Of a DNA stretch of 64,000 bases, positions 1 through 64,000 are shown piece after piece. The stretch covers positions 1-64,000 of the IMG/VR virus record IMGVR_UViG_3300035670_000102; one strand, written 5' to 3'. The first letter of the stretch is position 1, and the number at the start of each line of letters is the position of its first letter. The position numbers were made by a program, and so were the translations under genes. Under the pieces are notes generated by a model that ran no database searches, was not told the origin of the DNA, and saw nothing but the letters and a program-made list of their open reading frames with translations. The DNA is from a virus.

Positions 1-2
1 TT

Positions 3-272
3 CAGAAGGCAGAATATACTCGTCAAGTTGCAGTTCTTGAAGCACAAGCCAAGAAAGATTCTGCACAACAACTTGCTGATGCTGAGGTGATTCGTGCGCA
101 AGGTGTTGCCAAAGCAAACCAAATCATTGGCAATTCTTTGAAAGATAATCGTGAATACCTTCAATATCTTTATATCACTGGTCTGGAAGATGGTAGCAAG
201 AATGGTAATGTCACCATCTATGTTCCGACTGAAAATGGTATGCCCGTCCCTACTCTTCAAATGAATAAGTGA
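3..272 (+). CDS. C-terminal part of an SPFH/band-7 (prohibitin-like) protein, 5'-truncated by the window
   Basis: Frame 3 is open from the window start: AEYTRQVAVLEAQAKKDSA...IRAQGVAKANQIIGNSL...YLQYLYI...IYVPTE, a typical SPFH coiled-coil C-terminus. Confidence 0.65.
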   Translation, partial: QKAEYTRQVAVLEAQAKKDSAQQLADAEVIRAQGVAKANQIIGNSLKDNREYLQYLYITGLEDGSKNGNVTIYVPTENGMPVPTLQMNK

Positions 273-409
273 TGAAAAAGTATCTGATTGTTATGGTGAT
301 CGGTTTTGTTGTTGGATTTGTGCCGACAATAATGACAAGTCAAACAAATACAAACTATCAAAGCTCAACTGATCTTTGTACCAATTCATTAAATTGTAAT
401 GTGAAGTAA
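272..409 (+). CDS. Small hypothetical protein with hydrophobic N-terminus (45 aa)
   Basis: Translated by hand: MKKYLIVMVIGFVVGFVPTIMTSQ...; ATG overlaps the upstream TGA. Confidence 0.55.
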   Translation: MKKYLIVMVIGFVVGFVPTIMTSQTNTNYQSSTDLCTNSLNCNVK

Positions 410-410
410 A

Positions 411-560
411 ATGTTTAATTTCATTTCTGGAACTGTTTTTGGAATTATCGTTGCAACGATTGGGTTTGGTCCTATTGCAAAAACCCTGGATGGTGCAATG
501 TTCAATCTCCAAAAGACAACTGTAGAAATGAATCGTCCTCAACTTCCACCACCACAGTGA
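411..560 (+). CDS. Small hypothetical membrane protein (49 aa)
   Basis: MFNFISGTVFGIIVATIGFGPIAKTLDG...; starts 1 nt after the previous stop. Confidence 0.55.
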   Translation: MFNFISGTVFGIIVATIGFGPIAKTLDGAMFNLQKTTVEMNRPQLPPPQ

Positions 561-615
561 CAGTTGCAGAGCTGTCACTACACCCCTCTCCCTGCCCCTT
601 CAGTACCCCTATAAT
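557..615 (+). promoter_or_regulatory. Early promoter: palindrome GTGACAG-N8-CTGTCAC, 31 nt, TATAAT
   Basis: Perfect 7-bp inverted repeat at 557-578; TATAAT at 610-615; the same geometry recurs at several other sites. Confidence 0.75.
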
Positions 616-643
616 AAGAAGGTAATCAATCACCACATTACTC

Positions 644-805
644 ATGACTCGCTACGATGTGATCTGCCCCTCCGCTCCTTGGGAGAACACTACTACCGAT
701 GAGGATCGTGCCTGGGATCTGTGTCTTGATCTCTCTGAGGAGTATGGTTATGCTCAGGTTCGCCAGAATGGTATGATCATCGGAGAATACACCAACGGGC
801 AGTGA
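644..805 (+). CDS. Hypothetical early protein (53 aa)
   Basis: MTRYDVICPSAPWENTTTDEDRAWDLCLDLSEEYGYAQVRQNG...; directly after the promoter. Confidence 0.65.
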   Translation: MTRYDVICPSAPWENTTTDEDRAWDLCLDLSEEYGYAQVRQNGMIIGEYTNGQ

Positions 806-844
806 CCCGCGTGCTACAATTGACAAATCAACCAAATTACTTCC

Positions 845-1003
845 ATGATCACTGATACCGTTCAAGATCAACAAATCCGGCGCACCATTCAGAAATCAGT
901 TGAAGACATGCCACTTCGTCTTCTGAAGCGCATTGCTTATGAAGTGCGTTGTGATGAGATGGGTATTTTTTCCGACTCCTGGAAACTGTATCCTGAAGAC
1001 TGA
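845..1003 (+). CDS. Hypothetical early protein (52 aa)
   Basis: MITDTVQDQQIRRTIQKSVEDMPLRLLKRIAYEVR...; preceded by TG-C-TACAAT. Confidence 0.6.
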   Translation: MITDTVQDQQIRRTIQKSVEDMPLRLLKRIAYEVRCDEMGIFSDSWKLYPED

Positions 1004-1020
1004 AATTCTCCGTAAAACCA

Positions 1021-1191
1021 ATGAACTCTGAACTCTACAATCGCTCTGACCTGCACCAGTATTATGCAGAGAAGCAACGTGATCTTCCTGGTCCTGCGAC
1101 TTCGTATGAAGTTCCTGCTAGCATGAAGGAACGCTTTGCAACTTATGAAGAGTATCAAGAAGCACTGCACGACTTTCTGAACGGTATCTGA
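1021..1191 (+). CDS. Hypothetical early protein (56 aa)
   Basis: MNSELYNRSDLHQYYAEKQRDLPG...; tiles between its neighbours. Confidence 0.6.
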   Translation: MNSELYNRSDLHQYYAEKQRDLPGPATSYEVPASMKERFATYEEYQEALHDFLNGI

Positions 1192-1192
1192 A

Positions 1193-1408
1193 ATGAATCT
1201 CTACATCATTAACAACATTTTGTCTGATTATAGCAGTGGTATGATTGTAATCGCTGCTGAATCAAAAGAACATTGTCGCGAATTGTTTATCAAAGAGTTT
1301 CCTGGTGACTGGTATGCTGGTGAGTTTGATGAGTATGCAACATTCACGATTATTGAAGGTGTGAATCATGATGCTGGTGTAATTGATTATGTGTATGGGG
1401 GAAGTTGA
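1193..1408 (+). CDS. Hypothetical protein (71 aa)
   Basis: ORF track; tight packing with neighbours. Confidence 0.7.
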   Translation: MNLYIINNILSDYSSGMIVIAAESKEHCRELFIKEFPGDWYAGEFDEYATFTIIEGVNHDAGVIDYVYGGS

Positions 1409-1409
1409 A

Positions 1410-1601
1410 ATGATGCAAGAACAACTGATTGCCACAATCGAACAACGATTGGAAGATCTCATGGTCTATGATGAAGATCTTGCATATCAGTATGATTGTG
1501 ATTTGTATTATGCTGATAATATGGATCAACCAATTGTAGAATTATTCACACCACAGCTTCTTCAAGAAATCGAACATCACATTGAAAAACTTGATCAATG
1601 A
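1410..1601 (+). CDS. Acidic hypothetical protein (63 aa)
   Basis: ORF 1383..1601 re-started at ATG 1410, just after the upstream stop. Confidence 0.65.
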   Translation: MMQEQLIATIEQRLEDLMVYDEDLAYQYDCDLYYADNMDQPIVELFTPQLLQEIEHHIEKLDQ

Positions 1602-1936
1602 AATTGACGAAAACACTTTTTAGTCTGTCATTCTTAGTTGCACTGTCATTTCCTTCACAGGTAAATGCTCAGTATTATCAACAAGTGTGTTATGGTAAGG
1701 TATATGTTCCAGAAGGATATGATCGCTATGGAAACTATCACAGTGGTTATTATGCTGAGCGTGAGGTTCCTTGTAATGTTCCTCAACCCAGAGCCTATTG
1801 TGATCCTTCAAGAACGTTCTTAGGTGCTATATTGGGTGGAGGAGTCGCAGCAAGTATGAGTCGTGGTGATGGATATAGATGGTCTGTTCCCCTAGGCGCC
1901 TTCATCGGTGGCGCTGGTTTTGGTTGTAATTATTGA
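1598..1936 (+). CDS. Secreted/membrane protein with signal peptide and glycine-zipper C-terminus
   Basis: MKLTKTLFSLSFLVALSFPSQVNA signal; LGAILGGGVAA...LGAFIGGAG. Confidence 0.7.
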   Translation: MKLTKTLFSLSFLVALSFPSQVNAQYYQQVCYGKVYVPEGYDRYGNYHSGYYAEREVPCNVPQPRAYCDPSRTFLGAILGGGVAASMSRGDGYRWSVPLGAFIGGAGFGCNY

Positions 1937-1937
1937 A

Positions 1938-2825
1938 ATGAAAAACCTTCATCTTGAACATCCAGAAGACACAATCTTCACAGGTGATCTTTCTATTCTG
2001 AATTGGTTGAGTGCTGATTCAAAAATCAGTATTAAGATGGATGGATCTCCTGCAATCGTATGGGGAACAAATCCTGCAACTGGTAAATTCTTTGTTGGGA
2101 CAAAATCAGTCTTTAATAAAGTTAAAATCAAAATCAATCATTCTCATGAAGAAATTGATGCGAATCATGAAGGCAAAGTTGCAGATGTTTTGCACGTTGC
2201 TTTTGATTGTTTACCTCGCATCTCTGGTATCATTCAAGGTGATTTTCTTGGTTTTGGTGGTTCTGACACTTATTCTCCTAACACAATCACTTACAAGTTC
2301 CCGCAGATCATAACACAAGACATTTTAGTCGCGCCTCATACTTGTTATGATGCCGAATATGATTTACGTGATGCTGTTGCTCATACACTTGATCAACAAT
2401 TGAAGACAACTGAATCAGTAAAGTGGATTCAACCAAAAGCATATCTTAAACCTCATCGTGAAGATATCGAAGATGTATGTAAGTTTGCCAAACAAATGGC
2501 AATGACATGTACGTTTGTATCTGTGAAGGAATCGAACGAAATTAAAAAACAAATCAATCATCATATTCGCAATCAAGAAGAGATTGTTGAAGAAAACTTC
2601 TCATGTGATTCTAATTTAATTCGTCTTTGGAAATTAATTGAATCTATCAAGTTAGATTTGATGGAGTGTTTTATACTGTGTGATGATAGTGTACAGTGTA
2701 TGATTGGTAATGAGTCTGTATCTCATGAAGGTTATGTCATGACTAATGATTGTGGTATGCACAAGCTTGTCAATCGGCGCATTTTCAGCTATTATAACTT
2801 TGTACTTCCAAAAAACTGGTCATGA
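1938..2825 (+). CDS. DUF6267-like protein, ATP-dependent ligase-type nucleotidyltransferase fold
   Basis: MKNLHLEHPED...KMDGSPAIVWG...FFVGTKSVFNK...QGD...EGYV...KLV resemble ligase motifs I, III, IV and V; start moved to ATG 1938. Confidence 0.65.
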   Translation: MKNLHLEHPEDTIFTGDLSILNWLSADSKISIKMDGSPAIVWGTNPATGKFFVGTKSVFNKVKIKINHSHEEIDANHEGKVADVLHVAFDCLPRISGIIQGDFLGFGGSDTYSPNTITYKFPQIITQDILVAPHTCYDAEYDLRDAVAHTLDQQLKTTESVKWIQPKAYLKPHREDIEDVCKFAKQMAMTCTFVSVKESNEIKKQINHHIRNQEEIVEENFSCDSNLIRLWKLIESIKLDLMECFILCDDSVQCMIGNESVSHEGYVMTNDCGMHKLVNRRIFSYYNFVLPKNWS

Positions 2826-3022
2826 CTGAACGAGCACAAAATGTAATGAATGCTATCTGGGAATCAAGAAACTCTGGTGCAGATACAGAGAATAAATTGA
2901 TTGCATCCACACTGCGTATTGTATCTGAAAGTATTGTTCATTATCAAGCTCAAAATAATATGATTGTACTTGATAAGAATGATCTTTTAAGTCTTGCATC
3001 TGAAATCGAATCATTAGAATAA
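2822..3022 (+). CDS. Hypothetical protein (66 aa)
   Basis: ORF track; ATGA overlap with the upstream gene. Confidence 0.65.
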   Translation: MTERAQNVMNAIWESRNSGADTENKLIASTLRIVSESIVHYQAQNNMIVLDKNDLLSLASEIESLE

Positions 3023-3025
3023 ATA
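3018..3025 (+). promoter_or_regulatory. T4-type late promoter (AATAAATA)
   Basis: NATAAATA 21 nt upstream of ATG 3047. Confidence 0.55.
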
Positions 3026-3046
3026 GCATAAAAAGATTCTGTTCAG

Positions 3047-4306
3047 ATGAAGTCATATTCTCAGTTTATTGACGAGGCACTTTTACCATCTCTGATTAAG
3101 GCAGTAGCAAGATCTACATTTCGAAATAAAGGATTGATATCAAAAGTTGCATCATTAGAAGCAAAACCCATTGCTAAAACTACTTCAAAAATAATTTCAA
3201 AACCAGCAAAAATCACTGGATTTCAAACTGCAAGAGGATCCAAATATACCTATAAACCACAAACAAAATCCTGGCCCCAAACACAAAGAACGGCACTAAA
3301 AGATCCTTATCATCCTACAGCACCTGGAGTTAAACAAAAGTCTGACTACACAATGTTTACAACTCCTGATGCATCAATGGTGATGAGACAGAGATTTGTA
3401 TCAGGATCAAAAGAACCATTCTATCAAGGATTGCCACAATCTACAAAACCTAAAGTAGGAAGAGCACCAGTTGAGGTATGGAATCAATATGCAGAAAAAG
3501 GTGGAAAACAAGCAATACACCCTGGTAGTCCAATCACTGATATTCAAACAGCAACACCAGGTAGTGGTGTAGGATTATATAGAGCACAAAGAAAAGAAAT
3601 CAAAGATAGAGTGAAAACGGCACTTCAAAAATCAGCAAATAAAAAACAACTGAAGAAAGAATTAGGTATTAAACCTATAGAAGATTCTAAACCTTTCACG
3701 TCATATCGTAATGTTGGTGTAGGAAGAAAAGAGAGTGTAAGAGAACAAAGAAGTTTTTTGTTGTTCATCACCGAAGCAAAAAGAAGAATGAGAGTTCTTC
3801 GCACGGCACATTATACGACTGCATCAAATAAAGAAAACATTCTAAGATCAGGATTTAAAGATTCACCATCTACTGGTACATATCATCCTGATGAAAGAAA
3901 AGATATTGTTTATACGACACCATCATCCAGAGTCGGATCTGATTACAGTACGTCCAGAGTCAATTTAAAAATCGTTAATCCAAATGTTACAAGTACTGAT
4001 TCACCTAGAGATTTCGGACCAAAGATTCGTCAATGGATGGCATCTGCATCTGATGAAGAGATTGCAAATAAGGAGGGTAAGCCAATCAGTGCTCCTGATC
4101 AGGCAAAGTCAGCATTTAAGAGAGGAGACAAAGTTGTAAGAGTACCAGATGCTCATGGTGGGTTTGTACCTAAAGAAGGGCAACCAAGAGGATCTTATAT
4201 TGTGGTAGATAAAGAGACTGCAAATAAATCCATTGATAAGAATCCATCTCCCACAGTTAGAGCAAAGAATAAAGAAAGAAGAACCAAAACTTCACCAAAG
4301 AATTAA
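3047..4306 (+). CDS. Basic putative internal head protein with capsid-targeting N-terminus and C-terminal ADP-ribosyltransferase-like domain
   Basis: MKSYSQFIDEA resembles the T4 IP CTS (MKTYQEFIAE); AHYTT...NILRSGF...GTY...VYTT...Y resembles HY-type ART/Tpt1 motifs; late promoter upstream. Confidence 0.55.
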   Translation: MKSYSQFIDEALLPSLIKAVARSTFRNKGLISKVASLEAKPIAKTTSKIISKPAKITGFQTARGSKYTYKPQTKSWPQTQRTALKDPYHPTAPGVKQKSDYTMFTTPDASMVMRQRFVSGSKEPFYQGLPQSTKPKVGRAPVEVWNQYAEKGGKQAIHPGSPITDIQTATPGSGVGLYRAQRKEIKDRVKTALQKSANKKQLKKELGIKPIEDSKPFTSYRNVGVGRKESVREQRSFLLFITEAKRRMRVLRTAHYTTASNKENILRSGFKDSPSTGTYHPDERKDIVYTTPSSRVGSDYSTSRVNLKIVNPNVTSTDSPRDFGPKIRQWMASASDEEIANKEGKPISAPDQAKSAFKRGDKVVRVPDAHGGFVPKEGQPRGSYIVVDKETANKSIDKNPSPTVRAKNKERRTKTSPKN

Positions 4307-4403
4307 ATTTTAATAATTTATTAATTAAAAATATATTAAAAAACATATAGTAGTGTTTTGTTTGAATGCATAATGTTAGTGTTATATGGTGTTATTATGT
4401 GTC

Positions 4404-4462
4404 TAAACCTCTCCTGGTCTCTTATAAACCCCTCCTGGTCTCTTATAAACCCCTCCTGGTCT
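4404..4462. repeat. Three tandem 21-bp direct repeats TAAACC(T/C)CTCCTGGTCTCTTA next to an AT-rich tract
   Basis: Copies start at 4404, 4425 and 4446 (third partial); AT-rich 4300-4400. Confidence 0.9.
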
Positions 4463-4475
4463 TGTGAGTTTAGCG

Positions 4476-4504
4476 AGCGTATCATAAGAAGTGCAGTTTG
4501 TCAA
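4476..4504 (-). promoter_or_regulatory. Leftward sigma70-type promoter TTGACA-17-TACGCT with extended TG
   Basis: The reverse complement reads ttgaca aactgcacttcttatga tacgct. Confidence 0.55.
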
Positions 4505-4614
4505 GCCCCAGGACACCAAAAAAACTGGCACAAGGCGTTGAGACAATCATAAAATCATATAATGCTAACATTATATTACATTTTTACATTATAAGACCTA
4601 TATAATCTTATAAA

Positions 4615-4696
4615 AATCTCGACGAGATTGCAGATACTTGCATCTAGTCGAGATTCATGCTATAATCACACAGTTCTCATAGGATCTCGACGAGTT
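4615..4696 (+). promoter_or_regulatory. Promoter TTGCAT-17-TATAAT bracketed by three ATCT(C/A)GWCGAG(A/T)T palindromes
   Basis: -35 at 4638-4643, -10 at 4661-4666; palindromes at 4615-4629, 4642-4654 and 4684-4696. Confidence 0.7.
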
Positions 4697-4840
4697 ATGT
4701 ACGACGACTACAATCTCGACTATACATACGCAACAGATTATTCATACGATCTCGACGAGGATTATGCACAAGATCTCGACGAGGATTATGCACGAGATGG
4801 GCAAGATTATGAATCACTTGCTTATCGCCATTATGCATGA
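4697..4840 (+). CDS. Very acidic, Tyr-rich peptide (47 aa)
   Basis: MYDDYNLDYTYATDYSYDLDEDYAQDLDEDYARDGQDYESLAYRHYA; downstream of a consensus promoter. Confidence 0.6.
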   Translation: MYDDYNLDYTYATDYSYDLDEDYAQDLDEDYARDGQDYESLAYRHYA

Positions 4841-4870
4841 TATAATCTAGAACACATCGCAACGAGAATC

Positions 4871-5029
4871 ATGTTAGCACAGAAGCGCCTGGTACAAGTT
4901 ACATTAGATATCGAGTGTTATGATGACCTCGATCTAGAGTCTATGGATTGGAAAGACCTTTTGGAGTTAGAGGGTGATGAAAAAGTGCATGTGCATATTA
5001 AAGATAAATACTTTGATCCATTCGCCTGA
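4871..5029 (+). CDS. Hypothetical acidic protein (52 aa)
   Basis: MLAQKRLVQVTLDIECYDDLDLESMDWKDLLELEGDEKVHVHIKD... Confidence 0.6.
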   Translation: MLAQKRLVQVTLDIECYDDLDLESMDWKDLLELEGDEKVHVHIKDKYFDPFA

Positions 5030-5038
5030 TTATAATAC

Positions 5039-5296
5039 ATGAAATTCTACGTGGATGAGAAGTGGGTTTACTTCGTTAAAGAATATTTAAATTCTGATAG
5101 TACAACCCAGTATATCCTGCATAAGACTCAATTAGATTCTTATGGTTTCTTCAATACAGCTAACTCGATTCCAATTAATGATATTTTTATGGAATCGCAA
5201 AATATGAATGACTTCAACAATTTGAAGCGTCTTCAGGATCTGCTTATGCCAAAATCCAAACTGTCACAAGACGGCATCCAGCTCACGCTCTTCTGA
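5039..5296 (+). CDS. Hypothetical protein (85 aa)
   Basis: ORF track. Confidence 0.6.
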   Translation: MKFYVDEKWVYFVKEYLNSDSTTQYILHKTQLDSYGFFNTANSIPINDIFMESQNMNDFNNLKRLQDLLMPKSKLSQDGIQLTLF

Positions 5297-5304
5297 CGTA
5301 CATT
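5261..5304 (+). promoter_or_regulatory. Early promoter: CTGTCAC half-site, 31 nt, TACATT
   Basis: Same spacing as the promoter at 557-615. Confidence 0.55.
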
Positions 5305-5329
5305 TGGCATGTTCAACACCTGAACTGTC

Positions 5330-5497
5330 ATGTCGGTTTACACTGAGAACGGTTACGCCAATCGCAAAGAGTACCTGAACGAACTTCGGGATGAGTACGG
5401 TGCAGATCTGGTCAACACCCTGATCACGGTGCTTCCTGCCAGCGAAGACTTCGACGGTCTGATCTGTGCTCTGGAAGATGCAATGGACGGTTATTGA
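5330..5497 (+). CDS. Phage hypothetical protein (55 aa)
   Basis: MSVYTENGYANRKEYLNELRDEYG...SEDFDGLICALED; translated by hand. Confidence 0.7.
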   Translation: MSVYTENGYANRKEYLNELRDEYGADLVNTLITVLPASEDFDGLICALEDAMDGY

Positions 5498-5542
5498 ACT
5501 GTCCACCAGGGGGTTGCGGATTCCGTGATCCCCTGCCATACT
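5484..5542 (+). promoter_or_regulatory. Early promoter: TGGACGG-N8-CTGTCCA, TTGCGG-17-CATACT
   Basis: Palindrome ends at 5505; -10 at 5537 (31-nt gap). Confidence 0.7.
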
Positions 5543-5565
5543 GAACTCGTTCACCACTCAACACC

Positions 5566-6033
5566 ATGGGAACTCGCTCACGCATCGGTATTGAAATGCC
5601 TGACCACACTGTGGTTAGCGTCTACTGCCACTGGGATGGTTATGTATCCCACAATGGTAAGATTCTGGTAGAACACTATCAGAACCGTGAAGATGTACAA
5701 GAACTCATCGACGGTGGATCTATGAGTCATCTGCGTACTCGTGGAAGTTGGAATCATGATATTCCCCTCCGTGATGAGAACGGAGAGTATGTTCATGATG
5801 CTGCAGGTTATCTTACCTATGAGAATGATCGTGAACCTCAACCACTCTATCATTCAGAACGTGGTGAGGAAGTTAGCGTTCAACATACCAGTTTCGATGA
5901 GTTTGTTTCTGGAAATCTTGGTGGTGAAGAGTATGCTTACCTCTTCGACCTGAATGATAACTGGAAAGCTTTCAAGATCAACTGGAAGGGACCTGTGGAG
6001 CGTGTTGAGATCCCAAACTATGTGACAGCCTAG
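5566..6033 (+). CDS. Conserved phage hypothetical protein (YCHWDGY family)
   Basis: MGTRSRIG...SVYCHWDGY...G..L..HY...EEYAYLF pattern, common in phage early regions. Confidence 0.8.
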   Translation: MGTRSRIGIEMPDHTVVSVYCHWDGYVSHNGKILVEHYQNREDVQELIDGGSMSHLRTRGSWNHDIPLRDENGEYVHDAAGYLTYENDREPQPLYHSERGEEVSVQHTSFDEFVSGNLGGEEYAYLFDLNDNWKAFKINWKGPVERVEIPNYVTA

Positions 6034-6080
6034 GAACTGGAACACAGGGGCATCAGAGGAGATCCTGGTGCCCTTAGAAT
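6022..6080 (+). promoter_or_regulatory. Early promoter: GTGACAG-N8-CTGGAAC, 31 nt, TAGAAT
   Basis: Geometry identical to the other copies. Confidence 0.65.
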
Positions 6081-6103
6081 GAACAAGTCAACCAATCAAA
6101 CTC

Positions 6104-6367
6104 ATGAGAACTCCAAAGGTTGCTGACTTCTCAAATGTTCATGCTACAGAAAAAGCATTGAACTACATCAAGATCGTTAATTTTGCAAGAGCTCGTGGAA
6201 TGTCCTATAGTGATCTTTCGGAAGCTCTAGATCTCAGTGAGCGAACTGTTCGCAGATACTATTGGGGAATCCATAGTATCAATGAGTTTCCTAGAAAGAG
6301 TCGGGAACAGGTTAGAATTGGTGCTTCTGTTCCAATTCATCTAGCACGACCTGGATTCAAACTGTGA
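6104..6367 (+). CDS. Helix-turn-helix DNA-binding protein
   Basis: RARGMSYSDLSEALDLSERTVRRY is a classic HTH pattern. Confidence 0.75.
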   Translation: MRTPKVADFSNVHATEKALNYIKIVNFARARGMSYSDLSEALDLSERTVRRYYWGIHSINEFPRKSREQVRIGASVPIHLARPGFKL

Positions 6368-6404
6368 TATAATGGGAGCGGTAGTTCGCCTAACTCCCAA
6401 ACCT

Positions 6405-6489
6405 GGGGCGGTGGTGGAATCGGTAGACACACCAGACTTAAAATCTGTTGGGCATTACGCCCGTGAGAGTTCAAGTCTCTCTCGCCCTA
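6405..6489 (+). tRNA. trnL: tRNA-Leu(UAA), long variable arm, no encoded CCA
   Basis: Acceptor GGGGCGG/TCGCCCT+A, D arm TGGTGGAATCGGTAGACAC, anticodon loop CTTAAAA, variable arm GGGC-ATTAC-GCCC, T arm GAGAG-TTCAAGT-CTCTC. Confidence 0.95.
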
Positions 6490-6533
6490 TTGGCACAATT
6501 CTGTGCCATTTGTCCACTTTGTTACTATAAAAC

Positions 6534-6761
6534 ATGACTCGTCAATTTGATGTGAACTCCTCTGCAATTTCTGCTCTGAGCATGAATGAGGATCTGGTGA
6601 CTGTCACCTTTTCATCTAACGGCAAAGAGTATAGCTACCGTGCTCAAGATCCTGGAACCTTTGTTGCTGATCTGGAGCAGGTGATCGCTGATCCTGAGGG
6701 TTCTGTGGGTCGGTTTGTCAATCAGGCAATCCGCACCGACAAGACCCTTGTGGAGGTCTGA
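6534..6761 (+). CDS. KTSC-domain-like protein
   Basis: VNSSAISAL...LVTVTFSSNGKEYSY...GSVGRFVNQAIR matches the KTSC pattern. Confidence 0.7.
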   Translation: MTRQFDVNSSAISALSMNEDLVTVTFSSNGKEYSYRAQDPGTFVADLEQVIADPEGSVGRFVNQAIRTDKTLVEV

Positions 6762-6764
6762 CAA

Positions 6765-6808
6765 CTGGCACAGGGAGGGTTTCTGACCCTCCCTCTTCTT
6801 GGTATTCT
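6765..6808 (+). promoter_or_regulatory. Early promoter: CTGGCAC, 31 nt containing a terminator-like hairpin, TATTCT
   Basis: Half-site 6765-6771; hairpin AGGGAGGGT/ACCCTCCCT; -10 at 6803. Confidence 0.6.
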
Positions 6809-6832
6809 ACGTTTGTCCCTGAGACACATCCT

Positions 6833-6979
6833 ATGGACTTCGACACTGATTTCTGGTCTGAGATTCAAGATGCTCCTGGTGAGATCTTCGACATTCCTGA
6901 ACTTCGTGAACTTGATGAAGACTATCAGAATGATGAAGCAACTTGGAACGCATTTCTTAACAGCAACTGGGACTTCTAA
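6833..6979 (+). CDS. Acidic hypothetical protein (48 aa)
   Basis: MDFDTDFWSEIQDAPGEIFDIPELRELDEDYQNDEATWNAFLNSNWDF; first of a stop/start-coupled chain. Confidence 0.65.
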   Translation: MDFDTDFWSEIQDAPGEIFDIPELRELDEDYQNDEATWNAFLNSNWDF

Positions 6980-7131
6980 TGATGACACTGACTTCTCTGA
7001 CTTTTGAGGAACTGGATGCAATTCTGGCACTCATTGAGTTTCATGATGATTGGGACGAAGTGAGTGAGAAACTGAATGTAGATGTTTCTGCACTCTATGA
7101 AAAACTCTCTGAAATGAGGGATGAAGTATGA
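6979..7131 (+). CDS. Acidic hypothetical protein (50 aa)
   Basis: MMTLTSLTFEELDAILALIEFHDDWDEV...; TAATG coupling. Confidence 0.65.
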   Translation: MMTLTSLTFEELDAILALIEFHDDWDEVSEKLNVDVSALYEKLSEMRDEV

Positions 7132-7262
7132 TTACTGCAATCGTGGGTGGCGTGATTCTCGCCACCTTTGGCATCATGTTCTACCTTGATGATCGTATGG
7201 GTGGCGGTCTTTATGATCCCGACCCTACTGCTTTTGACCGTTATCGGAGAAATCGCAAATGA
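7128..7262 (+). CDS. Single-TM small protein (44 aa)
   Basis: MITAIVGGVILATFGIMFYLDDRMGGG...; ATGA coupling. Confidence 0.6.
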   Translation: MITAIVGGVILATFGIMFYLDDRMGGGLYDPDPTAFDRYRRNRK

Positions 7263-7387
7263 TGCCTGACACTTACAACTTCGCTGGCGACACTGTGACA
7301 GTTCTCGGACTGGTCGGTGTCATCTCCACTGGCATCATCCTGGTGCTATGCTTCACTCGTTACTTCAATTCTCCTCTTCGGAAATGA
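7259..7387 (+). CDS. Single-TM small protein (42 aa)
   Basis: MMPDTYNFAGDTVTVLGLVGVISTGIILVLCFTRYFNSPLRK; ATGA coupling. Confidence 0.65.
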   Translation: MMPDTYNFAGDTVTVLGLVGVISTGIILVLCFTRYFNSPLRK

Positions 7388-7584
7388 TCTTCCAAGTTAC
7401 TGACATTGAGTTTGACTTTGAGTCTGATGATGAGGAACTCGATGCTTTCAATCGTGGTATCATCACAGATGAAACCATCGGTCAAATCTGGGAGGCAGAT
7501 GATGAGGAAGATCTAATCGAAGAGATCACATGCGCTACAGGTTGGTGCATCAAATCCATTGATTATCGTCACATTCTCTCATGA
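7384..7584 (+). CDS. Acidic hypothetical protein (66 aa)
   Basis: MIFQVTDIEFDF...EDLIEEITCATGWCIKSIDY; start moved to the coupled ATG 7384. Confidence 0.7.
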   Translation: MIFQVTDIEFDFESDDEELDAFNRGIITDETIGQIWEADDEEDLIEEITCATGWCIKSIDYRHILS

Positions 7585-7727
7585 CTAAAGAACTTCTGAT
7601 CGCTCAACTTCGTCTTGGTAAAAATGGGAACGACATCCTTTCGATTCTTGATGCACTGCACAATGGGATGGACAGTGGTGAATCTAGTCAAGATAATGTT
7701 CCAACCCTAGACGAGATCCAGTTCTAG
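7581..7727 (+). CDS. Hypothetical protein (48 aa)
   Basis: MTKELLIAQLRLGKNGNDILSILDAL...; ATGA coupling. Confidence 0.6.
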   Translation: MTKELLIAQLRLGKNGNDILSILDALHNGMDSGESSQDNVPTLDEIQF

Positions 7728-7740
7728 AAACTCGACGAGA

Positions 7741-7800
7741 TGTGCCACATCATCTAGTGGCACATTCAATCTCGACGAGACCTGCATCATCATCTAGATT
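7741..7800 (+). promoter_or_regulatory. Early promoter: TGTGCCAC-N8-GTGGCACA, 31 nt from GTGGCAC to TAGATT, with an ATCTCGACGAGA operator in the spacer
   Basis: Perfect 8-bp IR at 7741-7764; -10 at 7795; CTCGACGAG at 7731 and 7771. Confidence 0.75.
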
Positions 7801-7822
7801 ACACACATCGAGATCGAGATCC

Positions 7823-8011
7823 ATGCAAACCGCATTCATCACTCCTATTTCACGCAAGGCAAAGAATCGCTTTGCAAATCTTATGGACAACAATCCTCAA
7901 TGTATTGTCGAACAACACAAGGGAGGAAAACTGTTCATTGCATCTCAGAATCGTAATAATTTCTTCTGGATGCAACTTGACAAAGATCCTGATTGGATGC
8001 TACAATTCTAA
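7823..8011 (+). CDS. Hypothetical protein (62 aa)
   Basis: MQTAFITPISRKAKNRFANLM...; start moved to the ATG downstream of the promoter. Confidence 0.7.
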   Translation: MQTAFITPISRKAKNRFANLMDNNPQCIVEQHKGGKLFIASQNRNNFFWMQLDKDPDWMLQF

Positions 8012-8012
8012 C

Positions 8013-8145
8013 ATAAGGGAGGAAGGGGTTTGCCTCCCGCTTGATGAAAGTCACCCTGCGCGAATGAGTACAGATAATTATAGCATATGGGCGTAGGTTC
8101 TATGGGATGTTCATAGGTTGGGGTGGTGCCCAACCTATTTTTTTT
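8013..8145 (+). ncRNA. Candidate small RNA A (~130 nt) with 5' pseudoknot and intrinsic terminator
   Basis: TTGACA(7977)-18-TACAAT(8001) promoter; stem GGGAGG/CCTCCC whose loop GGGT can pair with ACCC(8053); terminator 8113-8145; only a 10-codon ATG ORF inside. Confidence 0.55.
8113..8145 (+). terminator. Intrinsic terminator
   Basis: ATAGGTTGG-loop-CCAACCTAT followed by a long T run. Confidence 0.85.
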
Positions 8146-8178
8146 ATATAATCATATAATACTAGTGTTATATTGTAT

Positions 8179-8242
8179 TGCAGGTTCGGTGGCGATGTGT
8201 TGTTCAGTAGGGATACCCTTCCCCCTTTGGTGCTGGTTGTCC
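8179..8242 (-). ncRNA. Candidate small RNA B (conserved core)
   Basis: Minus strand: TATTTT-4nt-GGACAA...AGGGGGAAGGGTATCCCT...TCGCCACC...CCTGC; paralogous to 9157-9223. Confidence 0.5.
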
Positions 8243-8280
8243 ATCTAAAATACCATCAAACCGCCATCAAACCCAGATGC

Positions 8281-8341
8281 TGTGCCAGTTCGCAAGGTGG
8301 CACAATGGGTCTGGACGGGGGTGGTTTCTGCGCCGTATTGT
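8281..8341 (+). promoter_or_regulatory. Early (probably bidirectional) promoter: TGTGCCA-N10-TGGCACA, 32 nt from GTGGCAC to TATTGT
   Basis: IR at 8281-8304; -10 at 8336; leftward -10 at 8247-8252. Confidence 0.7.
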
Positions 8342-8365
8342 GTGCTCAGTTCACACCACACCACC

Positions 8366-9100
8366 ATGCTGAACTTCACCAAAGGCAACGCCAAACTGGG
8401 CAAGCAAACCCTGATCTTTAATCTTCCTGCAGGTAAAACCTGCCCCGGTGCATTATTCTGCAAGTCTTTTGCTGTTGTTGATGACAATGGCAAGCGTACC
8501 ATTCAAGACGGCGAGCACACTATCTTCCGTTGCTTCGCTGCATCTTCAGAGGTGCAATATGATGCAGCGTTTGAGAATCGCGCCAACAATTTGCGCCTGA
8601 TTGTTGATGCTCTGCAGAATGGATCTGCTGCAGATCTTATCAACCAAGGCATCCAAGAGTACCGCACAAAGAATACTAAACTCGTGAGAATCCATGAGTC
8701 TGGTGACTTCTTCTCTGGCGCTTATCTTGATGCTTGGATTGAAGTTGCACAGCGCAATCCTGACCTAAAGTTTTATTGCTACTCCAAGAGTTTGCAACTG
8801 TTTCTGAACTTTAATCTTCCTGCTAACTTCTACTTCACCGCATCATATGGTGGCAAGTGGGATCACCTAATTGATGCAGGATTCTTTAAGCGTTACGCTA
8901 AAGTCTTCATGACCGAAGGTGATGCTAACTCTGCAGGGTTAGAAGTTGATCACGACGATTCACACTGTTTCGGTGATAAACCGTTTGCGCTGTTAGTGCA
9001 TGGAACTCAACCTAAAGGTTCTATCTGGGGTGCTGCAATCCGTGCCCGTCGTTCACAACATCAGTTCAGCGGTTACAGTAAGAAACCCGTTGCAGTGTAA
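8366..9100 (+). CDS. GP88-family protein (Cys-motif protein)
   Basis: GNAKLG...FNLPAGKTCPGA..C...CFA...VRIHESGDFFS..Y...W...FYCYSKS; start at ATG 8366 after the leader. Confidence 0.75.
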   Translation: MLNFTKGNAKLGKQTLIFNLPAGKTCPGALFCKSFAVVDDNGKRTIQDGEHTIFRCFAASSEVQYDAAFENRANNLRLIVDALQNGSAADLINQGIQEYRTKNTKLVRIHESGDFFSGAYLDAWIEVAQRNPDLKFYCYSKSLQLFLNFNLPANFYFTASYGGKWDHLIDAGFFKRYAKVFMTEGDANSAGLEVDHDDSHCFGDKPFALLVHGTQPKGSIWGAAIRARRSQHQFSGYSKKPVAV

Positions 9101-9109
9101 GGTATACTT

Positions 9110-9136
9110 AAGGGGGGCAATCGCTCCCCTTTCTTT
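9110..9136 (+). terminator. Intrinsic terminator (G-run/CAAT-loop family)
   Basis: AAGGGGGGC-AATC-GCTCCCCTT-TCTTT. Confidence 0.75.
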
Positions 9137-9156
9137 ATACTCATTTGTAACAATTA

Positions 9157-9223
9157 ATTCCGCGCAGGAGGGGTGGCGACCTTTTTCGTCTTCAGGGCTA
9201 CCCCGCCCCTCTCCTGATTGTCC
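9157..9223 (-). ncRNA. Candidate small RNA C (conserved core)
   Basis: Minus strand: TAGGAT-4nt-GGACAATCAGGAGAGGGGCGGGGTAGCCCT...GGTCGCCACCCCTCCTGCGCGGAAT; outer stem CAGGAG/CTCCTG. Confidence 0.5.
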
Positions 9224-9263
9224 CCATATCCTACAGACACCACAGACCCATAAAACCCCAGCA

Positions 9264-9338
9264 GTGGACAGTTCCACCACTGGCACAAGCTGGTTGATCA
9301 GTGCCCATGATGCTGTAGGATTCTCTCAGTTCACACCA
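9264..9338 (+). promoter_or_regulatory. Early (probably bidirectional) promoter GTGGACAG-N8-CTGGCAC...TAGGAT with leader CTCAGTTCACACCAC
   Basis: IR at 9264-9286; TAGGAT at 9316; leftward TAGGAT at 9228-9233. Confidence 0.65.
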
Positions 9339-9345
9339 CTGAACC

Positions 9346-9645
9346 ATGTTCACCTCTCTCACCGATCGCAACACGTTTGGCGCTACGTACCGCTGGGCGA
9401 TCCTGTCGGTTCTGCCGATGGATGATGGCAGCGGTTGCACCGATCAGGATGGGATGCGCCCCACCGACATTAACAACGCTCTGGGGATGCCAAATGAGGC
9501 CCGCACAGCCCTCTCCCTGACCCTTAAGCGTATGGCTGCAGAAGGGCTGATTAAGCGCCATGAGCTGGGCGCCCACTGGGTTGAGTACACTCGCCTGCTA
9601 CCGCTCCGCAAGCGCGAGCGCGTCGCCCGCTGGATTCAAGGGTGA
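9346..9645 (+). CDS. Winged-helix DNA-binding protein (MarR/HxlR-like)
   Basis: MRPTDINNALGM...ALSLTLKRMAAEGLIKRHELGAHWVEYT. Confidence 0.7.
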   Translation: MFTSLTDRNTFGATYRWAILSVLPMDDGSGCTDQDGMRPTDINNALGMPNEARTALSLTLKRMAAEGLIKRHELGAHWVEYTRLLPLRKRERVARWIQG

Positions 9646-9714
9646 TTCAAACGGGGGGCACCAACCGCCCCCCATCCGTGCTAGGATTCTCTCAGTTCAC
9701 ACCACACCACTCCG

Positions 9715-9969
9715 ATGAACTTTTCCTCTCTGACCTTTTCCGATCACAGTGTCATCAAAGGTGGCACAAAAGCACAACATACCTTTGAGAATGGTTGGGC
9801 GATCAGTGTTGTAGCGGGTCCAAAAAATTCGGGACTCTACGGTGACATTCAGCACGACACTTTTGAGGTTGCTGTGATTCGCCCAAATGGTAACATGCTG
9901 GAGGATGTTATCTGCTGGCAAACTCCAGTTCAGATCACAACATTGATGCACCTGATTGAGATGCTCTGA
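9715..9969 (+). CDS. Conserved phage hypothetical protein (84 aa)
   Basis: FENGWAISVV...GLYG...FEVAVI pattern; preceded by the repeated TAGGATTCTCTCAGTTCACACCAC cassette. Confidence 0.75.
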   Translation: MNFSSLTFSDHSVIKGGTKAQHTFENGWAISVVAGPKNSGLYGDIQHDTFEVAVIRPNGNMLEDVICWQTPVQITTLMHLIEML

Positions 9970-9978
9970 GGTATCATA

Positions 9979-10002
9979 AAGGGGGAGCAATTCTCCCCCC
10001 TT
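9979..10002 (+). terminator. Terminator-like hairpin (G-run/CAAT family)
   Basis: AAGGGGGAG-CAATT-CTCCCCCCTT. Confidence 0.6.
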
Positions 10003-10020
10003 CCTATCATCACCACTACC

Positions 10021-10203
10021 ATGGCACTATTCTCTCAGGCAACAGATCTTAAAACCCACCAAACAATATGGGTCGGCACTAATGTTCTCAAAGGTAAATC
10101 GCAAGGTAACTCTCACACTCGCAACTGGGATTATGATGGTCTCACTGCAGTAGAGTTAGCTTATCTGCATACTGATTATCACGGCAACGTTAATCCTTCC
10201 TGA
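10021..10203 (+). CDS. Hypothetical protein (60 aa)
   Basis: ORF track; AC-rich leader. Confidence 0.65.
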   Translation: MALFSQATDLKTHQTIWVGTNVLKGKSQGNSHTRNWDYDGLTAVELAYLHTDYHGNVNPS

Positions 10204-10204
10204 C

Positions 10205-10342
10205 ATGTATCCTGCTTTCCTTTCTAACATTCAAATCGAAGAACTTGAGACCTTCGGTGTAATTGAAATGACTGAAGAATTGTTTGACGCTATGATGAAT
10301 TGGTGTCAAGGTGACGGTCCAATTGTAGAAAATCTAGACTAG
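10205..10342 (+). CDS. Acidic hypothetical protein (45 aa)
   Basis: MYPAFLSNIQIEELETFGVIEMTEELFDAMMNWCQGDGPIVENLD. Confidence 0.55.
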   Translation: MYPAFLSNIQIEELETFGVIEMTEELFDAMMNWCQGDGPIVENLD

Positions 10343-10394
10343 ATTGCGCACACATTAATCTCGACGAGATCGCACACATTAATCTCGTCGAGAT
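10331..10394. repeat. Three ATCT(A/C)GWC(T/G)AGAT palindromes, two of them in a 24-bp tandem repeat
   Basis: AATCTAGACTAGATT at 10331; CGCACACATTAATCTCGWCGAGAT x2 at 10347 and 10371. Confidence 0.85.
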
Positions 10395-10430
10395 ACACAC
10401 ATAACACACATTCACATCTAGATTCACATC

Positions 10431-10595
10431 ATGAACAACAATCAAAAGCAAATTAATTCAATTGGTTTCACAATTAAATATCAAACACCATATAACAATT
10501 GTGAATGGCGCACACAATCATTCACTACAATAGAAGAGGCAAAAAGAATGATAGAGTTCTATAAGTCTTGTGGATCACCTGCTGAATTAGTATAA
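10431..10595 (+). CDS. Hypothetical protein (54 aa)
   Basis: MNNNQKQINSIGFTIKYQTPYNNCEWRTQSFTTIEEAKRMIEFYKSCGSPAELV. Confidence 0.65.
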   Translation: MNNNQKQINSIGFTIKYQTPYNNCEWRTQSFTTIEEAKRMIEFYKSCGSPAELV

Positions 10596-10854
10596 TAAAA
10601 GAATAAAAGAATGAAGAATAAAAGAATGAAGAATAAAAGAATAAAAGAATAAAAGAATAAAAGAATAAAAGAATGAGAGTATAAAGAATAGAGAATGAAT
10701 CTTAAGTAGTTCTTTATTCTTTATACTTTACAATCCTAATTGATTCTTTATTCTTTATACTCTCCATTCAGAAGTGCATTGTGATTCTTATAGTCAGTGG
10801 TGTGGTTAATTCTAATCACAATGCACTTCTCAATGGACAGTTATTCTTTATACT
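10594..10854. repeat. AATAAAAG microsatellite plus nested inverted repeats
   Basis: Tandem 8-mers at 10594-10674; complementary TTCTTTATTCTTTATAC at 10710 and 10744; perfect 17-bp IR at 10770-10786/10814-10830. Confidence 0.9.
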
Positions 10855-10855
10855 T

Positions 10856-11047
10856 TGCAATCGCAATCGGTTCTTGATTTTAATTCAGGTGCAATCGCAA
10901 TCGGTTCTGTGTTTGTGTCAGGTGCAATTGCAATTGATTCTGTATTTGTGAGACCTTAAGGTGCAATCGGTTCTTAATTCTAATTCAGGTGCAATCGCAA
11001 TCGGTTCTTGATTCTTTACACTTTGCAATCGTTGTTTGATTCTAATT
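10856..11047. repeat. Six ~33-bp-period direct repeats with core TGCAATCGCAATCGGTTCT
   Basis: Copies start at 10856, 10890, 10923, 10962, 10990 and 11024 (some degenerate). Confidence 0.85.
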
Positions 11048-11142
11048 AACATTCAAACTTGCCAATGCTGGTATCACCTCCGGTGCCGATCCGTCAAGCG
11101 TTTAACCCATAAGCGTCGCCGATCAAACGGATCTGCTTTTTT

Positions 11143-11195
11143 GTATCCTGGGATACCGTTTGCCCCTTGTGGGATCGGACGCTGGCGCTTACAGT
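11143..11195 (+). promoter_or_regulatory. NtcA-type box GTATC-N4-GATAC upstream of a TTGTGG-17-TACAGT promoter
   Basis: GTA-N8-TAC at 11143-11156 preceded by a T tract; -35 at 11167, -10 at 11190. Confidence 0.5.
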
Positions 11196-11204
11196 GAGCG
11201 GAGC

Positions 11205-11223
11205 GAACCTTGAAAACCGAATA
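11205..11223 (+). promoter_or_regulatory. Cyanobacterial rRNA-type boxA antitermination element
   Basis: GAACCTTGAAAACCGAATA versus cyanobacterial rrn boxA GAACCTTGA(A/C)AACTG(C/A)ATA; sits just after the predicted TSS. Confidence 0.65.
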
Positions 11224-11304
11224 GGGCGATGGGCGGAGCGCGGGTGGCGCTGCGCTTCGCGGGCGACGTGTCGGGCGGGATCCCACGCGCCACCATCGCG
11301 CTAT
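11221..11304 (+). ncRNA. GC-rich structured leader with pseudoknot
   Basis: Outer stem ATAG-G-GCGAT/ATCGC-G-CTAT; 9-bp hairpin 11233-11260; loop GGTGGCGC is complementary to GCGCCACC at 11287-11294. Confidence 0.55.
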
Positions 11305-11361
11305 TTAATACTTTCAAGATTCGCCATTAGTTACACTTTCACCCTACACTTTCACAGTCCC

Positions 11362-11670
11362 ATGACTATTCTTGTCGGACAAGTTGAAACTCTCATGCCT
11401 GAACTTTTGCAGGCAATGAGTGACGCTGACGCTGCAAAGCGTCGCGTTGATGATCTCAAAGCGCAGATGATTGCGCTGATTGAAGAACCTCAAACGGTCA
11501 AAACTTGCTGGGGTTCGGTTACACTTAACAAGGGCAAACGCTCAGTCAAAGTAACTGACAAGGCGTTAAATGCACAGATCACACTACTCAAAGAGAATGG
11601 AATCTCTGAGGGTAAGTGTCAAGAATCCATCTCCGATCCGTTCATCACGGTTCGAAAGTTGGACCGCTGA
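11362..11670 (+). CDS. Hypothetical protein with N-terminal coiled coil (102 aa)
   Basis: MTILVGQVETLMPELLQAMSDADAAKRRVDDLKAQM...; start moved to ATG 11362. Confidence 0.7.
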   Translation: MTILVGQVETLMPELLQAMSDADAAKRRVDDLKAQMIALIEEPQTVKTCWGSVTLNKGKRSVKVTDKALNAQITLLKENGISEGKCQESISDPFITVRKLDR

Positions 11671-11679
11671 GTTACACTT

Positions 11680-11710
11680 AGGGGGGAGACAATCCTCCCC
11701 CTTTCTTTTT
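11680..11710 (+). terminator. Intrinsic terminator (G-run/CAAT family)
   Basis: GGGGGAG-ACAATC-CTCCCCC-TTTCTTTTT. Confidence 0.8.
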
Positions 11711-11735
11711 ACAAACCACACCACACTTTTACGCC

Positions 11736-11921
11736 ATGATGACACTTTCTCTCTGCGATGAGCGTATAGTTTATGAAGCAATCTTCCGCCATGTTGAACA
11801 CTTAGCGGAACAGAATTGGGGCAGTTCCGATTCTATTCTGGCAGCAAAAGTTGCCGTCGATTGCTTCCCCAAACTTGGGTATCCTGTGCCCCATTGGATT
11901 ACTGTTCTGGCACAATCCTGA
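11736..11921 (+). CDS. Hypothetical protein (61 aa)
   Basis: ORF track; AC-rich leader. Confidence 0.6.
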   Translation: MMTLSLCDERIVYEAIFRHVEHLAEQNWGSSDSILAAKVAVDCFPKLGYPVPHWITVLAQS

Positions 11922-11958
11922 TCAGTTAGTTACACTTTCCACCCTACACTTTCGACCC

Positions 11959-12162
11959 ATGCGCATCACCACACCGCTGCACTTTTCTGAGATTTTCTAC
12001 TTTAATTTCAACCCTAAGTGTGCAGAATGGGATGAGATTTTCGGTCTTAGCGTAGGTAAACTCTACGTGGGTTTGTATAACAAATGCCTCAGCGTTGGTA
12101 TTTTAAACTCTAACGGTGGGTTAGAGTCAAAAAACCAGGTTAAAGTTCGCGTTCTTCCCTGA
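11959..12162 (+). CDS. Hypothetical protein (67 aa)
   Basis: Start at ATG 11959, after a leader duplicated from 11329-11361. Confidence 0.6.
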   Translation: MRITTPLHFSEIFYFNFNPKCAEWDEIFGLSVGKLYVGLYNKCLSVGILNSNGGLESKNQVKVRVLP

Positions 12163-12167
12163 CATTC

Positions 12168-12194
12168 AAGGGGTGACATTCTCACCCCTTTCTT
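12168..12194 (+). terminator. Intrinsic terminator
   Basis: AAGGGGTGA-CATTC-TCACCCCTT-TCTT. Confidence 0.75.
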
Positions 12195-12219
12195 CACACA
12201 AACCACACAGGTCAGCACA

Positions 12220-12639
12220 ATGCGCCACCCTATCATCCGTCACAATGCCCGCCCCGTTTATAGTTTCGCTGGCATCGTTGATGCAATCGAAACCGCTAAA
12301 TCTAAGGGTCTTAAGCGTATCACAATGCGCTTCGATCAGTTTATAGCGAAGCCCTCTAAGTATGATGGCAAGGTTTATATTTTCTCCCATGAAAAAGAAT
12401 TGAATCAGTGGGGCACAATGAGCAACGTTTACCTGGGTTGGATCACTGCAACTGAAACCAATTTGGGTGAAATGGCACTCATTCAAGCGGTGCAATCCGC
12501 TGCGTCTGACCCATACGCCGCAGCCAAACTCTACGGGATGCACACCGGAACCTGTTCATGTTGCGGTCGTGAATTAACCAATTCCCTGTCAATTGCGTTG
12601 GGGATTGGTCCTATTTGCAGGGAAAAGTTCGGACTCTAA
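12220..12639 (+). CDS. DUF6011 zinc-binding domain protein
   Basis: YG..TGTCSCCGRELTNSLSIALGIGPICREKF. Confidence 0.8.
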   Translation: MRHPIIRHNARPVYSFAGIVDAIETAKSKGLKRITMRFDQFIAKPSKYDGKVYIFSHEKELNQWGTMSNVYLGWITATETNLGEMALIQAVQSAASDPYAAAKLYGMHTGTCSCCGRELTNSLSIALGIGPICREKFGL

Positions 12640-12647
12640 GTTATATC

Positions 12648-12672
12648 GGGGGAGGCGCAATCCTCCCCCTTT
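12648..12672 (+). terminator. Intrinsic terminator ending the early region
   Basis: GGGGGAGG-CGCAAT-CCTCCCCC-TTT. Confidence 0.75.
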
Positions 12673-12906
12673 ATATACCGATCAGCAGTTCTTATCATTC
12701 GTTCGTTCGTGATTGGCAGTCCTTATCGGTCGGGGGGGCGGTCGCCGCGGCCCCATGGGGCGGTTTATAATGCACGGGTCCCCTTAGGCTACAAAGTGTT
12801 ACGAAAGCGATCGATATATAACACTCAAGATAAAAAAATTCCCGCCATAAAAAATTCACAAATAGGTTGATATATAAAATGAAAAAATTAATAGTAATAT
12901 ATCTTG

Positions 12907-13083
12907 ATGGAAAAAAAATTCGGAAAAAATTTTCAGCCCCTACAAGTCGATCAAATTAATGGAGATTATTATATCATTATCCCCGAATGGATAGCGAATG
13001 AACTTTCTTGGTATGAAGATACTGAGATTGAACTTAAGGTTGAATCAAATGAACTTATACTGAGAGAAAAAGAAGATGAGTAA
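12907..13083 (+). CDS. AbrB/MazE/SpoVT-like regulator (58 aa)
   Basis: Translated by hand: NGDYYIIIPEWIANELSWYEDTEIELKVESNELILRE. Confidence 0.7.
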   Translation: MEKKFGKNFQPLQVDQINGDYYIIIPEWIANELSWYEDTEIELKVESNELILREKEDE

Positions 13084-13267
13084 AATTTATCACATTTATG
13101 CAAAAGATAAATGTATATTTCATTCTATTAGTGAAGATGAATTTCAATTGACTTGGAAAACATTGCAATATATGATTGGTATTATTGAGAGTAATTACAC
13201 ACCCAAAGATTTTTCATATGAGGAATTGATCATAAACAAAGAAACTTGCTTAAACTCTTCATATTGA
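13076..13267 (+). CDS. Hypothetical protein (63 aa)
   Basis: ORF track; overlaps the upstream stop. Confidence 0.75.
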   Translation: MSKIYHIYAKDKCIFHSISEDEFQLTWKTLQYMIGIIESNYTPKDFSYEELIINKETCLNSSY

Positions 13268-13293
13268 CAGATAATACATAATAAGGTATGATA
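13265..13293 (+). promoter_or_regulatory. sigma70 promoter TTGACA-17-TATGAT
   Basis: Near-consensus match 21 nt upstream of ATG 13315. Confidence 0.8.
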
Positions 13294-13314
13294 CTGAAGT
13301 AAATTAACTCAATT

Positions 13315-14079
13315 ATGGCTAAAGGATTTACAGTAAAAGCAAAAACGCCCATGGCTTCACAGCAACAGCAACAAGAGGAATGGGACTATAATCTCGCAAG
13401 AGAAATGATTAAGGGCAAATCAATTGTATTTTGTCTTCCTGGAAGAGGAGTTTCTTATACATACTTGAAAAATTTTGTTCAACTTTGTTTTGATCTTGTT
13501 CAGAACGGAGCGAGTATTCAAATTTCTCAAGACTATTCATCCATGGTTAATTTTGCTCGTTGCAAATGTCTTGGAGCAAATGTACTACGTGGCCCAGATC
13601 AACTTCCATGGGACGGAAAATTAAATTATGATTATCAACTTTGGATTGATTCGGACATCGTGTTCGACACTTCAAAGTTTTATCAGTTAGTCTTAATGGA
13701 TAAGGATATTGCCGCAGGATGGTACTGCACTGAAGATGGTCATACGACTTCAGTTGCACATTGGTTAGAAGAAGATGATTTCCGCAGTAATGGTGGAGTC
13801 ATGAATCACGAAACTCTTGAGAGTATCTCAAAGCGTCGCAAACCATTTACTGTCGATTACACTGGATTTGGTTGGCTTCTGATTAAAAACGGAGTATTTG
13901 AACATCCAGAAATGAAGTATCCTTGGTTTGCTCCAAAAATGCAAGTTTTTGAATCTGGAGATGTTCAAGATATGTGTGGAGAAGATGTAAGTTTCTGCCT
14001 CGATGCAAAAGAAGCTGGCTTTGAAATTTGGTGCGACCCACGGGTACGAGTCGGTCACGAAAAAACAAGAATTATCTGA
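13315..14079 (+). CDS. GT-A fold (family 2-like) glycosyltransferase
   Basis: VNFAR, LWIDSDIVF (DxD), TGFGWLLIK, GEDVSFC...G..IW.D...GH motifs. Confidence 0.8.
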   Translation: MAKGFTVKAKTPMASQQQQQEEWDYNLAREMIKGKSIVFCLPGRGVSYTYLKNFVQLCFDLVQNGASIQISQDYSSMVNFARCKCLGANVLRGPDQLPWDGKLNYDYQLWIDSDIVFDTSKFYQLVLMDKDIAAGWYCTEDGHTTSVAHWLEEDDFRSNGGVMNHETLESISKRRKPFTVDYTGFGWLLIKNGVFEHPEMKYPWFAPKMQVFESGDVQDMCGEDVSFCLDAKEAGFEIWCDPRVRVGHEKTRII

Positions 14080-14083
14080 TAAA

Positions 14084-14242
14084 ATGGCAGATAGGTACAA
14101 TATTCTCTGTAAAGGTAGAAAAATTTATTCCAATCTTACAGAAGAAGAATATTTCAATATTATGGGAGATTTGGCAGATGAATATTATCAGACCGGATCT
14201 CCCAATCCTGATGAAATTGAAACTGAAATTATTGGAGGTTAA
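14084..14242 (+). CDS. Hypothetical protein (52 aa)
   Basis: MADRYNILCKGRKIYSNLTEEEYF...; start moved to ATG 14084. Confidence 0.75.
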   Translation: MADRYNILCKGRKIYSNLTEEEYFNIMGDLADEYYQTGSPNPDEIETEIIGG

Positions 14243-14244
14243 TT

Positions 14245-14397
14245 ATGGCAGTTAAAGCAAAGGGTGGATTAAGTAAGAACTCTTACATTCCTGGTCCTCC
14301 TAAGAAAAGCAGGCAAGGAGATGGTGATGGTACTAAGTATTCCGCCACGTCTCGCAATGGAGCTCGTAAAAAATATAGAGGACAAGGAAAGGGATGA
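14245..14397 (+). CDS. Small basic protein (50 aa, KKYRGQG motif)
   Basis: GGAGG RBS; MAVKAKGG...PKKSRQG...TKYSATSRNGARKKYRGQGKG. Confidence 0.75.
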   Translation: MAVKAKGGLSKNSYIPGPPKKSRQGDGDGTKYSATSRNGARKKYRGQGKG

Positions 14398-14897
14398 AAT
14401 CATTACTCTTTATCTCGGAAGATAAAGAAAAGTCTTTAATTCAGGAGATGACTTATCATTTAAAAATGGCAAATTTAGATATTCATCCTTCTAATACTTG
14501 CTTTTTAATGGTCTCTCCTGACTATTCCGCTATTGTAACACAACATCTCTCACATTCATTATCAATGGATGGAGAGATTTTTCATATTGAAGCAGTCAAT
14601 GTACCATTTCCTGATGAAAATGTACTAGATTATAAGGTTGAATTTAGTCAAAATTTAATGAAATGGAAAACAAAATGGGATAATTTTGTTTTAATTGAGG
14701 CTGGAGTCATTCGTGGAGGAAATTATACCTGGATTGTGGAGATAATGCGCCGTATGATAAGTGGAAATGTTTATACTGTGGCGCTTTGTGAGAATATTCA
14801 TAGTATGTTTAAGAGTGATTTTGTCAGTTTATACTACGATGACAACCAAAAAGACCTTCATTTTTGGTGGGAACAGCCAAATAACCATTGGAAATAG
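14394..14897 (+). CDS. Type I phosphoribosyltransferase-like protein
   Basis: FVLIEAGVIRGGNY resembles a divergent PRPP-binding loop; C-terminal SDFV...FWWE. Confidence 0.5.
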   Translation: MKSLLFISEDKEKSLIQEMTYHLKMANLDIHPSNTCFLMVSPDYSAIVTQHLSHSLSMDGEIFHIEAVNVPFPDENVLDYKVEFSQNLMKWKTKWDNFVLIEAGVIRGGNYTWIVEIMRRMISGNVYTVALCENIHSMFKSDFVSLYYDDNQKDLHFWWEQPNNHWK

Positions 14898-14941
14898 TAA
14901 ATAAATATTTTTTTACATTTGTTGAATTGGAAAAATTTTCA

Positions 14942-15268
14942 ATGGGTAAACACCTCTTATTAGAGGTGTACAATGTAAACTTTAATCTTATAAATGACGC
15001 AATATCTCTTCAAGAAGTGATGGAAAGAGGTATTGTGCGTGCGGGAATGACGATTTTAAATATATTTTCTCATTGTTTTATCCCACAAGGATGTACAATT
15101 GTAATTACACTTGCAGAAAGTCATGTTTCTTGCCATACTTGGCCCGAAAATGGGTGTATTGCAATTGATGTTTATACATGTGGTGAAAAAAATCCAAAAA
15201 TAATTGCCATTGAACTACTTAAATATTTAAATTCTGATAATTATTCGCTAAGATACTTGAATCGTTAA
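14942..15268 (+). CDS. speD: S-adenosylmethionine decarboxylase proenzyme
   Basis: MGKHLLLE...F.PQGCT...LAESHVSCHTWPE.G.IAIDVYTCG (ES cleavage site). Confidence 0.95.
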   Translation: MGKHLLLEVYNVNFNLINDAISLQEVMERGIVRAGMTILNIFSHCFIPQGCTIVITLAESHVSCHTWPENGCIAIDVYTCGEKNPKIIAIELLKYLNSDNYSLRYLNR

Positions 15269-15277
15269 ATAAAGATG

Positions 15278-15334
15278 AGGAGATAGCAACCTCCTACCAA
15301 AAAAGTTCTGTTTTATTAACTAAAACAGGAGCTA
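15278..15334 (+). promoter_or_regulatory. H-type pseudoknot in a 5' UTR, overlapping the RBS
   Basis: S1 AGGAG/CTCCT; loop TAGCAAC pairs with GTT + GCTA, which are split by an 8-bp hairpin; late-promoter-like GTTAAATA at 15264. Confidence 0.55.
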
Positions 15335-15336
15335 AA

Positions 15337-15585
15337 ATGTCAAATTTACCAGTTGATAGAGACAAAGATTACATGTATCAAATGTGGGGAACTACAAAAT
15401 TAATAACTGATTATGAAAACTCATCTCCAAAGAAAACAATTCAGGAGATTATGCATGATGAGATTCCAAGTCGAAAGCATTGTTTAAAAGAACAGTTTGA
15501 AATGCATCAAAAAATTAGAAATGATTTCGACTATGATGACTGGGATTATGGAACAGAACCATCTTATGGTTCTTCATGGAAATAG
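15337..15585 (+). CDS. Hypothetical protein (82 aa)
   Basis: ORF track; AGGAG RBS. Confidence 0.8.
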   Translation: MSNLPVDRDKDYMYQMWGTTKLITDYENSSPKKTIQEIMHDEIPSRKHCLKEQFEMHQKIRNDFDYDDWDYGTEPSYGSSWK

Positions 15586-15586
15586 T

Positions 15587-15594
15587 CATAAATA
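15587..15594 (+). promoter_or_regulatory. Late promoter CATAAATA
   Basis: Upstream of g25. Confidence 0.65.
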
Positions 15595-15617
15595 ATTGAA
15601 GAAATTTCTAGACGTAC

Positions 15618-16019
15618 ATGGCAGTAACAAGGATATCTAGATCCTTTAAAGATATTAGTTTATCCTTTGAACCCCATCCAGTGACAAAGGATCTACCAAT
15701 ATTGAAAGATCAAAATGCGATTATGAGATCAATTCGTAATTTGGTAGAAACAATACCGTCTGAAAGATTTTTTGATGTTAACATAGGCTCAAATGTTAGA
15801 TCAAGTTTATTTGATTTTGTAGACTATGGAACTGCTTCTATAATTGAAACGCAGATCAAAACAACGATTCGAAACTTTGAGCCTAGAGTTACAAATGTAA
15901 ATGTGGGCGTATCACCAAACCCAGATAGAAATGAATTTGAAGTTACTGTCATTTTTGACATAATTGGTCAAGAAATTCCAACCCAACAATATTCATTCAT
16001 ATTAGAGGCAACAAGATAA
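15618..16019 (+). CDS. g25: Baseplate wedge subunit gp25
   Basis: FKDISLSF..HP...SIRNLVET..ERFF...FEPRV. Confidence 0.95.
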   Translation: MAVTRISRSFKDISLSFEPHPVTKDLPILKDQNAIMRSIRNLVETIPSERFFDVNIGSNVRSSLFDFVDYGTASIIETQIKTTIRNFEPRVTNVNVGVSPNPDRNEFEVTVIFDIIGQEIPTQQYSFILEATR

Positions 16020-16020
16020 A

Positions 16021-17934
16021 ATGCCTTTCACTAAGTTTACCAATTTAGATTTTGATCAGATAAAAACTTCGATTAAAGATTATCTTCGTGCGAATTCTAA
16101 TTTTACCGATTTTGATTTTGAAGGATCGAATTTTTCAGTTTTAATTGATACCTTAGCTTATAATACTTATATAACGGCCTTTAATTCAAACATGGTCGTA
16201 AATGAATCATTTTTAGATTCAGCAACTCTAAGAGAGAATGTGGTTTCTCTTGCAAGAAATATTGGATATGTTCCCAAATCCAGGCAGTGTGCAGAAGCCT
16301 TAGTATCCTTTACAATTCAAACAGATTCTGAAACACCAACAGTTTCTTTACAAGCAGGACTTGTATGTGTTGGTTCAATAGATGGAAGTACGTATATTTT
16401 TTCAATTCCAGAAAATGTCTCTAAAAATGTCGTAAACGGGACAGTTTCCTTTGATAATTTGACAATTTATCAAGGAACATATTTAACTAAGCAATTTACT
16501 GTAGATGGATCGTTAGATCAAAAATTTATTTTAGATAATCCATATATTGATACAAAAACAATTGTTGCTCATGTAAAAGGACCAAGTGATAGTGGTCTGG
16601 GCACAAAATATTCTTTAGTTGACAATATTGTAAAAATTGATGAGTTATCTGAAATTTATCTAATACAAGAAGTTAAGGATGAAAAATATCAACTTATTTT
16701 TGGTGATGGTAGATTTGGTAAAAAATTAGAAAATGGAAGCATAATTACTGTAAGTTACATAGTCACTGATGGCAAATCTGGAAATGGTGCTAAAGAATTT
16801 TCATTTGCGGGAACATTTAAAAATGCAAGTGATGTTTTAATCGTACCAACAAATACAGTTAATGTAACTACAAGTTCTTCTTCTGTAAATGGATCAGATA
16901 TAGAACCGATTGACTCAATCAAATATTTTGCACCTAGATTATATTCGTCCCAATATAGGGCAGTTACTGCAAAAGATTATGAAGCTATAATTCCGCAACT
17001 ATATCAAAATACAGAATCAGTTTCTGTAGTTGGTGGTGAAGAAATGGATCCCCCAGAATACGGATCGGTAACAATCAGTATTAAACCAAAAAATGGAATT
17101 TATGTTTCTGATTTTGATAAACAACAACTTTTGTCAAAATTAAAACAATATAGCCTTACTGGAATTAATCAAAAAATTGTAGATCTTAAAATTTTATACG
17201 TTGAAATAGATTCATCAGTTTATTATGATTATTCTAAAGTGTCCAGTGTTGAGAATTTAAAAACAAAGGTTACATCTCTTTTAACCACATATTCAAAATC
17301 TGTAGATTTAAATAAATTTGGTGGTAGATTTAAATATAGTAAAATATTACAAGTAATTGATAACAGTGATATTTCAATTACATCTAATATAACAAAGGTA
17401 AGAATACGTAGAAATCTAAAAGTTGCCATAAATGACTTTTCTCAATATGAGCTTTGTTATGGTAACAGATTTCATATAAAGCAAAATGGTTATAATATTA
17501 AATCCACAGGATTTACAATTGCAAATTATCCAAATACAATTGTATATTTTACAGATACTCCAAATACGGATGGAAAAACAGGAGTTTTATCAATTATTAA
17601 ACTTCCAAATATTTCATCATCATCTTCAAATAATAAACCAAACATTTTAGTTCAGTCAGCAGGAACTATAGATTATGAAAAAGGAGAAATTATGATTAAT
17701 ACTATTAAAATAATTTCTACCGAACTTCCTAATGATGTAATAGAAATGCAAGCATATCCAGAATCAAATGATGTCATAGGATTAAAAGATTTATATCTAG
17801 AATTTGATATTTCAAAAAGTCAAATAAATATGGTAAAGGATGTTATTGCATCTGGAGAGGATATTTCCGGAGTAGTTTTTTCAAAAGATTCTTATAGATC
17901 AAGTTATTCAAATGGGGAGATAACAAGAGGATAA
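16021..17934 (+). CDS. g6: Baseplate wedge subunit gp6
   Basis: LDFDQIK...FTDFDFEGS...LAYNT...ESFLDSA...RAVT..DYE. Confidence 0.95.
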   Translation: MPFTKFTNLDFDQIKTSIKDYLRANSNFTDFDFEGSNFSVLIDTLAYNTYITAFNSNMVVNESFLDSATLRENVVSLARNIGYVPKSRQCAEALVSFTIQTDSETPTVSLQAGLVCVGSIDGSTYIFSIPENVSKNVVNGTVSFDNLTIYQGTYLTKQFTVDGSLDQKFILDNPYIDTKTIVAHVKGPSDSGLGTKYSLVDNIVKIDELSEIYLIQEVKDEKYQLIFGDGRFGKKLENGSIITVSYIVTDGKSGNGAKEFSFAGTFKNASDVLIVPTNTVNVTTSSSSVNGSDIEPIDSIKYFAPRLYSSQYRAVTAKDYEAIIPQLYQNTESVSVVGGEEMDPPEYGSVTISIKPKNGIYVSDFDKQQLLSKLKQYSLTGINQKIVDLKILYVEIDSSVYYDYSKVSSVENLKTKVTSLLTTYSKSVDLNKFGGRFKYSKILQVIDNSDISITSNITKVRIRRNLKVAINDFSQYELCYGNRFHIKQNGYNIKSTGFTIANYPNTIVYFTDTPNTDGKTGVLSIIKLPNISSSSSNNKPNILVQSAGTIDYEKGEIMINTIKIISTELPNDVIEMQAYPESNDVIGLKDLYLEFDISKSQINMVKDVIASGEDISGVVFSKDSYRSSYSNGEITRG

Positions 17935-17935
17935 T

Positions 17936-20900
17936 ATGATAAAAACAGGATTTGAAAACAGAGTAAAAGTACAACAAATAATTCAAAATCAACTTCCAGA
18001 ATTTATTTTGGATGAGAGTCCAAAAACTATTGACTTTTTAAAACAGTATTACATATCACAAGAGTATCAGGGTGGTCCGATTGATATTTCGGATAATCTG
18101 GACCAATACTTAAATCTGGATAATTTAACCCCAGAGGTTATTCAGGGATCGACTACTTTATCTTATAATATTTCAGAAGCTGTTGGGATTGTTACTGTAT
18201 CATCAACAAAGGGATTTCCGTCTAAATATGGTCTTTTGAAAATTGACGATGAAATTATTACTTACACGGGAATTACTACAAACACATTTACTGGATGTAT
18301 TCGTGGTTTTAGTGGAATAACAAACTATCACAAAGATTTAGAATATGAAGAGTTAGTTTTTTCATCAACAAGTAGTTCTTCACATTTTGCAGAATCTGAA
18401 GTAGAAAATCTTAGTGTATTATTTCTTCAAGAATTTTATAAAAAATTAAAATATACTTTAGCTCCAGGTTTAGAAAATATTGATTTTGTATCAAATTTAA
18501 ATGTTGGCACATTTCTTAAAAATGCCAGAAGTTTTTACCAATCAAAAGGGACAAAAGAATCATTTAGAATACTTTTTAATATTTTATATGGAGTAAATCC
18601 AAAAATTATTGATTTGGAGAATTTCCTTATAAAACCTTCTGATGCAAAATATATCAGAAGAGAAGTAATTTTGGTGGAACAAATAACTGGAAATCCACTG
18701 AGATTAATCGGTCAAACTTTAAAATCTAAACAAAGTGATGATTTATCAGCTTCAATATCTGAAGTTGAAATTGTTACTAGAGGTGGAAAAAGCTATTATA
18801 AATTTTTTATTTTTGTCGGATATGATGATACCCAAACTACTTCATTTTCTAACTTTACAATAACACCAAATACTAAATGTATTGATAAGATCTTATCTGG
18901 TGATACAGTTATTACGGTTGATTCTACTTTAGGATTTCCTGATTCTGGTATTTTATATGCAAATGATCAGAAAATTAATTATTCTAGTAAATCAATAAAT
19001 CAATTTTTTGGTTGCTATACTATTGGATATAATGCAATTTTATCAGATATTGATAAAACTACTCCTATTATATCAGATTATACCTATTATGGATATGAAA
19101 ATGGAGATACATCTAAAGAAGTTGTTGTAAGAATAACAGGAGTATTATCAAATTTTAAAATTGATTCTACAGATTACAGCTTAGTAACTGGAGATGTAAT
19201 TACTGTAAAGAGTTTAGGAGACAATATTTCTCCCAATCAAAGTGGAAAAAATGCAACATATAAGCAAATAAATGCAAATAGTTGGATTTATAATACAAGT
19301 TCTAGATACCAATTAGATTCTTTTTCGGAATCTTTTGCGTTTACAAAGTCTAGTGTACATAAATCAAGTTTGAAAGTAAATGATTACGTAGAATTTTTAC
19401 AAAGAAATACAGAAATTCCCGTAGCTGGTTTGGATAATGTAAGGATTACAAACATTATAGACAATAAAAAAGTATTTTTTGATACTAATATCTCTTCTTT
19501 AAATTCAAGAAAAAAATATGATATTAGAAGAAAAGTTAAAAAATCTAATAGCACATTAGTGCCGATAGGAATTGGTACTATAAACTTAAATAATAAAGTT
19601 TTTTCGGATGTGCAAAATGTTTACTCTGATGGAGATGAGTACTTATATGTTGCTTCAAACTCTTTACCATCTTATGAAATTAACTCGGATATTTTTGAAT
19701 ATGTTGTAAGTTCTATACCAAATTCAGGTCTTAATAATTCTACAGGAAAATATTCAATATTAGAATTTAGTGATTATATTTCATTTTTAACTGGAGATGA
19801 AGTTTATTATAGTTTTTCTGATCAACCAATAAGCGGATTATCTGAAGGAAAGTATTATGTAAAATTATTGTCTAACAGGCAATTGCAGTTGTTTTCCGCC
19901 AGAAACTTTATTGATACGAATAAGTATCTAGAGTTTTCTAATGTTTTACCTACAGGAAACCATACTTTTACTTTATTATCTCAAAAAGAAAAAATAATTT
20001 CACCCCAAAAGATATTAAAAAAAATTAAGTTAAACCCAGAGATTAGTGATAAAATTGGAGATGATACTCTTCCAGGATCATCTGGAATTTTGATTAATGG
20101 TGTTGAAATATTTAATTATAAATCTAATGATAAAATTTATTATGGACCACTAGAAAAAGTAAGAGTTTTGAATTCTGGTAGTGATTATGATGTAATTAAT
20201 CCACCAAAAATTGAAATTTCGGGAAATGCTCTGGTACAACCTATAGTTCAGGGATCTATAACTTCAGTTTATGTAGATCCACAGGAATTTGATATAGATG
20301 TTTTTATCACAATAAGTGTAACGGGTGGAAACGGTAGTGATGTTTCATTAAAACCCATAATTGTAAAAAATAGAAGAGAAATAGAATTTGATGCAAGACA
20401 AACCACAAGAGGTGGTGGAATAGATGTAGTTAATGAAAGAATTACTTTTTTAAATAATCATAATTTATTTACGGGCCAAGAAATAATATATGATACTAAT
20501 GGAAATGATGAAATTGGTATTGGTTCATTTAGGGGAGTAAATTATGATCAAGGAAATCTGGTCGATAATGCAATTTACTATGCAAAAGTATTAAATGATA
20601 GGACCATTCAAATACACCAAACAAAGAGTGATGCAATAACTGGTGTAAACACAGTAGGTTTTACAACGATTGGAACTTCTGGAATTCAAAAATTCAAAAC
20701 TTCCATAAGAAATACATTATCAGAAATTAAAGTTTTAAATGGTGGAAATGGATTTACCAATAGAGAATTAATTGTAAAGTCATCTGGGATATCGACAAGC
20801 AAACATACAATTAATTTCAAAAACCATGGATTTTTGACTGGAGAAATAATTACCTACACATATACATCTTCACCTGTAGTTGGATTATCATCTGAAAATA

Positions 20901-23900
20901 GCTACTATGTTGGCAAATTAACTGATGATTCTTTCCGTTTATATAATGCAGGAATAGGTGTAACAATATCTGAAAATTATGAAAAAAATAATTATGTTAA
21001 ATTTTCTTCTACTGGATCGGGATATCAAATATTTAATTATCCAGAAATAGCAGTTGTTGCTAATTATTCTGGAATAGGTATTGGTAGTACTCAAATTAGA
21101 GGTAATATTGTTTGTACACCAACTGTAAGGGGTGAAATTGTTGATGCGTATGTTTATGAAACTGGATCTAACTATGGTTCCACTATTTTAAATTACCACA
21201 AAAAACCAACTATTAAAATTAAAACTGGAACTACTGCACAACTAAAACCAGTTATTAGTAATGGTAAAATAATTAAAGTTTTGGTTCTTTTTGGTGGATC
21301 TAATTATGATTCAACACCAGACTTAGAAGTTTTTGGTGATGGTACTGGAGCTGTACTAAGAGCAATTACTTCTAATGGAAAAATCAACTCGGTAAAGATA
21401 ATTAATTCTGGGTTTGGGTACTTAGATACATCAACTTCAATCTTAGTAAAAAGACCTGGAAAAAATGCTGTTTTTGATGGTGTTGTTAGATCACTATCGG
21501 TTAATAAATCTTATCAATATGGTGTCCAAGATGCACTTTACAGAGAGTCTGCGAATGAAATAATAGTAAAATCGACTGATAACTTACAATATTTTGTTTG
21601 TGGATATTCAGAAAACTTAAAAAATAATTTTAATGAAGTAAGTAATAAGCATTCTCCAATTATTGGATGGGCTTATGATGGCAACCCAATTTATGGTCCA
21701 TATGGTTATTCTGATCCATATAATTCAAGCTCTCCATTAAAATTAATTAAAACTGGTTATGCAACAACCGATGTTTCAAATAGACCTTCTGGATTTGATT
21801 TAGGATTTTTTAATGAAGACTATATTTTCAATAATTCTGGAGATTTGGATAGTCATAATGGAAGATTTTGTAAAACACCAGAATTTCCAAATGGAGTATA
21901 TGCATATTTTGCATCTACAAAGCTTAATCCTTCCGGAGAATTAACTGGAGAATTTCCTTATTTTATCGGAAAAAATTATAGATCCCAATTCGTAACTGAT
22001 AATATATTCTTAAATCAATATACTTATGATTTAAATAATTCCGGATTAATTAGAAATACTTTTCCATATAGAGTTGATGACGAATACTCTGGAAATGATT
22101 TTATCACAGAATCGAATGAACTTATTAACCAAACAACGGTTATTGAATCTGTTACCCCCGGAGAAGTTACTTCATTTGAAGTAATAGAATCTGGTTCTGG
22201 ATATAAAGTTGGGGATAAACTTATTTTTGATCAAGATGGAACTTCAGGATACGGCGTTGACGCTGCGGTTTCTGAAATTTCTGGTGGTCAAATTGCAAAT
22301 ATCAACACAACTAAAGTTACTTATTCAAATGCTGTTATTGAAAGAAAAAATTCCGATGAGTTAATGATAACTATTAAACCATATCACAATTTAAACAGTG
22401 GTGATATAGTTTCAATTTCTGGGTTATCAACTAATTTATTCTCTTTGAATGGCTTCTATAAAGTAGGATTTAATACTCAAACATCATACATTTTAAAAGA
22501 TGTCCCTGCACCTGCAGTAACTGGAGTAGTAACTTTCATATCATTGCCCAATATACCAGATAGTGTTTCTATTGGGAGTAGTATCAAAGTTGATAATGAA
22601 ATTTTCTCAATTTTAGACATATACAAAACAAATGGTGCTTTAAAAGTTCTGCGAACTGGTGCCGGAGTTTCTCATTCCCAAAGAGCTCCAATTTATTTTT
22701 TCCCAGATTCATTTACAATTTATAAAAAAACTGATGGTTTTGATTCTAAAAATAATGTAAAGGTATTTTTTAATCCAAGAAATACTTTGGGAGTTGGAAC
22801 AACTCCGGGAGAAGGAAATAATAAATCATATTTTATAGATGGTGTACAATATTACACATATAACACAACTCAATCAATATTTGTACCTAATCATCCATTT
22901 AAAACTGGAGAAAAGGTAATAGTTACAAAACCATCTGGGACCTCTGCAATCACAGTCTCAACTTCTCCAGATAGTGGAGCATATGGAATACTTGTGGGGG
23001 CAAGTGAAATACTTTATATAATTAATAAATCAAAGGATTATATTGGTCTCGTAACAAGTGTTGGTGTTACTACAAATACAAGTGGATTATTTTTCCCAGT
23101 GGCTGGGGGAAGTAATAATGAACTTTACAGTATAGAATCCGATAAAAATCAAATTAAATGTGATGTCAATAAATTAGAAGCTACTGTTTCTATATCCTCA
23201 TCGCATCTTTTAAATAATAATGATATTATAAACTTACAAATTAAACCAAATTTAAAAGTTGGTATTGGTACAACTGCAAATATATTATTAAGATACAATA
23301 ATACTTATAAAAAATTATTAATCGATAAAGTAATTTTTGATTCATCATCAGTAAATACTACCAATAGTACAATTGGAATAACATCACACTATTACAAAAC
23401 TGGAGATAGTGTTTTCTATGATTCTGGAGATACTGTTGCTTCTGGCTTAAGCACAGGAAAATATTTTATTTGTAAAATAGATGATAATATTGTCAAATTG
23501 TCAGAGACATATTATGATTGTTTCTTAGATACTCCTAAAACCGTTTCAATTACTAGTACTGGAGGAGATCTTCAGGAGTTAAGTTTAATCAATCCAAAAT
23601 TAAAATCCATAAAAAATAATAAAATAATATTCAATGTATCAGATTCATCTTTACTTGGATATAATTTTAATTTATATTATGATAGGGAATTCAAAAATAA
23701 GTTTGAAATTAATCTTACTAATGGATCAAATGTTATTTTAGGATTTGGAACTGTTGGAAATCCCGGAATAGGAACAATTTCAACCAGAATTGTCAACTAT
23801 TCGACAGTAGGATTTCCAGAAAGATTATATTATAATTTTGAAAAAGATGGTACACCATTGGAAATTGATAATGATGTTGCAGATTTTTGTCAAATATCAT

Positions 23901-26900
23901 TTGTAGATAGTACTTATAATGGACAGCATGATGTTTATGGTGTAGGAAATACTACTTTCAAAATTTCATTAGATCAAACACCAGAAAAATTAAATTATTA
24001 TCAGGAAGATTGTGATTTATTAAAATATTCTACTAAGTCTAAAACTGCTAATGGACCAGTAGAAAAAATAAAAATTATTTCATCTGGTGGTGGATATAAG
24101 AAATTGCCAATATATATTGGTTCCTTATCTAAAAATGGAGATGGAGCTTATATACTACCAAAATCTTCATCAATAGGTAAATTGAATAGATTTAGGATAG
24201 TTAATGAAGGTTTTGAATATGCTTCTGATAAAACTATTTCTCCATCTGCAAATATTCCCAAGGTAATTTCAATTACATCTTCAAGTTCTTTAAAATCAAT
24301 ATCAGTTCTTGATGGTGGAAAAAATTATACATCAGCTCCAAATCTGGTAACTGTAAATTCAATAACTGGAGAAAAAATAAATTCTGGTGTATTAATTCCA
24401 AAATTAATTGGAAACTCTATTTCTTCCGTTGAAATAAGAGAAATACCTAGAGGTTTGCCATTTAAAAAAGTTAGAATAATGGCAATTAGTAATACTAATG
24501 GAATAAAAATTGATGAGGTACAATCCTCAGTTAGTGGTATAGGAACATTAATTATAAGCACACCAATTGCTGGTTTTTCAACAGATCCATTTATAACTGG
24601 TGATGAAATATATGTAGAAGGTGTCACTAATCACAATCCAGGAGATGGTAATATTGGATACGGATTTAATAGTGAAAATCACGGTTATCAATTTTTCAAA
24701 GTTACTAGATATTATCAACAATCAAATCCAGGTAAATTAGAATTTCAAATACCAAAACTTTATGGAAATCCTGGTTTAGCAAAAACAATTCAAGATTCTT
24801 TTGCGTCTGTTATTAAATCTACAAATTATCCAAAATTTTCTGTAGAACAAGAACTTAGCGTATTTTTAGATAGTGAAAAAATATATTCTTCTATAAATGG
24901 CTTCCCATTTGAAAAAAGAGATTTATATGTATCATCTTCAAATGGAAATTATGTCAGACTAATTGGTAAATATGAATTAACCACTGGTGAAATTATAAAA
25001 GGTGAATATTCATCTACAGTTGCAACAGTAAGTGAAATTAAAAATGTTGATGGAATGTTTGAAATTAATTTTTCAAAAAATGAAAAAATAGGATGGCTTG
25101 ATGATACTGGAAAAACTAATTTAGAAACTCAAGTTATACAAAATAATGATTATTACCAAAGTCTTTCATATACAATTAAAAGTCCAAAGGAGTGGGATCA
25201 AATTGTAACTCCAGTTAATAATTTAGTTCATCCAAGTGGATTTAAAAATTTTGCAGATACTGAAATAACTCAAAATGCAGAATCTGGAATTGCAACTGCA
25301 AGTCAAATACCCTTTTCAATAATTAAAGATTTTATAACTGAAAGTGATGTAACAACAATCAACAATATTGATTTTGCAGTTGACATAGAGCCTTTATTAG
25401 ATTCTACAAATGTTGTTAAATTTAAAAATATTAAGTTAGCAGATTATGTTGAGTGTAGAACTAATCGGGTTTTACAAATAGATGATATAAGTCCTCTATT
25501 TTCTAGTATAGAAGACGAAAAAAATAAAACATTTTCAATTATTTTACCTTTAGAATTAACAAAAAAATTAACAAAAGCTTTAATTCAAGTTATAAAAACT
25601 GATTATAGTGAAATTCAATTATCTGAGATTGTTGTAATTAATACGCAAAATAATGTTTATACCTTACAAAAAGCAAATCTATCAAATAAGGGATCAAAAA
25701 TAGCTACAATATCCGGTGTTATTGATAGTTTCAATACATTCTATTTACAATTTGAACCTGATGATATATTTAACTCAGATTATGAAATAAAAATATTGAA
25801 AACAGAATTTAATACTCCTCTAACCGGAATTTCGACACAATCAATTGGTTTTAATAAACTTACTGCTTCAAATAAGCTTGTTAATCCTGGCGTAACAACT
25901 TCTGTAGTTTCATTTAATTCTTCACAAGTAAAATCATTTTACACAAGTATTCAAGTTTATAATACTTTAACAAATGAAATGAATTATGTTGAATTTTACA
26001 TAACTCATGATGGAACAGATACCTATATGAGTGAATTTTATTTTGATGATAAAAATGATAATCTCGGCAATTATATCGGATCTTTTGGTGTTAGTTTATC
26101 AAACCAAATAATTTCTCTTAATCTTACAAATACTTATACGGGTCTTAATAAACTTAGATTTAGTAGTAAAACAGTTGGTTTTGGTTCTACATCAGCTGGA
26201 ATTGGAACATATAGATTTAAATATCCAAAACAAAGAGATGGAAGTGAGCAAACTGCATTGTATGAATCCAAGTATGTTTTATCATCAACAAATACGGATA
26301 TAATTTCGGTTGATAGCAATAGGATTAGTTCTTTGAAAAGCACAGTAAGGGTTGGATATGGTAAGACAACCGCTTTACATCAGTTACTAATGGTTTATGA
26401 TGGATCTAATGTTATTACTACACAATATCCATTTTTATCTATTGGTAGTACCTCCGGAATAGGAACTTTTGGTGGATATTTAAGTGGTTCCAACTTAAGA
26501 TTAAGGTTCTATCCAGATACTAGTACCAATAATGCAGATTTAGAAATATTGATGTTTAACGAGGTATTTTATAAAGGATTTGATGAGATCAATATACCTC
26601 CTAAATTATTTTATTCTCCAATTACAGAAGCTTTTAGTATTGCAAAATATTTTGGAACTAATTCACAAAGAACTAACAGATTAAATTTTGATTTAAATTA
26701 TAATGGATATCCTATATTTAAAAAATCCTTTGATCCTGAAGATAGTACAATACTAGATCCAACAAATCACATTTTTACTATAGAAAATCATTTCTTTAGC
26801 ACTGGTGAAGAATTATATTACAGACCAAAATCGACTTTTATTGGTGTAGGTACAGCACCAATAGGTATTGGGACAACTCTAAGTTATTCTGGAATAACCA

Positions 26901-29900
26901 CGAATAAGCTTCCTGATGTAGTATATCCAATTAAAATTAATAATTCTCAATTCAGACTAGCTACAAGAAAAGAATATGCTCAAGCTGGAATTTATGTAAC
27001 ATTTACTTCTTTTGGTGAAGGAAATGCTCATGAACTTGAAATGGTTAAGAAAAATGAAAAGTCTTTTATTACTATTGCAAATTTAACTCAATATCCTTTA
27101 GCATGGACAAAAAATAAACAAACATTATCAGGAAATCCTGGAAGTTTGATTGGAATTGGCAATACTATTATATCATTAAGTGGAATTAGTACAGTAAACA
27201 TTACTGATATTTTAAGAGTTGATAATGAATATATGAAAGTAACAAATGTTGGATTTGGTACTACAAATATTGGTCCAATAACATTTAGTGGAAATGTTCC
27301 TTTAGTTGAAGTAGTTCGTGGTTTTTGCGGAACAGCCGCAACTAGTCATACTGATGGATCTATTGCTAGAATTTATAAAGGTTCTTATAATATTTCCGGA
27401 AATGAAATTTTCTTCACTGATCCACCAAGGGGTAATATCTTTGATTTAGTTGGACTTAATGAAAGCAATCTTACCAGAGAAAGGGCAAAGTTTTCTGGAA
27501 GGGTTTTCTTAAGAAAAGATTACACTAGAAACACTGTTTATGATAATATATCAGAATCATTTACTGGGATTGGACGAACTCACACATTAACAGTTCAAGG
27601 AATTAATACAGTAGGTCTTGGTACAACTGCAGGAAACGGATTGGTTTTCATTAATAGTATTTTCCAAACTCCTACAACAGAAAATGCAACAATTTCTAAT
27701 TTTGAAATAATAGAAGATTTTTCAGCTGGAATTACTAGTATAAGATTTAGTGGCATTACTAGTTCAAATGGTTCACAAATAGTATCAAATTATGATCAAA
27801 ATCAAAATCAATTGCCAAGAGGAGGTTTAATTGTATCTTTAGGTTCAACCCCAGGTCTTGGTTATGCTCCACTCGTAGGTGCTTCATTCAAGCCTATTAT
27901 TAATGGAAGTGGATCAATTGTTGGATTTGGAACTACTTCTATTTTTGGATCTGGATATAGAGGTTCTGTTTCTATTGCCGTAACTGAAAGTGGTCATTCA
28001 GGAACACCTGCAGTTATAACTGCAACTGTTGGTGCTGGTGGAACATTATCTTTAAATATTGTAAATGGTGGAACAGATTATACAAATCCAGCAATCATTA
28101 TTCCATCTCCAAGTTATGAAAATTTACCAATTATTGGTATATCACGCCTATCAGTTGGTTCAACTACAGAAACTGGAACTGGATTGTTGATGAATTTGGA
28201 AATGGGTCCAAGTTCTAGAACTGGAATTGGTTCTACCTTGTTTGAAGTATCTTCATTTAAGATTACTAGATCTGGGTTTAATTTCCAAATAGGAGATGTA
28301 TTTACACCAGTTGGTCTTGTAACCGCTAAAGGACTCAATCAACCATTAGAGCAATTTAAAGTTACTGTAGTAGAAATATTCAATGATTCATTTGGAGCTA
28401 TACAGCTTGGTGAAATGAATTATATTGATTCAATTAGGAATTTGCAAGATGGAAGAAGAACTAGATTCCCATTATATTACAATTCAGAACTTTTAAGTTT
28501 TGAATCAAATAGAGATGATCCAGATTCTTCTTTAATAGATTTTGATTCTTTATTAGTTATTTTCATTAATGGAATCTTACAAGAACCAAAAAAAGCATAC
28601 AATTTCAATGGTGGAACCACATTTAATTTCTTAACTGCACCAAAAAAAGAAGATAATGTTTCTATATTCTTCTATGTTGGAACCAGGGATGAGGATAGTG
28701 TAAGAATCTCTGTGGATCAAAGAATAAAAGAAGGAGATACTATACAAATCTATAGTGATAATAATAATTTACAGAATACAATTACACAAGATTCAAGAAC
28801 TGTGAATGTTATTTCTGGTTCAGATAGAATAGAAACTAATATTTACAGAGGAGAAGGTATTGATCCAATTAACTTTAAACCATTAAATTGGACAAAACAA
28901 AAAAGAGATATACTAATTAATGAAACTATTGTTTCTAAAGCCAGAGATTCTATCGAAAGTCAAGTATATCCAACCTCCAAAGTAATTAAAAATTTTGGAA
29001 CAACTGATTCAAATTTATTTGTCGATAATGCAGAATTTTTTGATTATGAAGAAGGACTACCAGTTGATAATTTTGATTGTTTAATAGTCAATGATCAAAA
29101 TACTTTAGTCTCGGCTGCAATTACTGCAACAGTGTCTATAGCAGGAACAATTAGTTCATTAACTATAGTTGATTCTGGGGAGGGTTATTCTGGAGCATCA
29201 ATTATTGTAAAGATTTCTCCACCTAAAAAAATTGGAGTTGGAGTTGGAACAACAGCTACTGCTTCTATTGCCATAAGTAATGGGAAATTGGTAGGACCAA
29301 TAACTATTACAAATCCAGGTTATGGATATACTATAACATCTCCTCCTCAAGTTTTAGTTCCTTCTCCACAAGTTGATAGTGAATTAATAAAAGGAATATC
29401 CATTGTTCAAGGATTTGATGGTGTAATTACTGGAATTGCTACTACTTCTGGATTAAATGGTGCTTCTTTAGCCCTCTCATTTACAATTGTCAGAGATCCA
29501 GCAGTTTATACTGATCTGGAAATAGGTTATCCAATATTTGTCAATAGTACCAGAGTTGGTAATGGTATTACCTCAATAGATAATGATAACGCACAAATTA
29601 TTGGGATTGGAACACAATTTTTGGACAATATTTATTATATACATGGAATTAATAAAACATTAGGTATAATTACTTGTAATATATCATCATCTTCTTCGGT
29701 AGTTGGAATTGCAACTACGGGAACATTGAATTACCCTGTGGGAAGATTTTCTTGGGGAAGATTTGCAGGTTTTTCGAGATCATCAAATCCAATTTCAATT
29801 GCAGTTACTGGAAAAACTATTGATGTTGGTTTAACAACATTTTCTTCAGTTCAAAGAAGAAATTATGGTTTAAGAAATACTGGATCATTGAAGAAACGTG

Positions 29901-29914
29901 TAATGGGATTATAA
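17936..29914 (+). CDS. g7: Large baseplate wedge initiator (gp7-like, 3992 aa) with an internal YHYH-like domain
   Basis: Lies between g6 and g8; FYQSKGT..SF..LF N-terminal motif; HSPIIGWAYDGNPIYGPYGY...DLD.HNGR; LVHPSGF. Confidence 0.8.
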   Translation: MIKTGFENRVKVQQIIQNQLPEFILDESPKTIDFLKQYYISQEYQGGPIDISDNLDQYLNLDNLTPEVIQGSTTLSYNISEAVGIVTVSSTKGFPSKYGLLKIDDEIITYTGITTNTFTGCIRGFSGITNYHKDLEYEELVFSSTSSSSHFAESEVENLSVLFLQEFYKKLKYTLAPGLENIDFVSNLNVGTFLKNARSFYQSKGTKESFRILFNILYGVNPKIIDLENFLIKPSDAKYIRREVILVEQITGNPLRLIGQTLKSKQSDDLSASISEVEIVTRGGKSYYKFFIFVGYDDTQTTSFSNFTITPNTKCIDKILSGDTVITVDSTLGFPDSGILYANDQKINYSSKSINQFFGCYTIGYNAILSDIDKTTPIISDYTYYGYENGDTSKEVVVRITGVLSNFKIDSTDYSLVTGDVITVKSLGDNISPNQSGKNATYKQINANSWIYNTSSRYQLDSFSESFAFTKSSVHKSSLKVNDYVEFLQRNTEIPVAGLDNVRITNIIDNKKVFFDTNISSLNSRKKYDIRRKVKKSNSTLVPIGIGTINLNNKVFSDVQNVYSDGDEYLYVASNSLPSYEINSDIFEYVVSSIPNSGLNNSTGKYSILEFSDYISFLTGDEVYYSFSDQPISGLSEGKYYVKLLSNRQLQLFSARNFIDTNKYLEFSNVLPTGNHTFTLLSQKEKIISPQKILKKIKLNPEISDKIGDDTLPGSSGILINGVEIFNYKSNDKIYYGPLEKVRVLNSGSDYDVINPPKIEISGNALVQPIVQGSITSVYVDPQEFDIDVFITISVTGGNGSDVSLKPIIVKNRREIEFDARQTTRGGGIDVVNERITFLNNHNLFTGQEIIYDTNGNDEIGIGSFRGVNYDQGNLVDNAIYYAKVLNDRTIQIHQTKSDAITGVNTVGFTTIGTSGIQKFKTSIRNTLSEIKVLNGGNGFTNRELIVKSSGISTSKHTINFKNHGFLTGEIITYTYTSSPVVGLSSENSYYVGKLTDDSFRLYNAGIGVTISENYEKNNYVKFSSTGSGYQIFNYPEIAVVANYSGIGIGSTQIRGNIVCTPTVRGEIVDAYVYETGSNYGSTILNYHKKPTIKIKTGTTAQLKPVISNGKIIKVLVLFGGSNYDSTPDLEVFGDGTGAVLRAITSNGKINSVKIINSGFGYLDTSTSILVKRPGKNAVFDGVVRSLSVNKSYQYGVQDALYRESANEIIVKSTDNLQYFVCGYSENLKNNFNEVSNKHSPIIGWAYDGNPIYGPYGYSDPYNSSSPLKLIKTGYATTDVSNRPSGFDLGFFNEDYIFNNSGDLDSHNGRFCKTPEFPNGVYAYFASTKLNPSGELTGEFPYFIGKNYRSQFVTDNIFLNQYTYDLNNSGLIRNTFPYRVDDEYSGNDFITESNELINQTTVIESVTPGEVTSFEVIESGSGYKVGDKLIFDQDGTSGYGVDAAVSEISGGQIANINTTKVTYSNAVIERKNSDELMITIKPYHNLNSGDIVSISGLSTNLFSLNGFYKVGFNTQTSYILKDVPAPAVTGVVTFISLPNIPDSVSIGSSIKVDNEIFSILDIYKTNGALKVLRTGAGVSHSQRAPIYFFPDSFTIYKKTDGFDSKNNVKVFFNPRNTLGVGTTPGEGNNKSYFIDGVQYYTYNTTQSIFVPNHPFKTGEKVIVTKPSGTSAITVSTSPDSGAYGILVGASEILYIINKSKDYIGLVTSVGVTTNTSGLFFPVAGGSNNELYSIESDKNQIKCDVNKLEATVSISSSHLLNNNDIINLQIKPNLKVGIGTTANILLRYNNTYKKLLIDKVIFDSSSVNTTNSTIGITSHYYKTGDSVFYDSGDTVASGLSTGKYFICKIDDNIVKLSETYYDCFLDTPKTVSITSTGGDLQELSLINPKLKSIKNNKIIFNVSDSSLLGYNFNLYYDREFKNKFEINLTNGSNVILGFGTVGNPGIGTISTRIVNYSTVGFPERLYYNFEKDGTPLEIDNDVADFCQISFVDSTYNGQHDVYGVGNTTFKISLDQTPEKLNYYQEDCDLLKYSTKSKTANGPVEKIKIISSGGGYKKLPIYIGSLSKNGDGAYILPKSSSIGKLNRFRIVNEGFEYASDKTISPSANIPKVISITSSSSLKSISVLDGGKNYTSAPNLVTVNSITGEKINSGVLIPKLIGNSISSVEIREIPRGLPFKKVRIMAISNTNGIKIDEVQSSVSGIGTLIISTPIAGFSTDPFITGDEIYVEGVTNHNPGDGNIGYGFNSENHGYQFFKVTRYYQQSNPGKLEFQIPKLYGNPGLAKTIQDSFASVIKSTNYPKFSVEQELSVFLDSEKIYSSINGFPFEKRDLYVSSSNGNYVRLIGKYELTTGEIIKGEYSSTVATVSEIKNVDGMFEINFSKNEKIGWLDDTGKTNLETQVIQNNDYYQSLSYTIKSPKEWDQIVTPVNNLVHPSGFKNFADTEITQNAESGIATASQIPFSIIKDFITESDVTTINNIDFAVDIEPLLDSTNVVKFKNIKLADYVECRTNRVLQIDDISPLFSSIEDEKNKTFSIILPLELTKKLTKALIQVIKTDYSEIQLSEIVVINTQNNVYTLQKANLSNKGSKIATISGVIDSFNTFYLQFEPDDIFNSDYEIKILKTEFNTPLTGISTQSIGFNKLTASNKLVNPGVTTSVVSFNSSQVKSFYTSIQVYNTLTNEMNYVEFYITHDGTDTYMSEFYFDDKNDNLGNYIGSFGVSLSNQIISLNLTNTYTGLNKLRFSSKTVGFGSTSAGIGTYRFKYPKQRDGSEQTALYESKYVLSSTNTDIISVDSNRISSLKSTVRVGYGKTTALHQLLMVYDGSNVITTQYPFLSIGSTSGIGTFGGYLSGSNLRLRFYPDTSTNNADLEILMFNEVFYKGFDEINIPPKLFYSPITEAFSIAKYFGTNSQRTNRLNFDLNYNGYPIFKKSFDPEDSTILDPTNHIFTIENHFFSTGEELYYRPKSTFIGVGTAPIGIGTTLSYSGITTNKLPDVVYPIKINNSQFRLATRKEYAQAGIYVTFTSFGEGNAHELEMVKKNEKSFITIANLTQYPLAWTKNKQTLSGNPGSLIGIGNTIISLSGISTVNITDILRVDNEYMKVTNVGFGTTNIGPITFSGNVPLVEVVRGFCGTAATSHTDGSIARIYKGSYNISGNEIFFTDPPRGNIFDLVGLNESNLTRERAKFSGRVFLRKDYTRNTVYDNISESFTGIGRTHTLTVQGINTVGLGTTAGNGLVFINSIFQTPTTENATISNFEIIEDFSAGITSIRFSGITSSNGSQIVSNYDQNQNQLPRGGLIVSLGSTPGLGYAPLVGASFKPIINGSGSIVGFGTTSIFGSGYRGSVSIAVTESGHSGTPAVITATVGAGGTLSLNIVNGGTDYTNPAIIIPSPSYENLPIIGISRLSVGSTTETGTGLLMNLEMGPSSRTGIGSTLFEVSSFKITRSGFNFQIGDVFTPVGLVTAKGLNQPLEQFKVTVVEIFNDSFGAIQLGEMNYIDSIRNLQDGRRTRFPLYYNSELLSFESNRDDPDSSLIDFDSLLVIFINGILQEPKKAYNFNGGTTFNFLTAPKKEDNVSIFFYVGTRDEDSVRISVDQRIKEGDTIQIYSDNNNLQNTITQDSRTVNVISGSDRIETNIYRGEGIDPINFKPLNWTKQKRDILINETIVSKARDSIESQVYPTSKVIKNFGTTDSNLFVDNAEFFDYEEGLPVDNFDCLIVNDQNTLVSAAITATVSIAGTISSLTIVDSGEGYSGASIIVKISPPKKIGVGVGTTATASIAISNGKLVGPITITNPGYGYTITSPPQVLVPSPQVDSELIKGISIVQGFDGVITGIATTSGLNGASLALSFTIVRDPAVYTDLEIGYPIFVNSTRVGNGITSIDNDNAQIIGIGTQFLDNIYYIHGINKTLGIITCNISSSSSVVGIATTGTLNYPVGRFSWGRFAGFSRSSNPISIAVTGKTIDVGLTTFSSVQRRNYGLRNTGSLKKRVMGL

Positions 29915-29917
29915 ATA
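29910..29917 (+). promoter_or_regulatory. Late promoter TATAAATA
   Basis: Exact T4 consensus before g8. Confidence 0.8.
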
Positions 29918-29932
29918 TAGAAAAAACGGTAT

Positions 29933-31528
29933 ATGTCTGCACTCGTAACAGATCAATTTAGAATATTAAATGCGACGAATTTTATAAATTCTATTGAAAC
30001 TGAAGAAAGTTACTATTACGTTTTTGTTGGCTTACCAAATCCACAAATAAATGATGGGTTTGGTAGGAATGAAAATTGGGATAGATTAGATATTCCGGAT
30101 CCAAATTTGGCTGTCATTCCAAATCCAATAGATAATTTTGATTATCTACCACACTATGGTGATTTATCTTTATATGGAAAAAGAATTACAAATTCAAATG
30201 TAAGAAGGGCAATAAGAAAAGTTAGTTGGGTTTCTGGAAATCGATATGAAATGTATAGACATGATTATAGTATCGAAAATCCTGCTCCAATATCTAATAG
30301 CTCTAGACTATATGATACAAATTATTATGTAATTAATTCGGATTATCAAGTATATATTTGTATAGACAATGGTTCATCTGGAATTAATACCACAGGAAAT
30401 CAATCTAAAGATGAACCACTTTTTACTGATCTAGAACCATCTAGAGCTGGTGAAAGTGATGATGGTTATATTTGGAAATATCTATTTACAATTTCGCCAA
30501 GTGATATTGTAAAGTTTGATTCTACGGAATATATTACGCTTCCCAATGAGTGGAATACTTCCACAAGTCCTCAAATTGTTGCGGTGAGGGAAAATGGTGA
30601 TTCTACAGTAAATGAAAATCAAATTAAAAAAGTTTATATTGAAAATCCAGGAGTAAATTATACGTCGGGGGAAGTTGATATATTAGGTGATGGTACTGGA
30701 GGTAGGGTCTTTATTGATGTAAACGAAAATGGAGAAATTACAACTGCTACAGTAACTGCTGGTGGAAAAAATTATACTTATGGAATTGTAGACTTAGGAC
30801 CTTTACAACCAGCCGGAAGTATTCCATTTCCAGCAAAGTTAGTTCCAATTATACCGCCATCTAGAGGTCATGGATACGATTTATATCGAGAACTTGGTGC
30901 AGATAAAGTTTTAATTTATACAAGATTTGACGATTCTTCTAAAGATTTTCCAACAGATACTAAGTTTGCTCAAATAGGAATAGTAAAAAATCCAACTAAA
31001 TTTATTTCTTCTGAGAGATTTTCTGATCCACAATTTTCTAGTTGTTATGCTATGAAAGTTATTCCAACTACTTCAAGTTCCCCATTAGTTGGTGAAAAAA
31101 TATCTCAGGATACTGATGGAACGGGAAATAATATCGCAGTTGGGTATGTTGCATCATATGATTCAGAAACTAATGTTTTAAAATATTTTAGAGATAGATC
31201 CTTATATTTAAATCCATCTTTTTATGACACCACAGATTATCTTGATGTTAGTATTAAGGCAAACGCTAATGTTGAATTTACATATACTGGAGGTGCAGTT
31301 TTTACAACAAGCGGTTTCACTGGATCAATAGATGGGAATTTTACGGGAATTCAAACTAGCCCAACAAATTCAAATAAAGTGATACCTTTAGACGTGGAAT
31401 TTATTAGAGGCTTAGCAAATCCGGAGATAAATAAAGGATCGGGGGATATTATTTACATAGATAATAGACCTTTAGTTTCAAGAAATCTCAGACAAAAAGA
31501 AGACATTAAAATTATCCTGGAATTTTAA
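29933..31528 (+). CDS. g8: Baseplate wedge subunit gp8
   Basis: YQVYICIDNG...DGYIWKYLFTI...SGDIIYIDNR...QKEDIKIILEF. Confidence 0.92.
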   Translation: MSALVTDQFRILNATNFINSIETEESYYYVFVGLPNPQINDGFGRNENWDRLDIPDPNLAVIPNPIDNFDYLPHYGDLSLYGKRITNSNVRRAIRKVSWVSGNRYEMYRHDYSIENPAPISNSSRLYDTNYYVINSDYQVYICIDNGSSGINTTGNQSKDEPLFTDLEPSRAGESDDGYIWKYLFTISPSDIVKFDSTEYITLPNEWNTSTSPQIVAVRENGDSTVNENQIKKVYIENPGVNYTSGEVDILGDGTGGRVFIDVNENGEITTATVTAGGKNYTYGIVDLGPLQPAGSIPFPAKLVPIIPPSRGHGYDLYRELGADKVLIYTRFDDSSKDFPTDTKFAQIGIVKNPTKFISSERFSDPQFSSCYAMKVIPTTSSSPLVGEKISQDTDGTGNNIAVGYVASYDSETNVLKYFRDRSLYLNPSFYDTTDYLDVSIKANANVEFTYTGGAVFTTSGFTGSIDGNFTGIQTSPTNSNKVIPLDVEFIRGLANPEINKGSGDIIYIDNRPLVSRNLRQKEDIKIILEF

Positions 31529-31533
31529 AAACA

Positions 31534-34500
31534 ATGGCACAAAAAACAAACCTTAATGTAAGTCCATATTTTGACGATTTTAATTCTGATAAAAATTTTT
31601 ATAAGGTTTTATTTAATCCAGGACGAGCAATTCAGTCTAGAGAATTAAATACATTACAGTCAATATTACAAAATCAAATTGAGTCTTTTGGAAGTCATAT
31701 ATTCAAAGAAGGATCTATAGTAATACCAGGAAATATTAGTTACGATTCAAAATTTTATGCAGTAAAATTAAATCCATCCAATTTCAATATTGATATTGGA
31801 TTATATATTAATAATTTTATTGGCAAAAAAATAAAAGGTCAGGTTTCTGGAATTACAGCATCTATCCAATCAGTTGCCTTTCCAAACAACGATGAGATTG
31901 ATTATATTACAATATATGTAAAATATCTTGACTCTAATAATGATTTTATAAATTCCACATTTACTAGTGGTGAAGGATTAGTTTGTACTGAAAATGTAAC
32001 TTATGGAAATACAACTATTAATGCTGGCACTATATTTGCATCTTTAATATCAGATAACCCAACTTTTATTGGCTCATCAGCATCAATTAATGAAGGTATA
32101 GTTTTTGTTAGGGGTTCATTCGTAAAAGTATCAAAGCAAACTTTAATATTAGATTACTATTCAAACACACCTTCTTACAGAGTTGGATTAAGAGTAGTTG
32201 AAGAAATTATAACTGCAAAAGATGATTCATCATTGTATGATAATGCAAAAGGTTTTACAAACTATGCAGCTCCTGGAGCAGATAGATTCAAAATATCATT
32301 AGTTTTAACTAAAAAACCTCTAAATGAATATAATACTGATACTGACTTTATAGAATTACTTAGAGTTAAAGATGGTTTAATTCAAAAAATTGAAACAAAA
32401 AGTGATTATGGAATCATCAAAGATTACTTAGCACAGAGAACATTTGACGAATCTGGAAATTATACTGTTGTTCCATTTACAATATCAGTAAATAATTCAT
32501 TAAATGATAGATTAGGTAATGATGGATTATATTTTGATACAGAAGAAACTGATGAAAGGAATAAACCAAATGATGATTTGATGTGTATAAAAATTTCACC
32601 AGGAAAAGCTTATGTTAGAGGGTATGATATTGAAAAAACAGGAACTACTATAATTGATGTAAAAAAACCTAGAGATAAGCAATTAATATCTGGTATTGGT
32701 TTACCATTTGAAATGGGTAACTTGATTAGAGTAAATAATGTTACTGGTTGCCCAACAGAAAGATTAACAATAGACTTATACAATAGAAGAGTTGATGATA
32801 GTGGTTCAATAAAAATTGGCGATGCTCGTGTTTATACATTCAATTTAACAGATTCCAGATATGTTGATGATACTACAACTTGGGATCTATACTTATATGA
32901 TATTCAAACTTATGTTAGATTAACTCTCAATAATACACTTTCAAATACTGAATTAGTATCAACTTCATATATTGTTGGAAAAAGTAGTGGAGCTTCTGGT
33001 TATGCAGTTTCTTCAGGAAATAATTCTCAAATAGTTAATATTCGCCAAGTTTCGGGAAATTTTATTGTTGGTGAAAAAATATTAATTAATGGAATTGAAG
33101 ATACATCAAGAATAATTAAAAGTATCCAAGCTTTTAATTCTAGTGATATTAAATCCGTTTATCAATCTGGATCTCCAGCATTTACTGCAGACACTGTATT
33201 ATCAAATACGACTCCATATGGATTCAACAGTCAGGATCAAATAACAATAACTTCTGGTGGTACAGTAACTTCACCAAACAAATTATTCACAGGTATAAGT
33301 ACAAATTCAATAATAAAGTATTCAATATCTGGATTTAGTACGGAATCTTATAATAGAGTAACATCAGTATCAAATGATGGTCTCTCAATGACTGTTGTTG
33401 CTATACCTAATGTTAATGGAGTTTGTGTTGGAAGTTTACCATCTTCTCAAATTTCATCTAGATTTTCTCTAGGGGCTTCATCAATTTTGAATGAGGAAAA
33501 TGCTTACCTTTATTGTAAATTACCAAATTCAAATATAGCAAATGTAGATTTATCAGATTCTAATATTAGTTTTTCTGCACAATCTAATATAAGTCCCACA
33601 GTTAGTGGAAATACTTTAACAGTATTTCCAGGTGACTTCAACTTACCATCCGGAATTTCTACAGCTTCTTTCCAAGCATATGATGAAAAAAGATATTCAA
33701 TTCATTATACTGATGGAACAGTTGAAACTTTGTCTAGTGATGAAGTAACAATATTACCAACTTCTGTTAGATTTAATGGAATTAGTAATAAAACTGTTCA
33801 TAAAATTAATGCATCATTTATTAAGCAAGGAATTCAAAGTAAGTTAAAAACTTATTCTCGTAGCAAAATAATTGGTGTTTCATTATCCAAATACCAATCT
33901 TCAGGAACAGGAATTAGTACATCGATATATGATGGGTTGAATTATAATCCATATTATGGTTTAAGAGTTCAAGATGAAGAAATTTGTTTAAATTATCCAG
34001 ATGTTGTAAAAGTTTTGGCTGTTTACGAATCTTTAGATGTTAATGAACCCATATTAGATTCAATTTCCTTTTCAGCAACAGTAAATGTTTTATCAAATGC
34101 AATTATTGGAGAAAATATAGTAGGAAAAGAAAGTAATACCGTTGCTAGGGTTGTTCGTAAACCTAATGAGTATCCAAACAATTTAGAAATTGTTTATTTA
34201 AATTCAAATAGATTTTCAAAAAATGAATTAGTTACTTTTGGAGAATCAAATATTGAGGCTGAAATTGATAGTATAATTTTTGGAAAATATAAAGATATAA
34301 CAAATTCATTTAAACTTGATAAGGGTCAAAGAGATCAATATTACGATTATTCCCGTTTAATAAGAAATCGTGGAGAATCTGAACCATCTAGAAGATTATT
34401 AATTGTTTTTGATCATTATGAAGTTTCTGGCAGTGATAATGGGGATGCTTTTACTGTATTGAGCTATAATTCTGATAGATTTTTAAAAGATATTCCTAAT

Positions 34501-37500
34501 ATAGGATTAGCTCAAGTGAGAGGAACTGATACTTTGGATTTTAGACCAAGAGTAACTACATTTTCTGGATCAGAATCATCACCATTTGATTTTTCATCTA
34601 GAAATTTTTCCACAGCACCAAGAACAATTTTAAAACCAAATGAAAGTTCTATAGTAACATATGAATATTATTTGCCAAGAATTGATAAATTATATTTGGA
34701 TAAATTTGGTGGATTAATTGTTGATAGAGGAGTTTCTTCACCAAATCCAAAAGAACCAATAAAAGACGAAAATGTTTTAGAATTAGCTTCGATTTATTTA
34801 CCACCATATCTTTATAGTCCCAAAGATGCAAAAATAAATTTGGTGGATAATAGAAGATATACTATGAAAGATATTGGTAAAATTGAAGATAGAGTTGAAA
34901 ACTTAGAAAAAGTAACATCACTTTCTTTATTAGAGTTAAATACCCAATCTTTACAAATTAGAGATGCTGATGGATTTAATAGATTTAAAACTGGATTTTT
35001 TGTGGATGATTTTAAAACTACAAATTTTATCGATTTAAATGTATCTCTTTCCGAAGTAAATAGAAATACAAATCAATTAACACCATTAATTTCTAGAAAT
35101 AGTTTAAAAAGTCAACTTACTCCAGCATCAAATGTATCAATTTCAAATTTAGATTTATCAACAAATTATGAACTATTAGATAACAGAGTTCAAAAAACTG
35201 GTAGAGTTGTAACATTAAAATATACAGAAGTTGATTGGATTGAGCAACCATTTGCAACTAGAGTAGAAAATGTAAATCCTTTCCATGTAATAAATTATGC
35301 TGGTCAGGTTACATTAAATCCAGCTAGAGACAATTGGATTAGAACTATACAATTGCCAAACAGAATTTTAACTCATAACAATACTCTCAATCTTCAAATA
35401 AGAACTGAGACAAATAGAGTTAATTTGCAAAATATTGATAATAGATCTTCCGCTGGAACAAATTTAACAGGGAGACAAGTTACTGTAGCTGATACATTTA
35501 CAACTTTAAGTAGTAATACACAAACAACAACAAGAACAACTAGATCTAGTGACACAAGCACATCAGAAACTAGTGAAACTGCATTTATTACGAGTGAAAA
35601 TGAAACTTTTATAAGATCTAGAAATACCGAATTTGTAGCATCTAATCTAAAACCATATACTCGTTTTTATCAGTTTTTTGATGGAAGTAGTGCTGTTGAT
35701 TTTATACCAAAATTAATAGAAATATCTAGTGATTTAGATCTTATAAATTATGGATCTATCGGATCATTTCAAGTTGGTGAAACAGTTTTTGGATACTTTA
35801 ATAATCAAAATATTATAAGATTTAGAGTAGCTAGACCGGATCATAAATTTGGACCATTTAATAACCCTTCCACAAAATATGATGTTAATCCATATTTTAG
35901 AGACGAAGCTCTTTCTACATCTTATAGTTCATCATCTAAAATTTTAAATGTTGATACTTTTTCATTATGTGAAGAAGCTCAGGGAAGATTTTCTGGTTAT
36001 ATTTTACCAACTACAGTATTAATTGGTTCAACAAGCCAGGCAGTAGCTTACGTTAAAGATATTAGATTAATATCCGATAATTATGGAGACTTAATAGGTT
36101 CTTTCTTTATTAGAGATCCTAATACAACTCCACCACCTGCAATTAGAATAACTACTGGAAATAAAACATTTAAAATAACATCGAGTCAAACAAATGAATC
36201 GCAACAATTAGGTTCGACAGACATATCTTCAGCTCAAACTAACTATTTGTCTGAAGGAACTGTTCAGATGTATCAAGATATTATTAGAAGAAATACAGTT
36301 TCTGCGAATTTAGACCATTTTGAAACTATTAATACTACAACAATAACTGCAACAACACAGACTGCAGTATCACAATTTAATTTACCACCTGAAGAAGTAA
36401 ATTTCATAACAGAAATAACAAATAATATAACAAATGTTACTAATGTAACAAATAATAATATCACAAATATTATTCAACAACAAGCAGAAAGAGTGGATCC
36501 ATTAGCACAAACATTTGTAGTTGGTGCTAATATTGATGCCCCATCCAACCAAACATTTACTGAAGATGTTAACGGTGCTCACATAACTGCTGTAGATCTT
36601 TATTTTAGAAAGAAAGATCCTGGAAACAGCCCAGTTACTGTTCAAATAAGAACTGTTGAATTAGGGACCCCAACATTAACAGTTTTAGGTAATTCGGTAA
36701 CATTACGTCCAAATCAGGTTAATGTTTCTGAAGATGGTTTAACACCAACCAGATTTGAATTTGATTATCCAATATTACTACCACCCGGAAGAGAATATGC
36801 AATTGTTATTCTTGCACCAGAAAGTGATCAATATGAAGTATGGATTGCTGAAATGGGTGAAAAAACAGTTAGTACTGCATTTTTACCAGATTCAGAAAGT
36901 GTTCGTTACACAACTCAGTTTGCAATAGGAAGTTTATTTAAATCTCAAAATGGATCTATTTGGACTGCAAATCAATATCAAGATCTAAAATTTAAATTAC
37001 ATAAAGCAATTTTTACTTCATCTAGTGGAGTTGTATTTTTCCAAAATCCCGTTCTTGATAGAAGTAATGGATATATTAGAAGATTGATTAATAATCCAAT
37101 TACATCTTATCCAAGAAAAATTAATGTTGGTGTAACTACCATAACTGATAGTAGTTTAATTAACATATTAAAGCCAGGAAGAAAAGTTGGAGAGAATTTT
37201 AAAACATATAACTATGGCTATATTGTAGGAACTGGTTGTTCAGTATCTTCTTTAGAAGTTACTGATGGTGGAAAAAATTATGTTACAGACTCTTTAGTTT
37301 CAACCTATAACATTACTGGAAATGGTTCTGGTCTTACATTAAATATTACAGCATCCAATGGAGTTATTATTGGAACTCCAACAATAGTTAGTTATGGAAA
37401 TGGGTACGCTATTGGTGATGTTGTTGGAATTGTTACATCCACAGTATCATCTAATACTGGTGAAGGTGCAAAAATTACTATAACTGGAAATAATAATGGA

Positions 37501-39009
37501 ATTGACACTTTGTATTTAACTAATGTACAAGGTGATACTTTCAATGATGGGACAAGGTTGGTTTATTATGATAATTCCAACAATAGAATAACATTAGGAT
37601 CGACATATATTAGGGGAGACTCTACTCCTGTTGGTGGAATTTATGCTGGAAATGTTGTTAAGGTTGATCATTTTGATCATGGCATGTACGCAGATAACAA
37701 TAAAATTTCTATAAGTGATGTAGAATCAAATGTTGCACCAGTTACATTATCCACTGAATTAGGAATTACTGATACAATTATTAATGTTTCTACAGCAGAT
37801 ACTACAAATTTTGGAACATTTGAAGGTGGTCCTGTAAGTGCATTAAATCCAGGCTACTTAAAAATTAATAATGAAATAATCAAATATACCTCAGTTACAT
37901 CATCTTCTATTGAAGGTTTAACTAGAGGTCAAAATTCCACAATTCCAATTAAACACTCAGTTAATTCTTTACTGTATAAGTATGAACTTAATGGAATATC
38001 TTTGAGAAGAATTAATACAACACATGATATTAGTGATATTTCTAGTGATATTGATAGTTATTATTTGGAAATAGACTTACAAAATAATGGTCCAGATAGA
38101 AGATATGATGGTCTCATTGATGGCAATGGTGGAAATTACCCAAGAGCTGGATTTAATTTGGAATCTTCTGGTGGTGGAATAAATGCATATGCTTCAGAAA
38201 ATATAATTTATAATAGCATAATGCCAATGTATCAGATTATTAATCCAGGTTCTGCAACAAATGTCAGTGCTCAAATTAGAACTGTAAGTGGAACAAGTGT
38301 AAATGGAAATGAAATTTCTTTCCAAGATCAAGGTTATGAAGATGTCAAATTAAACAGTGAAAATTTATTATCATCGACTAGAATTGTTTGTTCCGAAGTT
38401 AATGAAGCAGAATTTCTTTCTGCTATGCCAAATAATAAATCTTTTATAACTGCAATAACTTTAAATACGAGAAACTATAACATATCCCCAATGATAATGT
38501 TAGACACATCATTTACTGAGTTTGTTTCGGCAAGATTAAATAAACCAATTGAAGATTATATTAATGACAATAGAGTAAATTCACTAACTGATGATCCCCA
38601 TTCAGCGATATATGTTTCCAACACCGTAAGGTTATCACAACCATCAAATACCTTAAAAGTGTTTATTTCTGCTTATAAGCACTCCTCTGCTGATTTTAGA
38701 GTTTTATATAGTTTATTAAGACCAAATTCAAGTGAAATTGACCAATCCTATGAACTTTTCCCAGGTTATCAAAATTTAACTATTGATAATAATCAAGATG
38801 GTTATCTTGATGTAATTGATGTGAACAAAAATAATGGTTTACCTGACATATTTGTTCCTGATAGTTTAGAAAATCAATTTTTAGAATATCAGTACACTGC
38901 AACGGATATAGGTCCATTTACTGGATTTAAAATTAAAATAGTAATGTCTGGAACTGATCAGGCAAATTATCCAAGATTCAAAGACATAAGAACAATTGCT
39001 TTGGCGTGA
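31534..39009 (+). CDS. VrlC-like / DUF4815 virion structural protein (2491 aa)
   Basis: NLNVSPYFDDF...VLFNPG..IQSRELNTLQS; APGADR; RTFDESGNY; DPLAQTF. Confidence 0.85.
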   Translation: MAQKTNLNVSPYFDDFNSDKNFYKVLFNPGRAIQSRELNTLQSILQNQIESFGSHIFKEGSIVIPGNISYDSKFYAVKLNPSNFNIDIGLYINNFIGKKIKGQVSGITASIQSVAFPNNDEIDYITIYVKYLDSNNDFINSTFTSGEGLVCTENVTYGNTTINAGTIFASLISDNPTFIGSSASINEGIVFVRGSFVKVSKQTLILDYYSNTPSYRVGLRVVEEIITAKDDSSLYDNAKGFTNYAAPGADRFKISLVLTKKPLNEYNTDTDFIELLRVKDGLIQKIETKSDYGIIKDYLAQRTFDESGNYTVVPFTISVNNSLNDRLGNDGLYFDTEETDERNKPNDDLMCIKISPGKAYVRGYDIEKTGTTIIDVKKPRDKQLISGIGLPFEMGNLIRVNNVTGCPTERLTIDLYNRRVDDSGSIKIGDARVYTFNLTDSRYVDDTTTWDLYLYDIQTYVRLTLNNTLSNTELVSTSYIVGKSSGASGYAVSSGNNSQIVNIRQVSGNFIVGEKILINGIEDTSRIIKSIQAFNSSDIKSVYQSGSPAFTADTVLSNTTPYGFNSQDQITITSGGTVTSPNKLFTGISTNSIIKYSISGFSTESYNRVTSVSNDGLSMTVVAIPNVNGVCVGSLPSSQISSRFSLGASSILNEENAYLYCKLPNSNIANVDLSDSNISFSAQSNISPTVSGNTLTVFPGDFNLPSGISTASFQAYDEKRYSIHYTDGTVETLSSDEVTILPTSVRFNGISNKTVHKINASFIKQGIQSKLKTYSRSKIIGVSLSKYQSSGTGISTSIYDGLNYNPYYGLRVQDEEICLNYPDVVKVLAVYESLDVNEPILDSISFSATVNVLSNAIIGENIVGKESNTVARVVRKPNEYPNNLEIVYLNSNRFSKNELVTFGESNIEAEIDSIIFGKYKDITNSFKLDKGQRDQYYDYSRLIRNRGESEPSRRLLIVFDHYEVSGSDNGDAFTVLSYNSDRFLKDIPNIGLAQVRGTDTLDFRPRVTTFSGSESSPFDFSSRNFSTAPRTILKPNESSIVTYEYYLPRIDKLYLDKFGGLIVDRGVSSPNPKEPIKDENVLELASIYLPPYLYSPKDAKINLVDNRRYTMKDIGKIEDRVENLEKVTSLSLLELNTQSLQIRDADGFNRFKTGFFVDDFKTTNFIDLNVSLSEVNRNTNQLTPLISRNSLKSQLTPASNVSISNLDLSTNYELLDNRVQKTGRVVTLKYTEVDWIEQPFATRVENVNPFHVINYAGQVTLNPARDNWIRTIQLPNRILTHNNTLNLQIRTETNRVNLQNIDNRSSAGTNLTGRQVTVADTFTTLSSNTQTTTRTTRSSDTSTSETSETAFITSENETFIRSRNTEFVASNLKPYTRFYQFFDGSSAVDFIPKLIEISSDLDLINYGSIGSFQVGETVFGYFNNQNIIRFRVARPDHKFGPFNNPSTKYDVNPYFRDEALSTSYSSSSKILNVDTFSLCEEAQGRFSGYILPTTVLIGSTSQAVAYVKDIRLISDNYGDLIGSFFIRDPNTTPPPAIRITTGNKTFKITSSQTNESQQLGSTDISSAQTNYLSEGTVQMYQDIIRRNTVSANLDHFETINTTTITATTQTAVSQFNLPPEEVNFITEITNNITNVTNVTNNNITNIIQQQAERVDPLAQTFVVGANIDAPSNQTFTEDVNGAHITAVDLYFRKKDPGNSPVTVQIRTVELGTPTLTVLGNSVTLRPNQVNVSEDGLTPTRFEFDYPILLPPGREYAIVILAPESDQYEVWIAEMGEKTVSTAFLPDSESVRYTTQFAIGSLFKSQNGSIWTANQYQDLKFKLHKAIFTSSSGVVFFQNPVLDRSNGYIRRLINNPITSYPRKINVGVTTITDSSLINILKPGRKVGENFKTYNYGYIVGTGCSVSSLEVTDGGKNYVTDSLVSTYNITGNGSGLTLNITASNGVIIGTPTIVSYGNGYAIGDVVGIVTSTVSSNTGEGAKITITGNNNGIDTLYLTNVQGDTFNDGTRLVYYDNSNNRITLGSTYIRGDSTPVGGIYAGNVVKVDHFDHGMYADNNKISISDVESNVAPVTLSTELGITDTIINVSTADTTNFGTFEGGPVSALNPGYLKINNEIIKYTSVTSSSIEGLTRGQNSTIPIKHSVNSLLYKYELNGISLRRINTTHDISDISSDIDSYYLEIDLQNNGPDRRYDGLIDGNGGNYPRAGFNLESSGGGINAYASENIIYNSIMPMYQIINPGSATNVSAQIRTVSGTSVNGNEISFQDQGYEDVKLNSENLLSSTRIVCSEVNEAEFLSAMPNNKSFITAITLNTRNYNISPMIMLDTSFTEFVSARLNKPIEDYINDNRVNSLTDDPHSAIYVSNTVRLSQPSNTLKVFISAYKHSSADFRVLYSLLRPNSSEIDQSYELFPGYQNLTIDNNQDGYLDVIDVNKNNGLPDIFVPDSLENQFLEYQYTATDIGPFTGFKIKIVMSGTDQANYPRFKDIRTIALA

Positions 39010-39209
39010 TGATACGAGTAGAAGGGCATTCAAATTTATTTCGTGATGAAAAAAGTGGAGCTATAATTAATACAGATACAGTTGGATATGAACAGTATTT
39101 GAATACTATCAATAATAGAATATCCCAAAGAAAGGAAATTGAGATTTTAAAACAAGATATTTCCGAAATTAAAAATTTATTAAAGGAGTTAATAAATGGA
39201 TCCAAATGA
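39006..39209 (+). CDS. Small coiled-coil protein following the VrlC-like gene
   Basis: VEGHSNLFRD..SGAIINTD...LKQDISEIKNLL. Confidence 0.8.
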   Translation: MMIRVEGHSNLFRDEKSGAIINTDTVGYEQYLNTINNRISQRKEIEILKQDISEIKNLLKELINGSK

Positions 39210-39381
39210 CATTGAATTGAAAAATATTGATAAACTTTTTGAATATGAAAAACATTCTAGATTTATTGATAATTTAGATGGTAGTGATGAATTAAAAAAT
39301 TTTGCAAAATTATATTGTAAGATGTATCTCCAACAACAGGAAGTTATTACTTTAATTGAATCTATTAGGATAAATAACTAA
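39196..39381 (+). CDS. nblA: NblA-like phycobilisome degradation adaptor (putative)
   Basis: FEYEKHSRFIDNLDGSDELKNFAKLYCKMYLQQ fits the picocyanobacterial NblA helix-loop-helix pattern FE.E...R.ID...E.L...AK.....(W/Y)..Q; AGGAG RBS. Confidence 0.5.
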   Translation: MDPNDIELKNIDKLFEYEKHSRFIDNLDGSDELKNFAKLYCKMYLQQQEVITLIESIRINN

Positions 39382-39399
39382 TCATAGATATTATCAATA

Positions 39400-40239
39400 A
39401 TGTCAAAGCCATCATCAAGACAAGAACTTATTGATTACTGCTTGCGACGTTTGGGAGCACCAGTTTTAGAAATTAATGTAGATGATGATCAAATTGATGA
39501 TTGTGTCGATGATGCTTTACAGTATTTTCATGAAAGGCATTTTGATGGTGTTGAAAGAATGTATCTTAAATACAAGATAACTCAGGCAGATATTGACAGA
39601 GGACAAGCAAGAAATACCTCAGGGCCGGGAATTGTTACAACTACTGGAACATCAACAATTGATGGTAATGCAACTAGTTTTAATTTTTATGAGACTGCGA
39701 ATTATATTCAAGTTCCAGATTCTGTAATTGGTATTGAGAAAGTTTTTAAATTTGATACTAGTTCAATTTCTGGTGGCATGTTCAGTATCAAATATCAGCT
39801 GTTCTTGAATGATCTTTATTATTTCAACTCAGTAGAACTTCTACAATATGCAATGGTAAAAAGTTACTTGGAAGATATTGACTTTTTACTCACAACTGAT
39901 AAACAAATTAGATTTAATAAAAGACAGAATAGAATGTATCTTGATATTGAATGGGGTGCTCAAAAAGCAGATTCATTTTTGGTTATCGATTGTTATAGAA
40001 TTTTGGATCCTAATGATTTTACTAAAGTTTGGAACGATAGTTTCATAAAAAGATATTTGACTGCTCTAATTAAAAAACAATGGGGCCAGAACCTAATTAA
40101 ATTTAGGGGTGTTAAGTTGCCTGGAGGAATTGAATTGAATGGTAGGGAAATATATGATGATGCAGAAAGAGAAATTGAAGATTTAAGATCAAAAATGGCA
40201 TTAGAATACGAACTTCCACCTTACGATTTTATTGGATAA
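39400..40239 (+). CDS. g13: Neck protein gp13
   Basis: SRQELIDYCLRRLGAPVLEINV...QWGQNLIKF.G..LPGG; GATAAATA late promoter at 39369. Confidence 0.95.
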   Translation: MSKPSSRQELIDYCLRRLGAPVLEINVDDDQIDDCVDDALQYFHERHFDGVERMYLKYKITQADIDRGQARNTSGPGIVTTTGTSTIDGNATSFNFYETANYIQVPDSVIGIEKVFKFDTSSISGGMFSIKYQLFLNDLYYFNSVELLQYAMVKSYLEDIDFLLTTDKQIRFNKRQNRMYLDIEWGAQKADSFLVIDCYRILDPNDFTKVWNDSFIKRYLTALIKKQWGQNLIKFRGVKLPGGIELNGREIYDDAEREIEDLRSKMALEYELPPYDFIG

Positions 40240-41672
40240 TGGCATTAAATCCTTTTTTTCAGCAAGGTTCTCCCAGTGAACAGCGATTATTACAACAACT
40301 TATAAATGAACAACTAAAAATATATGGAATAGAAGTTGCGTATATTCCTAGAAAATTTGTAAAGGTTGAAACTATAATAAGGGAAGTAACATCTTCAAAA
40401 TTTAATGACGCTTTTATGATAGAAGCTTATTTAAATACTTATGATGGTCATACTGGTGCTGGAGATATTCTTACAAAATTTGGAATGAGTTTAAAAGATG
40501 AGATGTCAATTATAATTTCAAGAGAAAGATTTGAAGATTTTATATCTCCATTTTTAGAATCTATGAGTGATGAAGAAATAACTGTTACAACAAGACCAAG
40601 AGAGGGAGACTTAATTTATTTTCCACTTGGAAAAAGATTATTTGAAGTTAAATTTGTTGAGCATGAAAAACCTTTTTACCAATTAGGAAATTTGTATGTG
40701 TATGAATTACAATGTGAACTCTTTGAATATGAAGATGAAGTTGGTGGATGGGAAGGACTTGATACAACAGTTAAGGAAATCGATAGTGTTTTAGCAGATC
40801 AAGGATACATAACATCTTTGGAACTTTTCCCAATTACATATCCTGCCCAAGTTAGTGGAAGTTATAGTGCTGAAACTGGCTATGTTAGAAAAATTATATT
40901 AAATGATGATGGATCTGGTTATACATCAAGACCAAACGTTGCTATTTCTTCAGCTCCTATAGGAGGAACAAATGCATCCGCAGTAGCTATTACTACTTGC
41001 AAAGGTGGAGTTTGCTCTATTAAAGAAATTCTTTTAACTGAAGTTGGATCCGGATATACCATAGCACCGTCAATAATTATTTCTGGTGGGGGTGGTGTAG
41101 GAGCATCAGCAACTTGTGAGATTGTAAACACACCAAATTATTTTGGTTTTAAATTTGGAAACATAACCAATGCCGGAAATGGATATGTTTCAAATCCAAT
41201 TGTGGCAATTGGTACAGCATCAAATTCTTTGGTTCCATCTTCAGATAGAAAGCAAGCATATGGTGTTGCAATTGTTGGAGCTGGAAGTTCGGTTGGAATT
41301 ATAACACAAGTTTTAATATCAGATGCTGGAATTGGATATACTTCTCAAGCACCAGTCAGCATAACTTCTCCTCCAGGATTAACTGGAATTGGTACATATA
41401 TTTTCAATGAAGTTATTACTGGACAAACATCAGGATCTAAGGCTAGAGTTAAAAGTTGGAATGATAGTACAAGTATTTTACAAGTTGGAATGACATCGGG
41501 AGAATTTTTTAAAGGTGAAACTATAGTTGGATCAGCTTCATCTGCTAGATATAGTATCAAAGTTGTTCAAGTTGCTACATCTTCTGATAAATATGAACAG
41601 AATGATGAGATCGAACAAGAAGCCGATTTAATTGTAGATTTTTCAGAGTCAAATCCGTTTGGTAATTACTAA
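40239..41672 (+). CDS. g14: Neck protein gp14
   Basis: EQRLLQQLINE...YIPR...KFG...RPREGDLIYFP...PFYQLG...DFSESNPFG. Confidence 0.95.
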   Translation: MALNPFFQQGSPSEQRLLQQLINEQLKIYGIEVAYIPRKFVKVETIIREVTSSKFNDAFMIEAYLNTYDGHTGAGDILTKFGMSLKDEMSIIISRERFEDFISPFLESMSDEEITVTTRPREGDLIYFPLGKRLFEVKFVEHEKPFYQLGNLYVYELQCELFEYEDEVGGWEGLDTTVKEIDSVLADQGYITSLELFPITYPAQVSGSYSAETGYVRKIILNDDGSGYTSRPNVAISSAPIGGTNASAVAITTCKGGVCSIKEILLTEVGSGYTIAPSIIISGGGGVGASATCEIVNTPNYFGFKFGNITNAGNGYVSNPIVAIGTASNSLVPSSDRKQAYGVAIVGAGSSVGIITQVLISDAGIGYTSQAPVSITSPPGLTGIGTYIFNEVITGQTSGSKARVKSWNDSTSILQVGMTSGEFFKGETIVGSASSARYSIKVVQVATSSDKYEQNDEIEQEADLIVDFSESNPFGNY

Positions 41673-42472
41673 TGTTAGGAACCTATTATTATCATCAAAT
41701 TATAAGAAAAACTATCATAGCTTTTGGAACCTTATTTAATCAAATTTACATTAAACATTTAGATTCCAATGAGAATGTATATAATGAGATGAGAGTTCCT
41801 TTATCTTATTCACCAACACAAAAGTTTTTAGCCCGTTTACAACAACAGTCAGAATTAAACAAACCCGTCCAAATAACATTACCAAGAATGTCTTTTGAGA
41901 TGGTTTCTATAACTTACGATGCAAGCAGAAAGGCGAATATAACTCAAACATTTAAAACTGTAGATCAGCAGGGAAATTTTAAAAAAGTATTTTTACCAGT
42001 TCCATATAATATTGGTTTTCAATTAAATATTTTTACAAAATTAAATGATGATGCTTTACAAATAATTGAGCAGATTTTACCATTTTTTCAACCAGCATTT
42101 AATCTTACCGTAGATCTTGTAGATTCTATTGGGGAAAAAAGAGATATACCAATTGTTCTCGATGATGTATCTTTTAAAGATGAGTATGAAGGTGATTTTT
42201 CTACTAGAAGAGCTTTAATATATACACTTACCTTTACAGCAAAAACGTATTTATTTGGACCTATAGTAAATAGTACAGATGGTCTAATCCGTAAAGTTCA
42301 AGTTGATATGTATAGCACTACGGATGTTCAAACTGCAAAAAGAGAAATGAGATATACCGTTGTTCCAGATCCAATAGATGCTAATCCCGAAGATGATTTT
42401 GGATTTAATGAAAATTGGGAACAGTTTGAAGATTCAAAAGTTTATAGTCCAACACAACAAAGTGATGTTTGA
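41672..42472 (+). CDS. g15: Tail sheath stabilizer/terminator gp15
   Basis: YH..IRK.IIAFGTLFN...LPRMSFE...QIIEQILPFFQP. Confidence 0.95.
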   Translation: MLGTYYYHQIIRKTIIAFGTLFNQIYIKHLDSNENVYNEMRVPLSYSPTQKFLARLQQQSELNKPVQITLPRMSFEMVSITYDASRKANITQTFKTVDQQGNFKKVFLPVPYNIGFQLNIFTKLNDDALQIIEQILPFFQPAFNLTVDLVDSIGEKRDIPIVLDDVSFKDEYEGDFSTRRALIYTLTFTAKTYLFGPIVNSTDGLIRKVQVDMYSTTDVQTAKREMRYTVVPDPIDANPEDDFGFNENWEQFEDSKVYSPTQQSDV

Positions 42473-42903
42473 TAACTATGAAAGAAAATTATGATTCAAT
42501 CAGTAAAGTTCTTAATGTTGAAAACGAAATTGTAGAGATTGATGTTCAGGATAAAGAAACAGTAATTAATTCCTTAAAGGATGAAGACATAAAAAAAGAT
42601 TATGAATACACTCGTGCAAATTTGTATTCTTTAATTGAAAAAGGACAAGAAGCAATAAATGGAATAATGGAGCTTGCTGGAGAGGGAGGTAGTCCAAGAG
42701 CATATGAAGTTGCAGGACAATTAATTAAAAATGTCGGTGATGTTACTGATAAACTCATAGATTTACAAAAAAAACTTAAAGAAGTTGAAGAAAATACTAC
42801 AAAGACTACTAATAATGTAACTAACAATGCGGTATTTGTTGGATCAACATCGGATCTTTCAAAATTACTTAAACAAGGTTTTCTAAATAATAAAGAGAAA
42901 TAA
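42469..42903 (+). CDS. g16: Terminase small subunit gp16
   Basis: DYEYTRANL...SPRAYEVAGQLIK...VFVGSTSDL. Confidence 0.93.
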   Translation: MITMKENYDSISKVLNVENEIVEIDVQDKETVINSLKDEDIKKDYEYTRANLYSLIEKGQEAINGIMELAGEGGSPRAYEVAGQLIKNVGDVTDKLIDLQKKLKEVEENTTKTTNNVTNNAVFVGSTSDLSKLLKQGFLNNKEK

Positions 42904-42914
42904 TACTTTTTTAA

Positions 42915-44648
42915 ATGATTTGGTCTGATAATTATAAAAGATCAATAGATTGTGATAATCCGAAAGGATTTTCTCAAAAAGCACATTGTGCAGCTCGCAA
43001 AAAAAAATTGAAAGATGTAAAAGAGCACTGTGGATGTGAAGATGATGCTGTTCAAGAACTTGAAGATAAATTGAAGACTTTGAATGATACTTCTTATGAT
43101 TCTATAGATAAAGTAATGCATCGTATTATGAAAAAGCACGATATGACTGCAAAACAATTGCATAATGCTTTTGTCGATAAACATCAAAAAACGCCAGATG
43201 ATTGGATTAATGAGGGAACTCTTCATCATTGGTTCAAAGGTTCAAAGTCAAAAGACGGAAAACCAGGTTGGGTTCAGGCAGATGGATCACCTTGCGCTAA
43301 CGAACCAGGAGAAACTAAAACACCAAAATGTTTTAGTAGTGGAAGACTAAAGGCACTAAAAAGAAAAGGTAAAAAAGGATTAGCACTTATCAAATCTGCA
43401 GTAAGAAGAAAAAGAAAAAAAGATAAAGGTCAACAAGCAAAGTCTGGTGGAGCAAGACCAACGATGGTCTCCACTTTTGCTAAAGGTAAAAAAGATCCCA
43501 ACTACGTCAAAGCAGAACCAGGAATCAAAGAATCAATGGAACTCAACGAAGCATCAAAAGACAAGCCAGGCAAAGGTAGTGGTAAAAAAGATGCCTGTTA
43601 CCATAAAGTAAGATCAAGATATGATGTTTGGCCAAGTGCATATGCATCTGGAGCACTTGTCAAATGTCGTAAAGTTGGTGCTGCAAATTGGGGAACTAAA
43701 TCGGAGGCCACGGAAATGATTAGATATTGTCCAAAATGTCAAAAAAATGAGGCTCGTTCAGAATGTAAGTATGGTCCAAAGTTTTGGGATATGTATTCGA
43801 TGCCAAGCATTTTACGCAAAGACTACGATCCAAATAAACCACATCCAGGTAATTTCCCAGAGTCATATGACCACGAATACTCTATGGCTCGTTCTGAAAT
43901 TTCTACCATTATTAAAGCTGCAAAAAGACTTCGTAAAAAAATGAAGGGTGAGGGTAATATTGAAGCATGGGTACAATCAAAAATTACAAAAGCGGCAGAT
44001 TATATTGATTCTGCGGCAGATTATGTTGATAGTGGAGAAATGAAAGAACAGGTTGCTGGTACTGATGCAATGTCAGATAAAAAACCTTTTGATATTGCTG
44101 TTGAAAAAATTATGAAGAGAAAGGATAAAATGACTCCAAGACAAAGAATCGTTGCTTTGAAACAAGCAGGAAAACTTCAAGGAATCGATGAACAACAAGT
44201 TGGCGGATCTGTAAAATTAAAATCTGGATCTGGTCTTGGTGGAGCAGTTATTTCATATCCAGAAGGTAAAGCACCTAAAAAGCATGGAGATAAAGAACCA
44301 AAACTTCCTGTTCTTCAGCAAGCACATTATAAACCAGAAAATGATCTAGTAGAATATTCAAATTGGAGAGCAGACTTTGGATTATCGGAAGATTGGCAAA
44401 AAGTCAATCGTAAAGATAAAACTGATGGTCTAAGTCAAGCAGCAGTTAATGCATATCGTCGTGAGAATCCAGGTTCAAAATTGCAAACTGCAGTAACTGA
44501 GAAGAAACCAAAAGGTAAAAGAGCAAAACGCCGTGCTAACTTCTGTCGTCGCATGAAAGGTATGAAGTCCAAACTAACTTCAACAAAAACTGCAAGAGAC
44601 CCAGATTCAAGAATCAACAAAGCACTTCGTCGTTGGAGATGTAACTAA
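42915..44648 (+). CDS. Basic multi-module protein (includes a DUF6321-like C-terminus); putative internal head polyprotein
   Basis: Chain of short modules (SIDCDNPKGFSQKAHC; DACYHKV..RY.VWPSAYASG; RR..FC.RM...PDSRINKALRRW) separated by hydrophobic-x-E; CTAAATA at 42883. Confidence 0.6.
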   Translation: MIWSDNYKRSIDCDNPKGFSQKAHCAARKKKLKDVKEHCGCEDDAVQELEDKLKTLNDTSYDSIDKVMHRIMKKHDMTAKQLHNAFVDKHQKTPDDWINEGTLHHWFKGSKSKDGKPGWVQADGSPCANEPGETKTPKCFSSGRLKALKRKGKKGLALIKSAVRRKRKKDKGQQAKSGGARPTMVSTFAKGKKDPNYVKAEPGIKESMELNEASKDKPGKGSGKKDACYHKVRSRYDVWPSAYASGALVKCRKVGAANWGTKSEATEMIRYCPKCQKNEARSECKYGPKFWDMYSMPSILRKDYDPNKPHPGNFPESYDHEYSMARSEISTIIKAAKRLRKKMKGEGNIEAWVQSKITKAADYIDSAADYVDSGEMKEQVAGTDAMSDKKPFDIAVEKIMKRKDKMTPRQRIVALKQAGKLQGIDEQQVGGSVKLKSGSGLGGAVISYPEGKAPKKHGDKEPKLPVLQQAHYKPENDLVEYSNWRADFGLSEDWQKVNRKDKTDGLSQAAVNAYRRENPGSKLQTAVTEKKPKGKRAKRRANFCRRMKGMKSKLTSTKTARDPDSRINKALRRWRCN

Positions 44649-44649
44649 A

Positions 44650-44958
44650 ATGAAATCTTTTCAACAATTTATTTCAGAAAGTATCAATATTGCGGGAGAT
44701 TTCAATGGAAATCTCTATATGAACAGTTCTCAACCAGAACAAGCAACTGAATCTTTTCTTGCCGATGTAGTTTGGCAGGGTAAGATCTATCGTATGGAAG
44801 TTGAAGGTAAGATGATGAGTAAGAATGAACTTGCAGAACAACTGCAAGATGAATATCCAGGTGCAATTGTTCATAACATTTATCCAAACTCAACTAGTTC
44901 AGTAAAAGTTAAAAACGCACAAAGATATCAACCAGAAAGATTGACTTGGGGTGAGTGA
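44650..44958 (+). CDS. Hypothetical protein with capsid-targeting-like N-terminus
   Basis: MKSFQQFISE. Confidence 0.7.
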   Translation: MKSFQQFISESINIAGDFNGNLYMNSSQPEQATESFLADVVWQGKIYRMEVEGKMMSKNELAEQLQDEYPGAIVHNIYPNSTSSVKVKNAQRYQPERLTWGE

Positions 44959-44961
44959 TTT

Positions 44962-46236
44962 ATGGCACAATGGAATAAGAATACACAAGACTTCTTAAAC
45001 CAAGAAAGAAGTCTCTTTGAAACTTTTAATATTGCAGATCATTGGGGAAACCAGACAGATTGGAGACCACAGTTTTCTAATAACAATAGACTCAAGACCG
45101 CACCCTTCCAAACAGTTTTCTTTAATACATTCCAGTATGGTAAAGAAACTGATGTTTGGGATGAGAGAATAGTTGGAGTTGGAACTGCAACTTGGAACCA
45201 ATATTCAAGTAATGTGATTATGCAGGTTGGGGTCACTACAGGAAGCAAAGTTATTAGACAGACCAAGAATGTGATGAGATACATTCCTGGTAGACCCGCA
45301 ACACTCGCATTTGCAATCAGATTGGAACAACCTCAAGTAGGTATTCGTAGAAGATTTGGATTGTTTGACGATAATAATGGTGCTTACTTTGAGGATGATG
45401 GTGGAACATACTCTTATGTGATTCGTACAAGCACATCAGGAATTACTACAGAAATAAGAGTTGGTAGAGATGAATGGAATGGTGAAAAGTTTGATGGTAA
45501 TGGTTGGACTGGTGTAATCGCAGACCCAACAAAACAACAGATGATTTCCATAAGTTATGAGTGGTATGGTGCAGGAACAGTAGAATTTAATTGGTTAATG
45601 AAAGGTGAGACTATTAGAAGTCATCAATTTGATAACTCAAATAATCTCGATAAAGTTTGGTGTTCCACTCCATTCCTTCCAATTCGTTGTGAGATTGAGA
45701 ATGTAACTGGTGTTGCAGGAACTCATTATCTTTATCAAGGTTCCAATTCACTTATTCAAGAAGGTGGTGCAGATAAACTCGGAACTCTTTTGAGTCAGTC
45801 TAACGGGATTACTGGAACTACAATGGCAGTTGCAAATACATTCTACCCAATTATTAGTTTGAGACTTAAGTCAAGTGCTCTGAATGCAGTAATGCTTTTA
45901 AGATCTTTGCAAGCAGTAACTAATGATAATACGAATGTGTATTGGCAACTTTTACAAAATGCAACATTAACTAATCCAAACTGGACAAACCATCCAGATG
46001 TAGATTCATTTGTTCAATATGATATTTCTGCAACTGCACTTTCTGGGGGAAGAGATATTCTTTCTGGATTTACTATCTCTGGTGGTTCTTCTTTGACCGA
46101 AATTGATAGACTTGCAGACTTACAAATTGGAAGATCTGGGATTGGGACAATTAGTGACACAATTACTCTTGCTTGTGCATCTCCCAACACTAATAAAGCA
46201 GCACTTGTAGTATTGAACTGGATTGAGCAGAGGTAA
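44962..46236 (+). CDS. Beta-rich hypothetical protein, probably virion-associated (424 aa)
   Basis: Long ORF in the late module; G/T/W-rich. Confidence 0.6.
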   Translation: MAQWNKNTQDFLNQERSLFETFNIADHWGNQTDWRPQFSNNNRLKTAPFQTVFFNTFQYGKETDVWDERIVGVGTATWNQYSSNVIMQVGVTTGSKVIRQTKNVMRYIPGRPATLAFAIRLEQPQVGIRRRFGLFDDNNGAYFEDDGGTYSYVIRTSTSGITTEIRVGRDEWNGEKFDGNGWTGVIADPTKQQMISISYEWYGAGTVEFNWLMKGETIRSHQFDNSNNLDKVWCSTPFLPIRCEIENVTGVAGTHYLYQGSNSLIQEGGADKLGTLLSQSNGITGTTMAVANTFYPIISLRLKSSALNAVMLLRSLQAVTNDNTNVYWQLLQNATLTNPNWTNHPDVDSFVQYDISATALSGGRDILSGFTISGGSSLTEIDRLADLQIGRSGIGTISDTITLACASPNTNKAALVVLNWIEQR

Positions 46237-46241
46237 TTTTT

Positions 46242-47939
46242 ATGTCTGATAACGTTTATCTTGGCAATCCTAATTTAAAAAAGGCAAATACGCCTATTCA
46301 GTTCACTGAAGAACAAATTATTGAGTTCTTGAAGTGCAAAGAAGATCCCGTATACTTTGCAAAGAATTATATTAAGATTGTTTCTTTGGATCACGGTCTT
46401 GTTCCTTTCCAAATGTATCCGTTTCAGGAGAAACTTGTAAGGAACTTCCACGAAAATAGATTTAATATTTGCAAGATGCCCCGACAGACGGGTAAATCAA
46501 CTACTTGCGTTTCATACTTGTTACATTATGCAGTATTTAATGATAACGTTAATATTGCAATTCTAGCAAACAAAGCGTCTACTGCTAGAGACCTTCTCGG
46601 AAGATTGCAACTTGCTTATGAGAATTTGCCAAAATGGATGCAGCAAGGTATTATATCCTGGAACAAAGGATCACTTGAATTAGAAAATGGATCAAAAATT
46701 TCATCAAACTCCACTTCTTCATCTGCGGTTAGAGGTGGATCATACAATGTCATCTTTTTGGACGAATTTGCATTCATTCCGAATCACATTGCAGATGACT
46801 TTTTTGCTTCTGTTTATCCTACTATTTCTTCTGGACAAAGCACAAAGGTAATTATTGTTTCTACACCTCGCGGTATGAACCACTTCTACCGCATGTGGCA
46901 TGACGCTGAGAGGGGCAAGAACGAATATATACCCACAGATGTCCATTGGTCTGAAGTACCAGGTAGAGACGAAGCGTGGAAAGCACAGACGATTGCAAAC
47001 ACTTCAGAGCAACAATTCAAAGTTGAGTTTGAGTGTGAATTTTTAGGGTCAGTTAACACTCTTATTAATGCATCAAAACTTCGTAATCTTGCGTATGACG
47101 ATCCTATCAAAAGAAATGCTGGTTTAGATATCTATGAGCATCCAAAGGAAGAGCATAATTATCTAATTACAGTTGACGTTGCTCGTGGACTTGGAAATGA
47201 TTATTCAGCATTTGTTGTTTTTGATATTACCAATTTTCCTTATAAAGTTGTAGGAAAATATAAAAACAATGAAATTAAACCAATGTTGTTTCCCAGCATC
47301 ATTCACGAAGTGGCAAAAGGATACAATGATGCCTGGTTATTAATTGAAGTTAATGATATTGGAGATCAGGTAGCAAGTATTCTTCATTTTGATTTAGAAT
47401 ATGATAATGTTTTGATGTGTGCAATGAGAGGTCGTGCTGGGCAAATTGTTGGTTCGGGATTTAGTGGAAAGAAATCTCAACTTGGTGTCAGAATGACTGC
47501 AGCTGTTAAAAAATTAGGATGCTCTAATCTTAAGACCCTACTTGAAGATGATAAACTTTTAACAGTAGATTATGATATTATTAGCGAACTCACAACATTT
47601 TCTCAAAAACATAATTCATTTGAGGCAGAAGAAGGTTGTAATGATGACTTAGCAATGTGTCTTGTCATTTTCTCTTGGTTGGTTGCTCAAGATTATTTCA
47701 AAGAAATGACAGATAATGATGTTCGTAAGAGAATATATGAAGAGCAGAAAAATCAAATAGAACAAGATATGTCTCCTTTTGGATTTATCTCTGATGGATT
47801 AGAAGAAATGGAAGTCACTGTAGATTCTAACACTGGTGAAAAATGGATGTTTGCTAATGAAAATAATAAAATTCAAAGTTTGGAAGTTTGGAATGTAGAT
47901 GAATATGGTGATAGATCTTACATGTGGGATTATTTGTAA
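46242..47939 (+). CDS. g17: Terminase large subunit gp17
   Basis: YLGNPNLK; PRQTGKST Walker A; IFLDEFAF Walker B; STPRG; DVARG; NDDLAM. Confidence 0.98.
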   Translation: MSDNVYLGNPNLKKANTPIQFTEEQIIEFLKCKEDPVYFAKNYIKIVSLDHGLVPFQMYPFQEKLVRNFHENRFNICKMPRQTGKSTTCVSYLLHYAVFNDNVNIAILANKASTARDLLGRLQLAYENLPKWMQQGIISWNKGSLELENGSKISSNSTSSSAVRGGSYNVIFLDEFAFIPNHIADDFFASVYPTISSGQSTKVIIVSTPRGMNHFYRMWHDAERGKNEYIPTDVHWSEVPGRDEAWKAQTIANTSEQQFKVEFECEFLGSVNTLINASKLRNLAYDDPIKRNAGLDIYEHPKEEHNYLITVDVARGLGNDYSAFVVFDITNFPYKVVGKYKNNEIKPMLFPSIIHEVAKGYNDAWLLIEVNDIGDQVASILHFDLEYDNVLMCAMRGRAGQIVGSGFSGKKSQLGVRMTAAVKKLGCSNLKTLLEDDKLLTVDYDIISELTTFSQKHNSFEAEEGCNDDLAMCLVIFSWLVAQDYFKEMTDNDVRKRIYEEQKNQIEQDMSPFGFISDGLEEMEVTVDSNTGEKWMFANENNKIQSLEVWNVDEYGDRSYMWDYL

Positions 47940-47950
47940 CACGGGTAATT

Positions 47951-47958
47951 TATAAATA
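47951..47958 (+). promoter_or_regulatory. Late promoter TATAAATA
   Basis: Exact consensus before g18. Confidence 0.85.
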
Positions 47959-47995
47959 ATTTTAGAATAAATTCTGGTAAAACGGAGAGAGTAAG

Positions 47996-50149
47996 ATGCC
48001 GCTAAATTTAGCATCTCCTGGAATTGTAGTAAGAGAGGTTGACTTAACCATTGGGAGAGCAACACCATCATCAGATAAAATTGGAGCAATTGTTGCACCT
48101 TTTGCGAAAGGTCCGGTTGAATCTCCAACTGTGGTTGAAAATGAAAATGATTTATTAAAGATTTTTGGTGAGCCATATGATGTTGATAAGCATTACGAAT
48201 ATTGGTTAACTGCATCATCATATCTTTCATACGGTGGATCACTTAGAGTTGTTAGATCTAATGATTCCCAACTCACAAATGGATTTGTTGGTGCAGCTTC
48301 TAGTGTAAAAATTAAAAGTCTGGATCATTACAATGAGTTAGGATATGGTAGTAATACAATCACTAATGTAACTTTTGTAGCACAAAATCCAGGTTCTTGG
48401 TCTAATGGGGTACGAGTTGCAATCATTGACTCTAAAGCTGATCAAACTTTAGGAGTAACCACAACAAATATTGTAGTTGGTTACGGTGTAACTCAATCAG
48501 TCTCTGGTAAAGTTTTAGCAGGTTCGGGTACAACTTCCGTTTTAGATGGCTATTTAAGAGGAATTGTTACTGAAATCGGAACAGGAACAATAGGTGTTAA
48601 GGTTCTTTCTCATGTTTCTGCTGGAGGAACTGAAACAAAGTTAGATTATACTCCAAATGGTGTATATTCGTATGAAACTGGTTCAAATATAATTATTAAA
48701 GATAATAGCAATGTTGGTGTTGCTACAACAACTGTTAATACCAAGTTAGATTGGTTTGATCAACAGACCATAGGAATTACCACATCATCAATAGTTTATT
48801 GGAATACATTAGCACAGAGACCATCTACAACAGAATTTGCAGTTGCTAGAGGTTCTAGATTTGATGAAGTTCATGTAGTGGTAATTGATGCGTTAGGTAC
48901 GATTACCGGAAACGCAGGAACTATTTTAGAAAAGCACTTAGGTTTATCAAAGGCATCTGATGCACAATTTTCCGTTGGTTCTCCATCTTATTGGAGAAAA
49001 TATCTTTCAAATACGTCGGCTTATATTTTTGGAGGAAGTTCTCCAACCGGAATCGTAACTACTGGATTTTCAAATTCAAATAATACTTTAGAATCTGATG
49101 TTGGTTGGGACCAAGAAGCTGATGGAATCACTTTTGCCGCATGTGGATCAAATACTTATATTTTAGGTGGTGGCAAAAACTATGATGGAACATCTACTTT
49201 AACTTCAGGATCTCTTACTGCAACTATTGGAGATTTATCTTCTGGATATGATTTATTTGAAAACACAGATAATTTCAAAGTTGACTTTTTATTGATGGGA
49301 TCTGCAAATTATGCAAAAGAAAATGCACAATCTTTAGCGAATAAATTAATTTCTGTTGCAGAATTAAGAAAAGATGCAATTGCATTTATTTCACCATATA
49401 GAGCTTCTTCACTTACAGATACTTCAAATCAAAATGAAGTAACTGTAAGGTCAGCTTCCGATATTACAGATAATGTACTTTCATTCTATTCTGCAGTTGC
49501 ATCATCCACTTATGCAGTGTTTGATTCTGGTTATAAGTACATGTATGATAGATTTTCTGATACTTTTAGATATGTTCCATTAAATGGAGATATTGCAGGA
49601 ACTTGTGCAAGAAATGATATTAATAATTTCCCATGGTATTCACCTGCAGGTACTGCCAGAGGTTCTATTTTGAATGCAGTAAAACTTGCATACAATCCAT
49701 CTAAAACACAAAGAGATAGATTATATTCAAATAGAATTAATTCCGTTATATTTTCACCAGGTGCTGGAATTATTCTATTTGGAGATAAAACTGGTTATGC
49801 AAAATCTTCTGCATTTGATAGAATCAATGTTAGAAGATTGTTTATCTATCTTGAAAACGCAATTTCGCAAGCAGCTAAAGATCAACTTTTTGAATTCAAT
49901 GATTCTTTAACTAGAACAAACTTTGTAAATACAATAGAACCATTTTTGCGTGATGTTCAAGCTAAAAGAGGTATTTTTGATTATGTAGTGGTTTGTGACG
50001 AAACTAATAATACTGCTGCGGTGATTGATAATAATGAATTTATTGCTGATATCTACATTAAACCATCCAGATCAATTAATTTTATTGGTCTTAACTTCAT
50101 TGCAACCAAAACTGGTGTTGCTTTTGAAGAAGTAATCGGAAACTTTTAA
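47996..50149 (+). CDS. g18: Tail sheath protein gp18
   Basis: SPGIVVREVDLT...PWYSPAG..RG...FDRINVRRLF. Confidence 0.97.
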   Translation: MPLNLASPGIVVREVDLTIGRATPSSDKIGAIVAPFAKGPVESPTVVENENDLLKIFGEPYDVDKHYEYWLTASSYLSYGGSLRVVRSNDSQLTNGFVGAASSVKIKSLDHYNELGYGSNTITNVTFVAQNPGSWSNGVRVAIIDSKADQTLGVTTTNIVVGYGVTQSVSGKVLAGSGTTSVLDGYLRGIVTEIGTGTIGVKVLSHVSAGGTETKLDYTPNGVYSYETGSNIIIKDNSNVGVATTTVNTKLDWFDQQTIGITTSSIVYWNTLAQRPSTTEFAVARGSRFDEVHVVVIDALGTITGNAGTILEKHLGLSKASDAQFSVGSPSYWRKYLSNTSAYIFGGSSPTGIVTTGFSNSNNTLESDVGWDQEADGITFAACGSNTYILGGGKNYDGTSTLTSGSLTATIGDLSSGYDLFENTDNFKVDFLLMGSANYAKENAQSLANKLISVAELRKDAIAFISPYRASSLTDTSNQNEVTVRSASDITDNVLSFYSAVASSTYAVFDSGYKYMYDRFSDTFRYVPLNGDIAGTCARNDINNFPWYSPAGTARGSILNAVKLAYNPSKTQRDRLYSNRINSVIFSPGAGIILFGDKTGYAKSSAFDRINVRRLFIYLENAISQAAKDQLFEFNDSLTRTNFVNTIEPFLRDVQAKRGIFDYVVVCDETNNTAAVIDNNEFIADIYIKPSRSINFIGLNFIATKTGVAFEEVIGNF

Positions 50150-50172
50150 TTAACTAAGAGGTTTTAACAGCT

Positions 50173-50763
50173 ATGGCAACTAGAAATCAATTAAATCCAC
50201 CTCCTTTAAGAAAGATTACGGATTTCAAAAGTAAATTAACTGGCGGTGGCGCAAGAAGTAATCTTTTTGAAGTTGTATTATCATTCCCAGATTTGGCAGC
50301 AACCGATACTAATGTTTTGGATAAGTCTAGATTTTTAGTTAAATCTGCGGCTCTTCCGGCATCAAATATTGCACCTTTAGATGTTGCATTTAGAGGTAGA
50401 GTTTTAAAAGTTGCTGGAGATAGAACTTTTGATAGTTGGACAATTACAATTATTAATGATACTGATTTTGCAATCAGATCTGCTTTTGAAAATTGGATGA
50501 ATAAAATTAATAGATTATCTGATAATACAGGTTCAACTGATCCATCAACGTATCAGGCAGACGCTTTTGTTTATCAATTAGATCGTGATGGTAGTACATT
50601 ACGCGCATATCACATGTACGATTTATTCCCAACTTCAATTAGCCAGATTCCTTTAGATTATGGTACTAGCACAATCCAAGAATTTACAGTAGAAATGCAA
50701 GTTCTTTGGTGGGAAGCAATTAAAGGAGATTCTCCTGTTGCAGGTGGTCAGGATATTAACTAA
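50173..50763 (+). CDS. g19: Tail tube protein gp19
   Basis: GGARSNLFEV...FRGR.LKVAGDRTFD.WTIT. Confidence 0.97.
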   Translation: MATRNQLNPPPLRKITDFKSKLTGGGARSNLFEVVLSFPDLAATDTNVLDKSRFLVKSAALPASNIAPLDVAFRGRVLKVAGDRTFDSWTITIINDTDFAIRSAFENWMNKINRLSDNTGSTDPSTYQADAFVYQLDRDGSTLRAYHMYDLFPTSISQIPLDYGTSTIQEFTVEMQVLWWEAIKGDSPVAGGQDIN

Positions 50764-50797
50764 ATAATATATAATTAAGAGATTTAAAATTTATAAT

Positions 50798-52447
50798 ATG
50801 GCAAAACTTTTTGGTTTTTCAATTGAACCTAATGAGAAAAAACCAGATTCTATAGTTTCCCCCGTCCCCCCTAATAATGAGGACGGGGTTGATTATTTTA
50901 TTCAATCTGGTTTTTATGGTCAATATGTAGATATTGAAGGGGTATACAGAACAGAATACGATTTAATTCGTAGATATAGGGAAATGGCACTCCATCCAGA
51001 ATGTGATGGGGCAATAGAAGATGTTGTAAATGAAGCTATAGTCAGTGATTTGTATGATTCTCCAGTAGAAATTGAATTAAGTAATTTAAATGCTAGCGAT
51101 AAATTAAAAGAAATTATAAGATCTGAATTTAGATACATTAAAGAAATTATGGATTTTGATAAAAAATGCCATGAGATCTTTAGAAATTGGTATATTGATG
51201 GGAGAATTTATTATCTCAAAGTTATAGATTTGAAGAAACCTGAAGAAGGTATTCAGGAATTGAGATATATCGATCCAATGAAAATGAAACATATTCGCCA
51301 AGAAAAAAAGGATAAAAATAACGGATATGTGAACATAAACAGAGGTTATGAAGAAAATAAATTTCCAGAGATAGAAGAATATTTTGTTTATACACCAACT
51401 CCAAATTTTCCAGCTGGAACAATAAGTGGAGGATCTAAAAAAGGAGTAAAAATTGCAAAAGATGCAATTGCATATACTACTTCAGGTTTAGTAGATAGAA
51501 ATAAAGGAACTATTCTTTCATATCTCCATAAAGCAATTAAAGCTCTTAATCAACTTAGAATGATTGAAGATTCGCTAGTCATTTATAGATTATCGAGAGC
51601 ACCAGAACGTCGTATTTTTTATATCGATGTTGGCAACCTTCCAAAATTAAAGGCTGAACAATATCTAAAAGAAGTGATGTCTCGCTATAGAAACAAGTTA
51701 ACTTATGATGCAAATACTGGAGAAGTACGAGATGATCGTAAGTTTATGAGTATGATGGAAGATTTTTGGCTTCCCCGTCGTGAAGGTGGTAGAGGAACTG
51801 AAATTACAACTCTTCCAGGTGGGCAAAATCTTGGAGAAATTACAGATATTAACTATTTTCAGAAAAAGCTTTATAGGGCACTAGGTGTACCTGAATCCAG
51901 AATTGCTGGAAGTGGTGATGGCTTTAATCTTGGAAGATCATCAGAAATTTTAAGAGATGAACTTAAATTTTCAAAATTTGTTGGACGCTTAAGAAAAAGA
52001 TTTTCAAACATATTTAATGATTTGTTGCGCACTCAATTATTATTAAAAAATATAGTCTCAACAGAAGATTGGGACAAAATGACAGATCATATTCAATATG
52101 ACTTTTTATATGACAATCATTTTGCAGAATTAAAAGAGGCAGAATTATTAACAAATAGATTAACATTGGCAACAACAATTGAACCTTATATTGGTAAGTA
52201 TTATTCAGTTGAATATGTACGTAGAAAAATATTAAGACAGACTGATACTGAAATTGTAGAAATTGATATTCAAATTGATGATGAAATTCAAAAGGGTATT
52301 CTACCAGATCCAAATGCGCCTGTAGATGAGATGGGTAATCCATTACCACCAGAAGGAAGCGTACCTCCAGAAACAAATACTTCTGAAGTTATTGCAGAAC
52401 CAGAAGTGCCTCCAGCCCCACCAGAACCTAAAGGTGGCAAAATATAA
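50798..52447 (+). CDS. g20: Portal protein gp20
   Basis: IYRLSRAPERRIFYIDVGNLP; EDFWLPRREGGRGTEI. Confidence 0.98.
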   Translation: MAKLFGFSIEPNEKKPDSIVSPVPPNNEDGVDYFIQSGFYGQYVDIEGVYRTEYDLIRRYREMALHPECDGAIEDVVNEAIVSDLYDSPVEIELSNLNASDKLKEIIRSEFRYIKEIMDFDKKCHEIFRNWYIDGRIYYLKVIDLKKPEEGIQELRYIDPMKMKHIRQEKKDKNNGYVNINRGYEENKFPEIEEYFVYTPTPNFPAGTISGGSKKGVKIAKDAIAYTTSGLVDRNKGTILSYLHKAIKALNQLRMIEDSLVIYRLSRAPERRIFYIDVGNLPKLKAEQYLKEVMSRYRNKLTYDANTGEVRDDRKFMSMMEDFWLPRREGGRGTEITTLPGGQNLGEITDINYFQKKLYRALGVPESRIAGSGDGFNLGRSSEILRDELKFSKFVGRLRKRFSNIFNDLLRTQLLLKNIVSTEDWDKMTDHIQYDFLYDNHFAELKEAELLTNRLTLATTIEPYIGKYYSVEYVRRKILRQTDTEIVEIDIQIDDEIQKGILPDPNAPVDEMGNPLPPEGSVPPETNTSEVIAEPEVPPAPPEPKGGKI

Positions 52448-52450
52448 ATA
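52443..52450 (+). promoter_or_regulatory. Late promoter TATAAATA
   Basis: Exact consensus. Confidence 0.8.
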
Positions 52451-52474
52451 ACTCTATAATAATAATAAAATTGT

Positions 52475-52669
52475 ATGGAAAATGTTATCGATTTGATTGC
52501 AACGGATAGTTCACCATCTGAAATTTCAGATGCGATCAAGTCCGTTATCTATAGTAAAGCTATGGATAGACTTGATGCTATAAAACCACAAATTGCTTCA
52601 TCTCTTTTTGATTTAGATGATGAAAATGATAATGGTGAAAGTTCAGATGATTCAGAGGATTTAGAATAA
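52475..52669 (+). CDS. Small acidic prohead-core-like protein (gp67 position)
   Basis: Position after g20; acidic tail. Confidence 0.55.
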   Translation: MENVIDLIATDSSPSEISDAIKSVIYSKAMDRLDAIKPQIASSLFDLDDENDNGESSDDSEDLE

Positions 52670-53199
52670 TGGCAGTAAAAATTGTTCAAACTGTTAATAA
52701 AATAACTGCAAACCCTGGAGTTGCTGGAACTAGCAATCCTATAGCGTTGAAAAGTGGATATATCAGGATTTCTATCGCATCTTCGGGAGTTGGTTGTTAT
52801 GTTGCAACTGGAAATGATCCAGTAGCAACAACAAATGATTTTCACATTTCAACATATAGTGCTGAAGTATTAAAGGAAAGAATTGCCAGACAAAAAATTG
52901 TTGGCATTACTACCGGAACAACTACAACCGTCACTTTTGACAATAATGCAGGAAATCCATTTTTATCAACGGATTATGTAACTATTCAAAATGCTCCAAC
53001 TGCAGGAATTAATACAACACATAGATCCATAGTATCATTAACTGATTCATCTGTCACAATTAATTTTAATAGTTCTTCAATTACTTCACCAGATATTACT
53101 GGTGCAGATTTAGTCAGAAGTGTAAAAGTTTCCGCATACACAACAGATCCTAATATAGGCATTAGTGTTACAGAAATTGTTTCTCTAGTTTCCGAGTAA
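52669..53199 (+). CDS. Putative virion structural protein (176 aa)
   Basis: S/T-rich beta protein between g20 and g21. Confidence 0.6.
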   Translation: MAVKIVQTVNKITANPGVAGTSNPIALKSGYIRISIASSGVGCYVATGNDPVATTNDFHISTYSAEVLKERIARQKIVGITTGTTTTVTFDNNAGNPFLSTDYVTIQNAPTAGINTTHRSIVSLTDSSVTINFNSSSITSPDITGADLVRSVKVSAYTTDPNIGISVTEIVSLVSE

Positions 53200-53203
53200 A
53201 AAA

Positions 53204-53854
53204 ATGAAACTCATCACAGAAGAAGTACAACAGGTTAAGTTCATAACTGAAGGTAAAGGTACTGAAAAGAAAATGTTTATTGAAGGTATTTTCCTTCAGG
53301 GAGACATTTGCAATCGTAATGGAAGAATGTATCCTATGGAAACTCTTTCCCGCGAGGTTAAGAGATATACAGAAGCATTTATTAATAAAGGACGTGCTCT
53401 TGGAGAACTTGGGCATCCAGATGGTCCAACCGTAAATCTTGATCGTGTTTCTCATAAAATTGTTTCTCTTGAACAAGATGGATGCAATTTTAAAGGAAAA
53501 GCTCAGATTCTTGAAACTCCCATGGGTAAAATTGCTAAATCTCTTTTAGATTCTGGCGTTTGTCTTGGTGTTTCTTCTCGTGGTGTTGGATCACTTCAAA
53601 TGACTAATGAAGGTCATAAAGTTGTTGGTAAAGATTTTATGCTGGCAACTGCTGCTGATATTGTTGCAGATCCTTCTGCCCCTGATGCATTTGTTCAGGG
53701 AATTATGGAAGGTAAAGAATGGGTTTGGGAAGGAGGAATCCTTCGTGAAAAACTCGCAGAATCAACAAAGCGTAGAATAAATACCCTAGTTGACGAAAGA
53801 AAACTTCAGGAACATAAGTTAAATTTATTCAATGAATTTCTTTCAAATCTTTAA
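53204..53854 (+). CDS. g21: Prohead protease gp21
   Basis: MKLITE; NRNGRMYP; ALGELGHP; LGVSSRG.GS; DIVADPSAPDA. Confidence 0.97.
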   Translation: MKLITEEVQQVKFITEGKGTEKKMFIEGIFLQGDICNRNGRMYPMETLSREVKRYTEAFINKGRALGELGHPDGPTVNLDRVSHKIVSLEQDGCNFKGKAQILETPMGKIAKSLLDSGVCLGVSSRGVGSLQMTNEGHKVVGKDFMLATAADIVADPSAPDAFVQGIMEGKEWVWEGGILREKLAESTKRRINTLVDERKLQEHKLNLFNEFLSNL

Positions 53855-53856
53855 TT

Positions 53857-53864
53857 TATAAATA
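53857..53864 (+). promoter_or_regulatory. Late promoter TATAAATA
   Basis: Exact consensus before g22. Confidence 0.85.
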
Positions 53865-53893
53865 AATATAGATTATAACACAATCAAACTAAA

Positions 53894-55081
53894 ATGTCCG
53901 TTGGTAGAAATTTACAAGAAATGGAAAACGTAGTAACCAAAGGGGCTGCACCTGCCGAACCAATGCACAATATTGCTCAGAATGCATCTGGAGTTGCAAC
54001 TCCAGGTCAAACTGGTGCATGGGAAGATTTAGGTGGTCCTACTCCAGAAAATTACACAAACGATCCAGAAGGTCCAGCAAAACTTAAGGATCCAGGAGCA
54101 ACTCTCGCTCAAGTTAGAGATGTTGTAAACGCTAAAGCCGTTAAAGCTTCTGCAGTTAAAGAAGAAACTGAAGAAGATGAAGAAGATCTTATTGATGAAG
54201 AAGAAATCGATGAAGAAGAAATCGATGAAGAAGAAATCGATGAAGATGAAGTAGTAGCAGAAGCTAAGAAAGAAGAGGAAGAAGAAGAGGAAGAAGAAGA
54301 GGAAGAAGGTGGTAAGAAAAAAGGTAAAAAGGAAATGGAAGAAGAGTTTGACATTGAGGAAGATGTCAATGCTCTCCTTGCTGGTGAAGAGCTTTCTGAG
54401 GAATTCCAGGAGAAAGCACGTACCATCTTTGAGGCCGCAATTCGCTCAAAAGTTTTTGAGATCAAAGAGTCTCTTCAAGAAACTTATGAATCTGCACTCG
54501 TAGAAGAGGTAGAATTTATTAAGCAAGAACTTATTGAGCGTGTTGACGCATACCTTGAATATGTTGCTGACGAGTGGATCCAAGAAAATGCACTCGCAGT
54601 TGAGCATGGTCTCAAGACCGAAATGACCGAATCATTCCTCCAAGGAATGAAGGGTCTTTTTGAAGATCATTATGTTTCAATCCCTGAAGATAGATATGAT
54701 GTAATCGAGAGTATGGTAGATAAACTTGATGAAATGGAAGAAAAACTCAACGAGCAAATCGAAAGAAATGTTGCTCTGAATAGAAGATTAGCAGAGTCGG
54801 TTGCTGATGTAATTTTTGCAGATGTCGCTGAGGGTCTTGCACTTTCTCAGAAGGACAAACTCGCTTCTCTTGCCGAAAATGTTGAGTTTGATGGTGAAGC
54901 AAACTATCGTGAGAAACTGGTAACTCTGAGGGAATCTTATTTCCCAACAAATACTGGTACTCAAAGAGATATGACTGAGAATTTATCAGAAGAAGTTTCT
55001 TATGAAGGAACTGAAGGTTCTTCAGTTTCCCCAACAATGGAAGCATATCTTCAAACTCTCAGCAGAGTCGCTAAAAAGTGA
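53894..55081 (+). CDS. g22: Prohead core scaffold gp22
   Basis: ELSEEF.EKA.TIFEAA; YLEYV..EW..EN; acidic linker. Confidence 0.95.
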   Translation: MSVGRNLQEMENVVTKGAAPAEPMHNIAQNASGVATPGQTGAWEDLGGPTPENYTNDPEGPAKLKDPGATLAQVRDVVNAKAVKASAVKEETEEDEEDLIDEEEIDEEEIDEEEIDEDEVVAEAKKEEEEEEEEEEEEGGKKKGKKEMEEEFDIEEDVNALLAGEELSEEFQEKARTIFEAAIRSKVFEIKESLQETYESALVEEVEFIKQELIERVDAYLEYVADEWIQENALAVEHGLKTEMTESFLQGMKGLFEDHYVSIPEDRYDVIESMVDKLDEMEEKLNEQIERNVALNRRLAESVADVIFADVAEGLALSQKDKLASLAENVEFDGEANYREKLVTLRESYFPTNTGTQRDMTENLSEEVSYEGTEGSSVSPTMEAYLQTLSRVAKK

Positions 55082-55131
55082 TTTTTAAATTATACAAATC
55101 AAACTAAAACTTTTTAAAAGAGGTAAAACCA

Positions 55132-56550
55132 ATGCAAATGTTCAACGCAGAATATTTGCAGGAGAAGTGGGCTCCAATCCTTGACTATCAGGGACTCGAT
55201 GAAATCAAAGATTCACATCGTAGAGCTGTAACCGCTATCCTGCTCGAAAACCAAGAAAGAGAACTCCGTGAGTCACGCGAGTTCCTGTATGAGACTCCAA
55301 CCAATTTCACTGCTTCATCTGCAGGCGCAGCTGGTTTTGGTGGTAGTGCTCAAGGATTTAGTGCTGGTCCTACTGCAGGTTTCGACCCTGTTTTGATCAG
55401 CCTCATCCGTCGTTCAATGCCTAACCTGATCGCGTATGATCTGTGTGGCGTTCAACCAATGAATGGTCCTACTGGACTTATCTTCGCAATGCGTTCGCGC
55501 TATAACAACCAGAGTGGTGCTGAGACCTTCTACAACGAAGTAGATTCTGCATTCTCCGGTCAAGATGCTGGATTAAACGTTGAAACTGGTTTCAGTGGTG
55601 GAAGCGTTGGTATGGGTACTACCGCTCAGGGTGGATCCAATCCAAGTATTCTTGATGCTTCAAACCAAGCAAACAACGCAGGTACAGGTGATAACCAGTA
55701 CAACGTTGGTCAAGGTATGCGTACTGATAGTGCAGAGAATCTTGACGGAACTGGTGGTGATGCGTTCAACCAGATGGCATTCTCGATCGAGAAAGTCACT
55801 GTTACTGCTAAGTCACGTGCTCTGAAAGCTGAGTACTCGCTCGAACTCGCACAAGACCTGAAGGCAATTCACGGTCTGAATGCAGAAGCTGAGCTTGCTA
55901 ACATCCTCAGCACTGAGATTCTCGCTGAAATCAACCGCGAAATCATCCGTACCATCTATAAGGTTGCTAAGCCTGGTGCTCAGGTTAACACCGCTACCGC
56001 TGGTACTTTTGACCTCGACGTTGACTCCAACGGTCGTTGGTCGGTTGAGAAGTTCAAAGGTCTTATTTTCCAAATCGAGCGCGATGCAAACGCAATTGCA
56101 CAGCAAACTCGTAGAGGAAAGGGTAACATGATCCTCTGCTCGGCTGACGTTGCTTCGGCACTCACCATGGCAGGTGTTCTTGATTACACCCCAGCACTCA
56201 ACTCTAACCTTCAGGTTGATGACACTGGTAATACCTTCGCTGGTGTTCTCCAAGGTAAGTATAGAGTCTACATTGACCCATATTCGGCAAACGTAAACGC
56301 CAATCAGTTCTACGTTGTTGGTTATAAGGGTGCATCTCCTTATGATGCTGGTCTTTTCTATTGCCCATATGTACCTCTCCAGATGGTACGTGCAGTTGGT
56401 CAAGATTCATTCCAGCCACGTATTGGATTCAAGACCAGATATGGTCTGGTTGCGAACCCATTTGCTGAGGGTATTACCCAAGGTCAAGGTGCTCTTACCA
56501 CCAATGCAAACACCTACTACAGAAGAGTTAAGGTTGCCAACCTTATGTGA
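55132..56550 (+). CDS. g23: Major capsid protein gp23
   Basis: LIRRSMPNLIAYD.CGVQPM.GPTGLIFAMR; SRALKAEYS.ELAQDLKAIHGL; FYCPYVPL. Confidence 0.99.
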   Translation: MQMFNAEYLQEKWAPILDYQGLDEIKDSHRRAVTAILLENQERELRESREFLYETPTNFTASSAGAAGFGGSAQGFSAGPTAGFDPVLISLIRRSMPNLIAYDLCGVQPMNGPTGLIFAMRSRYNNQSGAETFYNEVDSAFSGQDAGLNVETGFSGGSVGMGTTAQGGSNPSILDASNQANNAGTGDNQYNVGQGMRTDSAENLDGTGGDAFNQMAFSIEKVTVTAKSRALKAEYSLELAQDLKAIHGLNAEAELANILSTEILAEINREIIRTIYKVAKPGAQVNTATAGTFDLDVDSNGRWSVEKFKGLIFQIERDANAIAQQTRRGKGNMILCSADVASALTMAGVLDYTPALNSNLQVDDTGNTFAGVLQGKYRVYIDPYSANVNANQFYVVGYKGASPYDAGLFYCPYVPLQMVRAVGQDSFQPRIGFKTRYGLVANPFAEGITQGQGALTTNANTYYRRVKVANLM

Positions 56551-56568
56551 GTTAGTTTACAAGGTTAC

Positions 56569-56596
56569 AGGGGACCCCACTGGGGTCCTTTTTTTT
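56569..56596 (+). terminator. Intrinsic terminator after g23
   Basis: GGGACCCC-ACT-GGGGTCCT + T run. Confidence 0.9.
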
Positions 56597-56622
56597 ATCT
56601 AAATACAAATAAAACTATAAGA

Positions 56623-57039
56623 ATGAAAACCTTCAAGCAGTTTATATCAGAAGCACCAGTTTTTGGTGCAATGGTCCAAACTAGTTCATATGGACCAGGT
56701 TTATATGGAAATCCAACTGCTTCAGGAGCAAAATTAACACCATCCACAAGAGGAGTTGCCCACAAATCTTTACCTCTTGGAAGTCAAGTTAGAATTACAG
56801 ATCCAAAAACTAAAAAATCAATAACTGCACCAGTAGTTGATCGAGGTCCTTATCATGGAAATCGTCAATATGATTTGACAACTCAAACAACAAAAGATCT
56901 GGGATATAAAGATTATAAACAATTTGGTGTAAGAACTCTCGATGTTTCTCCAATAAAAAAGGAAAAATCAAAAATTCCAGATTTAGGTGTAAAGGTTGAT
57001 ATGAGTATTCCCAAAATTATTCCTTCAAAAAGAAAATAA
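56623..57039 (+). CDS. RlpA-like (double-psi beta-barrel) lytic transglycosylase with capsid-targeting N-terminus
   Basis: SSYGPGLYGNPTASG...AHKSLPLGS.VRIT...VVDRGPY...YDL; MKTFKQFISE. Confidence 0.85.
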   Translation: MKTFKQFISEAPVFGAMVQTSSYGPGLYGNPTASGAKLTPSTRGVAHKSLPLGSQVRITDPKTKKSITAPVVDRGPYHGNRQYDLTTQTTKDLGYKDYKQFGVRTLDVSPIKKEKSKIPDLGVKVDMSIPKIIPSKRK

Positions 57040-57567
57040 ATGGCATCCATAACATCATCACAAATTTCAAATAGAAATTTTTTATCTCCAGTTGGATTTG
57101 AATTTAATATTATGAGACATCCTAAAATAACATTTTTTTGCAATTCTGCAAAACTTCCAGATATAACTTTACCAACACTAACTCAACCATCATATTTGAA
57201 AGATATTGATATTGCCGGTAATAAAGTTGAATATGGAGATTTGGTGATTAAATTTTTAGTTGATGAAAATATGGTCAACTATATTGCAATACACAATTGG
57301 ATAACTGGTATAGGATTTCCAGAGTCAACAGAGCAATATAAAAAATTAATAACTAATCAAGATGGTATATCCGATCCACTGATACAATTCAGTGATGGTA
57401 TACTTAAGGTTTTAAATAGCAATTATGTACCATCGATCACAATTGCATTTAAAGATTTGTATCCTGTCAGTTTAACTCCTTTGGAATTTAGCTCAGATGT
57501 TCAGGATATTAAGTACTTTACAGCTCAAGCATCTTTCAAGTATACTATTTACGACATTGAAAATTAA
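57040..57567 (+). CDS. g3: Tail completion protein gp3
   Basis: NFLSP.GF.F...FLVDENM.NY..IHNW...F.DLYP.SL. Confidence 0.9.
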   Translation: MASITSSQISNRNFLSPVGFEFNIMRHPKITFFCNSAKLPDITLPTLTQPSYLKDIDIAGNKVEYGDLVIKFLVDENMVNYIAIHNWITGIGFPESTEQYKKLITNQDGISDPLIQFSDGILKVLNSNYVPSITIAFKDLYPVSLTPLEFSSDVQDIKYFTAQASFKYTIYDIEN

Positions 57568-57572
57568 TACTT

Positions 57573-58004
57573 ATGAATCTTGAACAAATTCAGGAAATGT
57601 GGCAGAGAGATGCTGTCATTGACCCTGATAATTTACACGATGAATCTTTAAAAATTCCTCAACTTCACGCAAAATATTATACTGTATACAATACTATCAC
57701 CTTATTAAGAGAAAAGGCAAGAGATACATACAATAGGGTCAAACTTGAACGATATAACTACTACACCGGAAAGGCACCTGCAGAGGTTTATGTAGAAGAA
57801 CCGTTTCCGTATAAGGTGAGAGATAAAGAGGCGTTACAGAGGCATATGGACGCCGATGAGAAGTTGAATAAAATTGATCTTAAAATCAGATATTATGATA
57901 TTATGCTGAAGTTTCTTGAAGAAGTAATTAGATGCATTTCCAATCGCACTTACCAAATCAAGAACAGTATTGAATGGCATCGATTCCAGTCGGGATTTAA
58001 TTAA
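57573..58004 (+). CDS. uvsY: Recombination mediator UvsY
   Basis: ESLKIPQLHAKY...YYTGKA...R.YQIKN.IEW.RF. Confidence 0.93.
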   Translation: MNLEQIQEMWQRDAVIDPDNLHDESLKIPQLHAKYYTVYNTITLLREKARDTYNRVKLERYNYYTGKAPAEVYVEEPFPYKVRDKEALQRHMDADEKLNKIDLKIRYYDIMLKFLEEVIRCISNRTYQIKNSIEWHRFQSGFN

Positions 58005-58036
58005 TGAAATAAATATTCATAACTGATATGTTATGA

Positions 58037-59500
58037 ATGTCACATTTGATTATTTCAAAAAAGAATGAGGTTTATCTGCACGTGGAAGCAGAACCTCATA
58101 TCTACTATGAATTAAGAGACGCATTTCAGTTTGAAGTGCCGAACGCAAAGTTCGCTCCTGCTTACAAGAATAAGTGGTGGGATGGTCACATTTATTTGTT
58201 TAATATCAATACACAAGAAATATACGTTGGTCTATTAGACAAACTTATAAGATTTTGTGAACAACATAATTATACTTATGAATTTAAAGACAATAAGTAT
58301 TATGGTCTTCCTTTTGAGGTCAATGAGATGATTTCAAAGGAAGGTGTAAAAGATTATATGACTTCTATTTCAAAGTATGCTCCCCGTGACTACCAAGTTG
58401 AGGGAGTATACGACGCTTTAAGACATAATAGAAAGTTGATGATATCTCCAACTGCTTCTGGAAAGTCGTTGATGATATATTCAATTGTGAGATATTACGT
58501 TGAGAAAGAACAAAATATTCTGATAGTCGTTCCAACGACATCCCTTGTAGAGCAGATGTATAAAGATTTTGCAGATTACGGATGGGATGTGGGGTCATTT
58601 TGCCACAAAATCTACGCCGGAAAGGAAAGAGAAACTGATTCTCAAGTAATTATTACAACTTGGCAATCCATTTATAAACTACCCAAACAATATTTTTCAA
58701 GATTTAACGTGGTAGTTGGTGATGAAGCACATAATTTTAAATCCAAGTCATTAGTATCTATAATGACAAAACTTTTCGATGCCAAGTATCGTTTTGGATT
58801 TACAGGAACACTTGATGGATCCCAAACTCATAAGTGGGTATTAGAAGGTTTATTTGGTCCTTCTTATAAAATCATTCGCACAGATGAATTGATGCAAAAG
58901 GGTCATGTTGCCAAACTGGACATTAATATTCTTCTATTGAAACACCCACCAAATAAGTTTGAAACGTTTGAAGATGAAGTTCAGTACATTATCAATCACG
59001 AGAAACGCAATAAGTTCATCAAGAACCTTGCCTTAGATCTTAAAGGTAATACTTTGATTCTATTTTCAAGAGTCGAAGGTCATGGACAACCTTTATATGA
59101 ACTCATAAATAAGAGTATCGCTGAAAATCGTCATGTGTTTTTTGTTCACGGTGGTGTAGATACGGAAGATCGAGAAAAGGTCAGAGAAATTACTGAAAAG
59201 GAAAATAATGCAATCATTGTGGCATCATATGGAACTTTTAGTACGGGAATTAACATTAAGAATTTACATAATGTTATTTTTGCTTCACCTTCAAAGTCTA
59301 GAATACGCAATCTCCAATCAATCGGAAGAGTCCTAAGAAAAAGTGATAGTAAAACAAAAGCAACTCTATATGACATTGCCGATGATATCAGTTATAAGTC
59401 AAGAAAAAATTATACACTTAACCACCTTATTGAAAGAATCAAAGTTTATAACGAAGAAAACTTCAATTACGATATTGTAAACATACCGCTTAAAAACTAA
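58037..59500 (+). CDS. uvsW: DNA helicase UvsW
   Basis: PRDYQ; SPTASGKS; DEAH; QSIGRVLR. Confidence 0.97.
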   Translation: MSHLIISKKNEVYLHVEAEPHIYYELRDAFQFEVPNAKFAPAYKNKWWDGHIYLFNINTQEIYVGLLDKLIRFCEQHNYTYEFKDNKYYGLPFEVNEMISKEGVKDYMTSISKYAPRDYQVEGVYDALRHNRKLMISPTASGKSLMIYSIVRYYVEKEQNILIVVPTTSLVEQMYKDFADYGWDVGSFCHKIYAGKERETDSQVIITTWQSIYKLPKQYFSRFNVVVGDEAHNFKSKSLVSIMTKLFDAKYRFGFTGTLDGSQTHKWVLEGLFGPSYKIIRTDELMQKGHVAKLDINILLLKHPPNKFETFEDEVQYIINHEKRNKFIKNLALDLKGNTLILFSRVEGHGQPLYELINKSIAENRHVFFVHGGVDTEDREKVREITEKENNAIIVASYGTFSTGINIKNLHNVIFASPSKSRIRNLQSIGRVLRKSDSKTKATLYDIADDISYKSRKNYTLNHLIERIKVYNEENFNYDIVNIPLKN

Positions 59501-59916
59501 TGGGAGAAGAATTTTACGCAATCATTAAATTAGTATCTGGTGAAGAAATATTTTCATTAATATGTCTTGATGAAAATGATGGAGATCCTGTCATTGTTCT
59601 TCAAAATCCAGTTATTATGAAATTATCACATACTGCTCAAGGATCTTATCTTAAAGTTAAATCTTGGATTGAAATGTCTAATGAAAACTTCTTCATAGTT
59701 AAATTAAATAAAATTATTACAATGACCGAATCAAAAGATGATACATTAATAAATGTCTATAATAATTATATCTCAAATAGTTTTGAGGATGATGCAATAG
59801 ATGTTTACAATCCTTCTGGCAAAGTAAAACCATCTTCGAAAATGGGATATATTTCTTCTGTTGAAGATGCTCGTAAAAAACTTGAAAATCTCTTTAAAGA
59901 TCTTAAAGAAGGTTAG
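59500..59916 (+). CDS. Conserved T4-like hypothetical protein
   Basis: IIKLVSGEEI motif; lies between uvsW and g55. Confidence 0.75.
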   Translation: MGEEFYAIIKLVSGEEIFSLICLDENDGDPVIVLQNPVIMKLSHTAQGSYLKVKSWIEMSNENFFIVKLNKIITMTESKDDTLINVYNNYISNSFEDDAIDVYNPSGKVKPSSKMGYISSVEDARKKLENLFKDLKEG

Positions 59917-59943
59917 ATTTTTATCTTCAACGGGAACAAAGCG

Positions 59944-59972
59944 ATTCTACTTACATTTTTATGATTTGTCAA
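59944..59972 (-). promoter_or_regulatory. Leftward near-consensus promoter TTGACA-17-TAGAAT
   Basis: Plus strand ATTCTA(59944)-17-TGTCAA(59967). Confidence 0.65.
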
Positions 59973-59987
59973 GTCTTTGAAAATATA

Positions 59988-59996
59988 TGCTATAAT
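59988..59996 (+). promoter_or_regulatory. Extended -10 promoter (TG-C-TATAAT) for g55
   Basis: 32 nt upstream of the g55 ATG. Confidence 0.65.
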
Positions 59997-60028
59997 AAAC
60001 AAAAGTTATAACATTTGAGTAAAATGGT

Positions 60029-60547
60029 ATGTCAAGAAAAAAGACTGAGCATTACGTAAATAATAAAGAATTATTAGAAGCGATGATTGTTTATCGTTCT
60101 AAGGTTGAAAGTTCATTCTTGAAGAAGTATGATAGAAAACCAACTAAAGAAGATAGAGGAAAGCATTGGGATGGTAAACCTTCGATTCCAAATTATCTTG
60201 GAGAATGTTTTTTGAAGATCGCCACTCATTTATCATATAAACCAAATTTTGTTAATTATATGTTTAGGGATGATATGATCTCTGACGGAATTGAAAATTG
60301 CGTCCAATACATTCACAATTTTGATCCAGAAAAATCAAAGAATCCTTTTGCCTACTTCACTCAGATTATTCACTACGCATTCCTGAGAAGAATTCAAAAG
60401 GAAAAGAAGCAGTTGGATATTAAGACCAAGATCATTGAACGCACAGGGTTTGATGAGGTTATGATGGTTGACGATAGCTTGCTTTCTGGCAGCAGTTCGG
60501 ACTATAATACCATTAAAGATAATATTCAATACAGAAATAACAGATGA
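60029..60547 (+). CDS. g55: Late sigma factor gp55
   Basis: HYVNNKE; KIATHLSYKPNF.NY; NPFAYFTQI..YAFLRRI.KEK. Confidence 0.97.
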   Translation: MSRKKTEHYVNNKELLEAMIVYRSKVESSFLKKYDRKPTKEDRGKHWDGKPSIPNYLGECFLKIATHLSYKPNFVNYMFRDDMISDGIENCVQYIHNFDPEKSKNPFAYFTQIIHYAFLRRIQKEKKQLDIKTKIIERTGFDEVMMVDDSLLSGSSSDYNTIKDNIQYRNNR

Positions 60548-61581
60548 AGATTGCCATTTTAACCGATAGTCACTACGGGGCAAGAAAAGGTTCTAAGTAT
60601 CTTCACGATCACTTTGAACTCTTTTATAAGAATGTCTTCTTCCCTGCTTTAAAAGAACACGGGGTAGAAGCAGTTATTCATATGGGTGATGCTTTTGATA
60701 GTCGCAAATCAATTGATTATCAAAGTTTGGAATGGGCAAAGAGAGTTGTATTTGAACCTCTGCGGGATTATGAGGTTCATATGATTGTTGGTAATCACGA
60801 TTGTTATTATAAGAATACCAATAGCGTCAATTCTCCAAGCCTGCTTCTTCAGACCTATCCTAACATTCGCACTTATAGTTCCCCACAAACGGTCAAAGTT
60901 GGCGGTCTAGACATTATGATGGTTCCTTGGATTTGTAGTGAGAATTATGATGAAACTTTAAATCAAATCAAAAAGACCAAAGCAAATGTTGCGATGGGGC
61001 ATTTGGAACTTCAAGGATTTCGTGTAAATAGAAATCTTATAATGGAAGAACATGGAATCGATCCAAAGATTTTTGATAAGTTTACCAAAGTATTTTCAGG
61101 TCACTATCACACTCGTTCTGATAATGGGAAGATTTTTTATCTTGGCAATCCTTATGAGATGTATTGGAATGACGTAAATGATCAAAGAGGATTTCATATT
61201 TTTGATACGGAAATCCTTACTCATACACCAATTAATAATCCTTATAAATTGTTTTATCACATTTATTATGAAGACACTCCTTATCAGATTTTTGATGCAA
61301 CTGAGTATGAAAATAAAATTGTTAAGGTAATTGTTCGTAAAAAGTCAAAACCAAAAGATTTTGAAAAGTTCATTGATAAGCTATATACTGCTGGTATTCA
61401 AGAGCTCAAGATCGTTGAAAACTTTGATATTCGAGAGAGTGAAGATTTTGAGATTGATGAAGAAGAGAGTACTATTTCAATTCTAAATCGATATATTGAT
61501 GAAGCAGAATTTGAATTTGATAAGAACATTATTAAGGGCATATTTCAAGATCTTTACAAACAAGTTTGCGAAGTAGAGTAA
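60544..61581 (+). CDS. g47: Recombination endonuclease gp47 (Mre11/SbcD-like)
   Basis: TDSHYG; GDAFD; GNHD; GHLE; SGHYH. Confidence 0.96.
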   Translation: MKIAILTDSHYGARKGSKYLHDHFELFYKNVFFPALKEHGVEAVIHMGDAFDSRKSIDYQSLEWAKRVVFEPLRDYEVHMIVGNHDCYYKNTNSVNSPSLLLQTYPNIRTYSSPQTVKVGGLDIMMVPWICSENYDETLNQIKKTKANVAMGHLELQGFRVNRNLIMEEHGIDPKIFDKFTKVFSGHYHTRSDNGKIFYLGNPYEMYWNDVNDQRGFHIFDTEILTHTPINNPYKLFYHIYYEDTPYQIFDATEYENKIVKVIVRKKSKPKDFEKFIDKLYTAGIQELKIVENFDIRESEDFEIDEEESTISILNRYIDEAEFEFDKNIIKGIFQDLYKQVCEVE

Positions 61582-61857
61582 ATGTTTCTTCTTACACTCA
61601 GAGATAGAAAAGACGATGGAGCATACGCAGTTCAAGACCAATATGGTCATAAAGTATTATTTCTATTTGAGGAAGAAGATGATGCAACTCGTTACGCTTT
61701 GATGCTGGAAGATCAAGAAGATACTGAAATGGATGTTGTGGAAGTTGATGATGAGCTTGCAATTAAGACCTGTAAGATGTATAATTATCGGTATGCGGTC
61801 ATAACTCCTGACGACATTGTAATTCCTCCTAAGAATGTTAGTATTTCACAAGATTAA
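61582..61857 (+). CDS. Hypothetical protein (DUF3110-like)
   Basis: LFEEEDDATRYALMLE motif. Confidence 0.65.
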   Translation: MFLLTLRDRKDDGAYAVQDQYGHKVLFLFEEEDDATRYALMLEDQEDTEMDVVEVDDELAIKTCKMYNYRYAVITPDDIVIPPKNVSISQD

Positions 61858-63550
61858 ATGGAAAAATTTTCTTTCGACTGGAAATCAGTGGACGGAAGTT
61901 GATTTTGAAAAACACCATACAAATTTAATTATTGGTACGAATGGTGCGGGTAAATCCACTGTGTTGGATGCGCTTACATTTGTCCTTTTTAATAAACCGT
62001 TTAGACGTATTAATAAACCACAACTTGTTAACACAACAAACGAAAAGGATTGCCTTGTAGAGATTGAGTTTACAATTAATAATAAAGATTATTTGGTTCG
62101 TCGTGGAATTAAACCAAATATTTTTGACATAGAAGTAAATGGAATCGCTCTTCATAAAGAAGCAGATGATCGTGCCAATCAGAAAATACTTGAGGAAAAT
62201 ATTCTCAAATTAAATTATCGTAGTTTTACTCAAATTGTAATTTTGGGTAGTAGTACTTTTGTACCTTTTATGCAATTGGCGACATCGCATCGTCGTGAAG
62301 TGATTGAAGATCTTTTGGATATTCGTATTTTCTCTGCGATGAATAATCTTATCAAAGATAAGATTCGTGAGAAAAAGGATCAGATTAAATCTCTTGAATT
62401 TAAGAAAGAAACTCTTAAGGATAAGATGAAGATGCAGCAGAGTTTCATTGAGGAACTTGAGAATCGTGGTAATGCCAATATCAATGCCAATAAAGAAAAG
62501 ATTGCCAATTTAGATTCTGAAATTGGTGATTATATGACTCATATTTCTACCGTAGAATCTTCACTTGTTGACAAAACTAAATTGCAAGAAGAATTGATTG
62601 GTGCTGGAGATAAATTATTAAAATTGAATAATCTCAAAGGTAAACTCTCACAAAAAGTATCTACAATTACTCAAGAGCATAAGTTTTTTACAGAAAATAC
62701 GGTATGCCCTACTTGCACACAAACGATCGAAGAAGAGTTTCGATTAAATAGAATTGCAGACGCTCAAAATAAAGCAAAGGAACTCCAGAAAGGTTTTCAA
62801 GAACTTGAGGAGACTATAAAGTTAGAACAGGAACGAGAGCGTCAATTCACAGTTCTATCTAAGGAGATTACGAAACTCAACCATGAGATTTCTCAAAACA
62901 ATACTCGGATTTCACTCAACCAGAGGCAAATCAGAGACCTTGAATCTGAAATTCAAACTATTACCCAAAACCTTGCAAATAGAAATACTGAACATGAGAA
63001 GTTAGAGGAATTTCAAGACAATCTCCAAAAAACATTCGAAGACCTTTCAAAGAAAAAAGAAGAAATCGTTTATTACGATTTTGCCTACTCCTTACTTAAG
63101 GATGACGGTGTAAAAACAAAAATTATCAAAAAATATCTTCCATTCATCAATCAGCAAGTAAATCGTTATTTGCAAATGATGGACTTTTACATTAACTTCC
63201 AACTTGATGAAGAGTTTAATGAAAGTGTCAAATCTCCCATTCACGAAGACTTTTCTTATAGTTCTTTCAGTGAGGGTGAAAAGGCAAGAATTGATTTGAG
63301 TTTGTTATTTGCCTGGCGTGAAGTTGCAAGACTGAAGAATTCTGTAAACTGCAATATTCTCTTATTTGATGAAGTTTTTGATTCTTCTCTCGATGGATTT
63401 GGTGCTGATGAGTTTTTAAAGATTATTCGGTATGTTGTGAAAGATGCTAACATCTTTGTTATTTCGCACAAGTCTGATTTGCACGATAAGTTTGATAGTG
63501 TGATTAAGTTTGAAAAGAAAAACGGGTTCTCTTATAAAAATGAATTATGA
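61835..63550 (+). CDS. g46: Recombination ATPase gp46 (Rad50/SbcC-like)
   Basis: GTNGAGKS; CPTC zinc hook; FSEGE; LLFDEVFD; SH. Confidence 0.97.
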   Translation: MLVFHKIKWKNFLSTGNQWTEVDFEKHHTNLIIGTNGAGKSTVLDALTFVLFNKPFRRINKPQLVNTTNEKDCLVEIEFTINNKDYLVRRGIKPNIFDIEVNGIALHKEADDRANQKILEENILKLNYRSFTQIVILGSSTFVPFMQLATSHRREVIEDLLDIRIFSAMNNLIKDKIREKKDQIKSLEFKKETLKDKMKMQQSFIEELENRGNANINANKEKIANLDSEIGDYMTHISTVESSLVDKTKLQEELIGAGDKLLKLNNLKGKLSQKVSTITQEHKFFTENTVCPTCTQTIEEEFRLNRIADAQNKAKELQKGFQELEETIKLEQERERQFTVLSKEITKLNHEISQNNTRISLNQRQIRDLESEIQTITQNLANRNTEHEKLEEFQDNLQKTFEDLSKKKEEIVYYDFAYSLLKDDGVKTKIIKKYLPFINQQVNRYLQMMDFYINFQLDEEFNESVKSPIHEDFSYSSFSEGEKARIDLSLLFAWREVARLKNSVNCNILLFDEVFDSSLDGFGADEFLKIIRYVVKDANIFVISHKSDLHDKFDSVIKFEKKNGFSYKNEL

Positions 63551-63637
63551 CAGAAGATAAAGTGGTACAAGGACAAGACTGGTTGGACCGACTTGTTGAT
63601 AGAATTGGAGAATGGATGGATTCACTCACGGAGAAAA

Positions 63638-63784
63638 ATGAAAGTTCCAAACTGGCAACACCACTCTAAAAAGGATCAGAAGCGGACACTCAAACCGCAA
63701 GCACTCCGACAAGCAAAGGCACGTCGCCAAGCACTCAAGAAGCGTCTCCAACACGGGGACGCTTCTTCTTTTATAAATAACTAA
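63638..63784 (+). CDS. Small basic hypothetical protein (48 aa)
   Basis: MKVPNWQHHSKKDQKRTLKPQALRQAK... Confidence 0.55.
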   Translation: MKVPNWQHHSKKDQKRTLKPQALRQAKARRQALKKRLQHGDASSFINN

Positions 63785-63799
63785 AAAGTATTCATAAAA

Positions 63800-64000
63800 A
63801 TGGCACAAGAAGAAGGAAGAAGAGCAAGAAAAAGATCTAAAAATGCACCATCTTATGATGAAGTAAAGACAAAAATTGATGCTAAAGAGAAGGCAGCGGC
63901 AGAAAGAAAAGCAGCAAGATCTGCCGCAAAAAAACCTTTAACTCCCGCAGAAAGATATGAGCAAGAAAAGGATGCAAGAGCAAAAAAAGGTTCATCTGGA
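63800..64000 (+). CDS. Late, K/A/R-rich protein, 3'-truncated by the window
   Basis: TATAAATA at 63772; frame open from ATG 63800 to the window end. Confidence 0.65.
   Translation, partial: MAQEEGRRARKRSKNAPSYDEVKTKIDAKEKAAAERKAARSAAKKPLTPAERYEQEKDARAKKGSSG

What the first reader, a model, noticed from the sequence alone, without database searches (positions are those of the whole stretch)
11205..11223. Host rRNA-type boxA antiterminator at the 5' end of a phage early transcript
Seen: GAACCTTGAAAACCGAATA lies 9 nt after the -10 of TTGTGG-17-TACAGT. The four downstream ORFs have no obvious promoters of their own and are punctuated by U-tailed hairpins at 11680, 12168 and 12648. Established: cyanobacterial rrn boxA reads GAACCTTGA(A/C)AACTG(C/A)ATA; boxA recruits NusB/NusE; lambda nut sites use boxA; cyanobacteria lack Rho. 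Inference: a T4-like cyanophage may co-opt host Nus antitermination, lambda-style, to read through intrinsic terminators.
Basis: partly seen in the sequence, partly recalled or inferred. Interest (0 to 1): 0.8.

Follow-up and report, generated by a model that had tools for sequence, protein, structure and literature searches.

The report
Host boxA inside a cyanophage leader RNA
A freshwater T4-like cyanophage starts one small early operon with an exact copy of its host's ribosomal-RNA "boxA" signal, built into a conserved, tightly folded, previously undescribed leader RNA. It probably borrows the host's Nus transcription factors as phages lambda and T7 do, but in bacteria that lack the terminator protein Rho, and no experiment shows this yet.

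Summary
GAACCTTGAAAACCGAATA lies at 11205-11223, 9 nt after TTGTGG-17-TACAGT. It is followed by four small ORFs and three hairpin-plus-U sites.

The window is a T4-like cyanomyovirus, and its closest isolate is Synechococcus phage S-SRM01. S-SRM01 carries the same unit at the same genomic position.

The 12-nt core equals the cyanobacterial ITS boxA. The exact 19-mer also occurs in true rrn leaders, in cyanobacterial CRISPR leaders and in many phage or mobile-element leaders.

Twenty distinct homologous leaders keep a boxA (10 variants, all of the form GAACCT[T/A]GA) just after a promoter with a fixed 17-bp spacer.

New here: boxA is part of a ~123-nt structured RNA that covaries strongly (25 of 47 pairs with double changes). 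In this fold an "anti-boxA" strand pairs with boxA (P1), and P2 closes a three-way junction holding an invariant hairpin. The RNA is not in Rfam. It occurs once per phage and was not found in 151 sampled cyanobacterial genomes.

Best reading (about 0.5): a Nus-dependent antitermination leader of the rrn/T7 type, not the lambda type. No N protein or boxB was found.

Function is untested. This scan has noted boxA-led phage leaders before on other DNA.

The parts
11085..11142 (+). Conserved upstream hairpin ending in a U6 run. It may act as an insulating terminator in front of the unit.
   Evidence: Fold: dG -15.8, but z is only -1.1. The sequence is conserved in homologues including S-SRM01.
11143..11156 (.). 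GTA-N8-TAC palindrome (NtcA-like), 33 nt upstream of the -10.
   Evidence: Kept in 10 of 12 homologous upstream regions, at the same spacing where checked (window and S-SRM01). The position is not the canonical one for an NtcA-activated promoter (22 nt, from established knowledge).
11167..11195 (+). Sigma70-type promoter: -35 TTGTGG, 17-nt spacer, -10 TACAGT.
   Evidence: In homologues the hexamers are kept (TTGACC, TTGCGG or TTGTGG; TACAGT, TAAGTT, TAATGT, TATAGT or TAGATT). The spacer sequence varies freely but its length stays 17.
11205..11223 (+). boxA: core GAACCTTGAAAA at 11205-11216, plus a D4-like tail CCGAATA. It starts 3-4 nt from the predicted transcription start (about 11202).
   Evidence: PMC8461337.
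11203..11324 (+). Structured leader RNA with four helices.
- P1: 11203-11207 and 11209-11215 pair with 11312-11318 and 11320-11324 (boxA 5' part with anti-boxA).
- P2: 11219-11224 and 11226-11232 pair with 11293-11299 and 11301-11306.
- P3a: 11233-11243 pairs with 11250-11260 (variable hairpin).
- P3b: 11262-11275 pairs with 11281-11291 (hairpin with the invariant sequence GUGUCGGGCGGGAUCCCACG).
   Evidence: The minimum-free-energy fold has dG -66.9 and z -4.35. Twelve homologues fold the same way when folded independently. Covariance model R1 and alignment A5 give 95.6% of cells paired, and 25 of 47 pairs with changes on both sides, against 4-7 in the slid controls. Many G-U pairs, and a much weaker reverse-strand score (36.8 against 150 bits), indicate an RNA read from the + strand.
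11362..11670 (+). ORF1, 102 aa: a long N-terminal helix followed by a beta region. It is the ORF most often found behind the leader (a 102-103-aa relative in most contigs; S-SRM01 and L127 carry a 96-aa ORF with no detectable similarity, and L023 a different ORF). Function unknown.
   Evidence: more than 150 clusters, all named hypothetical. AlphaFold2 mean pLDDT is 79.5, and there is no significant PDB match.
11680..11703 (+). Terminator-like hairpin T1, followed by UCUUUUUAC.
   Evidence: A hairpin at the same place follows ORF1 in 6 of 6 homologous loci, and the stems covary.
11736..11921 (+). ORF2, 61 aa. Variable cargo.
   Evidence: The cargo ORFs differ between phages.
11959..12162 (+). 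ORF3, 67 aa. Variable cargo.
12170..12188 (+). Terminator-like hairpin T2, followed by UUUCUUCAC.
12220..12639 (+). ORF4, 139 aa, with DUF6011 at the C-terminus.
   Evidence: Pfam PF19474, E 2.6e-15. phrog_4046.
12648..12669 (+). Terminator-like hairpin T3, followed by UUUAUAUAC. Probably the end of the unit, because strong promoter-like sites for the next genes follow at 13148 and 13264.

Best explanation
The 19-mer is a working copy of the host's ribosomal-type boxA. It is placed 3-4 nt from the start of an RNA that host RNA polymerase makes from a conserved sigma70-type promoter.

As the RNA emerges, boxA is single-stranded for about the next 100 nt of synthesis. In that time it is bound by host NusB and S10 (NusE). 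Together with NusA and NusG, these convert the polymerase to a fast, termination-resistant form. The modified polymerase then reads through the hairpin-plus-U sites that separate the small ORFs of this modular cassette array.

Once the anti-boxA strand (11312-11324) has been made, any leader not held by Nus factors closes into a rod (P1 plus P2) capped by a three-way junction. That fold probably protects the 5' end and limits the time window for loading. The invariant hairpin P3b may bind a further host or phage factor.

Shown:
- the sequence identity to boxA
- the position behind the promoter
- the conservation across related leaders
- the RNA fold with covariation
- the conserved hairpins between the ORFs

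Inferred:
- the transcription start site
- Nus binding
- terminator read-through
- the role of P1
For: - The core is identical to the cyanobacterial ITS boxA (PMC8461337).
- The exact 19-mer sits about 110 nt upstream of 16S in true rrn leaders (L048, L069; in L111 about 150 nt by the 515F marker) and in ITS regions (L058, L075, L086, L096).
- The same 19-mer follows promoters of cyanobacterial CRISPR arrays and other non-rRNA units, so boxA is used outside rrn in this Rho-less phylum.
- Twenty distinct leaders keep a boxA. The 10 variants all have the form GAACCT[T/A]GA. At least four of them, including T-to-A forms, also occur in cyanobacterial genomes, and a closely related T-to-A form sits in an ITS.
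- boxA itself stays fixed while its pairing partner varies. This points to a constraint from a trans-acting factor.
- The leader keeps 71% nucleotide identity with S-SRM01, although ORF1 is no longer recognisably similar.
- Hairpin-plus-U sites follow ORF1 in 6 of 6 loci.
- Precedent: T7 has a genetically proven boxA behind its early promoters (PMC3709561).
- T7-like cyanopodoviruses carry promoter, hairpin and a boxA within one base of the Synechococcus-type ITS form at their left end.
Against: - No transcript, binding or read-through data exist.
- 15 of the 19 boxA nucleotides are paired in the conserved fold. NusB/S10 need single-stranded RNA.
- The unit is only about 1.5 kb. Its hairpins have C-interrupted U tracts, so they may be stabilisers rather than terminators.
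- A similar hairpin at 9110 follows a gene outside the unit that has no boxA.
- In E. coli the rrn system acts mainly on Rho-dependent terminators (established knowledge). What the Nus-boxA complex does in Rho-less cyanobacteria is unknown.
- TACACT words (which fit TAnnnT) lie before ORF1 and ORF3, so internal transcription starts cannot be excluded.
Confidence: 0.5

Rival explanations
1. The leader is mainly a post-transcriptional element. The P1-P2 rod begins at +2 and would protect the mRNA 5' end from RNase E/J, or be cut by RNase III as in the lambda N leader and T7 early RNAs. On this reading boxA matters little for termination; at most it recruits Nus factors as an RNA-folding chaperone.
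For: - P1 starts 1-2 nt from the predicted 5' end and is kept in all 20 leaders (92% of cells paired). It has two compensatory positions: U:A to A:U at boxA position 7, and G:C to U:A at the flank.
- The quasi-continuous helix of about 25 bp is long enough for RNase III.
Against: A stabilising stem would be free to drift in sequence. Here the 5' strand is frozen at the host boxA sequence while only the 3' strand varies. The same motif leads unstructured phage and CRISPR leaders elsewhere.
Confidence: 0.2
2. The folded RNA itself is the antiterminator, as with HK022 put or Bacillus EAR. The three-way junction with the invariant P3b hairpin would bind RNA polymerase or a partner protein, and boxA would be only an accessory.
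For: - It is a strongly covarying, about 95-nt junction immediately after the promoter.
- A 20-nt invariant P3b sequence is shared by the most divergent homologues.
Against: - One homologue (L023) lacks P3b and most of P3a but keeps boxA, P1 and P2.
- There is no Rfam match, EAR included.
Confidence: 0.12
3. The unit makes an abundant short RNA that ends at the U-rich stretch after P2. This RNA would titrate host NusB/S10, or expose the anti-boxA strand, and so depress host rRNA synthesis.
For: The very stable P2-P3 hairpin block (dG -50.4) is followed by a U-rich stretch. Examples are UAUUUAAUACUUUC in the window and UAUUUUUAUAUUUUU in L007.
Against: - The U tract is poor in most homologues (1-2 U among the 4-6 nt between P2 and P1).
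- boxA would be sequestered in the finished RNA.
- The leader is always followed closely by an ORF, with a conserved spacer between them.
Confidence: 0.1
4. A captured scrap of host ITS or CRISPR-leader DNA with no function in the phage.
For: The region is richer in G+C than the rest of the phage (42-50% against about 30%). The motif is identical to host sequences.
Against: - It is conserved across 20 diverged leaders at a fixed distance from a conserved promoter.
- It takes part in a covarying fold.
- No other rRNA-derived sequence lies nearby.
- The fold was not found in 151 sampled cyanobacterial genomes.
Confidence: 0.03

Closest known systems
rrn antitermination signals (boxB-boxA-boxC of rrn leaders; boxB-boxA-D4 of the cyanobacterial 16S-23S ITS) acting with NusB, S10, NusA and NusG
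   Same: The boxA core sequence is identical. The extended 19-mer is found word for word in true rrn leaders of other phyla. The site is promoter-proximal and precedes structured RNA.
   Different: - There is no boxB hairpin upstream, because boxA is at the very 5' end.
- The tail reads CCGAATA rather than the ITS CTGCATA.
- boxA is paired with a dedicated anti-boxA strand.
- It leads protein-coding ORFs.
- The host lacks Rho, the main known target of the E. coli complex.
Phage T7 early boxA, downstream of promoters A0-A3 (Savalia et al. 2010, as cited in PMC3709561)
   Same: Both are virulent phages with host-RNAP early promoters followed by a host-type boxA. Neither has an N protein.
   Different: T7's boxA has genetic proof of function; this one has none. 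T7's is not known to sit in a boxA-sequestering three-way-junction RNA. The host phylum differs.
Lambda nutL/nutR (boxA, spacer, boxB, plus N protein)
   Same: The order is boxA followed by hairpin(s), just after an early promoter, ahead of terminators.
   Different: There is no N-like arginine-rich protein and no boxB-type pentaloop hairpin. The lambda boxA is a weakened variant that needs N, whereas this one matches the host consensus.
HK022 put RNA and the Bacillus EAR RNA (cis-acting antiterminator RNAs)
   Same: A conserved folded RNA of about 100 nt at the start of an operon that contains intrinsic terminators.
   Different: There is no sequence or Rfam similarity. Those RNAs do not contain a boxA.
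boxA upstream of CRISPR arrays and suhB (Stringer et al. 2020; Baniulyte et al. 2017, PMC5725501)
   Same: boxA is used outside rRNA operons. Here the identical 19-mer was seen in cyanobacterial CRISPR leaders.
   Different: Those cases are explained by anti-Rho action, which cannot apply in cyanobacteria.

Membership tests
rrn-type boxA (NusB/S10-binding element) | Sequence matches the boxA consensus of the host clade | tested here: met
   The core GAACCTTGAAAA is 12 of 12 identical to the cyanobacterial ITS boxA. The 19-mer matches the ITS 19-mer at 17 of 19 positions (PMC8461337). The exact 19-mer occurs in true rrn leaders and ITS regions of other phyla.
rrn-type boxA (NusB/S10-binding element) | Lies on the sense strand, promoter-proximal, in a transcription unit | tested here: met
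   It lies 6-9 nt after a conserved -10 with a fixed 17-bp spacer in all homologues examined. The transcription start itself has not been mapped.
rrn-type boxA (NusB/S10-binding element) | Conserved while the flanks diverge | tested here: met
   20 distinct leaders carry 10 boxA variants, all of the form GAACCT[T/A]GA. The promoter spacer, P2 and P3a vary freely.
rrn-type boxA (NusB/S10-binding element) | Single-stranded and accessible to NusB/S10 | tested here: inconclusive
   15 of 19 nucleotides are paired in the conserved final fold. During transcription they stay free until the partner strand, about 105 nt downstream, has been made.
rrn-type boxA (NusB/S10-binding element) | Binds NusB-S10 and confers terminator read-through | not testable with these tools
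   This needs EMSA or ITC, in vitro transcription, or reporters.
Lambda-type nut site | A boxB hairpin recognised by an N-family protein encoded by the phage | tested here: not met
   Hairpins follow boxA, but no Pfam or PHROG hit to N or any antiterminator was found among the unit's ORFs. ORF1's predicted fold has no significant PDB match.
Known cis-acting antiterminator RNAs and any Rfam family | Match to a curated covariance model | tested here: not met
   There is no Rfam 15 match at gathering score, nor at E up to 10, in 10400-13000.
Intrinsic terminators (T1-T3) | G+C-rich stem directly followed by a U tract, conserved in position | tested here: met
   Termination activity itself was not tested, and the U tracts are interrupted by C.

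The most novel reading that the evidence does not exclude
The leader is a new class of cis-regulatory phage RNA in which a host boxA is gated by a dedicated anti-boxA helix. It would be a kinetic switch that reads the free pool of NusB/S10, and so the host's ribosome-synthesis state. On that basis it would decide whether a mobile array of cyanophage gene cassettes is read through or shut off; alternatively it would act as a Nus decoy. It would also be the first handle on what the boxA-Nus system does in bacteria without Rho.
Probability: 0.2. Interest if true: 0.8.

Novelty: new variant of a known kind. Interest (0 to 1): 0.6.

Why it matters
Cyanobacteria keep boxA and the Nus factors but have no Rho. 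What this machinery does there is therefore an open question.

A short, self-contained phage unit (promoter, boxA, terminator-like hairpins) is present in a cultured phage-host pair: S-SRM01 and Synechococcus sp. KCZYC6. That makes the question directly testable.

The unit also defines a well-supported RNA family absent from Rfam. In addition, two unrelated cyanophage families (T4-like and T7-like) place a host-type boxA behind early promoters, which suggests that hijacking Nus factors is a general cyanophage strategy. No paper in the searchable library links boxA with cyanophages. That library is incomplete.

Tried and rejected
- **Rfam:** searches at gathering score and at E up to 10 gave nothing at the locus.
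- **Contamination by host rRNA operons:** rejected. No 16S or 23S marker lies near any viral hit, and the window has only a tRNA-Leu.
- **Further boxA or leader copies:** none in this phage, in the complete S-SRM01 genome, or in three other contigs. This is therefore not a genome-wide early-transcription device.
At the variable loop position the homologues L002 and L007 give A·A and C·A mismatches (sequences). It is not supported.
- **ORF1 as an N-like or RNA-binding factor:** no Pfam hit and only a weak PHROG hit (phrog_434, E 7.6e-4). All of more than 150 relatives are named hypothetical. The AlphaFold2 model's best Foldseek hits are HU/IHF at E 0.5 and TM 0.33, which is not significant.
- **Leader in host genomes:** covariance model R1 found nothing in 151 sampled cyanobacterial genomes, searched with strict filters.
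- **Literature:** no held paper joins boxA with cyanophages. The S-SRM01 paper mentions no boxA, promoter or terminator. Stringer et al. 2020 is not held in the library.
- **NtcA site:** the palindrome is conserved, but it lies 33 nt from the -10 instead of the canonical 22 nt. It is left as a side note.

Full report
**What is there**

The sequence reads TTGTGG (11167-11172), a 17-nt spacer, TACAGT (11190-11195), 9 nt, then GAACCTTGAAAACCGAATA (11205-11223). The 13-nt core occurs once in the window and once in the whole 92,965-b virus record.

Downstream lie four small ORFs: 11362-11670, 11736-11921, 11959-12162 and 12220-12639. Three G+C-rich hairpins with U-rich tails lie at 11680-11703, 12170-12188 and 12648-12669. 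Their folding energies are -14 to -19 kcal/mol, with z-scores of -3.5 to -4.1.

The next genes have their own strong promoter-like sites at 13148 and 13264. The unit is therefore about 1.5 kb long.

**What the phage is**

Pfam finds gp6 and gp8 baseplate proteins, a T4 neck protein, a T4-type terminase, gp20 portal, gp23 capsid and UvsW. The capsid protein is 84% identical to that of Synechococcus phage S-SRM01, a freshwater member of the Kyanoviridae, and this is the best match among 50,697 phage records.

S-SRM01 has the same unit at the same place, about 3.5 kb upstream of the baseplate wedge genes. It consists of an unannotated stretch of about 300 nt followed by four small ORFs.

The neighbouring gene (13315-14079) is 89% identical at the protein level between the two phages. 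The first ORFs of the unit are no longer recognisably similar (E 0.09). Yet the non-coding leader keeps 71% nucleotide identity. The leader is thus under stronger constraint than the genes it precedes.

**Is it a boxA?**

- Five cyanobacterial genomes, and a sample of 151 more, show GAACCTTGAAAACTGCATA in several copies per genome. Where rRNA markers were checked, these copies lie 235-550 nt after the 16S 3' end, which is the ITS boxA plus D4. PMC8461337 gives boxA as GAACCTTGAAAA and D4 as CTGCATA.
- The phage core is identical to this boxA, and only the tail differs.
- The exact phage 19-mer sits about 110 nt before 16S in true rrn leaders of other phyla (L048, L069; in L111 about 150 nt by the 515F marker) and in ITS regions (L058, L075, L086, L096).
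- In cyanobacteria the same 19-mer follows promoters of CRISPR arrays (L034, L050, L066, L081, L105) and of other units (L130, L131, L139). boxA is therefore used outside rrn in this Rho-less phylum.

**Conservation**

I collected leaders from four sources:
- exact-motif scans
- a search with ORF1
- S-SRM01
- covariance model R1, used to confirm and align them

Together they gave 20 distinct homologous leaders. All keep a boxA at the same place. There are 10 variants, all of the form GAACCT[T/A]GA. At least four of these variants, including the T-to-A change, also occur in cyanobacterial genomes; a closely related T-to-A form, with the CTGCATA tail, sits in an ITS.

The promoter hexamers and the 17-bp spacer length are kept, while the spacer sequence varies. 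Each phage has exactly one copy, including the complete 240-kb S-SRM01 genome.

**New anatomy: boxA is part of a folded RNA**

The window leader folds with dG -66.9 kcal/mol and z -4.35. Twelve homologues, folded independently, adopt the same architecture:
- **P1:** the boxA 5' part pairs with a conserved strand about 105 nt downstream (11312-11324), here called "anti-boxA".
- **P2:** the boxA 3' end plus a variable stem.
- **P3a:** a variable hairpin.
- **P3b:** a hairpin with an invariant 20-nt sequence.

On the model-based alignment of the 20 leaders:
- 95.6% of cells form standard pairs, against 84.4% in shuffles.
- 25 of 47 pairs show changes on both sides, against 4-7 when the partners are slid by 1-3 columns.
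- P1 is 92% paired and has two compensatory positions. One is boxA position 7, where U:A becomes A:U.

The alignment was fitted to the model, so these counts lean towards the structure. The independent folds agree with them. Frequent G-U pairs and a much weaker reverse-strand score show that this is an RNA read from the + strand.

The RNA has no Rfam match and was not found in 151 sampled cyanobacterial genomes.

**The cassette array**

Behind the leader, the ORFs differ between phages. Nearly every ORF is followed by a module of the form GTTACACTT, hairpin, TTCTTTCCA. The hairpin stems covary; examples are GGGGGGAG, GGGAGGC, GGGGTGA and GGGCGGC.

**Mechanism**

The most economical reading is that host RNA polymerase starts near 11202. 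boxA emerges first and is bound by NusB-S10. The modified polymerase then reads through the hairpin sites. Precedents are rrn operons, lambda nut sites and the genetically proven boxA behind the T7 early promoters (PMC3709561).

Independent support comes from T7-like cyanopodoviruses. S-SBP1 carries promoter, hairpin and boxA in the non-coding left end of its genome, and the same conserved leader region (upstream hairpin to boxA) matches in S-CBP3, S-CBP4, S-RIP2, KBS-P-1A and S-TIP37. In the related viral contigs the boxA equals the GAACCTTGACAACTGCATA form seen in a small cyanobacterial genome (G142); the isolate S-SBP1 differs from it at one base.

Points against, or left open:
- Nothing has been measured.
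- boxA is paired in the final fold.
- The hairpins may be stabilisers rather than terminators.
- A similar hairpin at 9110 follows a gene with no boxA.
- E. coli rrn antitermination mainly counters Rho, which cyanobacteria lack (established knowledge).
- "Lambda-style" is not supported, because no N-like protein or boxB was found.

I put the antitermination reading at about 0.5. Much higher (about 0.85) is the narrower claim that this is a functional boxA-type element in a real structured leader RNA.

**Novelty**

That phages borrow boxA is known. This scan has also noted boxA-led leaders in other phages. New here are:
- its presence in cyanophages, whose hosts lack Rho
- the conserved RNA family that sequesters boxA with an anti-boxA strand
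- the link to a modular cassette array

I class it as a new variant of a known kind.

Noticed in passing
L331:321-460 (Synechococcus phage S-SBP1, MT424636, left end); also L214, L227, L239, L247 and others: T7-like cyanopodoviruses carry a TATACT -10, a long hairpin and then a host-type boxA in the non-coding left end of the genome, before gp01. S-SBP1 was read directly; the same leader region matches by BLAST in S-CBP3, S-CBP4, S-RIP2, KBS-P-1A and S-TIP37. The boxA is GAACCTTGACAACTGCATA in the viral contigs and GAACCTTGACAACTTCATA in S-SBP1. This is an rrn-like boxB-boxA order at the position where T7 has its boxA. I found no description of it in the held library.
   Followed up: partly
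L034, L050, L066, L081, L105 (Nostoc, Calothrix, Anabaena and an uncultured cyanobacterium): The exact 19-mer lies between a promoter and the first repeat of CRISPR arrays in cyanobacteria, which have no Rho. The anti-Rho explanation given for enterobacterial CRISPR boxA cannot apply here.
   Followed up: partly
L012, L013, L017, L018, L022, L024; L014, L021; L019, L025; L036-L038 and other loci; L040, L043, L056, L072, L073, L082, L089, L104: The same 19-mer directly follows TATAAT boxes in many gut Clostridia phage or mobile-element contigs. It is also present at eight or more loci of one Acidimicrobiales MAG, always after CCGCTCCACACCT. These contexts were not analysed.
   Followed up: no
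window 11143-11156: A GTA-N8-TAC (NtcA-like) palindrome is conserved in 10 of 12 homologous upstream regions. It lies 33 nt before the -10, one helical turn further than in canonical NtcA-activated promoters.
   Followed up: partly
window 11326-12690; L124:5600-6180; L148, L150, L151, L154: The intergenic modules (GTTACACTT, covarying hairpin, TTCTTTCCA) flank interchangeable small ORFs. Two junctions in the window (11327-11361 and 11925-11958) look like the same module with the hairpin missing. This suggests cassette shuffling.
   Followed up: partly
window 12697-12720 and L124:6651-6672: A short conserved motif (ATTCGTTCGTG...CAGT), followed by a very G+C-rich stretch, marks the 3' edge of the unit in both the window and S-SRM01.
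   Followed up: no
window 6000-12800 against 14000-64000: G+C is 42-50% in the small-ORF region and about 27-35% in the structural-gene region. The break is sharp, near 12.8 kb.
   Followed up: no
window 10856-11040: An iteron-like array of units of about 33 bp (core GGTGCAATCGCAATCGGTTCT) lies just upstream of the unit. The sequence next to it (TAATTAACATTCAA) is shared with L009, L023 and S-SRM01.
   Followed up: no
window 17936-29914 and 31534-39009: Two giant ORFs (3992 and 2491 aa) lie among the baseplate genes (gp6-like at 16021-17934, gp8-like at 29933-31528).
   Followed up: no
window 9110-9131: A hairpin of the same style as T1-T3 (dG -19.4, z -5.7) follows the GP88-family gene at 8282-9100, which lies outside the boxA unit.
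   Followed up: partly
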